This document shows positions 1 to 64,000 of a stretch of DNA of 64,000 bases, in pieces (position 1 is the stretch's first letter; each line of letters begins with the position of its first letter). The translations under genes and the position numbers were made by a program. Below the pieces are notes generated by a model. That model saw only the letters and a program-made list of their open reading frames with translations, did not search any database and was not told where the DNA came from. Source of the DNA: Nitrosopumilaceae archaeon (GTDB lineage Archaea > Thermoproteota > Nitrososphaeria > Nitrososphaerales > Nitrosopumilaceae); contig OZ242365.1 in the NCBI GenBank assembly GCA_965208905.1, forward strand, positions 2,080,001 to 2,144,000, written 5' to 3'.

Positions 1-520
1 TCTCTGCTATAAATAGTGGGTCTAGCACGTCCACCGAAGACCCTATCGTATTGTGGGTACGACTCAAGACAGGTTGCAGCGAGCGATAGTTTTCACGTAT
101 ATTCTGTGGTACATCCTCATACACCTTGGCTTTGTTCAACGCCATGTTCATCAAACCCATATTCATGAGCATGACACTAAAGTTGTTCTTTAGTAGTTGG
201 GAGTTGAATACTAGTAGTCGTCTTTTGGACTCTTCACTTCGTTTTAGTATCTTGTCTATACGTTCAGAGTTCTGAACTAGACGCTTGTAGCTTTTGGATC
301 CTAGATAGTGAAGAAATATTCCCAGCGCTATGGCAATCACGACATCGCCCAGTATGAAGGCCATCCAGCCCGAAGGACTACAGTGAGGATCAAAATATGT
401 AAGAGAGCACGTATGTGTCTCCTCAGTAATGTCGTCCTGAGAGAATGCGACAATTGAGGTTACCGTCACATTGAGCACAAAGAACAAGGCTACAAAGAGA
501 ACTATGATCTTGGCATCCAT
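1..520 (-). CDS. Hypothetical membrane protein (hydrophobic N-terminus, second TM, helical tail); runs off the left edge of the window
   Basis: Manual translation from ATG at 520: MDAKIIVLFVALFFVLNVTVTSIVAFSQ...GWMAFILGDVVIAIALGIFLHYLG...; open to position 1, so it is missing from the ORF track. Confidence 0.65.
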   Translation of the reverse strand, partial: MDAKIIVLFVALFFVLNVTVTSIVAFSQDDITEETHTCSLTYFDPHCSPSGWMAFILGDVVIAIALGIFLHYLGSKSYKRLVQNSERIDKILKRSEESKRRLLVFNSQLLKNNFSVMLMNMGLMNMALNKAKVYEDVPQNIRENYRSLQPVLSRTHNTIGSSVDVLDPLFIAE

Positions 521-829
521 ATTTGTGGTTACAAATCAGTGTGTATTATATTATTTGGTCTGTTTTTTGGATTTTGCGTGTGAAATGCTGAACGTAATGT
601 GTTGACTTATTCATGGCATGTATGGACTAAGCATAGCCAGGCCATTCTAGATCCACATTTTTATTTTTAATTCAGCGTATCTTATTATAATTACGAAATA
701 AAATTAAACGAAACATAATGCATTTTTCAGATCAAATGTATAAGGCAAGCACCAAGGTTCTCGTTGTATTAGAAATTACACATAATGGCAGTTCAAAATA
801 TTTAAAAAAACCCAACAAAGATGTTCATC

Positions 830-2152
830 ATGGCAAAGTTTCTTATTGTCGGGTCCGGGGCTCGGGAAGCATCATTTGCGCTACAATTAATGAAGGACAC
901 GCAGCTGTATGGTGTTATAGGACACAAGAACCCTCTGATAATAGACTGTATTCACCAATCTGGAGGGGAGTACATTGTGGATGATGCCGATGATCCAGAT
1001 ACAGTACTGAAGTTTGCCAAACAACACAAGATAGATTATGCTTTTGTTAATGCTGATCAACCTCTGGCCAACGGCGTTGTTGATGTTCTATTGGAGCACG
1101 GCATCAAAGCTATTGGTGGAACACAGGCTGCAACCCGTATAGAGTGGGACAAGGTATACGCCATGGAGATGATGCAGAAGAGGTGTCCTGAATTTACTCC
1201 ATTTTATATTGTGGTATCTGATAAAAGATCACTATCCCAAGCACTATCCGAATTCAAATCCCGTAATCTTGAGGTTGTAGTAAAGCCTCAGGGCCTTACT
1301 GGGGGGAAAGGTGTCAAAGTAATGCCAATACACCTACCCACATATGATGACTGCTATAACTATGCCATGTCGTTATTTGATGGACGGCCCAATGAGAGTG
1401 TATTATTGGTGGAAAGATTGCAGGGGATAGAGTTCACCATAATGGGAATTACTGATGGCAAGAATCTAGTTATGGCCCCTGCCAGTTACGACTATCCGTT
1501 CCGGTATGAGGGTGATGTGGGGCCTGGAACTGGTGGTATGGGATGCTTCACTGCAGCAGAGAAGAAACTTCCATTCATGACAGATGAGAACCTGACAGAC
1601 TGTAAGACCATAATGCAACGTATAATTGATGAGATGCGACATACAGGTCTACGTTTTAGCGGAGTTCTAAATGGTGGATTCTTTAAGACCACAAGGGGCA
1701 TAAAATTTATGGAGTTTAATGGGCGCTTTGGTGATCCTGAAGGGTTGAACGTCCTAAGTGTTCTGGATGGTTCACTGGCATCTGTTCTAGTTCACATCTG
1801 GAATGGAACCATATCTGATGATGTGATTACATTTGCCAAAAAGGCTAGTGTCACTAAATATCTGGTTGCAAAGGAGTATCCGGAACACAGCGGCACAGCA
1901 ACTGAATTCACCATAGATGTAAAGTCCATTGCAGAGATGGGCATAAAGACGTACTTTGCCTCCTGTATACAGGTGGGCGATACAAGATATAGGACACTTA
2001 AAAAGTCACGGGTCGTTGCCTTGGGTGCCGTAGCCGATACAATACAAGAGGCATCTCATATAGTAAATATAGCCATAGACAGACACATACAAGGCAATCT
2101 AGAGTATAGGTCCGATATAGGTTCTGCTGAAAGTCTGCAAAGACTCCATTGA
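830..2152 (+). CDS. purD: Phosphoribosylamine--glycine ligase (GAR synthetase)
   Basis: MAKFLIVGSGARE start, ATP-grasp KPQGLTGGKGV, GPGTGGMG, EFNGRFGDPE, C-terminal YRSDIG. Confidence 0.95.
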   Translation: MAKFLIVGSGAREASFALQLMKDTQLYGVIGHKNPLIIDCIHQSGGEYIVDDADDPDTVLKFAKQHKIDYAFVNADQPLANGVVDVLLEHGIKAIGGTQAATRIEWDKVYAMEMMQKRCPEFTPFYIVVSDKRSLSQALSEFKSRNLEVVVKPQGLTGGKGVKVMPIHLPTYDDCYNYAMSLFDGRPNESVLLVERLQGIEFTIMGITDGKNLVMAPASYDYPFRYEGDVGPGTGGMGCFTAAEKKLPFMTDENLTDCKTIMQRIIDEMRHTGLRFSGVLNGGFFKTTRGIKFMEFNGRFGDPEGLNVLSVLDGSLASVLVHIWNGTISDDVITFAKKASVTKYLVAKEYPEHSGTATEFTIDVKSIAEMGIKTYFASCIQVGDTRYRTLKKSRVVALGAVADTIQEASHIVNIAIDRHIQGNLEYRSDIGSAESLQRLH

Positions 2153-2394
2153 TGCTTTTTAAAGTGTACTGTATGTAGACTCCTACAATTTTGATGTAAA
2201 AGACACACATGTAGCGTAATCCATACTGGTGCTGAGATGTAATACATTACATAATGACCATTCATACCAAGATCTTGTGACAGTGTCGGTATACTGCATT
2301 CTGCCATTGTATATACATCAAAAGTGCAGTATTTGATGGTCAGATTATATCAGACTGTTCATCTGTTGTCTTTACGTGTGAGCCCACAGAAGAC

Positions 2395-2402
2395 TTATAA
2401 AA
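2395..2402 (+). promoter_or_regulatory. Archaeal TATA box of the ilv-leu operon
   Basis: TTATAAAA with a purine-rich BRE-like stretch upstream, ending 22 nt before the ATG at 2424. Confidence 0.6.
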
Positions 2403-2423
2403 GACCACATTTCACCATACATC

Positions 2424-2465
2424 ATGATGACAACCGCAACCCAAACGTTGTTGGTATTGTCCTAG
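2424..2465 (+). CDS. Candidate leader peptide MMTTATQTLLVLS upstream of ilvB
   Basis: 13 codons, 8 of them Thr/Leu/Val; stop overlaps hairpin GCGCGT-TAAACT-ACGCGC just before the ilvB SD GAGGTG. Confidence 0.5.
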   Translation: MMTTATQTLLVLS

Positions 2466-2496
2466 CGCGTTAAACTACGCGCATTTGAGGTGTGTT

Positions 2497-4197
2497 ATGT
2501 CTAGTAATATCAAAACAATGAGTGGAGCTCAAGCATTAATGGAGGCCATGGAACGTGAGGGAGTCAAGGAGGTGTTTGGACTGCCTGGAGGCGCCAACCT
2601 TCCCATGTATGATGAATTCAACCGGTGTGACATTCGCCACATTCTGGTACGCCATGAGCAGTCTGCATCGCACATGGCAGATGGATATGGCCGTGTCAGC
2701 CGCAGGCCGGGAGTCTGCTTTGCCACATCCGGACCTGGTGCTACAAATATACTGACAGGCATAGCCACTGCGCAGGCGGACTCGGCTCCAATGATTGCAG
2801 TTACCGGTCAGGTACCCGTCAATATGATTGGCAAGGATGCTTTTCAGGAGAGTGACATAATGGGGATGGCAAATCCGGTAGTAAAGTATGCATTTCAACC
2901 CCGGACACCTCAAGAGGTACCAGTAGCAGTTCAAAAGGGCTTTTATATTGCATCAACAGGAAGACCAGGACCTGTTCTTATCGACATCCCCAAGGATGTA
3001 CAAACTGATAAGGCAGAGATGTGTTATGTAGAAAACTTCAAGATTCGTGGTTATCACCCGTGGGTGGAGCCGGATGTAACCAGTATCGGGCGCGCCATCG
3101 ATACTGTGATTCGCGCAGACAGGCCCATAATACTGGCTGGTGGCGGAACCATAATATCATCTGCATTTGCCGAACTTCAGGCACTAGCAGAGTTTCTATC
3201 CATACCCGTAGTAACCACATTCAAGGGTAAGGGTGCATTTCCTGAAAATCATGCACTCTCACTAGGGCCGATAGGCATGCATGGCCATGCTGAAGCCAAC
3301 AAGGTGATATCCGAAGCAGATTGCGTACTGGCAGTAGGTACTCGCTTCTCTGATCGTTCTGTGGGAACATTTGATGACTTTGAGAGTCGTAGAAGTATCA
3401 TACACATGGATATCGACCCCGCCGAGATAGGTAAAAATCAGACTACCAATGTTGCGGTGATAGGGGATGTAAAGGTCACACTACGCATGATGCTGGCCAT
3501 GCTACAAGAGCGACGTATACAAATAACAGAAGGCGGGGAGTGGGTACGGCACGCACAAGAGATGCACAAATACTGGCAGGAGAACTTAAAGATTCATCCT
3601 GGAGAGCTGAGCGCCGCCCGCATACTGCGCAAACTACGTGAGGTATTACCATCCGAATCCATAGTTACTACAGAAGTGGGACAGCACCAGATGTGGGCAT
3701 CACTCTTCTTTGATGTTATATCGCCGGGTACCTTCTTTAGCTCGACTGGCCTTGGTACTATGGGATGGGGATTTCCCGCCGCCATAGGGGCTAAAGTGGC
3801 CAAGCCAGATGTACCTGTCGTGGATATTGCAGGTGATGGCAGCTTCAACATGACAGAGAACTCTCTGGCGACATCGGTACTAGAGAACATTCCGGTCATT
3901 GTCTTTTTAGTGAATAATTATAGTCTGGGTATGGTGGCCCAATGGCAGAGGACGTTCTTTAAGCGCCGAATGGTGGGTGTGGATCAGGGCCAGTGTCCAG
4001 ACTATGTAAAACTAGCCGAGTCATACGGCGCGCAGGGCATACGGGCTCATACCATAGATGAGCTGGATGCCGCCATACGGGCTGCCCTCAAAAGTGATAT
4101 TGCTACAGTTATAGACATACCAATTGATCCTGAAGAAGACGTGCTGCCCTTTGTAGCTCCGGGAACACCACTCACCAAAATGATACTGCCGTCGTGA
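2497..4197 (+). CDS. ilvB: Acetolactate synthase large subunit
   Basis: FGLPGGANLP, RHEQ, TSGPGATN, TPP-binding GDGSFNM...NN motif; SD GAGGTG at 2487-2492. Confidence 0.96.
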   Translation: MSSNIKTMSGAQALMEAMEREGVKEVFGLPGGANLPMYDEFNRCDIRHILVRHEQSASHMADGYGRVSRRPGVCFATSGPGATNILTGIATAQADSAPMIAVTGQVPVNMIGKDAFQESDIMGMANPVVKYAFQPRTPQEVPVAVQKGFYIASTGRPGPVLIDIPKDVQTDKAEMCYVENFKIRGYHPWVEPDVTSIGRAIDTVIRADRPIILAGGGTIISSAFAELQALAEFLSIPVVTTFKGKGAFPENHALSLGPIGMHGHAEANKVISEADCVLAVGTRFSDRSVGTFDDFESRRSIIHMDIDPAEIGKNQTTNVAVIGDVKVTLRMMLAMLQERRIQITEGGEWVRHAQEMHKYWQENLKIHPGELSAARILRKLREVLPSESIVTTEVGQHQMWASLFFDVISPGTFFSSTGLGTMGWGFPAAIGAKVAKPDVPVVDIAGDGSFNMTENSLATSVLENIPVIVFLVNNYSLGMVAQWQRTFFKRRMVGVDQGQCPDYVKLAESYGAQGIRAHTIDELDAAIRAALKSDIATVIDIPIDPEEDVLPFVAPGTPLTKMILPS

Positions 4198-4204
4198 TGA
4201 TAAT

Positions 4205-4690
4205 ATGGTGTGGGCGATATTCTCAATTCTAGTGGAAAACAAACTAGGAATACTCTTTGCTGTAACACATCTATTTAGGGCCAGAAACTTCAACATTGAC
4301 AGTATAGCGGTGGGGGTTACTGAGAACCCTACATACTCTAGAATGACAATTACGACATTTGGTGATGAGCGACAACTGGAACAGATTCGAAAACAACTGG
4401 ACAAGATGATAGACACTGTAGATGTACGCCGTCTAGACGATCACAAGACCGTATATAGGGAACTTGCCATTTTCAAGATAAAGATAGCCAGCGCAGAAGA
4501 CAGTATGGAAGTGAACAAACTGATAAATGCATTTGGTGCAAAGGCTCATGACTCCCGCAAAGAGTCCATAATGGCGGAGCTGACAACCACACCGGATCAG
4601 ATACGCGCATTTCAAGAACTGGCAGATCGGTTTGGCATCATAGAGATGGTACGTACGGGAATAGCCGCACTACAGAGAAGTGGATCATGA
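4205..4690 (+). CDS. ilvH: Acetolactate synthase small (regulatory ACT) subunit
   Basis: ILVENKLGIL...RNFNIDSIAVG...SRMTI ACT domain and EMVRTG C-terminus; follows ilvB. Confidence 0.93.
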   Translation: MVWAIFSILVENKLGILFAVTHLFRARNFNIDSIAVGVTENPTYSRMTITTFGDERQLEQIRKQLDKMIDTVDVRRLDDHKTVYRELAIFKIKIASAEDSMEVNKLINAFGAKAHDSRKESIMAELTTTPDQIRAFQELADRFGIIEMVRTGIAALQRSGS

Positions 4691-6195
4691 AGATACGACT
4701 CTTTGATACTACACTGCGCGACGGCGAGCAGACACCCGGAGTCTCACTATCCCCACCACAAAAGGTGATCATTGCAAAGAGATTGGATGAGTTAGGGGTG
4801 GATGTCATTGAAGCTGGATTTCCCGTAATATCTGCTGGAGAGGCTCAGGCAGTTCGACTCATATCTGATGAGAACCTAAGCTGTGAGATATGCGCGCTTG
4901 CACGCGCAAACAGCAAAGATATCGATGCAGTGTCTAATGCAAACCTATCGTATGTACACACATTCATTGCAACATCTGACATACACCTAAAGTACAAACT
5001 AAAGATGACCAGAGAAGAGGCTCTGATAAAAGCCATAGATGCCGTCACCTATGCCAAATCTTTGGGACTAAAGGTAGAGTTCTCTGCCGAGGATGCCACC
5101 CGGACCGATAGGGAGTTTTTGAATAGGGTGTTCTCCGAGGTGGCCCGGGCAGGTGCTGACCGTATAGACATACCCGATACAGTGGGTTACTCCACACCTC
5201 AATACATGGCAGATATAACGTCTGATGCAATACAATCATCGGGACTTCCCGTATCTGTACACTGCCACAACGACTTTGGGCTGGCGGTGGCAAACGCACT
5301 GGCAGGCATTCAGGCAGGAGCTGTCTGCGCACATGTCACAATAAATGGTATTGGTGAGCGTGCAGGCAATGCATCACTAGAAGAGCTGAACATGGCATTA
5401 CAATGCCTTCAACACGACACCAAATATGAGACCAACATAAACTCTGAGATGATATACGAGACATCTAGATTTATCTCAAGCATGGTAGGCATAACAGTCC
5501 AGCCAAACAAGGCCATAGTTGGCGATAACGCCTTTGGACATGAGTCGGGTATACATACACATGGCATACTGAACAATCCATTGACATATGAGCCCATAAG
5601 TCCGGAACTTGTGGGACGGAAACGGTGGCTCAAGGTGGGCAAGCATGCAGGAATGCATGGAACCAATGCCATGCTTGCCGAGTACGGCATACATCCTACT
5701 GATGAGCAGTCACAACTCATACTATCTCGGGTGAAGGATATGGGTGACAGGGGCAAACTGGTAACCGAGGTCGAACTACTATCTATAGCCAATGATGTGA
5801 TGGATGATGATAGCATCAAGGATCTGGTAAAGTTGGATGGTTTCTCTGTATCCACGGGCATAGGTACTATGCCTTATGCCTTTGTCCGACTGAACATAAA
5901 CGGCAAAGAGTACTCAGAGACTGACTTTGGTGTGGGTCCTGTCGACGCAGCATTTAATGCAATACAAAAGATAACCGGCTCTACTTCTGAGCTCCTCATC
6001 AAAGATTATGGTTTAGCATCAATATCTGGTGGTTCTCAAGCTCTCTGCGAGGTTACCGTACATGTGGCGGATACTTCGGGAAATACAATATCCTCCAAAA
6101 CAATAGGCAAGGATATTGTTACCACCAGCGTAAGGGCTGTAATCAGTGGAGCCAACCGTTTAATGCTTAAAAAGATGACTACACAAGAAGAGTAA
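4687..6195 (+). CDS. leuA: 2-isopropylmalate synthase / citramalate synthase (DRE-TIM family with regulatory domain)
   Basis: DTTLRDGEQTPG, HCHNDFGLA, GIGERAGNA, HESGIH, GVGPVDA; LeuA and CimA cannot be told apart by eye. Confidence 0.85.
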   Translation: MKIRLFDTTLRDGEQTPGVSLSPPQKVIIAKRLDELGVDVIEAGFPVISAGEAQAVRLISDENLSCEICALARANSKDIDAVSNANLSYVHTFIATSDIHLKYKLKMTREEALIKAIDAVTYAKSLGLKVEFSAEDATRTDREFLNRVFSEVARAGADRIDIPDTVGYSTPQYMADITSDAIQSSGLPVSVHCHNDFGLAVANALAGIQAGAVCAHVTINGIGERAGNASLEELNMALQCLQHDTKYETNINSEMIYETSRFISSMVGITVQPNKAIVGDNAFGHESGIHTHGILNNPLTYEPISPELVGRKRWLKVGKHAGMHGTNAMLAEYGIHPTDEQSQLILSRVKDMGDRGKLVTEVELLSIANDVMDDDSIKDLVKLDGFSVSTGIGTMPYAFVRLNINGKEYSETDFGVGPVDAAFNAIQKITGSTSELLIKDYGLASISGGSQALCEVTVHVADTSGNTISSKTIGKDIVTTSVRAVISGANRLMLKKMTTQEE

Positions 6196-7244
6196 TGTAT
6201 GGAATATCACTGATAACTGGTGATGGTGTGGGACCCGAGCTGGCGGACTCCGGTGTTGCCATATTGGATACAATATCCGACTGTACGGATGTAAAATTTG
6301 ATATAACACAGCTAGTCGCAGGAGATACGGCCCTCAAAGATATGGGTACTGCACTGCCTGCCGACACATTAGACAACATAAAAAAATCGGACGCGTGTCT
6401 CAAAGCGCCCGTGGGAGAGTCTGCCGCGGATGTGATTGTGCATCTACGACGGGTGCTGGATTTGTACGCAAATATACGACCTGCCCGCTCTTATCCGGGA
6501 GTGGCTTGTCTGCGAGAGGATATAGACATGGTGATAGTTCGAGAGAATACCGAAGATCTGTATACGGGTATGGAGTTTCAGATTGATGATGCTGCCATTG
6601 CACTGCGAATAATATCAAAGTCTGCATCACATAGAATAGCAAAGAAGGCATTTGAGATGGCTAAGCAACGGGACATGATGAAGAAGGTCACCTGCGTACA
6701 CAAATCGAACGTTATGCGAGTAAGTGATGGTCTGTTTCGTCGTACATGTGATGAGGTTGCTAAACAGTATGCTGATGTCATACTTGAGCATATGTATGTA
6801 GATGCATGCGCAATGAATCTAATACGACAGCCAGAGCAGTTTGATGTAATATTGACTACAAATCTATTTGGAGACATACTGTCAGATGAGTCTTCACAGG
6901 TGGTGGGCGGACTAGGGATTGCTCCGGCCGCAAACATTGGCGATAACTTTGCGCTCTTTGAACCGGTACATGGGGCCGCCTTTGATATTGCAGGTCGAAA
7001 TATGGTTAATCCCGTCTCATTCATACTATCTATACGCATGATGCTCGAATGGTTGGGCATGACAAAGTCTGATACCAGATGTATACGTATAGCAAATATA
7101 CTTGAGGGAGTCATTGCAGATACCATACAGAGTGGCAATGTAACCCATGATTTGGGTGGCAATCAAGGTACAAAAGAGTTTACAAATGTTATAGTAAATA
7201 CGTTCAAAGACTATTATCCCTCTGATGTAACAGATGTAACATGA
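6195..7244 (+). CDS. leuB: 3-isopropylmalate / isocitrate family dehydrogenase
   Basis: GDGVGPE, LYANIRP, VRENTEDLY, HKSNVM, NLFGDILSD, EPVHGAAFDIAG; operon context. Confidence 0.88.
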   Translation: MYGISLITGDGVGPELADSGVAILDTISDCTDVKFDITQLVAGDTALKDMGTALPADTLDNIKKSDACLKAPVGESAADVIVHLRRVLDLYANIRPARSYPGVACLREDIDMVIVRENTEDLYTGMEFQIDDAAIALRIISKSASHRIAKKAFEMAKQRDMMKKVTCVHKSNVMRVSDGLFRRTCDEVAKQYADVILEHMYVDACAMNLIRQPEQFDVILTTNLFGDILSDESSQVVGGLGIAPAANIGDNFALFEPVHGAAFDIAGRNMVNPVSFILSIRMMLEWLGMTKSDTRCIRIANILEGVIADTIQSGNVTHDLGGNQGTKEFTNVIVNTFKDYYPSDVTDVT

Positions 7245-7369
7245 TGTGTGTAATATGTAAGGAGAACAAGGGTACACAGCGTATACGAGATGGCAATCCC
7301 GCATACAAAGGAAAGCCTGTGTGTGCATTGTGTAACAAGGCTCGTAAGTTGTTGCTAGAGACCAAATAG
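7241..7369 (+). CDS. Small (42 aa) putative zinc-finger protein
   Basis: MMCVICKENKGTQRIRDGNPAYKGKPVCALCNKARKLLLETK; two CxxC pairs; ATGA overlap with the leuB stop. Confidence 0.65.
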   Translation: MMCVICKENKGTQRIRDGNPAYKGKPVCALCNKARKLLLETK

Positions 7370-7370
7370 A

Positions 7371-8675
7371 TTAAGGCAGCAGTCTGTCTGTATCCCGGGG
7401 ATACAACACGACTTCACGAACATTGTCTGTTCCAGTCAGTATTGTCATGAGACGATCTAATCCCATACCCCAACCAGAGTGAGGTGGCATCCCCCAGCCG
7501 AACACCTCAAGGTGGTCGGCAAACTGCTCTGGATTCAGTCCCTGCTGTATGAGTCTGCCCCTTATGGTGGATGCGTCATGCAGGCGAGTGCCGCCTGATG
7601 ACAACTCCAGATAGCCATACTGCAAGTCAAAGGATTTGGATATGTCTGGATTATCATCCCTTCCCATTATATAGAAGGGCTTGAGACTCATTGGCCAGTC
7701 TGTCAGAAAGTAAAAGCCTGGATGGTTCTTGCCTACTATTCGCAGGTGGGCATCCTGCAAGTCATCACCAAAGCTCAAGTCATGCCCCTCCTCTTGAAGT
7801 TCATCTAAGGCATCCTGATATGTAATAACCTCAAATGGTGCAGACGGTACTGCAAGCTCATGCGCAAGGTTTGCCAGCGGTACAGTACATAAATCGGATA
7901 TGTCTTTAAAGACTCTACATATCATGGACTCAAGGGTTGTCATTACATCCGTATAGTCCATAAAGGCTGCCTCAATGTCGACACTGGTAAACTCGGTGAG
8001 GTGTCGTCCTGTATGTGAGTTTTCGGCCCTGTAAAAGTTCGAGACCTCAAATACGCGCTCGAGCCCCATCGTCATCTGCTCTTTGTATAACTGTGGACTT
8101 TGTGCCAGATATGCTGTCCTGCCAAAGTATTCCAATGAAAACAGATTTGCTCCACCCTCACTAGCACTACCTATTATCTTGGGGGTGGTTATCTCAGTGA
8201 ATCGGTCTGCCAAATGACTTCGTATGGATTGTAGTGCTACATGGCGTATATGAAATATGGAACTGGTTCTCTGATTTCTCATGTCCAGCGCCCGATGGTT
8301 CAGTCTTGTGTCGATATTGCTCTGTACACGCCCTATTGGGTCCACAGGTAGAGGATGTATGGCAGCTGTAAGCAGTTGTATATGGTTGGCTTTAATCTCA
8401 AAGTCAAAGTCCCGGGCCCGCGTTTCCTGTATTGTACCCTGTACTCGTATTACACTCTGCCGGGTCATCTTTGATACATCCTCGCCAGCCTGATCCTTTG
8501 CAATTATTTGACAACGGCCCGAAGCGTCTCGCAGTGTTACAAACACCATCTTGCCCATCTTGCGCAGGTCTTCTATCCAGCCACCTAGCACAATCTGCTC
8601 TCCAATCATCGACTTTTTCAAGTCGCCCACATCATGACTCTTTGTGAACTCCACAAGTATTGCTGGATATTTCAC
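7371..8675 (-). CDS. aspS: Aspartyl-tRNA synthetase, archaeal type
   Basis: N-terminal OB fold, SEGGA, LAQSPQLYK, RAENSHTGRHLTEF, GMPPHSGWGMGLDR, YPRD. Confidence 0.95.
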   Translation of the reverse strand: MKYPAILVEFTKSHDVGDLKKSMIGEQIVLGGWIEDLRKMGKMVFVTLRDASGRCQIIAKDQAGEDVSKMTRQSVIRVQGTIQETRARDFDFEIKANHIQLLTAAIHPLPVDPIGRVQSNIDTRLNHRALDMRNQRTSSIFHIRHVALQSIRSHLADRFTEITTPKIIGSASEGGANLFSLEYFGRTAYLAQSPQLYKEQMTMGLERVFEVSNFYRAENSHTGRHLTEFTSVDIEAAFMDYTDVMTTLESMICRVFKDISDLCTVPLANLAHELAVPSAPFEVITYQDALDELQEEGHDLSFGDDLQDAHLRIVGKNHPGFYFLTDWPMSLKPFYIMGRDDNPDISKSFDLQYGYLELSSGGTRLHDASTIRGRLIQQGLNPEQFADHLEVFGWGMPPHSGWGMGLDRLMTILTGTDNVREVVLYPRDTDRLLP

Positions 8676-8736
8676 CTAAATATGTCATCGTATTATGCCT
8701 AAAATGTTAAATCAGGTCTCTTATTGTATAGATATT

Positions 8737-8857
8737 GGAGGAGTAATCAAGCCTGGCCAAAGAGAGCTGAATAGTTCTTGGAAATGCAGGACTTAAGATC
8801 AAAGAATGGGTGATCCTGTCTTTAAGGAGTTCGCGGGTTCAAATCCCGCCTCCTCCA
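8737..8857 (+). tRNA. tRNA-Leu(TAA) with two BHB introns (8763-8783 in the D-arm and 8798-8812 at 37/38)
   Basis: Acceptor stem GGAGGAG/CTCCTCC-A, T-arm GCGGG-TTCAAAT-CCCGC, anticodon stem CAGGA/TCCTG with TAA at 8794-8796 once both inserts are removed. Confidence 0.88.
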
Positions 8858-8879
8858 TAAAAATATAAAAAAAATAGTG

Positions 8880-9254
8880 TTAAAGAGATCCCTTCTTCTT
8901 CATAATTGTATAAACTTCGGGCATGGCATAGCAGAAACCGGCGTGTATGCAGTTTTCTTCCTCGCACAGCTCACAGTACAGTGTGTTGTTTTTTACTACT
9001 ACCTCTGCTATACGATTTATCTTTTTATCACGTAGTATGATGCGGTCATCGTCTATACCTATCTTCTTTAACATTGGTGCATTCTTTGCAAACACTTCAT
9101 CTTTCATCATGCGTTCTTCGAGCATGAACGAGACATATTTGGAGAGGCTATAAGCGCCCATCTCATTCTTTACTCCGTCAGTATCTTTGTATGTCTTGAA
9201 TTTGTCGTATATCTGCTCAGGTATTGTTATTGATTTGTAACCAGGTTTTGGCAT
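8880..9254 (-). CDS. Conserved thaumarchaeal hypothetical protein (RHH-like N-terminus, CxxC-x4-CxH C-terminus)
   Basis: MPKPGYKSITIPEQIYDKF...LYCELCEEENCIH. Confidence 0.7.
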   Translation of the reverse strand: MPKPGYKSITIPEQIYDKFKTYKDTDGVKNEMGAYSLSKYVSFMLEERMMKDEVFAKNAPMLKKIGIDDDRIILRDKKINRIAEVVVKNNTLYCELCEEENCIHAGFCYAMPEVYTIMKKKGSL

Positions 9255-9300
9255 ATTACTTCATTATAATGTAGGGTATAGTACATATTTAAGGGTTTAA

Positions 9301-9843
9301 CTATTGTTTGAGGGAATTATATACAAAAGTACACAGCCTCGGCTGTACACTCATGCCTTTTCTGACGACTTCGTTGTATGGAGTGGAGCATAGAAGGTGT
9401 TGGCTTGTAGTCCTCCTTGTGCCCCGGCCGTCTTTGCGGCGGTATGGCGCATGGTTAGAGTTGTCATCCATGACCCTTCTACATGCGACGGAGGCATCCT
9501 GTATGGCGCCCCTGCCAAACACCATAGGTAAGTCAGATACCCAATCCGACTCGGCGCGCCATACAGTCAACTTTTTGTACATGCCGTACTTTAATGCCCT
9601 CTTTGATGGCCCAAAATCATATGTATGGTAGTCATCATCCAGCATACCTGATGTAAAACTCAGCTTGCCCGGCAGTTTGAAGGGCTGCAGGATGTCCACT
9701 ACCACCCTCTCCATATATTCTCCACCAAACAAATACTCTGATACGGCGCGGTTATACACATATCTTGACGCATGATTCGTGCGGTGCGCCCACTCCACGA
9801 ACCGCACATCCCTCCGTAGCGGTACCTTGACTATCCGTATCAT
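9301..9843 (-). pseudogene. N-terminal fragment of a TnpB-like (IS200/IS605) protein
   Basis: SRYVYNRAV, LTVWRAESDW, GAIQDA...PYRRK resemble the TnpB N-terminus; no RuvC region follows. Confidence 0.55.
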
Positions 9844-10019
9844 GATATGTAATACGGTATGCTGGTATTTAAGGGGAGTTGCTGTGGACGCGATCCGTGG
9901 TTCAGGCATTAACTCTCAGAATCGGGGTTGTGTACTTTTGTATATAATTCTCTTGTGTAACTATTGACTTACCATCGTATGAAATAATTATATAAGAATT
10001 TCATGTTGCAACTCTTCCC

Positions 10020-11063
10020 TGTATTATGTCGAAATTATTTCGCCTAGTCATCGGTGTCCCTCTCCATCCATTCTAAGTCACTCTTCCTGACATCATCTGG
10101 TACTTTTTTGTTGTGAAATGCCTGTAGCGGGGTCTCGCCATTGTTTATGTCTAAAGACCAGTGCAGTCGCACCTCGTTGTAGTACGCGACAAACTCCGCT
10201 AGGCTGCCAAAATGACATAGTTCTTCTTCCAAGGTGCGGTGGAACCGTTCAAGCTTGCCGTTTGTTTGTGGGTGGTAGGGGCGGGTGTTGATCAACTCAA
10301 TACCCCGGTCAAGCAGCTCTGCCTCAAATATAGTGGGGGTCCATGATTTTGCAGGAATCTTTCTTCTCACACCCACAAAGCACGATCCGTTGTCGGAGAG
10401 TATGGTGGCCGGGGTTCCAAACTCAACAATGCTATTTTGCAGGACTGTTACCGCGTTCTCGGATGTGGCCCCCTTGAATATCATGGCTCCAACCACACAT
10501 CTTGACGCATCATCAAGATATGTGATTAATTGGTAGCCTTGAAAACGTGGATCTTTCATCGCATGCCAGTCCGTATGCCACATCGCATTGGAGTATCTGC
10601 GCTCATAGCGTATCCATTTACGCCTGCGCGATTTTGCTGCAGATAGAGTGACCATATTGTTTTCTTTCATGATTGTGTATACCGTTTTTTCACTTATTTG
10701 TATGCCCTTGTGATTTAAGTACTTGGTGATCCTTGTGACGCCTGCTGGCATTATACGATGTGCTGCTAGTACGACGTTGGTTTGCTCCTCGGTGGGAGGA
10801 ATCTTGGGTCTGCCTGGCATTTGTAGTGTGGGAATCTTGCCCGTTGCACGATACATTGCCCAGAGTTGTTGTACGCGTCTCTGGCTAATCTTCATCTCTG
10901 TAGCAATGTGTGATGTACTACTACCTTTCCTGCATTGTCGAATGATATAATCTATCTGCTTCTGTGTCAGATTGACTCTCATGGGTTTGCGTGATCTATA
11001 TAGACTAAAATATTCTTTGGTTGGCAGTCTAAAGTTAGGGCGAACTAATTTCCGCACAATAGA
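10020..11063 (-). mobile_element. IS481-family insertion sequence, apparently intact
   Basis: 25-bp imperfect TIRs (10020-10044 vs 11039-11063, 20/25 match); flanked by direct repeat TGTTGCAACTCTTCCC at 10004-10019 and 11064-11079. Confidence 0.85.
10044..10982 (-). CDS. IS481-family DDE transposase (HTH + rve)
   Basis: RYERRYSNAMWHTD, LDDASR, LSDNGSCF, PYHPQTNGKLERFHRTL. Confidence 0.9.
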   Translation of the reverse strand: MRVNLTQKQIDYIIRQCRKGSSTSHIATEMKISQRRVQQLWAMYRATGKIPTLQMPGRPKIPPTEEQTNVVLAAHRIMPAGVTRITKYLNHKGIQISEKTVYTIMKENNMVTLSAAKSRRRKWIRYERRYSNAMWHTDWHAMKDPRFQGYQLITYLDDASRCVVGAMIFKGATSENAVTVLQNSIVEFGTPATILSDNGSCFVGVRRKIPAKSWTPTIFEAELLDRGIELINTRPYHPQTNGKLERFHRTLEEELCHFGSLAEFVAYYNEVRLHWSLDINNGETPLQAFHNKKVPDDVRKSDLEWMERDTDD

Positions 11064-11307
11064 TGTTGCAACTCTTCCCACAAGTTTGGATGATTAACAA
11101 GTAATATTAATGATCTTGAACATTAACGACAATTATAGTGGGTGTAAGGTATAACAAGTCACGAAAACCAAGGACAAGTAAGAGTGTACGTACATCAAAA
11201 CCACAAACAGATACCGTATACTGTTGTTTTCACTCCACGCACCTAATGTATGATGCCCACACTCCATCCTGTAAGTATCGTTAATGGAACATCGCATATG
11301 GTGCAAC

Positions 11308-12321
11308 TCAACAAAAGTTTTGTGTTGCATACATCTTTCCATCTTCACTAAACGCCACACCAACACCCGTCCTATCATAAGCGGGCTCTAGTATGTTTGC
11401 GCGATGACCAGGACTGCTCATCCAGCTGGTAACCACGTCCCAGGCTATGTCCCGAGTAGTCTCATTATGTTCAATACCACTAACCCAAGATATATTCTCA
11501 GCAAGCCCGTAGGTGTAGTAGGAACCATGGTCTCTGGTGCAGTCATAGCCGGCACGCATCACCCGGTCTGTTGGGTCAAGGCCTTCGGGGGTGACATGTC
11601 TGAAATATTCCCGGTCAGCCATATCTTGACTATGCTCTTTAGCAATCTCTTCCACCAAAGCAATGCGCTGAAGTTTATCTACTCCCATCGACTCGCGCTC
11701 TGTATTTGTGAACAGGTATATGTATAATTCAATATCCTTAACAAACTCTTCTTCATCTGGCGATATCATTGGGCCGACTATGTAATCATCTATCGATGAT
11801 ATATCGAATTCGATATCGTCTGAATCGTTCTGCATCAACTCTTCATCTGTGTTCGCTCTGTCCGGTGTTGGGGGGCTCTCATCTATAGGACGTATGTATG
11901 GTCCAAATGCATCTGGTAGTAGGGTATAGACTGCGTCGGTGACAGTTCCAGGAACCTCTATTACATCCGCAAACGTCTCAACCACAGTATCAGTTACAGC
12001 CCCCGGAACTTCGACCACATCCGCAAACGTCTCAACTACAGTATCAGTTACAGCCCCCGGAACTTCGACCACATCCGCAAACGTCTCAACTACAGTATCA
12101 GTTACAGATCCGGCCATCTCTTCTGTATCTGATACAACATCTGTTATTGTCCCAGTTATGGCATCTGTGGCGTCCTCTGTAACATTGGTGGCCACACTGG
12201 ATGCGGTTCTGACGCCTGAAATTATCTCGGGTACTGCATATGTAAAAAATGACCACAACCCAACACCTATAACGCCTACAATTACGGCTAAAATTATTGG
12301 CTTCTTGGGCATATAATACAT
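11308..12321 (-). CDS. Membrane-anchored CAP/SCP-domain protein with repeat linker
   Basis: N-terminal TM; AKEHSQDMADREYFRH, AENI, WMSSPGHRANIL, GVGV...YATQNFC. Confidence 0.88.
   Translation of the reverse strand: MYYMPKKPIILAVIVGVIGVGLWSFFTYAVPEIISGVRTASSVATNVTEDATDAITGTITDVVSDTEEMAGSVTDTVVETFADVVEVPGAVTDTVVETFADVVEVPGAVTDTVVETFADVIEVPGTVTDAVYTLLPDAFGPYIRPIDESPPTPDRANTDEELMQNDSDDIEFDISSIDDYIVGPMISPDEEEFVKDIELYIYLFTNTERESMGVDKLQRIALVEEIAKEHSQDMADREYFRHVTPEGLDPTDRVMRAGYDCTRDHGSYYTYGLAENISWVSGIEHNETTRDIAWDVVTSWMSSPGHRANILEPAYDRTGVGVAFSEDGKMYATQNFC
11942..12107. repeat. Three tandem 54-bp coding repeats (VTDTVVETFADVVEVPGA)
   Basis: Near-identical units begin at about 11942, 11996 and 12050. 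Confidence 0.9.
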
Positions 12322-12472
12322 TATATGTCATGCTCTATTTGTTTTACCCATGCCGGTTTCTTGTAAACCCGGTTGATGGTGATTTCTGCATGATGCTAAG
12401 CTAGCATACGATATCATACTAGATATATCTGCGATATTTGCACTTAAACCACTACCTTTCAAGCCTGCTAAT

Positions 12473-14830
12473 CTAGTTGCTACGACATTGCTGGCACGTC
12501 TCGGGTAGCGCCTGACCGCCGTCTTGGCAGAGTTGTATCAGCACATCATCGGGACACTCAAATCCAAATACTTTTTTTATTTCAGTGGGAGTGTTGCCTG
12601 TAATGCCACAGGCTGAGCACGTATGTGAGATATCGACTTCTTCCTCTTCTTCCTCTTCAATCTCTTCCTCTTGGTCTTTCCACACCTTCCAGTACTCTCG
12701 GTATAATCTCCAACCCATGGAGGCACTGAGGGGAGCATACTTTGAATGGTTCAGCTGAAAGTTGTCGTCTATATCTACAATAAGCATATCTTCTGTACCA
12801 CCAATCTTTGTGCCTCTCATGCCTCTACCTACCATCTGTGTGTACAAAAGGGCACTTTTAACCGGCCTGCCTACAAAGACACAGTCCACACCCGGAGCAT
12901 CAAAACCTGTGGTAAGTACGCCAAAGTTACAGAGTACCTCAACGTCACCCTCTCGAAACTCGTGTATAGCGGTTATTCTAGAATCCATATCCATGGCAGA
13001 ATCAATATATCTTGTATTGGTGTTGTACATTGCCTTGAGAGCTATGGCAATCTTACGGGAATGCTCCACACTACATCCAAAGAAGAGTATCTTCTTTCGG
13101 CCTATCTCTCTTAATTGGTTTATGGTCTTTAGGATTAGTGTATTACGATCAAAATTAGATCCAATCTGGTTGAGCGTCTTTGCTTGAAATTCACCATACA
13201 TCTCAATATCAGAGATATCCTTCATGGTGAGATCTATAGCTTCATGAGATACCACCACCTTGTGGTATACATCACAAAGTATTTCCCGCTGTATCAGTTT
13301 CCCGTATAGGTCTTTTTGCCCCTCTTTTGGGTTAATTGTTCTGGGGTCTACTCGCCCATATATGTCGATTAATGAAACAGCCACGCCCACATTACCATCG
13401 TTGTCGGTAACAGTCAACTCTATCTCGTATCTTCCGGGCTTTGTGAATTGGTGAAATACGTTCTGTCCTGTATATGTCCACTCCTTGTTGTCGTCCGAGT
13501 GTATCATCCAATTGTACTTTGTGATGAAACCTTCAAAGTCGTATGATTTAGATCCCAATATTCTAATTACATCGTCTGTATATGCCGCCGACGGGCAGTC
13601 TATAAGTGCATGTGGTTTGATATTAGCAGAAGATTTCAAGTATGATATGGAAGGAAAGTGTACTCCGTTGTACCATCGATGCAGACGTTGAGTCTCGGTA
13701 TCTCCGCCCCCCCGAAATGGTGTCGCTGTCAGACCCAGCAGTATTATGCCCTTTTCAGAGATCTCTTTTTTACGATTGTCCCAGTTGAAACCCATCTTTC
13801 TTAGCACTGCTGAGTATGAGGGCGCTATTGAGTGGTGCGCCTCATCCACAATTATACATGATACAGAGTTGCCAAGATTTTCCAGCTCCCGAGGTTTGTT
13901 CAGATTGGCGCTATACAAAGACTGTATTGATGCCACAATGATGCCCCGCTCATCTAACAGGTCCTCTATATCTAGTGTTGGAAGGGCGTTATCTCTACCC
14001 CAAAACTTGTAAAGTCGCATGACCGTACCCTGGGCCCCCATTGATTTGAAGACATCCTTGAATGTACTGCGCGCCTGCTCGCAGAGCTCGTGCGACTGCG
14101 CAATCCATAGTATAAATCGAGAGTCGCGCTGCTGTGAGTTCTTTGAGGGTTTGCCATCGTTAAGCCATTCAATCAAAGTTTCGGTGATCATGCGAGTCTT
14201 TCCAGAACCGGTAGGTACTGCTATCAGTTTTCTTTTGACCTCTCTCTTCTGTTCGCCCTCAAGCTCTGTACCTTCCAGTATGTTACGCACGTACCTTCCT
14301 GTCGAGTATTGATAGTCGTATAATGGATTGATTTGAATGTGCGGTTCCACCGTCTCTATGGATGGCGGCTCTTCGGCGCGCTCCTTTTCAGCCACAGATG
14401 CAGGGAGATCAAATATCTCGGCTAACTTTAAACACCATTTGTGTATGGGGCGCATATTGATGACATCGTTCATGTATTTGATGGAACCCTTGGGAGCGAC
14501 GTCTGATACTGCCTTTAGTAAGCTATCTTCAGTAAACAGGCCTTTGTTTATGCCCGTAACTATGATTAATGTAAGAAATGTACGACGTGTCTCTGGATCA
14601 TTTCCAATGGTTCTTAGAAATCTGGGCCCGACCAAGTCATACAGTACTTCGGCCATACTATCTTGGGTCACCTCAAGTTCTCCACCCTTTTGTATCTGGA
14701 GAAGTACATCTAAGCCCATGCTCAGCTCGGATATGACCTCTACTATCTCCTCTAACGTCCACCACATCTTGAATTTTTCGATACATGCAGTCTTTGCGGT
14801 TCGTGCCGCTAACGTTCTTGTCTCTTCCAA
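12473..14830 (-). CDS. SF2 (ResIII/SSL2-like) DExH helicase with an inserted PKD domain and a C-terminal Cys cluster
   Basis: PTGSGKT, DEAHH, GLTATP, LTTGFDAP, QMVGRGMR; PKD-like GSKSYDFEG...YNW...HQFTKPGRYEIELTVTDNDG between motifs III and IV. Confidence 0.85.
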   Translation of the reverse strand: MEETRTLAARTAKTACIEKFKMWWTLEEIVEVISELSMGLDVLLQIQKGGELEVTQDSMAEVLYDLVGPRFLRTIGNDPETRRTFLTLIIVTGINKGLFTEDSLLKAVSDVAPKGSIKYMNDVINMRPIHKWCLKLAEIFDLPASVAEKERAEEPPSIETVEPHIQINPLYDYQYSTGRYVRNILEGTELEGEQKREVKRKLIAVPTGSGKTRMITETLIEWLNDGKPSKNSQQRDSRFILWIAQSHELCEQARSTFKDVFKSMGAQGTVMRLYKFWGRDNALPTLDIEDLLDERGIIVASIQSLYSANLNKPRELENLGNSVSCIIVDEAHHSIAPSYSAVLRKMGFNWDNRKKEISEKGIILLGLTATPFRGGGDTETQRLHRWYNGVHFPSISYLKSSANIKPHALIDCPSAAYTDDVIRILGSKSYDFEGFITKYNWMIHSDDNKEWTYTGQNVFHQFTKPGRYEIELTVTDNDGNVGVAVSLIDIYGRVDPRTINPKEGQKDLYGKLIQREILCDVYHKVVVSHEAIDLTMKDISDIEMYGEFQAKTLNQIGSNFDRNTLILKTINQLREIGRKKILFFGCSVEHSRKIAIALKAMYNTNTRYIDSAMDMDSRITAIHEFREGDVEVLCNFGVLTTGFDAPGVDCVFVGRPVKSALLYTQMVGRGMRGTKIGGTEDMLIVDIDDNFQLNHSKYAPLSASMGWRLYREYWKVWKDQEEEIEEEEEEEVDISHTCSACGITGNTPTEIKKVFGFECPDDVLIQLCQDGGQALPETCQQCRSN

Positions 14831-14888
14831 TTTGCAGATTATATTAATCTGTATCTTATAGGCTTATCGGGAAATTGGAACTGTTAAG

Positions 14889-15792
14889 TTATAGGTACCT
14901 TAGACCTAGACCTAAACCAGCCTGCCGTACGGCAGATGTTGGCGAATTGCCATTCAGAGGAGTTCCTGAAAGATGTACTTTGTTGGTTGGGCAAAGCAGC
15001 CCTACCTTTGGACAACCTGTACCGGCCATCACGTCGTTAACACTTGGGGGAGGTATGCAAGTGCCAAGATGTATCCTTCCTCTCAAGACCATTCCGGCCT
15101 TGTTGTACAGCGCGTAAACGGCTTGCGCGCGTTTAGACCACCGTACAGTACGAAATGTGAAAAGTATGTTGAACGCGGCATTGACATCCGCATGCATCAG
15201 AACACCGCACTCATGACACCTGAACTGACTGCTTTTGCGCCATGTGTTTGTGCTGCCGTATACACAGCACCGCTGTGATGTATATTTCTGGTCTATTTCC
15301 ATGTACTCTGTATTGTGTTGCAAAGCCTGTTGCGCCAGCAAGGCCCGCGCCTCACCACACTTGCTTTGTCGCATCTTCCTATTCTTGGCTTTCTGACCGG
15401 GGCCCTTAGTCGTCATTGTACGGAGGTTCATTCCCTCCATGATGATTTTGTCGCACTGCACGAACAGCTTTTTGGCAAACTTGCGCAGTTTGTCTTTCTG
15501 CCTATTTCCCACCTTTTTGTATATACTTTGCAGTTGCGCATGCAATGTACACCACTTGTGGGAGTGGAGTTTGCAGTGAGACATCTTCTTTTGAATCCGC
15601 GCGATGTTCCGTATGGTGTCCTGCTCGCGCAGTGTAAGCATATCAATTGTACCGTCCGATTTTCCAACAACAAGCGTTGCTTGCCGCCCATGTCAATTCC
15701 CGCATGTATGCCGGTTGCTACACGGTCCGGGACATCCTCGCGTATTGTGACGTGTAGTTCAAACTGCCTCTCTTTATCTGTGTTGTTTGACA
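14889..15792 (-). pseudogene. tnpB: C-terminal, frameshifted TnpB (IS605 OrfB) remnant
   Basis: RuvC I GIDMGG in one frame; RuvC II IIMEGMNL, YTSQRC, FRCHECG and HADVNAAFNI in another; 5' part cut off at the IS6-like end at 15793. Confidence 0.8.
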
Positions 15793-15843
15793 GGTTCTGG
15801 GAAATCAACGGGACATGACATGTAGTGGGAAATTAGGGACATA
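15793..15843. repeat. Probable terminus of the IS6-like element; second copy at 45414-45464
   Basis: GGTTCTGGGAAATC...GGGAAATTAGGGACATA, 46/51 identical to 45414-45464; the GGTTCTG start resembles IS6-family TIRs; lies 12 bp from the transposase stop. Confidence 0.7.
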
Positions 15844-15855
15844 AAAAATGAGGGA

Positions 15856-17109
15856 TTAAGATGTTGATTCTGCGGCTGCTCGAATGAGGGTTAGGTACTT
15901 GTTATTACCCTCGATAGTGATACCTGCGGCCTCGGCAGGCGTAATTTTGTCTGGGAGTCCTTCATGTGGTTTGACAAAGTTATGATAGAGTCGTAATCCA
16001 GTAATGATGCCAGAGTCCTCACGCTTAAGCCCTCTGGTTACTTTCTCTCTATGGCGTAGGGTTGCTCCGTTGAAGGATTCCATTTGGTTGTTATGATGTA
16101 TGCCGTCAAACGCCACATCATGAATGTGTTCTGTATCTTTGTGCAGGAAGTTCTTTGCCTTGTATTGTTGTTTCCATGCATTGTGGAAGTTTGCCGCCTT
16201 GTCACTGATTAATGTGGTTGGGACTTTACCGGCCACACGTTTAGCCTCTTTAAACATTGGAGCCACATCATCATTGCCTTTGTGGGTGGCTACCATTTTG
16301 GCTATCCAAAAGCGGGTCTCACTGTCCAGCATGGCAAATAGATATTTGCGGTTACCTTTGATTTTTAGATATAGTTCGTCAGTGCGCCAAGCCTCTCCGA
16401 CCTGTGGCTTAATGGTGTCAGCGAACCGTTCCATTATCTCAGCATATTCTTTACCCCAATTCTGGACGGTCTTGTAGGTGATCTTGAACCCTGTCATCTC
16501 AAGGCTCTTGGCAACCTTCCTGCTAGACAAACCACTAAACAGTAAATCTACGGCCTGCGTAATCTGTTCGGGGGTTGCGTGCTTTCTCTCAAAGCCTAGG
16601 TTGTGCGTGAACCTCTTGTTGCAGTCCTTACATTTGTAGCCTTGGACCGGTCCTCGTTTAAGTCTGCGTATGCCTTGTTTGACAACATTAGAGGATTTAC
16701 ATCGTTTGCACTTGGTGAGATCCACTTGTTTGATAATGGTCTTGGGCACTTCTTCTTGTACTGCCTCACGCATTCTCTTGGATATTTCGATTGCGTGTGC
16801 GTGTTTGCAACATACACCACGGTACATTGAATCGGGACAGGAACAAACCCATCCCGATTCTGTCTGTATCACCTCATAGACCTTATTGGAAGACTGAGAT
16901 CTTACAGTATAGGTTGTATCATCAACTCTTGTTATCTGATTTGATTTACTCGCTATTTGCGCACCCCGTGTGATTCTAGCCTTTTGGCCGGGGCTATGAT
17001 TCTTATGTGATGGTATAACAATAGGCTCAGAGTGCAAGTTGCTCTTCATTGGGATGGTCACGATCCCTCTGACTTTCTTTTCATCATCGCCATACTTTGT
17101 TGTTATCAT
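15856..17109 (-). CDS. IS6/IS240-like DDE transposase with SWIM zinc finger and IS1-like zinc ribbon
   Basis: CSCPD...CKH (SWIM), CKRC...CKDC, WRTDELYLKIKG, LDSETRF, LISDKA, NNQMESFNG, YHNFVKPH...TPAEAAG. Confidence 0.88.
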   Translation of the reverse strand: MITTKYGDDEKKVRGIVTIPMKSNLHSEPIVIPSHKNHSPGQKARITRGAQIASKSNQITRVDDTTYTVRSQSSNKVYEVIQTESGWVCSCPDSMYRGVCCKHAHAIEISKRMREAVQEEVPKTIIKQVDLTKCKRCKSSNVVKQGIRRLKRGPVQGYKCKDCNKRFTHNLGFERKHATPEQITQAVDLLFSGLSSRKVAKSLEMTGFKITYKTVQNWGKEYAEIMERFADTIKPQVGEAWRTDELYLKIKGNRKYLFAMLDSETRFWIAKMVATHKGNDDVAPMFKEAKRVAGKVPTTLISDKAANFHNAWKQQYKAKNFLHKDTEHIHDVAFDGIHHNNQMESFNGATLRHREKVTRGLKREDSGIITGLRLYHNFVKPHEGLPDKITPAEAAGITIEGNNKYLTLIRAAAESTS

Positions 17110-17112
17110 TAC

Positions 17113-17162
17113 TAACTGTGCAGTTAATCGATAATATATACTTTGTGAAAAACTGCGCAGTT
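17113..17162. promoter_or_regulatory. Two palindromic operator-like sites in the divergent transposase / AbrB-like promoter
   Basis: TAACTGTGCAGTTA (17113-17126) and AACTGCGCAGTT (17151-17162), next to TATA-like boxes. Confidence 0.6.
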
Positions 17163-17194
17163 AACTATTTATAATAAAGTAACGTACCAATAAC

Positions 17195-17398
17195 ATGACG
17201 CGCTGGAAGAAAGATACGACTGAATTTGATATGAGGCTTAGTTACAGTCGTAATAAGGACGGGTCGAAGACTATGGCCTGCCGTGTGCCTCGACAAATAT
17301 TCGAGTTTTTGGGTGAGCCAAAATTACTTCGATTTTGTATAAATGACGGCAAAGTTAGCGTGGAGGGCATTAGAGATGACAGAAACAAAACCAAATGA
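17195..17398 (+). CDS. Small AbrB/MazE-like DNA-binding protein
   Basis: 67 aa; MACRVPRQIFEFLGEPKLLRFCINDGKVSVE fits a swapped-hairpin pattern. Confidence 0.6.
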   Translation: MTRWKKDTTEFDMRLSYSRNKDGSKTMACRVPRQIFEFLGEPKLLRFCINDGKVSVEGIRDDRNKTK

Positions 17399-18731
17399 AC
17401 TTTTTGGCTCAAACAATACGGTTGTATTTAACATGGACGCCCTCACGGGTTTGGGAAAACTCTCCAGTACAACGGTTGATGTTGTGGTTACGTCTCCGCC
17501 ATATTGGGGTCAAAGAGATTATACATGTGGGGACGAGTTAGGCAAGGAATCCACATCAAAAGATTACATTACATCAATGCATGAGATTGGTAATGAGATA
17601 AGGCGTGTACTAAAGGATTCTGGGGTTTACTTTCTCAACATTGGTGACAAGTACAGAAAAAAAGGATTAGAAATGATACCCGAAAGATTGGCATTCAAGA
17701 TGTGTGAGAGTGGTTGGATGGTACGAAATAAGATAATCTGGCATAAGACCAACCCGAACCCATGCCCTGTCACTGACAGATTCACCAATGCCTATGAAGT
17801 TATTTTCATGTTTGTGAAGGATACAAACAACTACCTTCCACCCGAATATTATTTTGATTTGGATCCTGTCCGTGTAGAGCATAAAAGCAAAGAGAGTAAT
17901 GGAAAGAATGGGCATTTGCCAAAAACAATAGATGTGTCTGAGTATGAAAAGTATACCAACCTAATAAAAAATACTACATATGAGGGTAAGTTTAAAGGCC
18001 AAGAATCAATAAACATTGGAGCATCTGCGGGTGGCCGTGTGGGCACAAATGGCGAATACTATTCTCTACAAAGAAAGGCAAACATCACACCAGCCTTGAA
18101 AATAGAAATCATTGAATTTTTGCGTAAGGCTAGAAAAGATAAGGGTTTGTCCATACCAGAAATTGACGAAATGATGGGAACTACATATAGTGCGGGGCAT
18201 TGGTTCAGAGTTGACAGGGGTGGACGGGCTTTACCCTCACCTGAACACTGGGAACATCTGAAAAGAATACTAGACCTGCAAGACACAAAGTATGACAAAA
18301 TAATGACTGAATATCATTATGTGCTGCAAACAGTACGGCATCACGAAAAGGGCAAGAACCCTAGTGATGTGTGGCCAATGGCCACATCCAACATAAAGGA
18401 GAAACATTTTGCACCATTCCCTGAAAAGTTACCCGAAATGTGTATCAAATCATGCTGCCCCATAGATGGAGTAGTCTTGGATCCGTTTGTGGGTGCAGGT
18501 ACTACATTGAAGGTGGCGTCACGGCTAAAACGGTACAGTATAGGCATTGAGATAAATCACACATATCTTGATATTATCAAAAGAGTAGTGGGTGATGATA
18601 TAACAATCATCCCACCCCCCCCCAATAACCTCCATTTCTATTTTCCGATTGTCGGTATGGAGTATTTTGTATCGTTTGTAAGGCTCTTTGATCAATCGGA
18701 ATGTTTGGCCACGATAGCGGTATCTAATTGA
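17376..18731 (+). CDS. Site-specific DNA methyltransferase (beta class, probably N4-C) with an inserted HTH-like domain
   Basis: VTSPPYW catalytic motif, HFAPFPEKL, DPFVGAGTT SAM motif; GGAGG before the ATG at 17376. Confidence 0.88.
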   Translation: MTETKPNELFGSNNTVVFNMDALTGLGKLSSTTVDVVVTSPPYWGQRDYTCGDELGKESTSKDYITSMHEIGNEIRRVLKDSGVYFLNIGDKYRKKGLEMIPERLAFKMCESGWMVRNKIIWHKTNPNPCPVTDRFTNAYEVIFMFVKDTNNYLPPEYYFDLDPVRVEHKSKESNGKNGHLPKTIDVSEYEKYTNLIKNTTYEGKFKGQESINIGASAGGRVGTNGEYYSLQRKANITPALKIEIIEFLRKARKDKGLSIPEIDEMMGTTYSAGHWFRVDRGGRALPSPEHWEHLKRILDLQDTKYDKIMTEYHYVLQTVRHHEKGKNPSDVWPMATSNIKEKHFAPFPEKLPEMCIKSCCPIDGVVLDPFVGAGTTLKVASRLKRYSIGIEINHTYLDIIKRVVGDDITIIPPPPNNLHFYFPIVGMEYFVSFVRLFDQSECLATIAVSN

Positions 18732-18868
18732 TTTACCTTTTGACTTTCCAGCATCCATAATGTCATTACCATATACTTCTTTCAGTTTTCCGTTTGGTAC
18801 ACAAATAAGAATGACACATAGTATTTTGTCGGAAGACTCATCATATATGATTTGTATAATATAGGTAA
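18525..18868 (-). pseudogene. 3' remnant of a gene convergent with the methyltransferase, possibly its restriction endonuclease; cut by IS3
   Basis: Open frame abutting the IS3 TIR, with composition like the MTase gene; the function is inferred from position only. Confidence 0.4.
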
Positions 18869-18925
18869 TGGAGTGGACCCCATAGAATGTTACTGTTTTC
18901 GGCATGATTTTACATACATCTTCCA

Positions 18926-19790
18926 TCATTTATTTGTCATCTCCAACTGTTCGGCAAATTCTACTGGTGTCATGTATCCGATAGAGGAATGAATCCTCTC
19001 GGTGTTGTAATCTACAAAGGCCTTTGCAATGATCGTCTCTGCCTCCTGATAGTTCGCAAACTCGTGCGGCCAGATGTATTCCTTTTTCAGCGTCTTGTGA
19101 AATGATTCGACATGTCCGTTCTGCTCCGGCGTATTCTTGTAGATGAATTCATGTTTGCCGATGCCAAGGGCCTGAACCGCATGTCTAAAGTCGCGGCTCG
19201 TATACTGGTTGCCGTTGTCCGTACGCAATCGTAATTGTGAGCAGTCAGGTTTCTCTGCGGCAACCGCGTTGGTGATTGAGGTGATTGCAATGTCTCGTGT
19301 GGCATTGACATCAAACGCGTAGGCGATCCACTTGCGCGTAAAGCAGTCAATTACGTTGAAGCAGTAGCACCAGCCGTCTATACCGCACCAGATGTATGTG
19401 ATGTCCGTCTCCCACAACTGGTGTGGGGCTTTGGGTTTGAAGAGCTTTTGACCCGCTCGAATGATGTCGTTTTTGGTATTTTGTGGCTGGATGTAGCCCA
19501 TTTTGCGATATATCCGCTGTATCTGCTTGCGGTTCACCACAATTCCCGTATCGCGCGTTATCTGGGCCGCCATGCGCCGTGTGCCGTACGTGGGCCTCTT
19601 TCTGCTCGTATCTAGCACAGTGCTCAATATATCCGGATTCAATCCCATGTCTCTGGGCTTGGGTTTGTAGTACCATTGGCGCCTGGATACGCCCGCATAC
19701 CCTAGCGACTTGCGCAGGCTCAAATGTTGTTCCTGCATGATTTTTACCGCGTTCAATCGTTGCTTGCCTCCAAGGTTTTTTTTAAAGCGT
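18926..19790 (-). CDS. IS3 OrfB (DDE integrase core), reached by programmed frameshift
   Basis: YGTRRM, WETDITY, IDCFTR, TDNGNQY, TPEQNGHVESFHKTLK, YNTERIHSSIGYMTP; A-run slippery site near 19775-19782 on the minus strand. Confidence 0.88.
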
Positions 19791-20043
19791 CGTTTGCGAT
19801 TGTCAGATCCCCTATGATTCGCTTTAGGTCGCCGTTCTCCTTTTTGATGGCCTTTATCGGATCCTTCTTTCCGTGATGGGTCAGTCCGGACTTGCCTGCG
19901 TCCATGAACTTTTGCCGCCAGGCTTGAAACGTTTGGGGATGAACGTTGTGCTTGCGGCACAGCTCGGCCGTGCCAATATTGGTCTTGATTGATTCCAAAA
20001 CGATCTGGATCTTTTGGTCTGGAGTAAACTTTGTTCTTACCAT
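19753..20043 (-). CDS. IS3 OrfA (HTH + leucine zipper)
   Basis: KFTPDQKIQIV...ELCRKHNVHPQTFQAWRQKF...ENGDLKRIIGDLTIANDALKK. Confidence 0.88.
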   Translation of the reverse strand: MVRTKFTPDQKIQIVLESIKTNIGTAELCRKHNVHPQTFQAWRQKFMDAGKSGLTHHGKKDPIKAIKKENGDLKRIIGDLTIANDALKKTLEASND

Positions 20044-20212
20044 GGCATCATCCCTCCCATTACGACTTTAAGCTGTATGAACGTGAGTGTTCTCATTCTA
20101 GCGGGGTCCCCACCACTCACATGGGAACCGTAAATTGTTACCATGTGGTGATGGTTCTCACCGGGCCCATTACTTTTTGGTAACTTTAATCGGATTCTAC
20201 CGTACAACAACC

Positions 20213-20655
20213 ATGAAGTTGACCGAGGAGGAGATCATCAGGTCGGATGACGTGTCCCCACTGAGACTGTTTGAGCAGGGCATACCCGCCGAGATCACGC
20301 GCAGCAAGTACACCGCAACCCGCGCCGGATAATGTACGAGATGTTAGAGGACATACTGGAGGGTGACTTTGAGGAGCGGGCGGCCCAGTTTGTCAGGCAT
20401 GCCAGGGAAGACCAGGACTGGACGCGCGACGTCATGTTGTCCCTGTACTGGAAGCTCCGCAAGCGGACCGATCTGCCCAAGGATGATTCAAACTACCTCC
20501 ACCCAACATCCATCAAGACGTACTTCAAGCCATTGCGCAAGTTGCTGGAGATGAACAACGTGGCCATACCATGGGGGTGGATACAGGCGACCTACCCTGA
20601 GCGGAACAACATACTGGGTAGTACTCGCCAAAAAGAATGGAAAAACTCAGAATAA
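20213..20655 (+). pseudogene. Frameshifted N-terminal fragment of a thaumarchaeal tyrosine recombinase/integrase
   Basis: LRLFEQGI...EITRSKY, then LEGDFEERAAQFV...SIKTYFKPLRKLLEMNNVAIPW in a second frame; no catalytic domain. Confidence 0.6.
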
Positions 20656-20797
20656 ATCGATAGATATTACCGCCTTATCGCCTGTAGAGAGATGGTTGTG
20701 GAAGACGAACAAGCCTAAAGACATTGTTATTTGTAAAGAATAGTAATACGGGCAGGTCGCTTCTGTCCCCGTGATAGTTCCAAGATATGTCGGGCCG

Positions 20798-21826
20798 CTA
20801 TGGTACCAGCAGCCAGTCAAATATTTTGACTATTGGTATCTCACCGTTGCGTGTAATCTGCCTTATAGTATCCCGCATACTGTCCAGACCATCAAAGATG
20901 TCGGCGATGGCCACCCTTATTTCCCTCCACTCTATTAGATGGGGTTGAGCTGCGGGGTGTGGGGCGGCAGGTGTAGTATCTCTATGTCATCACACGCGTC
21001 GTCTAGGCACTTTCGCATGGTTACGCCGGTGAGGGCGCTGGCGTTGTCCGCTATCATTTCCACCTTCCCATAACGTCGGTGCAGGTGTTTGATTAGCTCG
21101 ACATAACTGGCGGCTGTCAGGTTGTCATGAAACTGCAAATCCAGAGTATCATCCCCAGGGCACCGATCATATGGATGGACCGCTTGATTGGGACCGTCTC
21201 CTTTCCTCCCCGGCGCTTTATTCCCCTGCGAGATACAGGTGAATCGCGCAGGGTGGCTGCGTCAACTACCACTACCACGCGACCCTACGCCCCCCACCTG
21301 GATGTAGTTGCCCGTCCTTTCTTGATGAACTCCCTCTGCTCTTCTGGTGTGGCGCTGTTGTACGGGGTAGGCCGTAGTTTTCTGACCGAGAATCCCAGCC
21401 GGTGCGCCAGCCGGATGGCCGACCTACTGCTGTACTGTACGCCGAACCGTTCCAGTATGTGTCTGGCAAGTATCTTGGCATTCCAACTGCCACGCACAAA
21501 GCCGCACTTGCGCGGTGTTCCGTCGAGATCCCCCTCGATGGTACGCTCCTGTTCTGGGCTCAGCAGCCGTGGCCTGCCCGGACTCTTAGTATCGTGCCAA
21601 CCCTCGGGGCATTTGCGCTCCATTCTGTATAGCCACCGGTGAACGGTGCTGATCCCCCGCCCTATAGTGCGGGCTATCTCAGCATCATGCCGCGCTTTCT
21701 GAGCACGGCGGCCTGTAGCCTGTCCCTGGACTTGCCGAGGTGTTCGCGCCTGTACGTCTCTTCCAGCTCGGATAACTGCACGCCGGGCAGATATTCTTCT
21801 CTCTTTACCAATGTCTCCTTTGGCAT
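20798..21826 (-). pseudogene. Degraded IS630-family transposase
   Basis: EEYLPGV...PGRPRLL...WNAKIL...RLGFSVRKLRP, then IADNAS...LPPHTPQLNPI; several stops and frameshifts. Confidence 0.85.
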
Positions 21827-21868
21827 AGGGGTCTAGGAACAGCAGGACGATCTATGTGTTTTGATTCG

Positions 21869-22303
21869 TCACGGGGTTTTCCATTCTTTTTGGCGAGTAC
21901 TATGCAGTTGTAGCGCGGCTACCTCATCCAAATCGATATCTGGATTCTCCGTGAGTGTGATGAAGTTGATGCCGGTCATCGACAACCGATCTGACAGTTG
22001 GTCAACTCGGCTATCCGTAGATATAGACAGGAACGTACGTATCCACTGGATACGATCATCCGCGATATCACGCGTTTCATAGTGCTCTACCCACTTCTCA
22101 CCAATCCTATCTATCAGGTAATCATTCGGTATCTTGCCCGCCGCCACCGTGTTTGCACGCGTCTCGGCTAGTGTGTTGTCGTCATTACCATCACTGGCGT
22201 CGATGTTCATCGGTATTTCTGATGATACGCCGACCATCACCTGACTGATGACCACTGCGACCAATATCACAGAGATAACAGCTATTGTTGTTTTTTTATT
22301 CAT
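21869..22303 (-). CDS. Hypothetical secreted/membrane-anchored protein
   Basis: MNKK followed by a hydrophobic stretch; 144-aa ORF. Confidence 0.55.
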   Translation of the reverse strand: MNKKTTIAVISVILVAVVISQVMVGVSSEIPMNIDASDGNDDNTLAETRANTVAAGKIPNDYLIDRIGEKWVEHYETRDIADDRIQWIRTFLSISTDSRVDQLSDRLSMTGINFITLTENPDIDLDEVAALQLHSTRQKEWKTP

Positions 22304-22409
22304 TGGTAGACTGGGGGATGTTTATCTACATAACAATAGAAAGTGGCCAGTGCAGCTCCCGTGATGTTACAGCCGAGGACGGACCCGGTTGGAACGTGTG
22401 ACCGCCGAT

Positions 22410-22870
22410 TTATCCGAAGAAGATGGTGCCGGTTCCCGGGCGCACCACGTTGGCGACGTATCTGTTGACGGCGGGATACAACCTGCTGTCCCTGAGGAAG
22501 TCGCAGTCGGTCGTACAGAACCCGTAAAAGGAATTCTGTAGACCTATCTGTCCTGGGATGTCGTAATACGTCAGATCCACGTTCAGCTTGCCCAAGGTAG
22601 TCCCGCGCGAGGCATCAGTGCCGGGCTGCCTGACGTTCTTGGTCAGAAAGTTGTGGCGGCCCAAATCCCGTATACTGCGGGCAAGCCTTGAGAATTCGGA
22701 CCAGTTATCGGTAGGCATGTCCACCAGAAACGGGTTGTCATCCAAGACAAGCACTCGGAAGTCGGTGAACTCACGCTGGTAGTCTATGGTGAGCAGCCAT
22801 ATGTTGCACATGCCGTAAGCAGTGCCGGCCGCATATATATAGTTGGGATCAAAAGTAACCCCGCATTTCA
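22410..22870 (-). pseudogene. Probable 3' gene fragment of unknown function, cut by the adjacent IS630 relic
   Basis: Open frame with GC-rich third positions running into the IS630 fragment; no recognisable motif. Confidence 0.35.
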
Positions 22871-22880
22871 TAAAGAATAA

Positions 22881-23321
22881 ATGATCGCAATTCCTACCCA
22901 GCGCATGGACGACCAAACCGAAGCTGAAAAAATAAAGGCGACCCTAAGACAAACCCGGAGTACGCGCGAGTACACCCGTGTCGTGGCCGTGAACATGGTG
23001 CGCGTCAACAGGCAGAGCCCCACATTTGCGGCGAAGATGCTTGGCGTCGACCGAGGCACTGTCCGCGACTGGCTCGACGCTTACGCCCACAACGGCCTGA
23101 ATGGTCTCGCCGATGACGCGAGGCCGGGCCGTCCCCCTTTCGTCCCGCGCGCCAATCTGGAGAAGATAGTCGGTGGCGCCAAACGGTTTACCGCCTACGA
23201 GTTCGTCGAATTGGTAGAGAAAAAGACCGGTGTGGAGCACAGTGAACAGCACGCGCGCCGCCTGTTGAGGTCGTTGGGTTTCGCGGTCAAGAAGACTCCT
23301 CGAATATCCCTCACTATTTAG
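22881..23321 (+). pseudogene. IS630 transposase N-terminal (HTH) half
   Basis: AKMLGVDRGTVRDWLDAY...GLADDARPGRPP...RRLLRSLGFAVKKTP; no DDE domain. Confidence 0.8.
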
Positions 23322-23405
23322 CCTTCATGACAAGGTCATGTAGTAAATGCACATTGGCAGCAACTAGACAACTGACTGTGTACTTGCAGATGCTGCGCGC
23401 CACAA

Positions 23406-23894
23406 TCATTCCCATTGGTCACAGTCAAAAGAGATGCGTATGTTCTCAACGTTCTCATGTCGTTTGTCAGATTTGTACTCAAATGACATGTTGCACACAT
23501 CAATGACCGGCTGAACAAAATCAAAGTCGGCTGGTTCTGTGATGAACAGGTGGTCTTCACCCCCCATATTGTCACTTTGGGAGATGTGTATAGATCCGCC
23601 CTCCTCGTGTTCGCATATGAGCGACATGTTCACCACCACTGGCTGCTCAGACATGTTATATTTGGAGATGTTTATCGTACAGTTTTTGGCCAGTGACCTG
23701 TAATTGGCCTCGTCTTGACCGTTATCCCAAGTCCATACTGTCCACCCATCAGGGATGTTCTCCAGGGTATTGGGCTGGTTGTTTGTGGTAGCGGTCATCA
23801 GCGGTATTATGAAGGCGGCAACGTATACTGCTATTCCCAAACCCACCACGCCAGCCAGTCCTATGGTGATGTACTTGTAGCTGTTTCGCACCAC
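23406..23894 (-). CDS. Hypothetical membrane-anchored protein
   Basis: N-terminal TM, Cys-containing ectodomain; the C-x-I/L-N-I...C pattern recurs in the 27619-28617 protein. Confidence 0.6.
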   Translation of the reverse strand: MVRNSYKYITIGLAGVVGLGIAVYVAAFIIPLMTATTNNQPNTLENIPDGWTVWTWDNGQDEANYRSLAKNCTINISKYNMSEQPVVVNMSLICEHEEGGSIHISQSDNMGGEDHLFITEPADFDFVQPVIDVCNMSFEYKSDKRHENVENIRISFDCDQWE

Positions 23895-24437
23895 GCCTTA
23901 CCATAGACATTTTGCCAATATATCATTTAGTGCTTAAATGGGTATTGTCCATCCATACGCCAACGAATTACTGCCATGTTGTTCTGGAGTCTTACATTTG
24001 TAAGCGATAACTTTGATCATCACAGGTACGGTAGCATCATGTCTAGGGTATTATTGTCTGGAAGTAAAAATCTACCAATATCATAATGCATTAAACACTG
24101 CCATTCTCTTATATTGGAAATATGTTACCCACGCAGATGTTACATCTACGGTAAGAAGGTGTCATGACATGGCGACTTCGACAAAAAAGTGACCTAGACT
24201 GACATGGTCAGAGCCACTACCGGAATATGTGTATAGGTTTGGAATACCTGATATGGTCTTTAGACACACGTAGTATGCTTACTTCAATGGGGCCTGGGGC
24301 TTCCGCCCCCCTAGCAGTACTGGATTGGAATTGGAGATGACTGCATCTGCTGTGGTACAGTTTGCATAGATCATGATGTAAACGCAGCCGAGAATATACG
24401 GCGAAGCGCCGTATCCCGTTACGGTCAGAGGGTTCAT

Positions 24438-24572
24438 GGGGAAGAGTACCTGCCCAACGTGAAGCTATCAGAACTGAAAGAGATGTACAGGCGCGAGCAT
24501 CCCGGCAAGTCAAGGGTCAGGCTTTAAACAGCAGTGCTCAGAAAGCAGGACAGGACGCTCAAGAATATGCCT
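24438..24572 (+). pseudogene. Short IS630 N-terminal relic
   Basis: GEEYLPNVKLSELKEMYRREHPGKSRVRL*TAVLRK matches the start of the 21826 copy (REEYLPGVQLSELEETYRREHLGKSRDRLQAAVLRK). Confidence 0.75.
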
Positions 24573-24638
24573 TCCGTAAAATACGTTACCTGACAGGAGC
24601 GCCTGCTGCCTAAAAGGGAACATAGCGGAAGGAAAAAA

Positions 24639-27260
24639 CTACTGTGCGGGCGTCTCCCACCATCTGTCTATTAGTTCTTCGGGGATAAGGTCGAGAGTCT
24701 TTTGTAGGATTGAGCCCAGTATGGGGTTGTCCCGTTGGTAGGCCACGTGCAGGCCGGAGACCGCACCGGTGGTACCGGAGTTGTGGATGGTGATGTTAAG
24801 GTTCTGCGCCTCTGCCAAGATGGGTAGCCAATTTCCGGCCAGTGTGTCACCGGTATTGTTCTGTAGCATCAGGAGACCATCTCGGATGCTGGGCACCGAT
24901 GTGTACTGTAGGTCGGGTTTGTTTACGTCCAGCCAATCCTCAATAAAGTAGCCAGTTGGCGTCAGCACGCGTAAACCAGGATCATCTATCGTTATAGGTT
25001 GGCCGGTAACAGTAGCCAGACTGGGCTGTAACATGAAGTGTGGTTTGGTGAACCCCAGATACTCCTGGCGCTGCGGAGTCTCTCCCATCATAAAGGAGAC
25101 ATCGGCAGTGCCGTTCTGGAGTAGTTGCAACGATTCAGACCAGTTGGATGTATGCACCGGTTGAAAGTCCACACCAATGAGGGATTCAAACCGTTCCAGG
25201 TACAGCGTCGTCACGCCTGCGAGGTTGCCCTGTTCATCAGTATACTCTATGGGGAACCATCCAGGATCATACGCAACGGTGATGGTACGGTTGTCGTTGC
25301 GCCAGGCGCATTCTTCGGCGGTCAAGGGCAGTACCGGCGCGGGCGGTGCTGGTCGTATACCGGCGTCTACGTACCAATCGTCAATCGTGTCATCAGGAAT
25401 GGCATCAACAATCTTCTGAAGGACCGACCCGAGAGTGGTGTTGTTCTTGCTGTATCCAACATGCGACGCGTCCCCCTCCCCTATGGTACCGACGTTGTAA
25501 ACGGTAATATCCAATTCCTGGGCGCGGGTATTGGACACATGCCATGGTTGGGCGAAGGCGGTACCGCCTCCATCATCAAGCAGCATCAGCGCCTCGTCCA
25601 GTGTGGGTACCGATACGTAGTCTATATCTGGGTGATTCGCGTCCAACCACTCTTCTATGTAAAAGCCAGTTATGGTTATCAGTTTGAGGTCGGAGTCTTC
25701 CACGGTCGTATAGCAGTCGACTGTAGATATTAGGTTGGACGGATCGGCCCTACTCGTCTCAACAAACCCCATGTACTCGGAACGCTCGACGGTGGGGACA
25801 AGATGAAACACCATGTTGACATTACCGGCGCGTGTATCATCTAAAAGATCATTGAACAATTCGTATCCCGCCAACTCAAAGTCTAACCCACTCAATCTAG
25901 TAAACTCATCCAAGAACGTAAAGGTGAGCCCCGCCGGGGAGCCTTGTTTGGAGACATACTCGTAGGGTGGCCAGTTCTCGTCATAGCCCACCCGTACTAC
26001 CGGATTGGTATCCAGCCATGCCCGCTCTTCTGGACTCCAGTCTATCTCATCCGCCTGTAAGGGCTCAACTGGCACCGGATCCGTGCTGACCTGTGTCCAT
26101 CGATCACCGACAGCTGCAACTATCTGGTGTCCGGAGGGCAACAGGTCGCCGGCCTCATTAAGGCTATCGTACCGGTAGGCCCCGTCGAACCCGGCCACCA
26201 CCTCTGGGAACACCTCGCCCACATCGGAGCCGTCCGCGCTGTCCGCAAGAATGACGGCCAAGCCAGCCATCCAGACAGCGTCATAGGCTGTGAACGCCAG
26301 CAAAGACGGTTCCCGGCCGAGCTGGTCGTACATGTTAGAGCTGACATGGTCGTAGGATGAGCCATGCTCAAAGTCGACGACGGCCAAGGTCATGTTGACC
26401 CGGTCGGCGAATGCGGCCGCCACAGGGTTCTCCGACAGGACAAAGTCTAGTATCACCGACTCGGAGGCAAACCAGCGTATATCATCCAAGACAGGGTAGT
26501 AGCCGGCCAGCTCAGAGATGGTAATAGATTCCTCGAACGATATCATCAGGACTGCTACCTGATAGGCGCCGTGGACGGCGACGGCCTCGCTCACATACTT
26601 TGACAACAGGTCGACCTCGGAGGTCATTGTCTTGGTGGTGGTCGGATACCTGATGCCGCCATGTACTGCAATACCCATCTCCTCCAAGTTAGACATTGTT
26701 GCCTGCATCAGCCCGTCCCCGTAGGCATCGCCTCTCCAGATGGGGACGACCGAGGCTATCCCGGCCTCGGACAGCATCCTGCCCACGGCTGCCGCCTGGG
26801 TCAGATCGTCGGGTACCAGCCGGAACACGTAATCTCCGGCCACGGCCAACCCTGGAGCCGACGAGCCCGGGCTTATGGAAGTTATCTTGTGTTGTGTGGC
26901 ATAGTCGATGATTGCCCTGACGTTGTTGCTAGCTACTGGTCCTAACACCGTGGTGATTCCCATGTTATGCAACTGGGCGATGCTGTTTGCGGCAACAGTT
27001 GGGTCCGAGGACCCGGCCGCTTGCTGGATGGCCAGTCGCCACTCGATGCCGCGCTCATCCAGATAACCGTTAAAGTCGGAGACCGCCAGCTGATACGCCA
27101 ACCCCGCGTCCTCCCCGTATGCTCCCTGCTCAAGGTTTAACGGGTAGATTGCCCCGATGGTGACTGTCCCGTCGTCCGGGAGGTCTGCATGGGCAGCCCC
27201 AGTTGTAGCAACCAAGACCGCCAAGATAAGCGGGCAGCCAACCATACCTCGCGTCATCAT
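24639..27260 (-). CDS. Tri-domain extracellular solute-binding protein: LivJ-like type I PBP plus two family-3 type II PBPs
   Basis: Signal peptide; IGAIYPL...GPVASNN...SPGSSAPGL...FRLVPDD; two units beginning EERAWL..NPVVRVGYDENWPPYEY and EECAWR..NRTITVAYDPGWFPIEY. Confidence 0.85.
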   Translation of the reverse strand: MMTRGMVGCPLILAVLVATTGAAHADLPDDGTVTIGAIYPLNLEQGAYGEDAGLAYQLAVSDFNGYLDERGIEWRLAIQQAAGSSDPTVAANSIAQLHNMGITTVLGPVASNNVRAIIDYATQHKITSISPGSSAPGLAVAGDYVFRLVPDDLTQAAAVGRMLSEAGIASVVPIWRGDAYGDGLMQATMSNLEEMGIAVHGGIRYPTTTKTMTSEVDLLSKYVSEAVAVHGAYQVAVLMISFEESITISELAGYYPVLDDIRWFASESVILDFVLSENPVAAAFADRVNMTLAVVDFEHGSSYDHVSSNMYDQLGREPSLLAFTAYDAVWMAGLAVILADSADGSDVGEVFPEVVAGFDGAYRYDSLNEAGDLLPSGHQIVAAVGDRWTQVSTDPVPVEPLQADEIDWSPEERAWLDTNPVVRVGYDENWPPYEYVSKQGSPAGLTFTFLDEFTRLSGLDFELAGYELFNDLLDDTRAGNVNMVFHLVPTVERSEYMGFVETSRADPSNLISTVDCYTTVEDSDLKLITITGFYIEEWLDANHPDIDYVSVPTLDEALMLLDDGGGTAFAQPWHVSNTRAQELDITVYNVGTIGEGDASHVGYSKNNTTLGSVLQKIVDAIPDDTIDDWYVDAGIRPAPPAPVLPLTAEECAWRNDNRTITVAYDPGWFPIEYTDEQGNLAGVTTLYLERFESLIGVDFQPVHTSNWSESLQLLQNGTADVSFMMGETPQRQEYLGFTKPHFMLQPSLATVTGQPITIDDPGLRVLTPTGYFIEDWLDVNKPDLQYTSVPSIRDGLLMLQNNTGDTLAGNWLPILAEAQNLNITIHNSGTTGAVSGLHVAYQRDNPILGSILQKTLDLIPEELIDRWWETPAQ

Positions 27261-27397
27261 CGTAACCTATGAGATCATAATATAAAGCATTATACTCCGG
27301 TAACTTTTGTCAAGTTGGTGTGTGATGAATCGCCAGGCTATTGTGCTCAGAAAACATAACATGATGGTGTAAATCCATCACATACTACAGAACGTCC

Positions 27398-27511
27398 AAG
27401 GAGAGCGGACTGGTCATACCATCCGATACAACGTCGCGAAAGCGTAAGTGGGTGTGATACGAGCGTAAACACTCCAACTCCATGTGGCATATCAACTGGC
27501 ACGTCATGAGG
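27398..27511 (+). pseudogene. Short IS481 transposase relic
   Basis: SRKRKWV*YERKHSNSMWHINWHVMR matches SRRRKWIRYERRYSNAMWHTDWHAMK of the 10044 copy. Confidence 0.75.
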
Positions 27512-27618
27512 GGTTCGCGTGTGAGGGGGGCTTCGCAGGTATGGGTGGATGATGCATGGATGGCTTGGAGTCTGCGGCCGGCAGAATTTTCGGTTACGTC
27601 AACTTTCCAGTCCCAAAT

Positions 27619-28617
27619 CTAGGGCTCAGGAAGTTCGTCCTGGACAATCCCATCAGCCAAAACTGCCTTGATTATCGCCTTCAACTCGTCAAATGTGGTG
27701 GTTCTATCCGGGTCTTCGTTGATTGCCAGGTCTGAACCGAGGATGGTATACTTGCCGTTTTGCAGTCCTGCCACGTAATAGTTGTCCCCATAAATGCTGT
27801 CCGGATCCTTGTCATCTACGAATACCAGGACCGTCTCGCCCATCTCGAACATCGGGACACCCTCCACGGTTGACCGATACTCGTCTGTCTCACCTCCCTG
27901 CACCCGTACCACCATGAACGCCTCGTCGTAGACACCCTTCAAATCCTCAAAGACCGCAATACGGACATGAGTGAACACGCTGGGGATGCCAGCCTCGTCA
28001 AATTCAACCGGTTGTGACTCTATCCCGGTCACTATCCCGTGGATGGCATGGCGGGTGTGGTTTGCCAGAAACTCCAGGGTGACGGGCGGTACCTCGGCAA
28101 CAGCGTCCAACTCTATCTTTTCATCCTCCTGCCACCAGCAGTTCATTACGATGGTCATGGTGTTGGGCGCATCATAATTGTTCACCCATACTTGATTCTG
28201 TGCGTGGAAGGAACACGACTGCATTCCTGATATCTCCCAGTCCAGATAATCGCGGGGTTGGTGATCCCAACTATCCCGGTTGTACAGGCTTAAATGCTCC
28301 ATGCCATCAAAGTCACCGCCGCCTGCCCCGCCGCCATAACGCTCGCCGCAACTCATCATTACCGTGGTGGTAGTGTTGGCAAAGTTAAACTCGTCGTACA
28401 CTATGTTCAGTGTACAGTCGCCATACTGGCCGTCCCGGTGGCTACTGGTGAGACGCGGCTGACTCATGTACTCCTGCATTAGCAGTTCTTGTGCTGCTTC
28501 TACCGGATCTACCTCTTCCATGGTGGTGATGTTGCCCTCTTCAGATACGGCCAAACCCACAACTAACCCGGATAACATGATAGCCGGCACCAACGCGAGC
28601 AACCAGTAGCGGTTCAT
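27619..28617 (-). CDS. Hypothetical secreted acidic protein
   Basis: Signal peptide; C-terminal beta-rich domain (HGIVTGIES...VRVQGGET...FEMGETVLVF). Confidence 0.7.
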   Translation of the reverse strand: MNRYWLLALVPAIMLSGLVVGLAVSEEGNITTMEEVDPVEAAQELLMQEYMSQPRLTSSHRDGQYGDCTLNIVYDEFNFANTTTTVMMSCGERYGGGAGGGDFDGMEHLSLYNRDSWDHQPRDYLDWEISGMQSCSFHAQNQVWVNNYDAPNTMTIVMNCWWQEDEKIELDAVAEVPPVTLEFLANHTRHAIHGIVTGIESQPVEFDEAGIPSVFTHVRIAVFEDLKGVYDEAFMVVRVQGGETDEYRSTVEGVPMFEMGETVLVFVDDKDPDSIYGDNYYVAGLQNGKYTILGSDLAINEDPDRTTTFDELKAIIKAVLADGIVQDELPEP

Positions 28618-29055
28618 GGTGTACGACAGTATCGTGTCTATATAAGAGATTATCGTGAGTTTGGGTTAGTGTTGGGATTCCAGGCAGGCCAAGTACTGGG
28701 AATGGGGCACAGCCACGACGAAAAGCACTTGATGTATGGCACGGCAAACCTGACACCCGACAAGACGTTTGCCGATTTGGGTTATACAGTTCCGTGTTTG
28801 TCAATCAGTAACTGTGAGAACATTGGGAGCGATTATAAGACCAGAGAGGCGTGCGATACCGCATAGTGCAGGGCGAGACACACATGTCAGAGTCATGGCG
28901 GGGCTTCACGGCATGACGGCTCCGCCCAACAGGGAGAAGCATCTCCATGCAGGGCGGAAATCCCTGGGCCAACCAAAACTTAAAAATTGTTCAGGGGTGT
29001 AAGATAGCAGTATTGGACGGGTGTAAACGACCTTTGGGGCAGTACAGGTGACAGA

Positions 29056-30696
29056 GTGGTGTTGTGGCCAAAAATATTTTTGGTGGTTGTAGTAATGATG
29101 GGTGCGGTGTTTGTCGGAGAGGCGCATGCCCAGATACCAGATGTGGTCAAGATAGCCATACTGCTTCCCCTTAGCGGAGAGTTATCCTCGTTTGGTACGC
29201 AGCTAAACTATGCGGCCGAGCTGGCAATAGCCGACTTTAACTCATATCTGAAAGAAAATGGTATTGTATGGCGCCTTGAAGCCGTGCACGAAGATACAGA
29301 GACCAATCCCGTCAGAGCCTTGGAGAAGGTACAAATCCTACATGCCCACGGAATAGACATTATCGTGGGTCCGGTTGGTTCAGCACAACTCTCCAACATG
29401 CTTCCATATATGAACGACAACAACATGATGGCTATCTCGCCCAGCAGCACCGCATCAGCCTTAGCCATAGCGGGTGATGCGGCATTTCGCACGGTTCCTA
29501 ACGACATAAACCAAGCACGGGCCATTGGAGCCACGCTAAAACACTGGGGAATCGAAGTTATCGTGCCCATGTGGAGGGGAGAGGTGTATGGGGATGGTTT
29601 AACAGATACCGTTGTATCGGACTTTGAGTCGCGGGGAGGCATCATACATGACGGTGTCAGGTATAATCCCGAGTCCAATGACTTCTCCGTGAGTGTGTCG
29701 GAGTTGGCAGATTTGGTCTCCGAGGCGGCAGATAGGTACGGTGCAGACCGTACTGCAGTACTGCTGGTGGCCTTTGATGAAGCCGTCCCCATACTCCAGA
29801 CCGCTTCTATATATGGCATACTGGATGATGTGCGTTGGATTGGTGGCGAGGGCTTTGCCAAGTCCACGGTTGTCTCCTCTGACCCAATAGCTGCACAGTT
29901 TGCCACTGATACAAGACTGCACACAATCCAACTCCTTCTGAATCTTGGCGGGCGAGCCAACTCGATAAGCGACTACGTCTATGAACGGCTGGGCAGCGAG
30001 TCTATCTTTCACATATATACAATGTATGATGCAGTTTGGCTAGCCGGACTGAGCATATTGGAGGCGAACAGTTCGAACCCCGCCGATGTCCGTAAAGTTG
30101 TACGCGATGTGGCCGTATCGCATTCGGATGGAGCTCTGAGCTCCGTCGAACTTAATGCGGCAGGAGATCTTATGCTTGGCAGCTACGAGCTGTGGAGGTT
30201 GGGCGAGAACGGTTGGGTCAGAAGCCTAGTGTATGATGGTCAGAGCGACAGCATTAGGCAGACCATGGTGGATGGTACTATATTTGCGCCAGATTATGTT
30301 ATTCAGGGAGGTTCAGTTCTGAATATGTATACCAACCCACAAGAGGCTGCGCTGATAGTAGAGATCATGGCGGATGTGGACGGAATGCTGGATATTACGC
30401 TGCCTCGAGGTCTGGTGGATTCGCAGACCGGCGAGGGGGCCGACTCTGGATTCTTTGTGCTGATAAATGGAGAGGAGACACCATACGAGGAAACCGGAGC
30501 CGATGACGACTCGCGAACCTTGTCTATATGGTTTGCAGCCGGCACCGACAAGATAGAGATTATAGGCACTTCGGCGGCGATTCCAGAATTTGAAGAGATT
30601 GGCATGCTGGTACTGGCCGCCGGCCTGATTCTGATGGCCGCAATCTCTATAATATATCGAACAAATACAACACGCCCGCTTCTAAATATCCGGTAA
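29056..30696 (+). CDS. LivJ-like amino-acid-binding protein with PEFG-CTERM-type sorting domain
   Basis: IAILLPLSG, SPSSTASAL, FRTVPND; C-terminal ITLPRGLVD...FFVLINGEE...IEIIGT...IPEF followed by a TM helix. Confidence 0.88.
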   Translation: MVLWPKIFLVVVVMMGAVFVGEAHAQIPDVVKIAILLPLSGELSSFGTQLNYAAELAIADFNSYLKENGIVWRLEAVHEDTETNPVRALEKVQILHAHGIDIIVGPVGSAQLSNMLPYMNDNNMMAISPSSTASALAIAGDAAFRTVPNDINQARAIGATLKHWGIEVIVPMWRGEVYGDGLTDTVVSDFESRGGIIHDGVRYNPESNDFSVSVSELADLVSEAADRYGADRTAVLLVAFDEAVPILQTASIYGILDDVRWIGGEGFAKSTVVSSDPIAAQFATDTRLHTIQLLLNLGGRANSISDYVYERLGSESIFHIYTMYDAVWLAGLSILEANSSNPADVRKVVRDVAVSHSDGALSSVELNAAGDLMLGSYELWRLGENGWVRSLVYDGQSDSIRQTMVDGTIFAPDYVIQGGSVLNMYTNPQEAALIVEIMADVDGMLDITLPRGLVDSQTGEGADSGFFVLINGEETPYEETGADDDSRTLSIWFAAGTDKIEIIGTSAAIPEFEEIGMLVLAAGLILMAAISIIYRTNTTRPLLNIR

Positions 30697-31049
30697 TATG
30701 TATAGCCTGCAAGCGCATGACGGATGTGGTTTGGATTTTTAATATCGAGTCTGTCTTTGAAAGTCTATTCTGAGTGCCAATCCGAATTCAGATGGCAAAT
30801 TGCGACAAAAAAATACCATGATCTTGTATGTCGTTTGGGATCAGTTGTAGGTCAGGGCAGCTACACCTGATTGCCCTGCGGCTTGGACAGTATCTGACCA
30901 TATATTCCGGCGGATTGGCATCACTTATCGCACCCGTCTGCTGAGCAACTTTGCATATATGTAGGCGGCAAACTCGGCGCGGTTGCCAAGCACCATATGG
31001 TGTATAAACACAAAACACCACACGGCCCTGCTGTATAGCGGTGTACATA

Positions 31050-31210
31050 CTAGCAGACAATAGGATCCGATAGGTTTTGGGTGCGATGACCTGAATTGAC
31101 GAATTTACCCCACATCCGAGTAGATCCGCAGTGCCGCCGACCCAAACACTAAGATCAGGTATATTCTCTCACACCTACATAGCGCGCACCAAAACTGGAG
31201 GAGAATCGGG
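31050..31210 (+). mobile_element. Isolated left end of the IS630-like element seen at 34647
   Basis: TA-CTAGCAGACAATAGGATCCGATAG... aligns with 34645 onward for more than 100 bp. Confidence 0.7.
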
Positions 31211-31551
31211 AAAGATTCCCATCGGGGGAGTGTATACGAAAGTTAACTTTTATGGATTAATCCTCTTAAGGTTCTGTAAAAACCCGCAATCAGACGACAT
31301 CCTTATACGGATGTAGACGTGTGGATATTGGTTACTCCAAAACAGTAGCTGACATACTTCCTTTGCGGTTCTGGTAAGTTATGGGTACATGAAACAAGGT
31401 GGAAAATAGGGTATATGGAAATATGAAATTAAAGTTAAAGATTCTTTTTGATAAGAAAGAGAGTATTATGTATCTAATATCAGTAAATCGTGTATAACCA
31501 AGTTTGGGTATCAAGTGTCTTGGGAATCCATAATTCTTCTTTGGTGATACC

Positions 31552-31845
31552 CTAGTTGTTATAGTGTGTATCTATAATTCGCACCAATGCATGAGTTAGA
31601 TGAAGCATGGTTATCTTGCGGGGCGGGCGTGCTTCAAATGTACTCTTTTCCTTTTCAAGGGTACGGACTTTACATAACAGCGCCTTAAGGTATGCCATTG
31701 TCGTTTCGTCTGCCCGTACTGTTGTAACTCCCTTTGCCCTGTTGTAGGTATGTCCTTTAGCCGCCGTTACTGTCGTTATATTGTCCCGTGGGTAATCTGG
31801 CAAATTTTCTAGTATGTCTCTCTCTAATGTCATGACATAGCACAT
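31552..31845 (-). CDS. Small hypothetical protein
   Basis: 97-aa ORF with a TATA-like sequence upstream; no recognised motif. Confidence 0.35.
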   Translation of the reverse strand: MCYVMTLERDILENLPDYPRDNITTVTAAKGHTYNRAKGVTTVRADETTMAYLKALLCKVRTLEKEKSTFEARPPRKITMLHLTHALVRIIDTHYNN

Positions 31846-32150
31846 GAACCATGTTTTTTATAACATATTATAATCAGTATGTCTACAATGTGCTCATTTG
31901 TGTTCACTTCAAGTCTCTACAGGTTAAATTCAACAAACCTATAATACAACCACATACGCACCAATACTGCCACACGGGGCATAACTTTCGTCTCGTTAAT
32001 TCATTAACGCTGTCCGCATTGTGGCCTCTATGGATGGCAATCATGTACCCTCACTTTCCACTACATTCCATGTACTGTATCTTACCAGTTCCTCCTTTGC
32101 ATAAAGTTTAAATCGACTATTACGTTCGTTCACGACGTCAGTGTCTAGTT

Positions 32151-34598
32151 TTATGGGGCGACACTCTGTTCGGCTAGGGAGACCACCTGTAGTATGCTGC
32201 CGTCAGGGTTTGAGACCAAGGCGTAGATTACGCCGTCAATAACAAAGATCCCTACATCGACGGGGTTATCCATGGCGTTGAGGCCATCCTGGCCGCCCCG
32301 GATGGTGGTTACCGGCAGGGGTTCAGCGGGGTCTGTTATATCTATCACATGAATACTGCCCTCCGAGCCGAACCCGTAGTCTACCACCAGTGCATACATG
32401 TGACCGTCGGCGGCAAACGCCTCTACGTCTACGGGCGCCCTGAACACATCGAAGCCATCCTGGCCGCCCAGGACGGTGGCAAGCAGTACAGGGGCTCGGG
32501 GCCGCGTGATATCGATCGTCTGCAGCGTCCCGACGGAGTCAAAGTCGCTGTAGCCAGATATCAACGCGTACGTGCGGCCATGAGTGGTGAACAACTCCAT
32601 GTCCGTGGGGTCGCTGAAGATCGAGAAGAATCTGGGCGACTCCAGCCTCACTGGATCCAAGAATTCTGGCGCCTCTACGTCCGTGATATCGGCGAACAGA
32701 ACCTCTTGGCTATGTCTAGGGGTCGCCATGGCGTAGGTGCGATCGTCAGCGATGAATATCCCAAGGCCTGTCGACCCTCCGGGACCAAAGTAGAACCTCT
32801 CAGATGTTCGCGCCCCGGAGATGGTCGAGGAGGTGACCGGGTCTGTGATGTTGATTACCTGTAGCACGCTCTCCGACATCACTAGGGCATAGGTCCGGTC
32901 GGATGCGTCGAATGTGCTGATGTCACCTGTGCCGTCCCATATGCCGGTCACCAGCATGGGCGCCACGGGGTCTGTGATGTCTAGTACCTGCACCACTCCG
33001 TAGCGGTCGTTGGCCACCAGTGCGTACGTCTCCCCAGATATCGTCAGCGTCTCCAAATCTAGCGGGCGACTCAGTCCAGTGAATCCGTCTTGTCCGTTAC
33101 CGATAGAGGTAAGCCTCTCGGGGGCGGCGGGGTCGGTGATGTTGATTATCTGTAGGGCGTCGTCCCCGGAGCCGGGCAGTAGGGCGTAGGTGCGGCCAGA
33201 CGCGGTGAATATTTCCATCTCGGTGAAGCCTCCCCCAAACAACTGGATGACCAGTCCGCCACGGATGGAGGTAAGCCTCTCGGGGGCGGCGGGGTCGGTG
33301 ATGTTGATTATCTGTAGGGCGTCGCCGAACCCGGATGTGAGTGCATACGTCCTGCCAGATGCTGCAAATATCTCTACGTCGAAGTGTGGCGCATAGTACC
33401 TATCTGCACCATCGCTATTGGAGATAGCAGCAACATGGGTGGGGAACTGTGGGTCTGTAACGTCGATTATCTGCAGGCCGCCAGAATCTGCCAGCAGGGC
33501 GTAGGTGCGGCCGTCAGCGGTGAAGGTCGCCTCTGGGCTGCTCTCGGCTGCAAACCTACCCTGGCCCTCCCCGGTGGAGACCACGTGGGTGGGGAACTGT
33601 GGGTCTGTAACGTCGATTATCTGGACGGCGCGCTCCTCCGAGCCGGACACCAACACATAAGTGCGGCCGTCAGAGGCGAACGTTTTGATGCCGGCGGAGT
33701 GAGGCATTAGGCCTAACCCGTCTTGGCCCTCGCGAATGCTAGCCACCGGGATGGGGGTGCCAGGTTTGGTTATATCTATTATCTGGATGGCGTGGTCGCC
33801 TTGGCTGACCACCGCCGCATAAGTGCGGCCGTCAGTGGTGAACATCTCGGCGTCCTGTGGCCAGCTCAAGGCGTAAAAGTCGTCTAGGCCATCACGTATG
33901 TCGGCCACAAGCACGGGGATCTGAGGGTCTGTAACGTCGATTATCTGGACAGCATCGCTGTCCACGCTGGAGAGTAGGACGTAGGTCTGGCCGGACACGG
34001 TTACAAACGTCTCTATGTCGGATATCTGCTCCCACGAATAGGACAGATCGCGCGTTCCCGGATAGCCAGCCAGTATTTCCTCTGTTTGTTCCGGGGATAG
34101 GTGACGAAGCGCATAGAAGTTGTCTTGGCCGCTCCGGACGGTGGTAACGATCTGGGAGGCATTGGGGGCCGTGATGTTTATGATCCTGAGCGTGTCGAAG
34201 CTGCCCACCACGGCATATACGTGGCCGGACACCGCAAATGTCCCGGCTCGGTCGTGGCCACCCCAGTAATGCAATCCGTCACGATCACTCCGTATACTGG
34301 CTACCGGCACCGGCGAGTCCGGATTCGTGATGTCCAGTATCTGGGTACCCAGCACACTTGCCGCCAAGGCGTACGTCCGGTTGGAAGCGACAAACACCTC
34401 TATGTCGGCCGGGAAGCTCAGCCGTTCAAATGCGCCCTGTCCATCCTGTAGGCTGCCTACGACCACCGGATATATCGCCCCGGGGTCCTGTCCAAGGGCA
34501 GGGGAGACGGCTGCAGCAGCCAGAGCCACCGCCAAGATAGGAAGCATCAACTGACCGGACGGTAGTCTAGATGAGCGCATCATAATTGGGTTAAACAT
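32151..34598 (-). CDS. Secreted LVIVD-repeat (beta-propeller) protein
   Basis: Signal peptide; about 14 repeats of F-x3-GRTYAL...LQIIDITDP..P. Confidence 0.88.
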   Translation of the reverse strand: MFNPIMMRSSRLPSGQLMLPILAVALAAAAVSPALGQDPGAIYPVVVGSLQDGQGAFERLSFPADIEVFVASNRTYALAASVLGTQILDITNPDSPVPVASIRSDRDGLHYWGGHDRAGTFAVSGHVYAVVGSFDTLRIINITAPNASQIVTTVRSGQDNFYALRHLSPEQTEEILAGYPGTRDLSYSWEQISDIETFVTVSGQTYVLLSSVDSDAVQIIDVTDPQIPVLVADIRDGLDDFYALSWPQDAEMFTTDGRTYAAVVSQGDHAIQIIDITKPGTPIPVASIREGQDGLGLMPHSAGIKTFASDGRTYVLVSGSEERAVQIIDVTDPQFPTHVVSTGEGQGRFAAESSPEATFTADGRTYALLADSGGLQIIDVTDPQFPTHVAAISNSDGADRYYAPHFDVEIFAASGRTYALTSGFGDALQIINITDPAAPERLTSIRGGLVIQLFGGGFTEMEIFTASGRTYALLPGSGDDALQIINITDPAAPERLTSIGNGQDGFTGLSRPLDLETLTISGETYALVANDRYGVVQVLDITDPVAPMLVTGIWDGTGDISTFDASDRTYALVMSESVLQVINITDPVTSSTISGARTSERFYFGPGGSTGLGIFIADDRTYAMATPRHSQEVLFADITDVEAPEFLDPVRLESPRFFSIFSDPTDMELFTTHGRTYALISGYSDFDSVGTLQTIDITRPRAPVLLATVLGGQDGFDVFRAPVDVEAFAADGHMYALVVDYGFGSEGSIHVIDITDPAEPLPVTTIRGGQDGLNAMDNPVDVGIFVIDGVIYALVSNPDGSILQVVSLAEQSVAP

Positions 34599-34646
34599 GT
34601 TGGCATCGCATATTAACGTTGATAAGGCAGAGCTCTGGTACGCGTA

Positions 34647-35579
34647 CTAGCGGACAACAGGATCCGATAGATTTTGAGTGTGATGGTCCAGATCGATGAA
34701 TTTATCCCATATTCGATGACTCGCGGTGTGGCCAACCGAAATATTAAGATCAAGCATACCCTCCCGCACCTACATAACACGAACCAAACCAGAAAAGATT
34801 CCCGCCGGAGACGAATACCTCCCGGACATTCCAGAGACGGAACTGGAATCGATTATTACAGCCATCCCCAGCTGTAAGGATATGCCCAAAGAACTGTTCA
34901 TACTGACGGCCGCCCTCAAAAGGAAGAGGTACGGAAGCATCATCGGAATGTATAGGGGCATGGGCTGACCATAAGCCACCGTCTACTACTAGCTGCTGCG
35001 TGTGCACGAGCGCGTGTTGGACGGCAGGGCATCCCTCAACAGGAAGAGAATTCTGGGCGAAGATTCCTGCCAGTTTATCTTGGAGTGGGTGTCCATATAT
35101 CCTCAGGATTACAAGTTTGAGTCCTGTATCTGGCAGATGTTGATGATCATCAGTATGATCCGTGACAAGTTGGGCATAAGCGTCCAACCCAGAACACTGA
35201 GACGGGCACTACGGCACGCAGGCATCTCGTTCAGAAAGTCGAAGACCCTTCCCGTATAACTCCGCATCAGAGCAGGAGCAGGCCAAGTTCAGCAAGAAGA
35301 CTCAGGGAATAGTCAACCGGCAGGCCGCCGGGGATGCTGTCTTGTATCAGGACGAGATGACTCTCAGGCCGGCGGCGGTATGTATCCAGAGACGGATGCC
35401 GTGCTGCACCAGTCCAGCCGTCAAGATGGGAGTCTCCAGAGTCGATCAAAGCGTTCGGCATTCCGGGCCGGGGCAGACTACACGTCATGGCTGACCGCAC
35501 TAAAACCATCGGACTTTGATAAAAACCACGTGGGAGTCAGCTTTCTTCCAATAGGCTATTGGATCCTATTGTCCGCTAG
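34647..35579 (+). mobile_element. Degenerate IS630-family element with intact ends
   Basis: TIRs CTAGCGGACAACAGGATCCGATAG / CTATTGGATCCTATTGTCCGCTAG with TA on both sides; broken transposase (GDEYLPDI..., RTLRRALRHAGISFRKSK, LYQDE). Confidence 0.85.
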
Positions 35580-35654
35580 TACGGTCCATATATCGTTTTT
35601 TTGACAGTTTGAGATTAAATGTTGGTTTATATACGACGCGTCACATTTTTGGGC

Positions 35655-36485
35655 ATGCAAAATCAGGCATATCACCCTCAAGGCATCACTATCTCTTATG
35701 ATCAAGCAAAAGCAGAGCATATACTAATAATCGATGTACGCGCTGAGCGCGAGTATGTAGCCGGACACATACCAGATGCCATCAGTCTGCCGCTGACAAA
35801 GATACTACAGGTAGCAGGGGATGATTACAAGCTAAGCAAAACATTCGGTAGTTTTGGTATTGGGCATGACACACAATGTGTCTTTTATGATGATGCATTT
35901 GGAGCCGTTGCGTCTCGCGTTGCAATGGCATTAGAGTCAGTGGGCGGACGCGCCAGTCTGCTGGATGTCACATATACTATTTGGAGGAGAGACCATACAC
36001 CTAACATGGGAGAGCCTCGCAGGCTAGATCCGATAACATTTTTGATGGCCGATAGATCATCATTGGACACCATGCTGACAGACATCAAAGACGTCAAGGC
36101 GGTGACCGAATCCAATGATTCTAGTAATGACATTCTGCTGGATGCCAGGGAGCGTTTGAACTTCTTATCAGGCCACATACCCGGAGCCATCAACATGCCA
36201 TATACCATGTTCAAGGATGCAGAGAATGACAAAATTTTACGTACTCCTGATGACCTAAGCCGCATCTTTAAGAATCGCGGTCTTGACCCGAACAGACCAA
36301 TCAGAATAATCACATATTGTGGTTCTTCGGGTACATTATCTGGACTGGTATATTACGCGCTTCGACAGGCGGGTTTTGCCAGTATCAGTATGTATGCTAA
36401 CTCGTTTCGTGAGTGGAACTCGCAGGAGGGTCGCGCAGTTGAGGTCCAGGAAGATGCGAATTATTGGGATCTCTCTGCAGAGTAG
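35655..36485 (+). CDS. Tandem-domain rhodanese / thiosulfate sulfurtransferase
   Basis: IDVR...GHIPDA, LDAR...GHIPGA, active-site TYCGSSG. Confidence 0.9.
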   Translation: MQNQAYHPQGITISYDQAKAEHILIIDVRAEREYVAGHIPDAISLPLTKILQVAGDDYKLSKTFGSFGIGHDTQCVFYDDAFGAVASRVAMALESVGGRASLLDVTYTIWRRDHTPNMGEPRRLDPITFLMADRSSLDTMLTDIKDVKAVTESNDSSNDILLDARERLNFLSGHIPGAINMPYTMFKDAENDKILRTPDDLSRIFKNRGLDPNRPIRIITYCGSSGTLSGLVYYALRQAGFASISMYANSFREWNSQEGRAVEVQEDANYWDLSAE

Positions 36486-36624
36486 ACATACGCATATAAC
36501 AAGATCAGATCATCTCACGTATAGTGTGGTTTTACCATACTCTTGGCCATACATGACTGTTTCTTGCGTTACCATGCAACATCCAATATATACTATGCAA
36601 AAATCTAAATACATTTTATATTAG

Positions 36625-37698
36625 TTGCAAGCGAAACAATACGTGGGTTTAAAAAAGTATGTTGCGACCAGAGTGGCAACACTCTTTGGTGTATTGATGG
36701 TGACACTACTACTTACGGTGGCTTTGGTGGGCTCCAACATGGATGTGATACTAAAACAGGGTGTTGCTGTGCAGGTTAGACATGAGGTGGCCGAGATACC
36801 AGGATTGGCCGATAGTTTTGAGTCGGTGGAGGCCTTTGAGAAGTATGTACAAGATACAATAGATAGGCGCATAACCGAATTGGGCTTGCATGAACCTTGG
36901 TACTCGCCACAGAGAATCGGACTATCCATGTACAAGATACTGTTACTGGACTTTGGACATGCCACGTTTTTGACCAGTGACTCTGGCTCATCCAATGTGG
37001 GCGATATAATAGCCGAGAAGCTACCAAAGACAGTCCTCCTCTTTACAACGGCGACCATAATAATTTCAATTATTGGTATACTCATGGGAGCACTATCTGG
37101 CAGTAAGGTCGGCTCGGTATTGGACAGAATTACATCTAGCTTTGCAGTTATCAGCTCAAGTTTTCCGGTCTGGTGGGTCGGTATGCTACTGATAATACTC
37201 TTTGCATTTACTTGGCAGATATTTCCGGCCCGGGCAACACCCCCCATACCTGCTGATGACCCTGGCTATATTGGCGCCCTGTTATACCATATGGCGTTGC
37301 CACTCATTACAATAGTCCTGATAGGGTTTGGGGCATGGGCATATTTGGTGCGCAACTTTATGGTGGGAATTTTACAAGATGATTTTATATTCGCAAAAAA
37401 GACCATGGGCATACCAAAGAAACACATAGTCTATCGACACGCACTAAAGAATGCAGCTCCCCCAATAGTTACAATACTTGCATTGAGCCTTTCAGGCTCG
37501 TTGGGCGGTGCCATAATAACCGAAGCCGTATTCGACTGGCCAGGTATGGGCCGACTCTACTTTGAGGCCATCACTGTACTTGACATGCCCGTAATAATAG
37601 GGGCAACATATGTCCTTACCGCCTTCTTTTTAGCTAGTATATTTGTGGCAGATATACTATACGGATACTTTGATCCCCGAGTGAGAACGGGACCATGA
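36625..37698 (+). CDS. Peptide/nickel ABC transporter permease (DppB/OppB-like)
   Basis: DFG, KLPKT, FAKKTMG...HALKNA, ITEAVFDWPGMG, DILYGYFDPRVR. Confidence 0.9.
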   Translation: MQAKQYVGLKKYVATRVATLFGVLMVTLLLTVALVGSNMDVILKQGVAVQVRHEVAEIPGLADSFESVEAFEKYVQDTIDRRITELGLHEPWYSPQRIGLSMYKILLLDFGHATFLTSDSGSSNVGDIIAEKLPKTVLLFTTATIIISIIGILMGALSGSKVGSVLDRITSSFAVISSSFPVWWVGMLLIILFAFTWQIFPARATPPIPADDPGYIGALLYHMALPLITIVLIGFGAWAYLVRNFMVGILQDDFIFAKKTMGIPKKHIVYRHALKNAAPPIVTILALSLSGSLGGAIITEAVFDWPGMGRLYFEAITVLDMPVIIGATYVLTAFFLASIFVADILYGYFDPRVRTGP

Positions 37699-39056
37699 GT
37701 TTTACAACACAAGACCTGTGGCGCGAGTTCAGGTCCAGCCATATGGGAATGGCGGGCATAATTATACTGGGTACCCTTATACTAATATCATGTGTCACTG
37801 TACTTGCCATACCTTTGGAGACATTTCAGGGATGGTCTAATCCAAACAACTGGCTATACTACCCAAAGGCGGCCGTCCCCGGCTGGACGAACCTGTTTTT
37901 GCCTGAAGCCATACCCGAACACATGATTTTGGACGACTCGGTGACGTATACAGACTCTGCTGGAGGCATAACACTACACTCGGACATATTTACCATAAAT
38001 TACAAGTACGATGACTTTCCAGGCGGCTTCATATACGAGTATACTGCCGAGTATACGGGCGCCCCCCTGCTCACCATGAGTGTGCTACGTCCGGATGATA
38101 CATTATTGAATATACTCTCCATGCCATTACCTCCTTCAGACTCGGAGACAACACACACCGAAAAGATATTCTCGACAGATTTAGCCATATATAAGAACCT
38201 GCTCCTGCACTCAAATGAGTTTGATCACACCATAGATGGTTTGTCTGCCGAATCCATAATCTTCTCAGATAGTACCATACATGAGCCTCTTGATGGAAGA
38301 TACGTCTTTACCGTAAACTTGTACGGGAGTCAGGGAGACGCCATACAAGACTCCATACTTGTAATAGATGGAAAGGCATTTGGCATAATGGGGACAGATG
38401 AACTACGTCGGGATCTGGTTGTGGGTCTTTTATGGGGCACTCCATTGGCACTCTTCATAGGATTGGTAGTGGCCATTGGATCAGTTACCGCGGGTCTGAT
38501 ATATGGTGTATATGCTGGCTACAAAGGCAAGCTTACCGATGAATCATTAATGCGGTTCAACGATGTGATATATGCACTGCCTGCACTACCGTTTTTGATA
38601 ATACTGGCGGTTACCATAAGTAATAGTATATTTGTAATGATCGGATTTCTGATGATATTTGGCTGGGTTGGAATAGCCAAGGTATCCCGGAGCATGGCGC
38701 TCCAAATAAAGACCCGGGGATATGTGGAGGCTGCCCAAATGATGGGCCAAAGCAATACCGCCATAATATTTCGACATATAATACCACAACTACTACCGTA
38801 TGCATTTGCAAGTATTGCCATATCTGTACCTGCTGCCATAACAACAGAAGCAGGTCTGAGTTTTTTAGGACTGGGTGATCCATCATTTCCCACCTGGGGT
38901 CACATTTTATATGATGCCAATACGTATGGCGCTGCCGCCCGGGGTATGTGGTGGTGGATTGTACCGCCAGGGATGATGATTGCACTGACCGGTCTAGCGT
39001 TTGTCTTTATAGGTAATGCGCTTGATGCCATAGTGAATCCGCGCCTACGCCGGTAG
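37695..39056 (+). CDS. Peptide/nickel ABC transporter permease (DppC/OppC-like)
   Basis: MGTDELRRD, YVEAAQMMG, HIIPQ, EAGLSFLGLG, PTWG, NPRLR. Confidence 0.9.
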   Translation: MSFTTQDLWREFRSSHMGMAGIIILGTLILISCVTVLAIPLETFQGWSNPNNWLYYPKAAVPGWTNLFLPEAIPEHMILDDSVTYTDSAGGITLHSDIFTINYKYDDFPGGFIYEYTAEYTGAPLLTMSVLRPDDTLLNILSMPLPPSDSETTHTEKIFSTDLAIYKNLLLHSNEFDHTIDGLSAESIIFSDSTIHEPLDGRYVFTVNLYGSQGDAIQDSILVIDGKAFGIMGTDELRRDLVVGLLWGTPLALFIGLVVAIGSVTAGLIYGVYAGYKGKLTDESLMRFNDVIYALPALPFLIILAVTISNSIFVMIGFLMIFGWVGIAKVSRSMALQIKTRGYVEAAQMMGQSNTAIIFRHIIPQLLPYAFASIAISVPAAITTEAGLSFLGLGDPSFPTWGHILYDANTYGAAARGMWWWIVPPGMMIALTGLAFVFIGNALDAIVNPRLRR

Positions 39057-39716
39057 CGGCTCTGTGCACGACATTGTATCAGTATAGAATATCTTACATA
39101 CATGTTGCCTGTTGGGGGCAGACCACCCATCATCTCCGTACATGTATCTTAGTACATTTTGGGTGTTTGTATCATCACTCAATCTGATGTCTGTGGATGC
39201 GCCAGCACATGTACTTTGATTATTCTCCTCGCTACACATCATGTTGGGACCTTCTCCAAAGTAATGTCCCACACCCATCATGTGTATGGTCTCATGTAGT
39301 ATTGCATATTTTATGTCGGTATCGTTTCGCCACCAGTCCACACATACGTATATTGTGCCAGATCTATAATCTGCCATGCCACTCCACTCTGGATTTAGAC
39401 AGTTGGCCCAGCCCGAATCAGTATCTTGTACTCCAGATATTGCATGTACGGTTATGTGCAGTGTCGCAGGTCTTGTGTTTAGTGTGACCAAATCCCATTG
39501 AGGACCCATGGATAACGGTATATCGTTTAGGGCATCTTGTACTGTCGCCATATACTCGGCGTTTGGTACGAATATTATCGGCTCGTATGGCAATGGTGTA
39601 GCCACCATATAGTATGATGGGCCTGTATGGTAGTTGTCAGATACCGACCACCACAGCAGCAACGCTGCAACGGCTATTGTGGTAACTAGCATAAGGTTGA
39701 GTGCATACTTTGGCAT
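39045..39716 (-). CDS. Membrane-anchored zinc metalloprotease (matrixin/metzincin-like)
   Basis: HETIHMMGVGH (HExxHxxGxxH) followed by NMM Met-turn; N-terminal TM. Confidence 0.78.
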   Translation of the reverse strand: MPKYALNLMLVTTIAVAALLLWWSVSDNYHTGPSYYMVATPLPYEPIIFVPNAEYMATVQDALNDIPLSMGPQWDLVTLNTRPATLHITVHAISGVQDTDSGWANCLNPEWSGMADYRSGTIYVCVDWWRNDTDIKYAILHETIHMMGVGHYFGEGPNMMCSEENNQSTCAGASTDIRLSDDTNTQNVLRYMYGDDGWSAPNRQHVCKIFYTDTMSCTEPLPA

Positions 39717-39770
39717 GATACAGATGTATCTGCAACTGATGTATATAGTCACGGCACACAGTATGTAATA

Positions 39771-40289
39771 ATGATTATAGTGTATACGGGGGGCGGTAAA
39801 GGAAAGACTACTGCTGCATTGGGTCTGGCGTTGCGAGCAACCGCATATGACAAAAAGATACGCATGATTCAGTTCATCAAGGGCAGCTGGCACTATGGCG
39901 AGATGAGCTCATCATCAAGACTCTCTCCAGAGTTTGAGATAGTTGCGGTGGGAAAGGGATTTGTGGGAATAATGGATGATGTCAGCACTCCACAACAACA
40001 TATTGATACTGCCCGGCAAGCCTTATCCTTGGCGCGTAAGAGCGTATCTGATGATACATTGGATATAATAATACTCGATGAGGTAAACTATGCAATACAT
40101 CTAGATTTGATATCTGAAGATGACATACTTGGCGTGTTGGATGCCTGCCATGCGGGTGCGGATGTCATATTAACTGGAAACTACGCAACAGATAAAATCA
40201 TACAGGCAGCTGATCTGGTTACCGAGATGCGCTCAATAAAACATCCCTTCCAAAAAGGCATACGCGCAAAGCAGGGAATAGACTTTTAA
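39771..40289 (+). CDS. cobO: Cob(I)alamin adenosyltransferase
   Basis: YTGGGKGKTTAALG, IQFIKG, ILDEVN, ADLVTEM...KHPF.KGI.A.QGIDF. Confidence 0.93.
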   Translation: MIIVYTGGGKGKTTAALGLALRATAYDKKIRMIQFIKGSWHYGEMSSSSRLSPEFEIVAVGKGFVGIMDDVSTPQQHIDTARQALSLARKSVSDDTLDIIILDEVNYAIHLDLISEDDILGVLDACHAGADVILTGNYATDKIIQAADLVTEMRSIKHPFQKGIRAKQGIDF

Positions 40290-40296
40290 GACTATA

Positions 40297-40577
40297 GGCG
40301 TGCCGGGAGTAACCCTCCTTCTGTTTTCGCGATATTTCGCTATGCGGCCTACCTAGACCTTTGGCAGGACATACGGTCTCATTTGGCCTTGCTCCGCGCA
40401 GGGCGGCTTTTTCATGCCCGTGTACCGAAACCTCCGACTCACACCATCACCGTATTAACGGGCGGGCTGGTCTCTGTGCCGTTGCCAGCCGTCTCCGACT
40501 ACCCATCTTTAGGTTGCGCTTCCTGCAGGAGGGAGGAGTTTCCTCTGCCGTGGCAGTGTATCGCGCTCCGGCTCGCC
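40297..40577 (-). ncRNA. rnpB: RNase P RNA (archaeal)
   Basis: Minus strand has GAGGAAACTCC and AACAGAAGGAGGGTTACT (P4/CR-I and CR-V) with pairing ends GGCGAGCCGG / CCGGCACGCC. Confidence 0.9.
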
Positions 40578-40721
40578 GTTGTTGTTATGTATTGATATAA
40601 TTTTTAGATTACTGTTGTTGTGCATTTGAATCATCTGATTCAACTATGTCAACTTTGCGTTATGTATCTGAGATTTACACACAATTATGACTATTTAATA
40701 TAGCAATAATAACACATATTT

Positions 40722-42125
40722 GTGATGTCACTAGTGCCATTCCTGACCATACTGGATACAATACAGGAGTATCTTGGCATACAGATTACATACGGGGACG
40801 GCATGATATACAGATGGTTAGAGGATAGCGGTGTAAGCGTGTGGATCAACAGTCTACAGGTTTGGTTTGCATCCTTGGTGGACATCATTGGAATCTCCGA
40901 CTCATCCATAGCTTCAGCGCCTGTTCTGTTGTTGGCAGCCGGGGTGGTGATATTTGCAGGGGTGGCCGGAGAGGCGTTCTTTCGGAGGACTGGCGTACCC
41001 GAAGTGGCGTTTCTAATGATACTGGGGGTCATACTAGGACCAGTACTGGGAATAGTTCAGATTGAAGCGGTTATGGCGATTGTCCCCTACTTTGCCGCTT
41101 TGGCTCTAATCATTATAATGTTTGATGGTGGTTTGAATCTGAATTTAAAGCTGCTGGTATCGACGGCGCATTTTGCAACGGCACTGGTGGTGGGAGGCTT
41201 TATAATCTCGGTGGCTTTGGTCGCTGTGGGAGCCCACTTTATTTTAGGGTGGGGATGGTTGGAGAGTTTACTACTGGGAAGCATAGTTGGCGGAAGCAGT
41301 TCAGCCATAGTGTTTGGTTTGGTAAGGCAGATAGGAATATCCAAAGATGCCCGTTCAGTACTGAGTTTTGAGTCGGCACTCACGGACATCTTGGCTACAA
41401 TAGTGGCGTTTGTCATGCTAGAAGCTGTCTTTACTGGACAGTTCAATACAGACACATTATTGAGTAGCATGGGTCGCGCTGCAGCGGTGGGATTGATACT
41501 GGGCTTTGGTGTGGGCATACCCTGGTTATACATCACCACACGTATGGTCAACACGCAGCACGTCTACATGCTAACACTGGGCATGCTCTTTGTACTCTTC
41601 TTTTTGGCAGTGAACTTTGGGGAGTCAGGTGCGCTTACGGCACTGGTCTTTGGACTCATGTTGGGGAATCGTAAGAAACTTACAGACTGGTTGCGTATTC
41701 CATTCCAAAGTATAGACCATAATGATCCTACACACAATCAACTGACGTTCCTTGTACGCTCATTCTTCTTTGTCTTTGTGGGTCTGATGGCCACGTTGGG
41801 CCGCATAGAGTATATCATATTTGGTATTGTAATGACTATACTTGTGTATTATGGAAGGGCGATTGTTGTAAAGTTGACACTTACCAAAAGATTTTCGGAT
41901 TTGGACAAACGCATAACACGTGTTATGATTCCTCGAGGCTTGGCCGCAGCAGTGCTGGCGACGTTTCCCATCACGATGGGGTTGGACAATGCAGAAGCAT
42001 ACCTTCAGATCGTCTTCTTTATCATATTGACATCTGTGATAATAACTACGATGGGATCCAGGGTATCAAAGGCCAAAACTAAGACTGAAGATAGAGATCC
42101 ATCTGCGTGGAGCGGGTTTGAATGA
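40722..42125 (+). CDS. Cation/H+ antiporter (CPA1, NhaP-like)
   Basis: Many TMs; IIMFDGG, SFESALTD, FFFVFVG, PRGLAAAVLA. Confidence 0.88.
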   Translation: MMSLVPFLTILDTIQEYLGIQITYGDGMIYRWLEDSGVSVWINSLQVWFASLVDIIGISDSSIASAPVLLLAAGVVIFAGVAGEAFFRRTGVPEVAFLMILGVILGPVLGIVQIEAVMAIVPYFAALALIIIMFDGGLNLNLKLLVSTAHFATALVVGGFIISVALVAVGAHFILGWGWLESLLLGSIVGGSSSAIVFGLVRQIGISKDARSVLSFESALTDILATIVAFVMLEAVFTGQFNTDTLLSSMGRAAAVGLILGFGVGIPWLYITTRMVNTQHVYMLTLGMLFVLFFLAVNFGESGALTALVFGLMLGNRKKLTDWLRIPFQSIDHNDPTHNQLTFLVRSFFFVFVGLMATLGRIEYIIFGIVMTILVYYGRAIVVKLTLTKRFSDLDKRITRVMIPRGLAAAVLATFPITMGLDNAEAYLQIVFFIILTSVIITTMGSRVSKAKTKTEDRDPSAWSGFE

Positions 42126-42164
42126 TGTATATGATTATATCGGAGTAGCGGACTTACGATATAA

Positions 42165-43367
42165 TCAATGCTTATCACTGGTAGTACCCAACAATTTACT
42201 TGCATCTTGCTTCCTATGGAGTAGTAGTGACATGCATGACACTATGGAGCCTATTATTAAGAACAACCAGTAGGGCGCTATGGACCCAAATGCGTTGGCA
42301 ACGTATCCTCCTGTGAGGGGCCCTAGAACCCATCCAACTCCAACCACCGCTGCAAAAGAGCCAATTATTTTGTTATGAATGCGCCTGTCTGTGCGTGAGA
42401 GGATTGCCTCTAGGCACATGGGATATATTATTGATATGCCTATTCCCAGCAGCACCATTGCTATAACGACGTAAAAGTATGATGTTTCAACTATGAATAT
42501 GGCCAGTGCTACAGTTATCATTACGGCGCATGCAGTAAGTGCTATGGGTGCATGATCGTGTATGCGTGGAACCAGCAGCATAGACAACATGCGCGAAACA
42601 CCATAAATTGCATACAGTATCAATATTGCAGATATGTCTATGCCCTGTTCGTTGAGAAATGCAGGATGTATTGTGAACAGGAGACCAAAAAGGGCAGTGC
42701 TGAGCACTAACAAAGACAATATAATTGGGAAATGAAATATCTTTGTCAATGACTTGAGGTCATAGCTGGGATGTTTTTTGGTGGGACGAGTATGTCGTGT
42801 CCAATAAGTCAGTATGACACTTGTCGTCATTATTACACCTGATATCTGAAATAGTAGGCGCAGGTCACCATCAAACACCTCTAGTACCAGAGCTCCCAGG
42901 AGAGGCCCCACCATCATCCCACCTACAAAGATCATTATCATACGTGCAATGTACTTTTTTCGGCGCCGGACATCAGTGGAGAGTAGTGACTCGCTGGCAG
43001 GCCAAAGAAATGAGTGCGAACTGCCTATTATCAGCTGCCATATTATCATCTCGAATACACTAGTCGAGATGGAGATCATAAAGAGCGGTATTACTCGCAG
43101 TAGAATGCCTAGTATCAACAAGTATACATTGTTTATTCGGTCCAGAAGTATTCCAATAAAGATGGGAATTATTACATATGGGAGAAATTTTGCCGTGCCC
43201 AGATTTCCAAGATCCTGATAGGTGGCGCCTATCTCGGTCTTTGCCAAGAGCGGGAATGCTTGGGCCTGTATGCCGATGGATATCCCCAATGTCGCTATAA
43301 TTATAAAGATAGCAATGGGGAGGCGCCTCATACGCAACATGTATTTTTGTATAATATATGTAAACAA
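42165..43367 (-). CDS. MFS transporter
   Basis: About 12 TMs, GILLDRI motif A variant, GPLLG, GPLTGG. Confidence 0.85.
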   Translation of the reverse strand: MFTYIIQKYMLRMRRLPIAIFIIIATLGISIGIQAQAFPLLAKTEIGATYQDLGNLGTAKFLPYVIIPIFIGILLDRINNVYLLILGILLRVIPLFMISISTSVFEMIIWQLIIGSSHSFLWPASESLLSTDVRRRKKYIARMIMIFVGGMMVGPLLGALVLEVFDGDLRLLFQISGVIMTTSVILTYWTRHTRPTKKHPSYDLKSLTKIFHFPIILSLLVLSTALFGLLFTIHPAFLNEQGIDISAILILYAIYGVSRMLSMLLVPRIHDHAPIALTACAVMITVALAIFIVETSYFYVVIAMVLLGIGISIIYPMCLEAILSRTDRRIHNKIIGSFAAVVGVGWVLGPLTGGYVANAFGSIAPYWLFLIIGSIVSCMSLLLHRKQDASKLLGTTSDKH

Positions 43368-43648
43368 TCATTTTTCGTTCTACTGCAATCTTTTAGCTTG
43401 CCAAAGAGTAAATCAAAAGTAATCCCCAACCTTAGAGTGTCAAGATAAAATACCAAATGATACTACAAAACAAAATCCAAACTTACTGACTCTGGTGGTT
43501 ATACTGTACGTCACTCCACATAGTCGCATACATTTATCGGCTAAAAATTCAAGCCAAAAAATTAAACACTACGCTGTACAGCCCAGTAACTCTTCGCTAG
43601 ACCATACATGCAACAACACCAAAATACAGATTATACATTTTATTTATT

Positions 43649-43927
43649 GTGAATCCAGATAGGTTGGCACTAACCAAACCAGAGATAGTTATGTTCTGTG
43701 ATCGGGTTATAAACAAGTGGTCGAAAGATACAACAAAGAATGCCAAAAATATACTGGCAATGAATGCCATAAAGACCAGTGTACTGTGGACTGATGATGA
43801 GACTCTCAAGGCGGTCTGGGGCGAGATAACAGGATGGATGTATGAGTTGCTGTACGAGAATGCCAAGGCTCAGGCCATGCAAGAGGGTGCAACATGGGCA
43901 GACACACTAAAAGATGTCAAAAGCTAG
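43649..43927 (+). CDS. Small hypothetical protein
   Basis: 92-aa helical ORF from GTG; its stop overlaps the purC stop. Confidence 0.6.
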   Translation: MNPDRLALTKPEIVMFCDRVINKWSKDTTKNAKNILAMNAIKTSVLWTDDETLKAVWGEITGWMYELLYENAKAQAMQEGATWADTLKDVKS

Positions 43928-44769
43928 ATATCAAGACCAGTTATTGCCGCATATGATGATATGTAGCGAGCAGTAATCTTTTCAGATATGTCCGAGGGTA
44001 TATCCGGCGGTTGTGACTCTACACCTAAAGACAAGTCATCCTGAAACTTTTTCTCCCAGCCTGCCTCTACAAGCCAGTCTCGAAGAATCTGTTTGTCGTA
44101 CGAGTCCTGCCTTTGGCCTACAACATACGAATCCTTAGGCCAGAGTCTGTATTCATCCGGACCAATAGAGTCGCCCAACAGTATCTGTCCGTCCATCATG
44201 CCAAACTCCAGTTTCAAGTCGGCCAGTATGAAACCGGCAGCATCCACCTGTTTTGCCATTGTCTTGTATATGGATATTGATACATCAGATAATGTGTCAT
44301 ACTGGTGTGCAGTTACAAGACCTGATTCAATGGCGTATTGACGGCTTATAGGCCGGTCATGTTTTGACTTTGTTGTGGGATCAAAGATGGGACTTGCAAG
44401 CTGGGAGGCAAGCTCTGTATCGCTGTTGGGAGGAAGATCCACCTGATTGTTCTTAAATCGACTCATCAGGCTACCATACAGATATCCGCGTACGACACAC
44501 TCTAACGGAATCATATCCATCTTCTTTACCAACATCTCAGTATCGGATAGACTACATACAAAGTGATTCGGGACGGATATGTTTCTGAACCAATACTGCG
44601 CAAACTTGCACAGAACCTCACCCTTGCGGGGTATAATATCATGAAACTGGACATCAAACGCAGACACCCTATCTGAGAAACGGAACATTAGTGTGCCATC
44701 TCCCATGTCGTAGACATCTTTGACCTTGCCAGAGTTTAAAAAGCGAGGCGGAGTAGTATTATACGTCAA
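43924..44769 (-). CDS. purC: SAICAR synthetase
   Basis: SGKVKDVY, SDRVSAFD, PLECVVRGYLYGS, DLKLEFG, PDEYRLW, DKQILRDW. Confidence 0.95.
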   Translation of the reverse strand: MTYNTTPPRFLNSGKVKDVYDMGDGTLMFRFSDRVSAFDVQFHDIIPRKGEVLCKFAQYWFRNISVPNHFVCSLSDTEMLVKKMDMIPLECVVRGYLYGSLMSRFKNNQVDLPPNSDTELASQLASPIFDPTTKSKHDRPISRQYAIESGLVTAHQYDTLSDVSISIYKTMAKQVDAAGFILADLKLEFGMMDGQILLGDSIGPDEYRLWPKDSYVVGQRQDSYDKQILRDWLVEAGWEKKFQDDLSLGVESQPPDIPSDISEKITARYISSYAAITGLDI

Positions 44770-45155
44770 GATCCCATCATACCCACCATCTTTGGTAGTT
44801 CGCGATACCCCTTGCTTACAAATACTCCATTATCTGCAGTAACCTGGACAAACTCCATACCGTTGTCAGGGGGCGGGGATAATATTATCTTCTTGCCTGG
44901 ACTCAAGGAGCCCAGCTCCAATACATCCCCTTCTCCAAAGTTTACGCGTACATTGGTTAGTGGCTGTGAACCTGTATTCTGTACTGTAATGCGGCCTGTG
45001 ATGAACAGGTTTTGCTTGTCTATAATTGGATCAACGAATATATCATAGTCCTGAGTCGATACTGTCATCTTTAACAAGTCTAAGCCAAATATTACTGCCA
45101 TAGCCCCAATAACTGCTATAACAGCCCCCACCATTACCGCATATTGGTTCAACAA
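44766..45155 (-). CDS. Membrane-anchored hypothetical protein with Ig-like domain
   Basis: N-terminal TM, ITVQNTGSQPLTNV; overlaps the purC start. Confidence 0.7.
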   Translation of the reverse strand: MLNQYAVMVGAVIAVIGAMAVIFGLDLLKMTVSTQDYDIFVDPIIDKQNLFITGRITVQNTGSQPLTNVRVNFGEGDVLELGSLSPGKKIILSPPPDNGMEFVQVTADNGVFVSKGYRELPKMVGMMGS

Positions 45156-45413
45156 TATAGTAAAGCGGTTCTTTACATTTATCTTTGTCCACTAAGACTG
45201 CCACCATATAACTACTCAGATGTGTCCTGAGAACGGGCTTCTTCAAGGTAGGCGCGCCGCATTTCATTGATCATTTCGCGATCAACTTCGGGCTCGTCTT
45301 CTACAACCACTATTCCCATATCATCATAATCGTCGGGTAACTGCTTGGTGTTGTTTATGCTTTCCAATTTTTATTCAAAAAATAATCGCCGTAATTAAGG
45401 GTTTTCTTTTTTA

Positions 45414-45617
45414 GGTTCTGGGAAATCAGTGGGACATGACGTATGGTGGGAAATTAGGGACATAGTTGGTGGTTGTTAAGTTAACGTGAGTCGGGGGGCT
45501 GGTAAGTTGGCGTGTGTTGGGTGAGGGTGGAAAGTACGTGTGTTGGGGATCTTCTCAAGAATGAAAAAGGAAGTAGATGGTTAGGCTCCGGCCCCGACCC
45601 ATAGCCTGGCTAGTTGC
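45414..45617. repeat. Stack of short IS-end-like motifs at the left edge of the defence island
   Basis: Copy of 15793-15843 followed by units such as GGGCTGGTAAGTT and GGATCTTCTCAAG. Confidence 0.6.
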
Positions 45618-45718
45618 CAAAGAAGGGGCAAATCAGTCACCCACCTAAACTGTTTGTGGGTTTAAATTATTTGCAGGTAAATTCCTACCAATCAACAGGC
45701 ATTCACACATTACTATCT

Positions 45719-46453
45719 CTAGCTATTTTTGTGTCTTGGTGGTGATTCTACACCGTCAAGATTTCTGAACGTATCCAGTGGCGGTTTGGGTATTTTTTTT
45801 TCCGTACGCTTGTATTGTTTCTTTGAAACTTGATCAATGTACCCAAAATGTGACAACATGTCAATTATTGCATGTATTGGCTGCCTGTTTTCTACAATTT
45901 TCTTTCCTAAAACTGTCAACTCAGCCTTTGAAAATGCTTCACCTTTAAAATGAGAATCAATTCCTCTAATTGCTCTTGCCAATAATGATTCGGGGTTATG
46001 AAATGAACCCAAGTTGATAGCACGTCTTTTGATTCCATTGACACTAACATAACAAATGTAGATGCTTGTATCATAGATATTTTTATGATATGCATACTTG
46101 GCTTTTATTCCCTTTATCATTTTTTGACCATACGTTTCTTTAAAAGGCAGTCTTTCATAATTTGCCTTCAACGAGTCTTCATACGATGACGAGTCTACAA
46201 AGGATTTATCTGGATTAATAATCTGTTTAACATCTCTGATTAGATTCAGATTAAGAAAAATTTGTTCGCCATAGGAGGTAGGCTTTGCGATGATTAGATT
46301 TCTCTTAATTAATTCGTCTAGTGCTGATCTGCCTTGACCTCTATCACTTTTTGGAAACCCTTTGAGAGTGTTTTCTTTAGAGGTGTGTTTACCGCCAATA
46401 CATCTTAGATTGTACAATCGTTTAAGCACAGTTTTGTGATACTTGTTATACAT
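45719..46453 (-). CDS. Basic hypothetical protein with an IGGKHT...KGFPK N-terminal domain
   Basis: 244-aa AT-rich ORF, divergent from a wHTH gene. Confidence 0.7.
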   Translation of the reverse strand: MYNKYHKTVLKRLYNLRCIGGKHTSKENTLKGFPKSDRGQGRSALDELIKRNLIIAKPTSYGEQIFLNLNLIRDVKQIINPDKSFVDSSSYEDSLKANYERLPFKETYGQKMIKGIKAKYAYHKNIYDTSIYICYVSVNGIKRRAINLGSFHNPESLLARAIRGIDSHFKGEAFSKAELTVLGKKIVENRQPIHAIIDMLSHFGYIDQVSKKQYKRTEKKIPKPPLDTFRNLDGVESPPRHKNS

Positions 46454-46586
46454 TTTAGCTATAATAGCACTTAGGTGTCAGTATTTATAAGCATTGTGCC
46501 ATAAAAGTCACAATATGTGTATCAAATTGTAGTACATGAGTTATTAAAACCCAACCTTTATGTGTAAGTATATGTCATAACATGTA

Positions 46587-46985
46587 ATGAATGAGCAGGT
46601 TATGGGATCCAAAGATGCAAGTACGTTAGAATGGCTAATTTCTGGTAATGCTAGTGCGAAGTTGCTGGATTTTTTCATAACATACAGAGATTTCGATTAC
46701 TCAGAAACAGACATTGCAGAATCTTCAAGAGTTTCTAAAAGAACCGTTTTTAGGGAACTGCCAAAATTCCAATCAGCAGGACTGATAAAATTCACAAGAA
46801 ACGTGGGACGTGCAAAAATGTTTAAGCTTGATCCAGAATCCGAGGCAGCAAAACTGTTAGAAAGGTTTGTTTTTGAAGTTGCAACAAGAAGAATAGATGG
46901 GGTTCTTGCTAAGGAAACAATGCAGGAACGTATTGATGTAGCCACAGAAAGAAGCCAAGAAACCCCATTAAGAAATAGCATGTAG
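46587..46985 (+). CDS. Winged-helix transcriptional regulator
   Basis: DYSETDIAESSRVSKRTVFRELPKF...LIKFTRNVGRAKMFKL. Confidence 0.8.
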   Translation: MNEQVMGSKDASTLEWLISGNASAKLLDFFITYRDFDYSETDIAESSRVSKRTVFRELPKFQSAGLIKFTRNVGRAKMFKLDPESEAAKLLERFVFEVATRRIDGVLAKETMQERIDVATERSQETPLRNSM

Positions 46986-47529
46986 GATCACTCATTTTCT
47001 ATAATCAACCACGGTATTAAAAAATTAGGAAAGCGGCTTCATCCAGCAGCCGTCCCTGCCGTTAGGCAGCCAGCTGAATCCGCTCAGTCTCAGGATGTCG
47101 TTTATCTCGCGCCATACCGGCTTGCCAATCCATCCCTTTGGCACCGTCCTGATGCAGTCGACCTCGTTTGAGATCGTGACCTTTTTGATCCTTTTTCACA
47201 GCCGGCGCGCAAAGTTGTCTTTTTGCGCACCCTGCGAGATCAGTTCCTTGATCTTGTCCCTTCCGAGGCCTAGCCTACATAGGTGGAAATATAGGTCAGG
47301 TCAGCATTTCTTCCCACTTCGGGTCAGCACTTTCCCTAGGTCAGCATTTCTCCCCAGTCCCCCCAGAGTGGAAATTGTGGTTGGTACCGCCGTTTCCACT
47401 CCGCAGCACGAAATTTTCGGACATACATTTTACTCCATGTATCTTTTTTGACAGCCGTGGACCATTACCGTTTTTTGATAGTCCACGGATCGCGGAATGT
47501 TTAAGGATTGGTGGGTGGGATTCTACCTA

Positions 47530-47829
47530 ATGCCGATAACGCCAGAGGAATGGGATAGTGGTCGGGTGGACGTTTCTACCACCATACGAACAAAAATCTT
47601 GAACTTCCTTGATGATGGGAACGCATACAGTTGTAAGGAGATTTTATGTGGACTAAACCCACAAGATGAATATATCTTGCACAGGGAATTTCCGGGGATG
47701 TTAAACAACATGGCCCATACACTACGTGTAATGGTCGACGACGGACAACTTGAGACCAAAAGCGTGATGTTGTCGAGGGGGCAGAACCAGAAAAATGTCG
47801 ACTACTATCGCAAACCAAAATCCACCTGA
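47530..47829 (+). CDS. Small wHTH-like hypothetical protein
   Basis: KILNFLDDGNAYSCKEI...LRVMVDDGQLE...YYR. Confidence 0.55.
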   Translation: MPITPEEWDSGRVDVSTTIRTKILNFLDDGNAYSCKEILCGLNPQDEYILHREFPGMLNNMAHTLRVMVDDGQLETKSVMLSRGQNQKNVDYYRKPKST

Positions 47830-48028
47830 ACATCCCACACGGTTCGGCGCTTGTGCGTATGTGGTTGGTGGATAACACGTCCTTTGGACAAAAACCATAT
47901 CCGTCGCTTTCTACCATGATTCGTGTCCTCGGAACCTACTAGAACCACCGTGATTGGTTGGGAAGTTGTGTGAGTATGGCATCAACCGAAAAAGAGAGAT
48001 ATGATCCTTAACAGGTAACGTTTCTGCT

Positions 48029-49105
48029 CTAGCCGTGGTCATGGGGAGGTGTGAATGCCAGAGCACCGTTCTTTACAAACCCATAGGCAGCCTTCAGTGA
48101 GGCCCGTACCACATCAATGTTGTTCGGCTCGAACCACTGTTCCACCAACACGATCCCCTCACCGGCGGTCTTGATGGTCTGACCGTTGAAGTCTGTGGTT
48201 TTGATCTCGGCGTTGGATATGCGTGTTATGTCGGTCGCGGCTTCGGGCGAAACAGAGATTAGCGCCATCCCCTTCTTCAACCTGTTCTTGATTATGCCTA
48301 CTATCTCTGCATCTCTGTACGAGAACCCAATCACCAACAACACGTCAACCCTGTCAACCTCCTTCTTGAAACGCTCAAACAGTGAGTGAAACGGCTCATC
48401 ACCGTAGTTTTTCGAGCCTTCGGTGGGGGCGATAACAATATCTTTTTTGCCACCTCTCGGTGCAGGCACGCCGGCTTCCACAATCTGACCGTCAACATCC
48501 TCGTGCCAAAATATGGAGCCGTGTAGTTTTAACAGGCGCATGTAGTTGGTGGCATCGATTGACCACCTGTCTGCCCAAATGAAGATCCCGCGGCCACCCT
48601 CCACGAATCCATTGACAACGCTTAGATTTTTCTTGTAGCAGTACCTCTCCAGCACATTATCGTAGTTGGTCGTAAATACTAGAAATTCATCCGCACTACT
48701 GTCGTTCACAATAGCTCTGACCATATCGTACATCCATACAATCTGATTGTCAACAATCGATTTTATGACGAATGATTCAAACAGAACGTCGCTGATGATG
48801 GACTGAGTATGCCTCAATTCGTCAAGTGTCTGCTTGAACGTGTTGTCGCTACCATGCAGTACGTTAAAAATCGGCTTAATGTTGGGTGTATCGTTGGACA
48901 AGCGTAGCACCCTATCTATCCCATCGTACAATTTCTCGACATCTGAGTAGTCACCTTTGTCGATGATGGTTTTAGTGATTTGACTCATGCCACGCCCGCC
49001 CTTCTCATTGCTGACACGCGTCCGCACACTGTCCATCAACTCTACCGTGGTGGGCAGACCTGCAAACGCCGAGGCCCCGGCTCCGAGAAACAGGGCGGTC
49101 TTCAT
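48029..49105 (-). CDS. SIR2-like (SIR2_2) protein, defence-type NADase candidate
   Basis: LFLGAGAS..AGLP, FTTNYD, LLKLHGS, LLVIGFSYRD. Confidence 0.88.
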   Translation of the reverse strand: MKTALFLGAGASAFAGLPTTVELMDSVRTRVSNEKGGRGMSQITKTIIDKGDYSDVEKLYDGIDRVLRLSNDTPNIKPIFNVLHGSDNTFKQTLDELRHTQSIISDVLFESFVIKSIVDNQIVWMYDMVRAIVNDSSADEFLVFTTNYDNVLERYCYKKNLSVVNGFVEGGRGIFIWADRWSIDATNYMRLLKLHGSIFWHEDVDGQIVEAGVPAPRGGKKDIVIAPTEGSKNYGDEPFHSLFERFKKEVDRVDVLLVIGFSYRDAEIVGIIKNRLKKGMALISVSPEAATDITRISNAEIKTTDFNGQTIKTAGEGIVLVEQWFEPNNIDVVRASLKAAYGFVKNGALAFTPPHDHG

Positions 49106-49147
49106 GTACCATACGGGAGGAATGATGTCATAAATCCTTTTGCGGTC

Positions 49148-49710
49148 TGGGGGGCTGTAACATCTTAGAGGGATGAGGTACGTCTGGTGGGACTGTAACA
49201 AGAGGGGGATGGCCTCACACCAGGGCTGTAAAGTTGACGGGACATAAAGTCAGGGACATGGGATCTTCTCAAGAATAGCACGGGGGTTAAATCTGTGACC
49301 TGACGCACTTTCCCTTCCGAATTATTCAATACTGTGAAAAGGTAATTCTCTTGTGTCGTATTCATCAGCACCATGTCTTACTCCCCCAGAAGGAGACTTT
49401 ACGGGGAATGTATGCGCCCATTATGTGATAACTTTGCAATCCTCGGGGGGCTGTAAAGTTACTGTGTACTAGATGGCACTGTAAAGTTGTGTGCTGGGAT
49501 CAGATCTTCTCAAGGTTCCGGAAAGTTGCAGGAGTGTGGGCCAGAGTAGAAAGCAAGGGAGGTTCTGTGAAATTGGTGGGACGTGGGCTAGGGTGCTACG
49601 AAGCCCGTCACGAACCACGGTTCTGGGAAATCTGCGTGTGATGTGTAATCCTGTCAAAAACGTGTGATGAATCTTCAAGAACATGAGCCGGAGTGGAAAG
49701 ATGGGGCCGG
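49148..49710. repeat. Stack of short IS-end-like motifs
   Basis: GGGCTGTAAAGTT, GGCACTGTAAAGTT, GGTTCTG(T/G)GAAAT and GATCTTCTCAAG units, all in the same orientation. Confidence 0.6.
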
Positions 49711-49719
49711 AGTAGGGCG

Positions 49720-50643
49720 CTAACTTGGTGGCTTGGTTGGTTGGAAGTCTACCTTGAAGTCAGATTGCATTAGGCCAGCAGTCATCACCAGTTTGTTCGC
49801 GTATCGGATGATGTTAGACGGGCCAACATTGGTGAAGACATAAAGTTTCCCGATTTCTCGATAAGTACTAAACAACTTACCAGTGGGATGTTTTGGTTCT
49901 ACATGCAGTAGGTAGTTCCTTGGACCAATACGGATGGGACAATGCTGTGCGGTAAGGTGTCCGTTGTTAATCAACCACTCGGCCACACTACCCAACAGGT
50001 CCACCCATGACTCTAAGGCCTTTTGGCTACCATCTCTGTGTATGAGAATTTTGGGATGACTGGACCCCTTCTTGTAGGTGACATTTTCCAGCACAATCCC
50101 AGGCACATGCCTAATTGGTGGTCTTGTCTCCGGATGCAGCATCTCGTACATCTCATCGATCTTCTTAATTGGCGTGATCGTGTGTCGCGGCATGTTCCCC
50201 AACACAACGACCCGGTGCAGGCGTATGGCCTTAGATATCACCATCCCCTCTGAATCAGTGACATCAAACTCGGCCTCCGGACTCTTTGTTGTGGCGTTGG
50301 CATCATACATCCTCCATTTCCGCCCGTTTGTCAACACACCATATCTTACATTACGCCCCCTAACATAGTCAATTAGTTTATCCGTGTACTTGTCTAAATT
50401 CTCGTCCAACTTCTTGGCCTCGACAATCATGGCCTTGTGCCCAAGGGTGTAGTCAGTCTTGCCACCGGGACCGGTGTTGTCTTCCGGTACCACCTCACTG
50501 GGGTTGGACAAGTCCCAATCCAGTTCGCGCAACAATGGATCAATCAATGCATACCGGGTCATCGTTTCGTTCTTGGAGAGTGCTACCTCATGAACATTGA
50601 TTGTCTGCTGAATCTTCGCAATCACGTCAAGGAACTCCTGCAT
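49720..50643 (-). CDS. HsdR_N-like PD-(D/E)xK nuclease fused to a C-terminal putative DNA-reader domain
   Basis: NETMTRYALIDPLLRELDW, KTDY, IVEAKK, YGVLTNGRKW. Confidence 0.8.
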   Translation of the reverse strand: MQEFLDVIAKIQQTINVHEVALSKNETMTRYALIDPLLRELDWDLSNPSEVVPEDNTGPGGKTDYTLGHKAMIVEAKKLDENLDKYTDKLIDYVRGRNVRYGVLTNGRKWRMYDANATTKSPEAEFDVTDSEGMVISKAIRLHRVVVLGNMPRHTITPIKKIDEMYEMLHPETRPPIRHVPGIVLENVTYKKGSSHPKILIHRDGSQKALESWVDLLGSVAEWLINNGHLTAQHCPIRIGPRNYLLHVEPKHPTGKLFSTYREIGKLYVFTNVGPSNIIRYANKLVMTAGLMQSDFKVDFQPTKPPS

Positions 50644-51059
50644 GGTTCTATGCCTGCCGTACCTGCATATAAGCATGTAATTGTCTGGGGACTGCCACAT
50701 CTACGTCACCTAGGTAACACGCGTCACCTACGGATCTTCTCAAGATGGCTGTATGATCCTGCTGACCTAGCCGAGACTGTATAATTGCTGACCTAGAGTG
50801 GGAATGGGGGTTTTCGTACATCAGGTGTGTGGAGTGGAAATCTAGTGAGATGGAAATTGTACGTTTGGAATGAACATCCCCGACCCCATTGAAGCTAGTT
50901 CCTTAAATGGGATGAGTATGATAGAGTGGTATGGGAATATATTTCGCTGAGGAGGAACTGGTGGTGTCCTTAGAGTCTTACGAAAACCTACACTACTGAT
51001 GAAAACATCTACTCGTACTCAACATTTAGCAGATGAACAGTGCAGAAACACTTTCCCTG

Positions 51060-52691
51060 CTACCTCCAAACACTAACCATTCCAAACGCTTCATTTAGCA
51101 CTCTTTCAATCTCCAATTCATTGGCTTCGCCGCCAGAGCTACTTTCTTGGAGTTTCGACTCAACCAATTCGAGCACGATTTTAGTTTTGGTTTTTCCTAT
51201 AACACGGAAAAGCCCGTTATGATATTTGGTCCCGTAGGCATCCTCAATTGCTTTAATGAGTCCTTTTTTGGGTTGCTCTTGTTTTGCTATTTCATCATCA
51301 GATACGCTTTGTCCATACTTCTTTAGGTGAGAATTTATCAGATTGATTATAGACTCTCGCTCAAAATTGTCTCCTTCAAAGCTGGTGTTCCATATGTGGT
51401 GTTTAAATTCCCCGCCAAATCTCTGTTGTATTCGTCTAAGCTCGGTTTTCCAGTTCAACTCATCATCAGCAATCAAGTATATTGCAATCGAGTCTATGCG
51501 AGCAGATTGAATTATAAAATCAATGTTGTTGGCAATCATGTTGGTTACACCTTTTCTATTAACTATCCTCACAACGTCATCATCAAGACTGATCCCACGT
51601 TTTTTACAAATTTTTTTGATTACCGCCTCTTCCGTTTTACCCTCTACCAAGAGGTAAAGTCTGGTTGAAGTATCCTGTACAAAATACCGAACTATTGCCT
51701 GTTTGGTCTTGTGCGTCTTATAGTCGAATGGTTTCGAATACACGCGCTCTTTCCATTCGGCATTATCAAAGGGCATATTCGGAACACCGGTCTTCCCATC
51801 CAACTCGTGCAGAAACAACGCCAGCATCCGCGCAGCCGTGTAGTATAACTGCGCAGTGTAAGCATCCCCTTTTATTTTCTCTACGACTGATGGTCGCATA
51901 ATTCTGATCAGATCATACCATTCCATTAATGGATCAAGGAAACGTACCTGCGCGTCAAACCGATTAAGAGTACGACGAACTTGTTCTATTGGAACCCCGA
52001 TATCTTCCAAAAGATCGCTGACACTAAAACTGTTTCTCCACTCTAACCACATCTCTTGGAAGCGCTTGATGCCAACGGTAAGAGGGAACGGTATGGAATT
52101 GTAAACGTAAACTGAATAGCGTTCCTCCAATAGCATTAGCATTCCTATATCTTTGATTATATCTAGCTGCGATGAGTTAAACCAGTCGTCTCTCAACATG
52201 TTAGTCTCAACATTGTTCATCACTTGTTTAAGGTCTGATTTAGTGTATGAATCAAAGTATAAAAAGCGAACTTCTTTGAAATGAAATATGTTCTTGACTT
52301 GAAGGATTTGGAATTTGTGATAAAAGAGCAGTTTTTTGTCGCGTTTTAAGCTTTTGGGCTCGGACTTGAAATTACTCCACGGTTCAAAGTCTCCGACCTG
52401 TGGAAGCTCTATATGCCCAGCTGCATAGAATTCCTGGATGGCATCAAGTCCATAATACAGATCTCCACGCCGCTGCTGTTCGGGCAAAACCAGCCGGAAA
52501 GCCGGCTGGAGCCACCCTTCACGTTCAAAGCTTTCCAAATCTTCTTCTCTAATTCTGATCCCATGTTTCTCTAGCAAACGGACGAATCCATGTGGTTGTT
52601 CAAAGTCGCCATGCATGTATGGCCGCATCATTTTTTTCCGGATGTACGGCGAGAGTCCAGCATCCATGTCATGGAGAAGCGTATGAGGCAA
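51060..52691 (-). CDS. Hypothetical protein with C-terminal TOPRIM (OLD-like) domain
   Basis: LYLLVEGKTEE, RKGV, YLIADDE, SFEGDNF; no Walker A motif seen. Confidence 0.72.
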   Translation of the reverse strand: MPHTLLHDMDAGLSPYIRKKMMRPYMHGDFEQPHGFVRLLEKHGIRIREEDLESFEREGWLQPAFRLVLPEQQRRGDLYYGLDAIQEFYAAGHIELPQVGDFEPWSNFKSEPKSLKRDKKLLFYHKFQILQVKNIFHFKEVRFLYFDSYTKSDLKQVMNNVETNMLRDDWFNSSQLDIIKDIGMLMLLEERYSVYVYNSIPFPLTVGIKRFQEMWLEWRNSFSVSDLLEDIGVPIEQVRRTLNRFDAQVRFLDPLMEWYDLIRIMRPSVVEKIKGDAYTAQLYYTAARMLALFLHELDGKTGVPNMPFDNAEWKERVYSKPFDYKTHKTKQAIVRYFVQDTSTRLYLLVEGKTEEAVIKKICKKRGISLDDDVVRIVNRKGVTNMIANNIDFIIQSARIDSIAIYLIADDELNWKTELRRIQQRFGGEFKHHIWNTSFEGDNFERESIINLINSHLKKYGQSVSDDEIAKQEQPKKGLIKAIEDAYGTKYHNGLFRVIGKTKTKIVLELVESKLQESSSGGEANELEIERVLNEAFGMVSVWR

Positions 52692-53062
52692 ATATTTGCT
52701 TCGGACATTGCAGTATCCGAAGATATGATCTGTGGTTGGGAATCATATGTGTGCATAATACTAACCAAAAAGAATGGAAAAACCCTAGCGGATGAAAGCC
52801 CCCGGCCCAATATAGTCAAGAACATGTATCCTGACTTGAAGTTCTGTTTACTTTAATTTAATTTATGCAGTATGTCATCTGGGGGCTTTCACTACAGATG
52901 TATAATTTCTACTCCACACACCTAAACTCTGAGTTATAATTTTCCCAAACTTGTTTAGGTCAGCGTTTCTTCCCTACATGAGAAGGGTGGTGCATGGATA
53001 CGTGGGCGAGAGTGCTGTACGGTAGTGATTGAGTTATAAGAATCTGGTGGTGGGAAATAACC

Positions 53063-53567
53063 ATGTCTGACACCGATTGGCTACCCATCATCTTGGAGGC
53101 TTCTGCTATAGCTGGTGGGCTGATATTCTACGTAAAAAACTGGCAGGCGCGTGATCGCCTGCGGAAGGTACGCTATGCCAACATGTTGATGAATGAATTG
53201 AAAGCAGTATGGGATGCCATCAAGCGTAGAGACCAATGACTACCACGAAGAGTTCTTGGAGCCTTTACCGGATAACGTCTATGATGGGTTCGTCTCATCC
53301 ACCAACCTCTCATACTTCGACAAGGATCTCCAAGAGCACTTACATGATCTGTACATGAACCTCAAGAATTACAACGAGGACGTTTTTCCCGATGAGAATA
53401 CACGTGCGAGCAAGGGTATGGCAATAGACCCGATGGGTTTGTTTGATGACCTATCAGATTCGGTTGAGGAGGCCATCGCCTTGGTCAATGAGTTCCGCCG
53501 GCGCAACAGATCTGCCAAACGCTGGCGCCCACTCCTGAAAGCCATTCATTGGTACTATGATGACTAG
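53063..53567 (+). pseudogene. Frameshifted membrane-anchored hypothetical protein
   Basis: MSDTDWLPIILEASAIAGGLIFY... from 53063 stops near 53240, while the 53214-53567 frame continues plausibly. Confidence 0.45.
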
Positions 53568-53687
53568 TGGATCTATTCTCAAGATCCGCCATGTACCCCA
53601 TGCAACACCATCAGTCATATACCGAAGATGCAACAGTTCCTTCAGTCTAGGCACGTAATACCCACACTAAACAAAAAATAAAAAAAC

Positions 53688-54000
53688 TTACTTTCTCTTA
53701 GCCTTTGTAGCTGCCTCTATGAGGGCCTTCCACTTGTTTGTACCCTCGATATGTACACCTGCCGCCTCCGCGGGCGTCTGACCATTCGGCAACCCCTGAT
53801 GCTGCCGCACATAGTTATGATATGTCTTCAAGCCACTTACTATGGGTGAGTCCTCGCGTTTGAGACCGCGCGTTGCCTCCTCGCGATACCCGAGCGTATT
53901 ACCATTGAATGACTCCATCTAGTTGTTGTGGTGTATGCCATCAAATGCAACATCCTTGATGTGTTCGGTATCCTTATGTGTAAAGTTCTTTGATTCATAC
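53688..54000 (-). pseudogene. C-terminal relic of an IS6-like transposase paralogous to 15856-17109
   Basis: KNFTHKDTEHIKDVAFDGIHHNN*MESFNG...RGLKREDS...TPAEAAG, with an in-frame stop. Confidence 0.88.
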
Positions 54001-54008
54001 TGGGTGCC

Positions 54009-54521
54009 TTGACCATATCTTTTTTTAACCGTAAAATTTTGCTTATCATAGGCGGGATCTCGATAGCCGTCACGGCAGTCGTGGCGACAGAGGTGTACGA
54101 CTACGTGTACTTTGAGGTGCCCATCAAGAACGCCGTACCTTCGGAGGGGTACGCGCATGTCGATCTTGTGCCGGTGGCCCAGACGGTTCATCCGTACACG
54201 ATCGAGGACATCACGCATGATCCCATAAACGATGCCATAACGGTCACCTTCAAGGGAGGCACTCACCCCGTTACGCGGGAGCGCGTGGTTTTTGAGTATG
54301 TTGAGACGTATTCCGTAAACGAGTCGTTTGCTTTCAGATGTGACGAATCAGAGGGCGGATCGTACTTGGTGTTTTACGGGTATCTGAGAGTGGAGAGAAA
54401 GAACGGCACGGACTACATGCGCCTTTTACACTACGACGGGACCACACATGGACCGATGCCGTGCATCTATCCTGACGTGATAATCCACTCAAGGGTATCA
54501 ATCCCCCCAGCAGAGCCTTGA
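54009..54521 (+). CDS. Hypothetical membrane-anchored protein
   Basis: N-terminal TM; 170-aa ORF. Confidence 0.55.
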   Translation: MTISFFNRKILLIIGGISIAVTAVVATEVYDYVYFEVPIKNAVPSEGYAHVDLVPVAQTVHPYTIEDITHDPINDAITVTFKGGTHPVTRERVVFEYVETYSVNESFAFRCDESEGGSYLVFYGYLRVERKNGTDYMRLLHYDGTTHGPMPCIYPDVIIHSRVSIPPAEP

Positions 54522-55016
54522 CCGGTACATAATCGATCTCTTTGATGACCTACGGCGACCCGAGCGCCGGACAAACACTTCATTGGGGTGGACGGCGTGT
54601 AGTGTGTGTGGACGGAGAACTACGAGCAGTACACCACGACGCGCAGGCCGGTCCGTCCGGCTGGCTGTGTAGATGATGTGGCCTCATGCCAGAATAGTCA
54701 GATCTGTTACGTTTAAGGCGCTATGTGGCTTTGGGCTGTAGGTGGTAACACAGTGGGCCCGGCACCCTCGACAACGAACATAATTATGAATCATGTCCTA
54801 CTTCAATGGAATGGGATATTTCGCGCGGCTCTGAAATTCGAGGTACGCGTACGAGATTGTGAAAGAGGGTACATATGTACGGGTTTGTGATTGCGGTGTG
54901 TACTTGACATATTCGAAACCTATATCTGCATTAGTCAAGAAAATGAGGATGGGAGACCTCGAGCACTAAAAGTTATCAAATGTTTATATTTAACAAAAAC
55001 ACGTCACGATAGCATA

Positions 55017-55664
55017 ATGGATCAGTTACATAAAACACTAATCATTGGTTTGATTTCAGTAATACTAATTGCTAATTTAATTTTACTTACAATAAACACC
55101 GAATATTCTTCTAATGCTATAACATGGTCTGCAGTAATAGTTTCAGTGTCAGCTGGCATAATTGTAACATCAATAGTAGATAAGCGTGCATCAGATGCGC
55201 ATAACGAAGTATTACGATCACAAAACAAAATTGCAAAAATTTTAAAGCAGTTAGATGAAACAGACCAAAAACACAATAAAGTGCTAACACATTTAAAGCA
55301 AAGTAAGCTTAGAAACGAAAATTTGGCTAAAAACTCAATAACTGCATCATTAAAGTATATACAATTAATGCTGAATCGTCTAGAATTATCACTAAATAAA
55401 CCAACATTAGAGAAAAAGGAAATGGATCTTATTATCAACGTATTAAGTCATTTAGAATCGCCACTAAATTTAATCGAGCAATCTGTTCCTCAAAGTGGTG
55501 CGGAGTTTAAAAAATATGAGGCAGATATAGAAAATGTGGTAGCTGTATTACGAAAACTAATAATTGCATCAATTGTTGTATCTGATTCAAAGGTCGCTGA
55601 AGTTTTTGAATTAATAAGACATAGTAACAGGAAATTAGAAATATTGCTTAAACAAGTAAGTTAA
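55017..55664 (+). CDS. 2-TM plus coiled-coil hypothetical protein (AT-rich)
   Basis: ATG at 55017 with TTTATATT about 30 nt upstream; two hydrophobic helices, then heptad-like helices. Confidence 0.65.
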   Translation: MDQLHKTLIIGLISVILIANLILLTINTEYSSNAITWSAVIVSVSAGIIVTSIVDKRASDAHNEVLRSQNKIAKILKQLDETDQKHNKVLTHLKQSKLRNENLAKNSITASLKYIQLMLNRLELSLNKPTLEKKEMDLIINVLSHLESPLNLIEQSVPQSGAEFKKYEADIENVVAVLRKLIIASIVVSDSKVAEVFELIRHSNRKLEILLKQVS

Positions 55665-56047
55665 ATATAAGTAGTAATTTTACCTTTTGTATGATGATCA
55701 AGCAATAGAACATTTCTTACCCAAATTCGAGCACCATTAGGATGTAAATATTTTTTTGGTACTCTAAATCTTTCACTAATGCTAATTTCCCAAACATATA
55801 ATATTAAAGAATCATCTAATTCATCTAAACTTACTCTGTGCAAATGAATATTATCTTTTAGCTTTTTCTGATTAATGGGTCCATGCGATGATTGAATTTT
55901 AATTTTACCTAAGATGTTGCCTTTACTAAGAAGATATATTTCAAAGCCAATTTTAGATTTTGGCGCTGGTCTACTACGTAATTCCCACGATTTTTGACCA
56001 TTAATGATAAGATTAGCGTATGGTTGATTTATAATCAGTCCATCCAT
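55661..56047 (-). CDS. ASCH-domain (PUA-like) protein
   Basis: GLIINQPYANLIINGQKSWELRS (GxKxxExR), ILGKI, YVWEI, YLHPNGARIWV. Confidence 0.88.
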   Translation of the reverse strand: MDGLIINQPYANLIINGQKSWELRSRPAPKSKIGFEIYLLSKGNILGKIKIQSSHGPINQKKLKDNIHLHRVSLDELDDSLILYVWEISISERFRVPKKYLHPNGARIWVRNVLLLDHHTKGKITTYI

Positions 56048-56049
56048 GG

Positions 56050-57297
56050 TTAAGGTACTCCATAATTATTGATCCGCTTTTCTAATTGACTGTATTGTCT
56101 TTGTAATATGCTATCATCAATTATTTCTAAATTACATTTGGCAAGTTGAGCTAATGGTGATTTGCCGCCATTAATTTCTAGACACTTTTTTAGGCCAATA
56201 TACATATCCACGGCATGATTTCTTATAACATGGTGCTTTTTTATTAAATTGGCGCAATTATCTCGGTCTAAGAACGTTGGTGCAAGATCAGGATGAATTA
56301 GATATTTCCAAAATTCAACACAATCAATAAGGATTCTAAATGAATTTTTTCTTACGGACTTAAGTTTATTCACTGAGAGTGCCATCACATTATCATTGTA
56401 AGTACGTTCCAGATTCTCACCTTGATTTATTGTATAAAGTGAAAGAATTCGAACAAAACATGCCATGCATAACCCACACATTTTTGAAATTCCTTGTGAG
56501 GTGGAACAGGACCATGTGTGCTTGATTGATTCAGGCTTATTTGCAGCGAGAATAACTTCGGATTTTGTATAGTTAAAAAATGGTGTTTGAATTTCTATTT
56601 TTTGCCCAAAAATGTTTTCAAAAATTTTTGCCCAGCCCGTAATCATGGCCGGGTCTGTTGTTCGTGTAGGCGCAACTCGCATAGATACAGGGTAATTTAT
56701 CATAAATGGGCCATTTTCCGGTATCACAACCTGCCCAATATTGTATTCCGAGGCTAAGCATAACAATGTAGTTAGAAAAACAACTCCTCGCACATGTAAA
56801 AGTGGGATGTCTGTCGCACTCTTTAGCCTTAAATTTGTTTCAACCATCTTGTGATTATTAGGCAAACATTTTTTATGAACATCCCTAGCAACTTTTTGCA
56901 TACGTGAGCTTGTTATCGTATGACTAAGCAGCCCTCTTTTTGTTATATTATTTGGCAGTAGTGGATATGACAAGCTATCTAGACCGCCCGAAAATAAACT
57001 AACAAAATCAAAAGAACTTTCAAATAGTCGCTGTTGTCTATTAGTTTTAGCCATCTTTAAAAATTTGAGTTTTATTTCTCTATCCGTAATTGTTTCATAA
57101 AAAAATTGAAGCTCATCTAAATTCTTTTGAAAGCGTTCGGGTTCTGATACTGGAACCACGACTTTCACAAAATTAGATTGTTTTGACTCTGCATAGTGAA
57201 CACACATGGCTAATTTTTGAAAATCGAGAAGCTCATCAGCAATTAAAAGTTTTATGTGTTTAGGTCTTAGTGAATTTTTTGGATTTTGATTTTTCAT
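56050..57297 (-). CDS. QatC-clade QueC-like PP-loop ATPase
   Basis: SLFSGGLDS; PENG...TRTTDP; PF...TKSE; SC-x7-CGLCMACFVR zinc site; extra N-terminal domain (DFQKLAMCVHYAE...VPVSEP); 415 aa. Confidence 0.85.
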   Translation of the reverse strand: MKNQNPKNSLRPKHIKLLIADELLDFQKLAMCVHYAESKQSNFVKVVVPVSEPERFQKNLDELQFFYETITDREIKLKFLKMAKTNRQQRLFESSFDFVSLFSGGLDSLSYPLLPNNITKRGLLSHTITSSRMQKVARDVHKKCLPNNHKMVETNLRLKSATDIPLLHVRGVVFLTTLLCLASEYNIGQVVIPENGPFMINYPVSMRVAPTRTTDPAMITGWAKIFENIFGQKIEIQTPFFNYTKSEVILAANKPESIKHTWSCSTSQGISKMCGLCMACFVRILSLYTINQGENLERTYNDNVMALSVNKLKSVRKNSFRILIDCVEFWKYLIHPDLAPTFLDRDNCANLIKKHHVIRNHAVDMYIGLKKCLEINGGKSPLAQLAKCNLEIIDDSILQRQYSQLEKRINNYGVP

Positions 57298-57587
57298 TTT
57301 TCTAAATCTGATTTAATATCTGTTAATAAGTCATCTCCAAAATTTTCAGGTTCTAATTTAAGGCGGGCATCTAACTCTTCAATACTGTATTTTTTAATTT
57401 TGTTTACTATTTTACGTGCCAGCTTTTCTGCATCCTTTTCTGCATCTGCTAATAACCTATTACGTTTTATCTGAGTTTTAGGGTTTTCAGTATCGTTAAA
57501 TAATTCTTCTGTTATTTCTTTAGTTGGTTGATAAATAGCGCGTTTGTATAATTTAAAAAAATATTGTTGTTGTTCTTCTGTGAGCAC
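57294..57587 (-). CDS. Small helical hypothetical protein in the QueC-like operon
   Basis: GTG start overlaps the upstream TAG; its TGA overlaps the QueC-like ATG. Confidence 0.7.
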   Translation of the reverse strand: MLTEEQQQYFFKLYKRAIYQPTKEITEELFNDTENPKTQIKRNRLLADAEKDAEKLARKIVNKIKKYSIEELDARLKLEPENFGDDLLTDIKSDLEK

Positions 57588-57934
57588 TAATTTTCACTCC
57601 TTTCAATTAATGTATCATAAATTGCTTGTCGAATAGAATCTTTTTTTGGTAGTGTGAGATTTTGTTTAATATTTTTTGGGATTTTTGTAACAGCATCACC
57701 AGAAGCTTTCTTTATAATTTCTTCAGACTGAGCTTTTGTTTTATACGCAGCTATTCCAGCAGACAATATGCCGACAAGATAATTCGAGTCTTTGCTTTGT
57801 GCTGCTTTTGAGATTATAGCTGCGGCTTGTTTGTAATCTCCTTTATTTATACAATTATCAAGATCGGGTTGAATTTTTCTGACTTGAATTTTTGTATTTC
57901 GTTTTGCACCTTTTCTGCTTGGTTGAGTTCCCAC
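57587..57934 (-). CDS. Small basic protein with MGT- N-terminus (QatB-like substrate candidate)
   Basis: GTG-GGA-ACT-CAA-CCA-AGC; first gene of the operon; TTTATA about 25-30 nt upstream. Confidence 0.7.
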   Translation of the reverse strand: MGTQPSRKGAKRNTKIQVRKIQPDLDNCINKGDYKQAAAIISKAAQSKDSNYLVGILSAGIAAYKTKAQSEEIIKKASGDAVTKIPKNIKQNLTLPKKDSIRQAIYDTLIERSEN

Positions 57935-58120
57935 AATTTTTAGCTTTTATATTCTGTTATAAAGATATCGATAGCCTAAATGGGGCGGACTCCCCCAGAA
58001 TGAGACCAAGCAGAATCGAATGAATCTAAATAAGCTTGACTCTGCCTGTTTAGTGTGCGGCTTCGACCAACCCCCAACATTCGACAGGTGAATGTTCTGG
58101 ATAATCCCCTGTATGATTTA

Positions 58121-58921
58121 TCACCGTCGTTTTAAACGAGCTGGATGCCTGTACTCACGTTTGATTTCGCCGTTGCTTGCCAGACGGCTTTCAATTATCT
58201 CGCAATATCTGGGTTGTATCTCGCAGGTCAGGTAGTTCCTGCCCAAGTTCTTGGCTTGAACCACTTCCGAGCCGCTACCGCCAAATAGTACGAACACCGT
58301 ATCGCCCGGAACAGTGCAAGATTTGATGAGCAGCTCTGAGAGTGTCTCTGGTATCTGGCACGGGTGGTTTGTCTTTTGGCGAGACACGTTCTTAACCAAG
58401 TTTAAATTTATCCAAGAATAGAGCATGCGTCTCAGATGTCCCTGCCTTATTCGCTCCTTAATGCGCACATCATCCGGGTTCTGATATGGCTGTGCCACCT
58501 GTTCTTTGTAAAAGCGGTTGTTCCTAGATTTGGTGGCGTGGAGGATAGAGCGGTGGGCGGTGTTGAACCGGCGCCTGGAGTGGCCCACGTTGGTGTTATA
58601 GATCCAAACATAGTCGTGCACTGAGTAGACGTTCTCGTCAAGATAACTTACGCACAGATACGCGTTTTGCTTGGGATAGTTGATGAAAAACAGGTTACCG
58701 TCAGGCTGCAAGACGCGCAGGCACTCTTGCGCCAAATCCACGTACCATTTCACGTACTCATCCCAAGAAGACGTAAAGGCAGTTCCCTGATATTTGATGC
58801 CAACGTTGTAGTCTGGATCGCCATATATCATATCAATGGAATCATCCGGCAATCTCCTTAGCGTCGCCATTACGTCCTCGTTGACGACGCGGTTGCGGTA
58901 TTTTTTAGGTAGTGTGGTCAT
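58121..58921 (-). CDS. Site-specific DNA methyltransferase (beta class, DPDY variant)
   Basis: IYGDPDYN, HPCQIP, LFGGSGSE. Confidence 0.85.
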   Translation of the reverse strand: MTTLPKKYRNRVVNEDVMATLRRLPDDSIDMIYGDPDYNVGIKYQGTAFTSSWDEYVKWYVDLAQECLRVLQPDGNLFFINYPKQNAYLCVSYLDENVYSVHDYVWIYNTNVGHSRRRFNTAHRSILHATKSRNNRFYKEQVAQPYQNPDDVRIKERIRQGHLRRMLYSWINLNLVKNVSRQKTNHPCQIPETLSELLIKSCTVPGDTVFVLFGGSGSEVVQAKNLGRNYLTCEIQPRYCEIIESRLASNGEIKREYRHPARLKRR

Positions 58922-58923
58922 CG

Positions 58924-59697
58924 CTACACCAGCACGTACTCGGCATTACGCCTGAGCACTATAGAACCGGGATCATGAGGGTCTTTGAACGTGTACAGAT
59001 ACAGACGTATCTTATTGCCGTGGCGCAGCAGGTAGCAGCACTCTATTGAATCGGCTTGCAGGTTATCTATCTTGTCTGCATAGTACCGATACGGGTGAAA
59101 AAGTTGAAAAACGTTAAAGTCGTGCGGTTCGCCGTTTTTTGCCTCGAATATGATTATCTGGCCTTGGAATTCCGTGGTGAGGTCAATCTCAAGTTGCAGT
59201 TTATTGCATTGAATGGTATCACCGCCTATGCTATAGTCAAACGTGGCAAACGTTCGGTGAGCGCCATAGACTTTCGGTGATGCGGTTATGTCCCTGTACA
59301 GGAAATCATGTATGATGCGCTGGTTGTATCCCACCGACAGGATGTTGCTCTCGCTGGTGTTCGTGTTGTCCAGTATTCCCGGCCGGTGGTACCACTGGAA
59401 CCTGTCATTGGCCGATACGGCTTCAAACTTATGGTAGCCGATATCAATGCCACGCACAAACTTGTGCATGCCGCGCCCCAAATGCACTACAAATACGTCG
59501 TCTGCTACCAACACATCGGGCAGCCTTGTCGTGCTGTCCAACTTGGTAACGTCATACTGATTGCTAAACTCAACTTTAGTGGACACGGCCTTGACATCTT
59601 TGTTGCTAAAAACAAAGTCACGCTTGGACTTGCACGCATCGTACAGCTTGGCAACCACCACGCCTTTTCTGCCTATGCGCTGTTGTACCATTGTCAA
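58924..59697 (-). CDS. PD-(D/E)xK restriction-endonuclease-like protein
   Basis: TSESNIL, QLEIDL...IFEAKN...FQLFHPYRYY; directly upstream of the MTase. Confidence 0.75.
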   Translation of the reverse strand: MTMVQQRIGRKGVVVAKLYDACKSKRDFVFSNKDVKAVSTKVEFSNQYDVTKLDSTTRLPDVLVADDVFVVHLGRGMHKFVRGIDIGYHKFEAVSANDRFQWYHRPGILDNTNTSESNILSVGYNQRIIHDFLYRDITASPKVYGAHRTFATFDYSIGGDTIQCNKLQLEIDLTTEFQGQIIIFEAKNGEPHDFNVFQLFHPYRYYADKIDNLQADSIECCYLLRHGNKIRLYLYTFKDPHDPGSIVLRRNAEYVLV

Positions 59698-59794
59698 TGC
59701 TGCTCCGTTACGTGCCAGATATGCGTAGGACGGTAGGTATGGCTCAACCGCATGCGAACTCGCATCTGTTACTGATTTTTATGTCATGCGTTCA

Positions 59795-59960
59795 CCGGTT
59801 CTGGTAACAAATCGAGACATGGGGATTCTCCGAACCCGCTGTTAACTTTCGGGACATGAGGCTGGACGGCGCCTCGGCGGATCTTCTCCAAATTGGCCCC
59901 GCTGGATGCTGTTAACTTTCGGGACATGGCCAGATCGCAGGCCCCAACCATCGGGACAAC
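59795..59960. repeat. Stack of short IS-end-like motifs
   Basis: GCTGTTAACTTTCGGGACATG twice (about 59838 and 59908), GGTTCTGG and GGATCTTCTCC. Confidence 0.6.
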
Positions 59961-59967
59961 GTGACGC

Positions 59968-60318
59968 TCAGTACAAGGCCGCCGTCTTCTCCATCCATGC
60001 CCGGATGGACTTCACGCTCTCGCCTCTGCCCACGTACTTGCCGTCCAGCAGGTCGGCCCCCTCGTGGACGTAGCTGCCCACCTTGTCCACCACGAAGTGC
60101 ACCGCCTCACCCTCCGGACCGGCCGTACGCCAGACGCTCACGCTGCACGGGGCCGCCGACGCCGCATGCTCGGCCGCCTTGCCGTAACCGTCGGGCGTCT
60201 TGAGGAACTGTAAAGAACTCGTGACCTGGCGTATAGTGTAAAGCGCGTGACCTAAGGAGGCCAGAGATATGGTTATATAAACAAAATCAAGTATGTTAGA
60301 AAACATATCTAAAACCAA
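59968..60318 (-). CDS. Hypothetical protein, possibly chimeric (AT-rich 5' part, GC-rich 3' part)
   Basis: 116-aa ORF with an abrupt composition change near 60210. Confidence 0.3.
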   Translation of the reverse strand: MVLDMFSNILDFVYITISLASLGHALYTIRQVTSSLQFLKTPDGYGKAAEHAASAAPCSVSVWRTAGPEGEAVHFVVDKVGSYVHEGADLLDGKYVGRGESVKSIRAWMEKTAALY

Positions 60319-60387
60319 CCAACTTTAAAAAGAACAATAGTCAACAATCGATATGGTTGACTTCCGGGCAGGTGTCGTGACTTAGTA

Positions 60388-63300
60388 TTGGATGCCGACA
60401 GTTTTGGCAAAACACTTCAACACCTTCGTACCATTTGTAATGATGAGGGTAACACCAAGGGCAGCCTCTTCGAGAAGTTGGTGCGGTCGTTTCTAAAGAC
60501 TGATAATCTGTACGCCGACAGGTTTGTTGAAGTATACGCGTGGAAGGACTACCCGGGACGTAACGGGCGGGGTGACTTTGGCGTTGATTTGGTCGGTGTT
60601 GAGCAGGATGGCCAACTCTGTGCGATACAATGCAAGTTCTTTGACAAGACAACCCTCACCAAACGCAGCATAGACAGTTTCTTGGAGGCTGGTTCGCGCT
60701 CGGAGTTTGACTCCATGATGCTGGTGTATGTGGGTGGTGGCTATGGCAAAAACGTACAGGATGCGTTGGAGGGTCATGGGTGTAAGGTGTTGAACTTCGA
60801 GTCACTGTCCGAGAGTAACGTGGAGTGGCCTGATTTGGCCGCTGGCCTGACTGACATCAAGCCTAGAAAGGCACGCCCGTTGTGGGACCACCAGAAGGAG
60901 GCGATGAGTAATGTTATATCCAAACTGGAAAACAACAACCGTGGACAGTTGATAATGGCGTGTGGGACGGGTAAGACATTAACATCTTTACGGCTGGCCG
61001 AAAAAACAGTGGGTGAGGGCGGTCTTGTGTTGTATGCAGTACCATCCATATCACTAATGCGACAGGTGATACGTAACTGGGCCGGGGACCGAACCCTACA
61101 GCATGGATATGTGGGTGTTTGCTCCGACAACACGGTGTCCCGTGGCCAGACCGACATACCAATCATAGAGATGGAGATTGGTGTGAGTACAGATGAGGAT
61201 CGTATAGCCTCGGTGATGCGCCGGGACTCCTCTAAAATGACCGTTATATTCACAACATACCAGAGTATGGAGGTTATTGAGAAGGCCCAGAAGTTGTCCG
61301 GGGAACCATTCGACTTGGTATTATGTGATGAGGCTCACCGTACCACCGGCGTAGAGAAGGGGTCGGCATTCACTATCATACATGACGATGAGAAGATACA
61401 GGCGCGCAAACGAATCTACATGACAGCCACACCAAAAATATACAAGCGCGCGGTCAAGACAAAAGCCGCCAATGAGGATGTGGTATTATATTCTATGGAT
61501 GATGATTCGGTCGAGTCCAGGAGTGTATTTGGACCGGTAATGTTTAGACTGAGTTTCTCAGATGCCATAGACGCGAAACTACTGACCGACTATGATGTGT
61601 TGACGTTGGGTGTCTCTGAGGAATATGGTGGTAAGATACTACAAAAGATTGTGGAAACGACTGGTGATGATGGCGATATTAACCTGACGGACGCGGCCCG
61701 TATGGCTGGATTGTACCGCGTGTTGGAGCGGCCAGACCCAGACAATGACGTGTTGCCACTCCAAACCGCCATAGCGTATACCAACCGTATATCTGACTCA
61801 AAGCGGTTCGCCAACAGTTTCAAGAATCTTATGATGGAGCCTGCCGGTAGTGTAGAGTTTGCTTGTGATGCCGAACATGTAGACAGTACACAAAACTCCA
61901 CCGCACGGGATAAGGCGATGCAGTGGCTACGAGATTCTGACCAGGACTCCAATGAATGTCGTGTGGTGTCTAACGCCAAATGTTTGTCTGAGGGTGTGGA
62001 CGTACCGGCACTAAGTGCGATCACGTTCTTAAACCCCAAGTCGTCCGAGATCGACATAATACAGGCCATCGGTAGGGTGATGCGGAAGCATAAAGGTAAG
62101 GAGCGCGGTTATGTGATTATACCGTTGGGGATACCACCGGACACCGAGCCTGAGAAAATACTGAATAATGAAAAGTCATTTGGTGTGGTGTGGAATGTGT
62201 TGAGGGCGTTGCGGTCACATGATTCACGGCTGGACGTAGAGGTTAATACAGCAGATTTGAAGAAACAGTTGCCTAAACGCATAAAGTTCATTGGGATAGA
62301 TAGAGAGGGAAAACGCGTCGACAATGAGGAGGGAGGAAAATCATTCTCATTGGGTGAATTGGATGTGCCAGCCGATGCATTATATTCTCGTATAGTGGAG
62401 GAGGTAGGCGACAGGCAATATCTGGCGCGGTGGGCGAACGATGTCGCAGCCGTGGTGTCCCGTATACAAGAGCGTATTGGGGTAGTGGTTGCGGACGGTC
62501 CTGCGCGAGACAAATTCGGTGCGTACATGGTGGGTCTGCGCGATATAATACACGATACAATATCAGAGTCCGAGGGTATTGGGATGCTTGCCCAACACAT
62601 GGTGACCAGACGGATATTCGGTGCTATGTTTGGGACAGATAACTTTGCGCAATCCAATCCAGTGTCGGCTGCGCTCGACGCGGTACTGAATGAGTTGCGT
62701 GCGCATGGTCTGGATACTGAGCTACGTGATTTGGAAAAGTTCTACAACTCCATAGAGTTGCGTGTCGCTGGGTTGGACTCACATGATGCCCGGCAGCGCG
62801 TTATATCTGAACTATACGGGACATTCTTCAAGAAGGCATTTTCCAAGATGGCTGACCGACTGGGGATAGTGTATACACCAACTGAAGTAGTAGATTTCAT
62901 ACTGCGGTCAGTTGACCATGTGCTGCGGGAGAACTTTGGAAGGGGACTGACCGACGAAGGGGTGAATGTGATAGACCCATTCACAGGTGCCGGTACGTTC
63001 ATTGCGCGTATGATGTCCAAGGATTTGGACTTGATACGGGATGAGGATATTGAGCGAAAGTATGAATACGAGATATTCGCCAACGAGATTGTTTTACTGG
63101 CGTATTATATCGCGGCGGTCAACTGCGAGTCCATGTATGGCCAGCGTACCGGGTCTTTCAAGCAGTTCGAGGGACTGTCATTTACGGATACGTTCAGCCC
63201 TGGTAACTTGGATGAGCACACCGGTGACGTGATGGCCGGGCCCAAGAAACGCATCAGGAGGCAGCGGGAGGCGAAGATTACGTGTATAGTGGGCAATCCA

Positions 63301-64000
63301 CCCTATTCGGCGGGGCAAAAGTCGGCTAATGAGGATAACAAGAACGTAAAATACCCTGCCATAGAGGGTCGTGTCAAGGACACATACATTAGGATGGCAC
63401 CTAAAGGGAATCAGGTATCATTATACAACTCATACATTAAGGCTCTACGGCAGGCATCTGACCGTATAGGTGAGTCTGGTGTGATAGGGTTCATCACACC
63501 CTCTGCATATATCACCGGAATTGCCGAGGCCGGAATACGTGCCTGTCTGTATGAGGAGTTTACTGATGTGTATTGTTTGGATTTACTTGGTCAAAGAGGA
63601 ATGAAAAATAATGGTAATAGTATATTTGGGAATAGTGGTAATGAAGGCGGTATAACTGTTGGAGTTGCCATAACCATACTGGTTAAGAACCCACGAAAGA
63701 GTGGATGTACTATCCATTACAGCAAACTACCAACAAACGATTTTTACTGTGAGGAAAAACGTGCTAGGGTAAAGCAGTTGGGCCTTGTGGCCAACATAAC
63801 AGACTGGCAACCAATAACCCCAAACAGGTACCACGACTGGTTAGACCAGCGTGGTGAGGCAGACGAATCATGGCAGAAGTATTTGCCCATTGGTAGTAAA
63901 GATGCCAAACGCGGGAAAACTAACAAGGTTATGTTCAGTACATATTCGCGTGGACTTGCCACAGCTCGAGATGGCTGGGTCTACAACACGTCAAGAACAA
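60388..64000 (+). CDS. Type ISP (LlaGI/LlaBIII-like) single-polypeptide restriction-modification enzyme; runs off the right edge
   Basis: One frame from TTG at 60388: Mrr-like GVDLV...AIQCKF, MACGTGKT, CDEAHRT, MTATP, CLSEGVDVP, QAIGRVMRK, GIVYTP, DPFTGAGTF, GNPPY; missing from the ORF track because it has no stop in the window. Confidence 0.92.
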   Translation, partial: MDADSFGKTLQHLRTICNDEGNTKGSLFEKLVRSFLKTDNLYADRFVEVYAWKDYPGRNGRGDFGVDLVGVEQDGQLCAIQCKFFDKTTLTKRSIDSFLEAGSRSEFDSMMLVYVGGGYGKNVQDALEGHGCKVLNFESLSESNVEWPDLAAGLTDIKPRKARPLWDHQKEAMSNVISKLENNNRGQLIMACGTGKTLTSLRLAEKTVGEGGLVLYAVPSISLMRQVIRNWAGDRTLQHGYVGVCSDNTVSRGQTDIPIIEMEIGVSTDEDRIASVMRRDSSKMTVIFTTYQSMEVIEKAQKLSGEPFDLVLCDEAHRTTGVEKGSAFTIIHDDEKIQARKRIYMTATPKIYKRAVKTKAANEDVVLYSMDDDSVESRSVFGPVMFRLSFSDAIDAKLLTDYDVLTLGVSEEYGGKILQKIVETTGDDGDINLTDAARMAGLYRVLERPDPDNDVLPLQTAIAYTNRISDSKRFANSFKNLMMEPAGSVEFACDAEHVDSTQNSTARDKAMQWLRDSDQDSNECRVVSNAKCLSEGVDVPALSAITFLNPKSSEIDIIQAIGRVMRKHKGKERGYVIIPLGIPPDTEPEKILNNEKSFGVVWNVLRALRSHDSRLDVEVNTADLKKQLPKRIKFIGIDREGKRVDNEEGGKSFSLGELDVPADALYSRIVEEVGDRQYLARWANDVAAVVSRIQERIGVVVADGPARDKFGAYMVGLRDIIHDTISESEGIGMLAQHMVTRRIFGAMFGTDNFAQSNPVSAALDAVLNELRAHGLDTELRDLEKFYNSIELRVAGLDSHDARQRVISELYGTFFKKAFSKMADRLGIVYTPTEVVDFILRSVDHVLRENFGRGLTDEGVNVIDPFTGAGTFIARMMSKDLDLIRDEDIERKYEYEIFANEIVLLAYYIAAVNCESMYGQRTGSFKQFEGLSFTDTFSPGNLDEHTGDVMAGPKKRIRRQREAKITCIVGNPPYSAGQKSANEDNKNVKYPAIEGRVKDTYIRMAPKGNQVSLYNSYIKALRQASDRIGESGVIGFITPSAYITGIAEAGIRACLYEEFTDVYCLDLLGQRGMKNNGNSIFGNSGNEGGITVGVAITILVKNPRKSGCTIHYSKLPTNDFYCEEKRARVKQLGLVANITDWQPITPNRYHDWLDQRGEADESWQKYLPIGSKDAKRGKTNKVMFSTYSRGLATARDGWVYNTSRT

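Follow-up and report, generated by a model that had tools for sequence, protein, structure and literature searches.

A Five-Gene Archaeal Island, Probably a New Form of the Bacterial Qat Defense Against Viruses

Organization of the Locus

The window studied here, meaning the whole stretch of 64,000 nucleotides, carries on its minus strand a block of four coupled genes (55661-57934, as delimited by the open reading frames) and, facing it on the plus strand, a fifth gene for a membrane protein (Table 1). The minus-strand genes encode a small protein that starts with M-G (hereafter the MG protein), a 97-residue protein, a PP-loop enzyme and an ASCH-domain protein. Read from the sequence, their junctions are a TAGTG overlap, in which the GTG start of the 97-residue gene overlaps the TAG stop of the preceding MG gene, an ATGA overlap and a 2-nt gap. 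The stop codon of the membrane-protein gene in turn overlaps that of the ASCH gene by 4 nt. Its reading frame (54891..55664) opens at TTG 54891, and translation likely starts at ATG 55017. The initial annotation had described the four minus-strand frames and their junctions correctly. It had drawn the unit too narrowly, however, overlooking the convergent fifth gene, and its term "minimal" module has to be dropped because the genes number five and not four.

Table 1. Genes and promoter-like element of the five-gene locus (window coordinates).
Feature	Position	Strand	Remarks
MG protein gene, 115 aa	57587..57934	minus	GTG start, MGTQPSRKG; ORF listing
97-aa helical protein gene	57294..57587	minus	GTG start; ORF listing
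QatC-clade PP-loop enzyme gene, 415 aa	56050..57297	minus	ORF listing, motifs
ASCH-domain protein gene, 128 aa, GKER type	55661..56047	minus	Pfam ASCH
2-TM coiled-coil-like protein gene, 215 aa	55017..55664	plus	convergent; hydropathy
TATA-like box TTTATAA	57957..57963	minus	read from sequence

The G+C content is 0.29-0.39 across six 500-nt segments (55000-57999), compared with flanking values of 0.52/0.49 upstream and 0.48 downstream (overall, 0.30 in the AT-rich block against 0.49). The block begins near 55000 and takes in the convergent plus-strand gene. The center of the TTTATAA box lies 26 nt 5' of the GTG of the MG gene, a position that would fit a leaderless archaeal transcript, and comparable A+T-rich boxes occur approximately 20-35 nt 5' of the start codon in 5/5 loci compared. 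Around the block, domain scans found a SIR2_2 gene (48029..49201), an OLD-TOPRIM/DUF3226 gene (51060..52691), a type II methylase with a DUF6996/6997 nuclease (58121..59697) and a type ISP enzyme (from 60388), which agrees with the earlier description of an AT-rich block among restriction-modification (RM), SIR2 and TOPRIM genes. That description also held that QatA ATPase, TatD, CD-NTase and TGT-like genes are missing, and indeed scans of the neighbors in the window turned up no KAP ATPase, TatD, CD-NTase or TGT domain, and no cyclic-nucleotide effector at the locus. In the genome as a whole there is no KAP NTPase and no QatB match, and its one TatD lies about 1 Mb from the locus. A canonical QueC (G000:C1:322349-322984, 161 bits), a QueD-type PTPS and a TGT are also encoded elsewhere in the genome, which would fit a supply of substrate by the host.

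Recurrence of the Gene Set

Gene context was compared across seven of eight known loci (the window, L001-L004, L006 and L013), drawn from an enzyme family of 54 members. The complete five-gene set occurs at three loci besides the window (L001, L013 and L003), so that the combination of an MG gene, enzyme and ASCH gene for which a search had been proposed does recur. Two further loci (L004 and L006) are partial and consistent with the set, while L002 is a decayed copy with a frameshifted enzyme gene. When the region 48000-62000 of the window was compared by BLASTP with L001, L003 and L013, the five module genes were the only shared genes, and the flanks are unrelated between loci. Those of L003 contain type I RM and NERD genes, and in L013 an integrase lies 1.3 kb away, with a HEPN protein also in the flanks. 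Homologues of the 97-residue protein occupy the same position in L001, L013, L003 and L004, and those of the membrane protein are convergent with overlapping stops in L001, L013 and L003. In these last three loci the set comes with an enzyme identity of 38-58%. All five reading frames of the window are intact.

Neither qatA nor qatD was found at the recurring loci, L001, L003 and L013 included. Since the same set recurs intact and never with qatA or qatD, decay from qatABCD, which the initial annotation had named among several outcomes that would overturn its proposal, does not account for the locus. The enzyme family is patchy, with members in 2/401 genomes of the phylum, and the five-gene island, here in an archaeon of the ammonia-oxidizer type, is rare and horizontally acquired.

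The QatC-Like Enzyme

All the features previously ascribed to the 415-residue enzyme (SGGLDS, a Cys site, PENG...TRTTDP and an extra N-terminal part) are present. SGGLDS occupies residues 103-108 and is accompanied by R170/F174, PENG at 193-196, T211-R-T213 within PTRTTDP, and a four-Cys site (C264, C274, C277, C280). In an alignment of 48 family members, SGGLDS, PENG...PTRTTDP with T211 and T213, and the four Cys are invariant; S103, G104, G105, D107, S108, R170 and F174 are conserved in 48/48 and align with QatC. The Pfam QueC match is confined to residues 138-284 (4e-11), leaving additional N- and C-terminal parts. By the motif definitions of PMC13279940 and PMC13329287, the enzyme has in common with QatC the PP-loop, the R...F adenine contacts, PENG, T-R-T, P(x)4TK, the four-Cys site and both extensions. 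Its PTRTTDP aligns with STRTTHP of QatC, where the QueC rows show YPDC; in P. aeruginosa QatC, T278/T280 are described as QatC-specific active-site residues that replace the Tyr/Asp of QueC and Cap9 (PMC13279940).

Profile comparisons point the same way. In PADLOC, the enzyme matches the QatC model at 1e-22 and the QueC model at 1.8e-8, although its QatC score of 78.7 bits is below the 146-652 bits of ten other QatC-type proteins. The NCBIfam QatC model (NF041925) gives 90.6 bits, far under its cut-off of 280 (control, Delftia QatC: 547 bits), and with TIGR00364, the model for QueC, the enzyme reaches 27.7 bits where the cut-off is 150.3. A PDB search with a profile of the 48 family members matched QatC chains only (9vlk, 2.1e-20; 9zee, 2.8e-11). 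The AlphaFold2 (AF2) model of the enzyme (pLDDT 89.2) has as its top Foldseek matches QatC 9y01_B and 9y02_B (E 4.6e-14; TM 0.62/0.60), a full-length fold match over 399 columns of 415, whereas QueC (7.4e-5) and Cap9 (4.1e-4, the fifth match) are each aligned over about 200 columns. In a tree built from 25 of the 48 enzyme-family rows, 21 QatC rows and, as the outgroup, seven archaeal QueC, the enzyme family groups as a single clade (SH-aLRT 98) whose sister is the set of QatC rows (support 83), and it is separated from QueC with support 100; the stem of the clade is long, at 1.85, and the program flagged long-branch joins. Taken together, the motifs, the PADLOC, PDB and Foldseek searches and the phylogeny that had been suggested as a check support the placement of the enzyme with QatC rather than with tRNA-pathway QueC, as the initial annotation proposed, probably in a sister clade of the QatC sampled.

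Canonical QueC has the same Rossmann-like PP-loop core fold, SGGxDS and Zn-binding Cys, but is approximately 220-240 residues long, carries YPDC and VPxRN and is encoded beside queD/queE, none of which applies to the window enzyme. Cap9 of type IV CBASS, a QueC-family enzyme acting on the Gly2 amine of an M-G partner, shares the PP-loop chemistry (PMC13279940 and PMC13329287), yet it is only about 185 residues long and keeps the QueC Tyr/Asp site in place of Thr/Thr. Moreover, type IV CBASS includes a CD-NTase, the TGT-like Cap10 and a cyclic-nucleotide effector, none of which is encoded at the window locus.

A Proposed Partner Built of Two Chains

The MG protein opens with the tail MGTQPSRKGAKR..., followed by helices, and could be assigned to no family in Pfam, PADLOC or NCBIfam. 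When 1.84 billion representatives were searched with a profile, 19 MG-family proteins were recovered, 18 of which were read as sequences; M-G-(T/S/N)-Q stands at the start of 10/10 representatives with an N-terminus, and M1, G2 and Q4 are invariant in 15/15 aligned full-length relatives. Beyond these four residues the tail is variable in sequence. The motif is preserved under ATG, GTG and TTG starts among the relatives, and GTG 57934 is therefore the true start, as previously assigned.

The MG and 97-residue proteins are naturally fused in two sequences (L002 and P0081), and the 97-residue protein is colinear with the C-terminal half of the 215-residue fused protein of L002. AF2 predicts the fused protein to be one helical domain of nine helices (pLDDT 88.3, pTM 0.83), in which the first helix starts at residue 17 and residues 8-17 of the tail have a pLDDT below 50. 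The natural fusions, this confident single-domain fold and the tight modeled interface described below show that the two genes encode halves of one unit.

The partner had been called a possible "split QatB". Its division into two halves of one unit stands, while a likeness to QatB in sequence or fold was not detectable, so that the name holds as an analogy only. With PADLOC at E<=1, neither the fused protein nor three MG proteins had a match, and of three small proteins two had none and the third gave one unrelated CARF match (0.019); at E<=0.01, the MG protein of the window had no match and its 97-residue protein one unrelated match (PDC-M67B, 0.0033). The NCBIfam QatB model (NF041924) did not match the partner proteins but scored a control QatB at 253 bits, and hhalign of the partner against QatB gave a probability of 0.1. 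Foldseek returned nothing for the partner at E<=0.001 from a library that includes the QatB-QatC structure 9y01, helical bundles being difficult to match, and the best hits of a wide VIA-align search (Z up to 5.9) were to unrelated helical proteins.

Like the MG protein, QatB is encoded upstream of the enzyme, starts with M-G-T and consists of helices behind a flexible N-terminal tail. However, its start is M-G-T-S with an essential Gly2, similar but not identical to M-G-(T/S/N)-Q; its tail is 30-90 residues long (PMC13279940) against about 16 in the window partner; it has a P16/W18 motif that the partner does not; and it is one chain, not one split over two genes.

Modeled Complex of Enzyme and Partner

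A three-chain model of the enzyme with the MG and 97-residue proteins gave ipSAE values of 0.94, 0.94 and 0.93, and its controls gave 0.00, 0.00 and 0.60; the ipSAE mark was reached by 58/80 solved complexes and by 2/110 mismatched pairs, in a calibration from which our run differs in its custom alignments. The runs agreed in at least 93% of contacts, with a partner pLDDT of at least 84. On the partner side the predicted interface includes MG residues 2-8; on the enzyme side it includes 194, 198-221 (the PENG...TRTT loop) and 315-355 (the C-terminal extension). For the tail, the output gives residue sets and not residue-to-residue pairs. The 97-residue protein contacts the MG segments 52-60 and 100-108 in the model, where the expected error is 0.4-0.6 A. 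In the QatB-QatC crystals, as presented in PMC13279940, a Var3-type loop and the C-terminal extension bind QatB, and the same elements appear in our model; with QatBC structures public, the predictor may be reproducing them on the enzyme side. The model supports binding of the enzyme to the MG and 97-residue partner.

The ASCH and Membrane Proteins

The ASCH protein scores 29.5 bits with Pfam PF04266 (cut-off 21.2), and its gene lies immediately 3' of the enzyme gene in 6/6 readable loci. In the octapeptide GQKSWELR (GxKxxExR), K19, E22 and R24 are invariant in 5/5 linked copies. Among solved structures, its nearest relative is that of TTHA0113 (1wk2/2dp9; E 5e-14), and K19/E22 align with Lys23/Glu26, which TthASCH (2DP9) requires as an ac4C amidohydrolase (bioRxiv 10.64898/2026.02.27.708502). 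The module ASCH thus has the domain, the GxKxxExR motif and the Lys/Glu pair in common with TthASCH and YqfB, but those are stand-alone proteins that strip N4-acetyl from cytidine or tRNA, whereas the module gene is linked to others. Across 401 genomes it constitutes a distinct sub-branch (216 bits, other copies at most 124) seen solely beside a QatC-like gene. It nevertheless has near relatives among archaeal ASCH genes that stand alone in ordinary surroundings, and for this reason its link to a modified N-terminus is a positional one.

The 215-residue membrane protein has two predicted N-terminal transmembrane helices (approximately 6-28 and 35-55, from hydropathy) and a long helical, coiled-coil-like tail. 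It matches no family in Pfam above the cut-off, PADLOC or NCBIfam. Compared with Qat operons, the ASCH gene holds the position of the TatD nuclease QatD, and where Qat has the KAP ATPase QatA, the island has this protein on the opposite strand.

Proposed Function and Alternatives

With a probability of about 0.6, we read the locus as a five-gene, horizontally acquired defense-island module, a deep-branching archaeal variant of Qat in which the N-terminus of a protein would be modified. The enzyme would bind the helical domain built of the MG and 97-residue chains; after removal of Met, the free MG tail would put Gly2 in the active site. The enzyme would then use ATP to adenylate a carboxylate substrate, most likely 7-carboxy-7-deazaguanine from the host archaeosine pathway, and attach it to the Gly2 amine through an amide bond. 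With its PUA-like pocket and Lys/Glu pair, the ASCH protein may bind this nucleobase-amide N-terminus or hydrolyze it, and the convergent protein is a candidate membrane sensor or effector. The deazaguanylation chemistry, the roles of the ASCH and membrane proteins and an antiviral function are what we infer for this locus. For Qat itself, PMC13639016 reports an NDG-modified GTSKAY peptide of E. coli QatB detected by LC-MS/MS, as well as binding of the QatB tail to QatD; according to PMC13279940, G2D in QatB abolishes defense and QatBC alone suffices against some phages, which lowers the novelty of a core devoid of QatA and QatD.

The same QatC-type modification could also serve an addiction or toxin-antitoxin-like cassette of a mobile island, or a regulatory membrane-protein switch, that travels with defense islands. 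Points in its favor are the AT-rich composition, foreign character and patchy distribution of the block, the integrase close by in L013, a convergent stop-overlapping membrane gene that recalls toxin/antitoxin layouts, and the lack of any defense-specific domain from Pfam, PADLOC or NCBIfam in four of the five proteins. Abortive-infection systems, too, often resemble toxin-antitoxin pairs, so that the antiviral and addiction readings overlap. We nonetheless consider a non-antiviral cassette unlikely, given RM, NERD, HEPN, SIR2 and OLD-type genes in the flanks of three independent loci and given that QatC and Cap9, the only relatives so far characterized for the enzyme, both serve in defense against phages (PMC13279940 and PMC13329287).

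A different objection concerns the product, which might be a free small molecule (a deazapurine or another carboxamide or nitrile), with the MG and 97-residue proteins as scaffolds or regulators. According to PMC13279940, the reaction of true QatC could not be reconstituted in vitro, and its Thr-Thr site, unlike the CDG-binding Tyr/Asp of QueC and Cap9, made the authors suspect another substrate; ASCH relatives, for their part, act on free N4-acyl nucleosides and tRNA (bioRxiv 10.64898/2026.02.27.708502). Yet a free product would hardly explain an invariant M-G-(T/S/N)-Q in an otherwise variable tail, or tail residues 2-8 in a confident modeled interface alongside the TRTT loop, and the modified E. 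coli peptide and the G2D phenotype cited above (PMC13639016; PMC13279940) also speak against it, making it improbable. The missing QatA and QatD, and the label "7-cyano-7-deazaguanine synthase" that Pfam and NCBI give to family members, might finally suggest a remnant of a standard qatABCD or a redundant paralogue of tRNA-pathway QueC. Both are contradicted by the data and scarcely credible: the five frames are intact and recur as a set at other loci, the truly decayed copy in L002 looks different in its frameshifted enzyme gene, the QueC score is far below the TIGR00364 cut-off, YPDC is absent, and a canonical QueC sits elsewhere in the genome.

Implications

Within the preferred reading, that of an archaeal Qat variant, a more specific circuit of writer and eraser or reader can be envisaged, in which the enzyme would put a deazapurine on Gly2 of the two-chain substrate, the ASCH protein would specifically recognize or cleave the amide and thereby set the state of the membrane protein, and the latter would execute defense. 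We regard this complete scheme as doubtful. If it is true, the ASCH protein would become the first known example of an enzyme that acts as reader or eraser of protein deazaguanylation, and the island would offer a simpler system for asking what the QatB-type modification does.

Gene Content and Genomic Setting

The module occupies an AT-rich block in which the G+C fraction is 0.29–0.39 (55000–57999), compared with about 0.49–0.52 on either side. As read from the sequence, its four minus-strand open reading frames follow one another through two overlaps (TAGTG, then ATGA) and a gap of 2 nt; they encode a protein with an M-G start (MG protein), a small protein, a QueC-like enzyme and an ASCH protein. 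The initial annotation had described four coupled genes in an AT-rich block, which is correct, since the reading frames, the junctions and the G+C profile agree. Its four-gene extent has to be revised: a fifth, convergent gene in the same block had been overlooked, and its stop overlaps that of the ASCH gene by 4 nt. The encoded membrane protein has two N-terminal transmembrane helices followed by a long helical tail, and its best scores in the ESM Atlas (0.85) were to unnamed clusters.

Features of the module and of the surrounding island
Feature	Position	Strand	Remarks
SIR2_2 protein	48029..49201	-	
HSDR_N/MmeI_N-like protein	49720..50700	-	326 aa
Protein with DUF3226/OLD-type TOPRIM domain	51060..52691	-	543 aa
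Membrane-protein gene	ORF 54891..55664, likely start ATG 55017	+	Convergent, inside the AT-rich block
ASCH gene	55661..56047	-	ORF, 128 aa
Enzyme gene	56050..57297	-	ORF, 415 aa
Small-protein gene	57294..57587	-	ORF, 97 aa
MG-protein gene	57587..57934	-	ORF, 115 aa, GTG start, MGTQPSRKG...
Type II restriction-modification pair	58121-59697	-	Directly upstream of the module
Type ISP restriction-modification enzyme	60388-63999, open at window end	+	Large, single chain

The neighborhood is a defence island. In the type II pair, the N6/N4 methylase matches the PADLOC MTase_II model (3.7e-108) and the DUF6996/DUF6997 protein a PADLOC type II nuclease model (1.4e-14), while the type ISP enzyme combines Mrr_cat_2, ResIII/helicase, ISP coupler and N6 methylase domains. 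The three genes at 48029–52691 are further defence candidates; a domain search of the 543-aa protein returned no ATPase match. Between its gene and the module, a short minus-strand ORF (53688-53918) looks by eye like the C terminus of a DDE transposase; Pfam gave no match for it at E≤0.001.

Affinity of the Enzyme to QatC

The QueC match in Pfam is confined to residues 138–284 of the enzyme, and the PADLOC QatC model covers residues 43–321 at 1e-22, versus 1.8e-8 for the PADLOC QueC model. When a profile of 48 family members was run against all PDB sequences, only QatC chains were retrieved (9vlk, 2.1e-20; 9zee, 2.8e-11) and QueC was not matched at E≤0.01; in this alignment, PTRTTDP of the enzyme falls on STRTTHP of QatC. 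The AlphaFold2 (AF2) model of the enzyme (pLDDT 89.2, pTM 0.90) has as its top Foldseek match the QatC of the QatB-QatC crystal entries (E 4.6e-14, TM 0.62/0.60, 399 columns), followed by core-only matches to QueC (7.4e-5) and Cap9 (4.1e-4). In the motif table, SGGLDS, R...F, P(x)4TK and the four cysteines are shared; the enzyme has PENG and T-R-T in common with QatC, at a place where archaeal QueC has YPDC. The two threonines have been singled out as QatC-specific and essential in the Qat structure reports (PMC13279940; PMC13639016). In a quick IQ-TREE phylogeny of 53 rows, from which 23 of the 48 family rows were omitted for speed, the enzyme family forms one clade (support 98), sister to 21 QatC-type rows, with seven archaeal QueC sequences as outgroup (support 100); its stem is long, and long-branch joins call for caution. 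Profile, fold, motifs and tree thus agree, across the QatC and QueC rows compared, with the earlier assignment of the enzyme to the QatC side rather than to canonical QueC.

The affinity has its bounds. Against the NCBI models, the enzyme scores 90.6 bits for QatC (cut-off 280) and 27.7 bits for QueC (cut-off 150.3), and it is not a QatC "equivalog". The nearest relatives found by tblastn on plasmids are annotated qatC genes with at most 27% identity. Elsewhere, the window's genome carries its own canonical QueC, a TGT and a PTPS of QueD type, and no KAP NTPase or QatB match was found anywhere in it. The module is neither a type IV CBASS nor a QueC pathway gene.

Seven proteins of 620–681 aa (P0055, P0057-P0061 and P0063) form a separate QatC-type clade with about 250 extra C-terminal residues; in the three that were scanned (P0055, P0057, P0059), the PADLOC QatC match extends no further than about residue 370. 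In a phage collection, two unannotated Listeria phage records (OR848142.1 and OR846725.1) encode a relative of the enzyme that matches its QueC core only, with 26.6% identity over enzyme residues 99–287 (46% of the query).

The Two-Piece Partner and Its Modeled Complex

Pfam, PADLOC and NCBIfam assign the MG protein to none of their families. Its profile retrieved 19 proteins from 1.84 billion representatives, 18 of which were read: M-G-(T/S/N)-Q is present in all ten relatives that hold the N-terminus, the rest starting further in or being cut, and M1, G2 and Q4 are invariant in the 15 aligned full-length sequences. The gene starts with GTG, ATG, GTG, ATG and TTG in five loci, and each of the five has an A+T-rich, TATA-like box about 20–35 nt upstream, a spacing that would fit leaderless transcripts. 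A word-index homologue search yielded only four MG proteins and, for the 97-aa protein, nothing beyond the query, so that the alignment of the latter has just five rows.

The two proteins are found naturally fused. In a Nitrosopumilus record (L002), the MG protein and, after it, the 97-aa protein align in order along a single ORF of 215 aa, and P0081, of different sequence, has the same in-frame junction. The AF2 model of the fused protein is one confident helical domain (pLDDT 88.3, pTM 0.83) of nine helices after an unplaced tail, with pLDDT below 50 at residues 8–17 and helix 1 starting from residue 17. The ESM Atlas gave no usable match to it.

The pair had earlier been proposed as perhaps a split QatB, and QatB was sought by several routes. 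The QatB models of PADLOC and NCBIfam matched neither protein, while a control QatB scored 253 bits. An hhalign comparison of the alignment A2 with six QatB sequences gave a probability of 0.1, a weak test given that A2 is half gaps (144 match columns). Foldseek, whose pdb library includes a QatB-QatC entry, and the wide VIA-align search returned only generic helical matches for the partner, in which the Pro16/Trp18 motif of the QatB tail is not present either. As all five comparisons (PADLOC, NCBIfam, hhalign, Foldseek and VIA-align) failed to link the partner to QatB by sequence or fold, the description as a split QatB homologue was abandoned and that as a QatB analogue retained.

In a three-chain prediction, the scored partner was the MG protein lacking Met1, modeled together with the enzyme and the 97-aa protein. 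The scores were 0.94, 0.94 and 0.93, against 0.00, 0.00 and 0.60 in the controls; the value of 0.60 reflects the MG–small protein pair alone, since the enzyme was replaced in that control. In the calibration of this procedure, 58 of 80 solved complexes attain the mark, as do 2 of 110 mismatched pairs. Contacts agree between runs to at least 93%, with a partner pLDDT of at least 84. The confident interface of the model includes partner residues 2–8 as well as enzyme residues 194 and 198–221 (the PENG...TRTT loop) and 315–355 (the C-terminal extension). These elements are counterparts of those holding QatB in crystals (PMC13279940). The prediction, made with author-built alignments at a time when QatBC structures are public, supports, though it does not prove, binding of the MG and 97-aa proteins by the enzyme.

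The ASCH Protein

The ASCH protein scores above the Pfam cut-off. Its octapeptide (GxKxxExR) reads GQKSWELR, and K19, E22 and R24 are invariant in five linked copies. Among solved structures, that of Thermus TTHA0113 (1wk2/2dp9) is nearest, with E about 5e-14. A 2026 preprint reports that this protein, TthASCH, hydrolyzes N4-acetylcytidine and needs Lys23 and Glu26 on tRNA (bioRxiv 10.64898/2026.02.27.708502); in our alignment, these two residues fall on K19 and E22.

Tested for specificity to this system, the ASCH clade proved not to be exclusive to the module. Of the phylum's 401 genomes, 69 have a relative, among them 55 of the 56 sampled from the family, which carry a housekeeping-type paralogue. 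Closer copies that stand alone are found in ordinary contexts. The module-linked copies form a high-scoring group of their own (216 bits), found among the 401 genomes only in the two that carry the enzyme. The window's genome has such a second, housekeeping-type ASCH gene (G000:C1:679318-679653), the open frames of which, with those of its relatives, measure about 152–163 aa.

Recurrence and Distribution

A search of 5.8 billion clustered proteins gave 54 close relatives of the enzyme at E≤1.5e-51, the full-length ones mostly of 413–432 aa, beyond which scores fall to E 1.9e-9. A pattern scan produced two loci with gene context from 185,579 species genomes and four from a metagenome collection, and none of 31 pattern matches in viral contigs was confirmed. 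A profile search located the family in two of the phylum's 401 genomes, one of them that of the window. The sequencing runs with matching DNA are four, all from one sample and one study, with no RNA run listed.

The linkage figures rest on eight loci with gene context, window included. Three of them (L001, L013 and L003, with enzyme identities to the window of 58%, 47% and 38%) hold all five genes in the same order and orientation. On a short contig (L004), the small gene and the enzyme gene lie together with the cut end of an MG-type gene and the beginning of an ASCH gene; in L006, the end of the enzyme is found with an ASCH gene of 128 aa and the last part of a convergent ORF. L002 carries a decayed copy (5075-6704), in which the enzyme gene is frameshifted and split over two or more frames, with no ASCH gene behind it; transposase-like ORFs lie nearby.

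All-against-all BLASTP of every ORF of at least 60 aa found only the five module genes to be common to 48000–62000 of the window and L001, L003 and L013. In the pairwise comparison with L003, only the enzyme and the ASCH protein pass 1e-5, and its other three genes are tied to the module by position, alignments and profile. The flanks vary from locus to locus, yet are again of defence or mobile type, with type I restriction-modification and NERD genes in L003 and a phage-type integrase and a HEPN protein in L013.

Relation to Qat and Proposed Mechanism

The module is Qat-like at its core, yet it departs from QatABCD on several counts: the enzyme lies under the curated cut-off, QatA and QatD are absent and the partner is not QatB by sequence. 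The active-site signature of QatC is kept and every other part is exchanged. A two-piece, sequence-unrelated partner stands in place of the single QatB substrate, an ASCH protein of amidohydrolase lineage in place of the nuclease and a small membrane protein in place of the KAP ATPase. Retention of the signature while the other parts are swapped argues for a conserved core of "QatC-type ligase plus an M-G tail", with exchangeable downstream parts.

In the Qat systems already studied, QatB and QatC can protect by themselves; both Gly2 and the PP-loop are indispensable, Met1 is cleaved off and the QatB tail also binds QatD (PMC13279940; PMC13376578; PMC13639016). By analogy, the enzyme would adenylate a carboxylate, most likely CDG from the host archaeosine pathway, and then amidate the MG protein at Gly2. 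With its nucleobase-type pocket and its amidase pair, the ASCH protein, which takes the position of QatD, might read or cleave the N-terminal amide, and the membrane protein may act as sensor or effector. What the analysis shows is the set of genes, a signature and fold of QatC type, an M-G start kept throughout the family, the natural fusion and a model in support of the three-chain complex. A QatBC-like enzyme–substrate core is likely; for the scheme as a whole, antiviral function included, we estimate a somewhat lower probability of roughly 0.6, and the specific role of the ASCH protein as reader or eraser of the amide is a tentative and rather doubtful assignment.

Neither a QatC-ASCH pairing nor an archaeal Qat variant is described in the titles and abstracts listed in literature searches on QatC and on deazaguanine with ASCH. 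ASCH is not mentioned in the Qat and QueC papers that were searched for the term. The supplementary tables of PMC13329287 may list neighbors of this cluster; in this network study of the QueC family, the three small clusters 7, 8 and 10, archaeal almost throughout, are left unanalyzed.

The core idea has already been published for bacteria. The after-effect of the N-terminal modification of QatB and the exact reaction of QatC are open questions in the Qat papers of 2026, and the exchanged accessory parts with an amidase-type ASCH protein make the role of the modification easier to approach. The module also supplies a candidate reader or eraser of a nucleobase–protein amide that is open to testing. 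To our knowledge, few immune systems have been described in ammonia-oxidizing archaea, to which the module adds a candidate.
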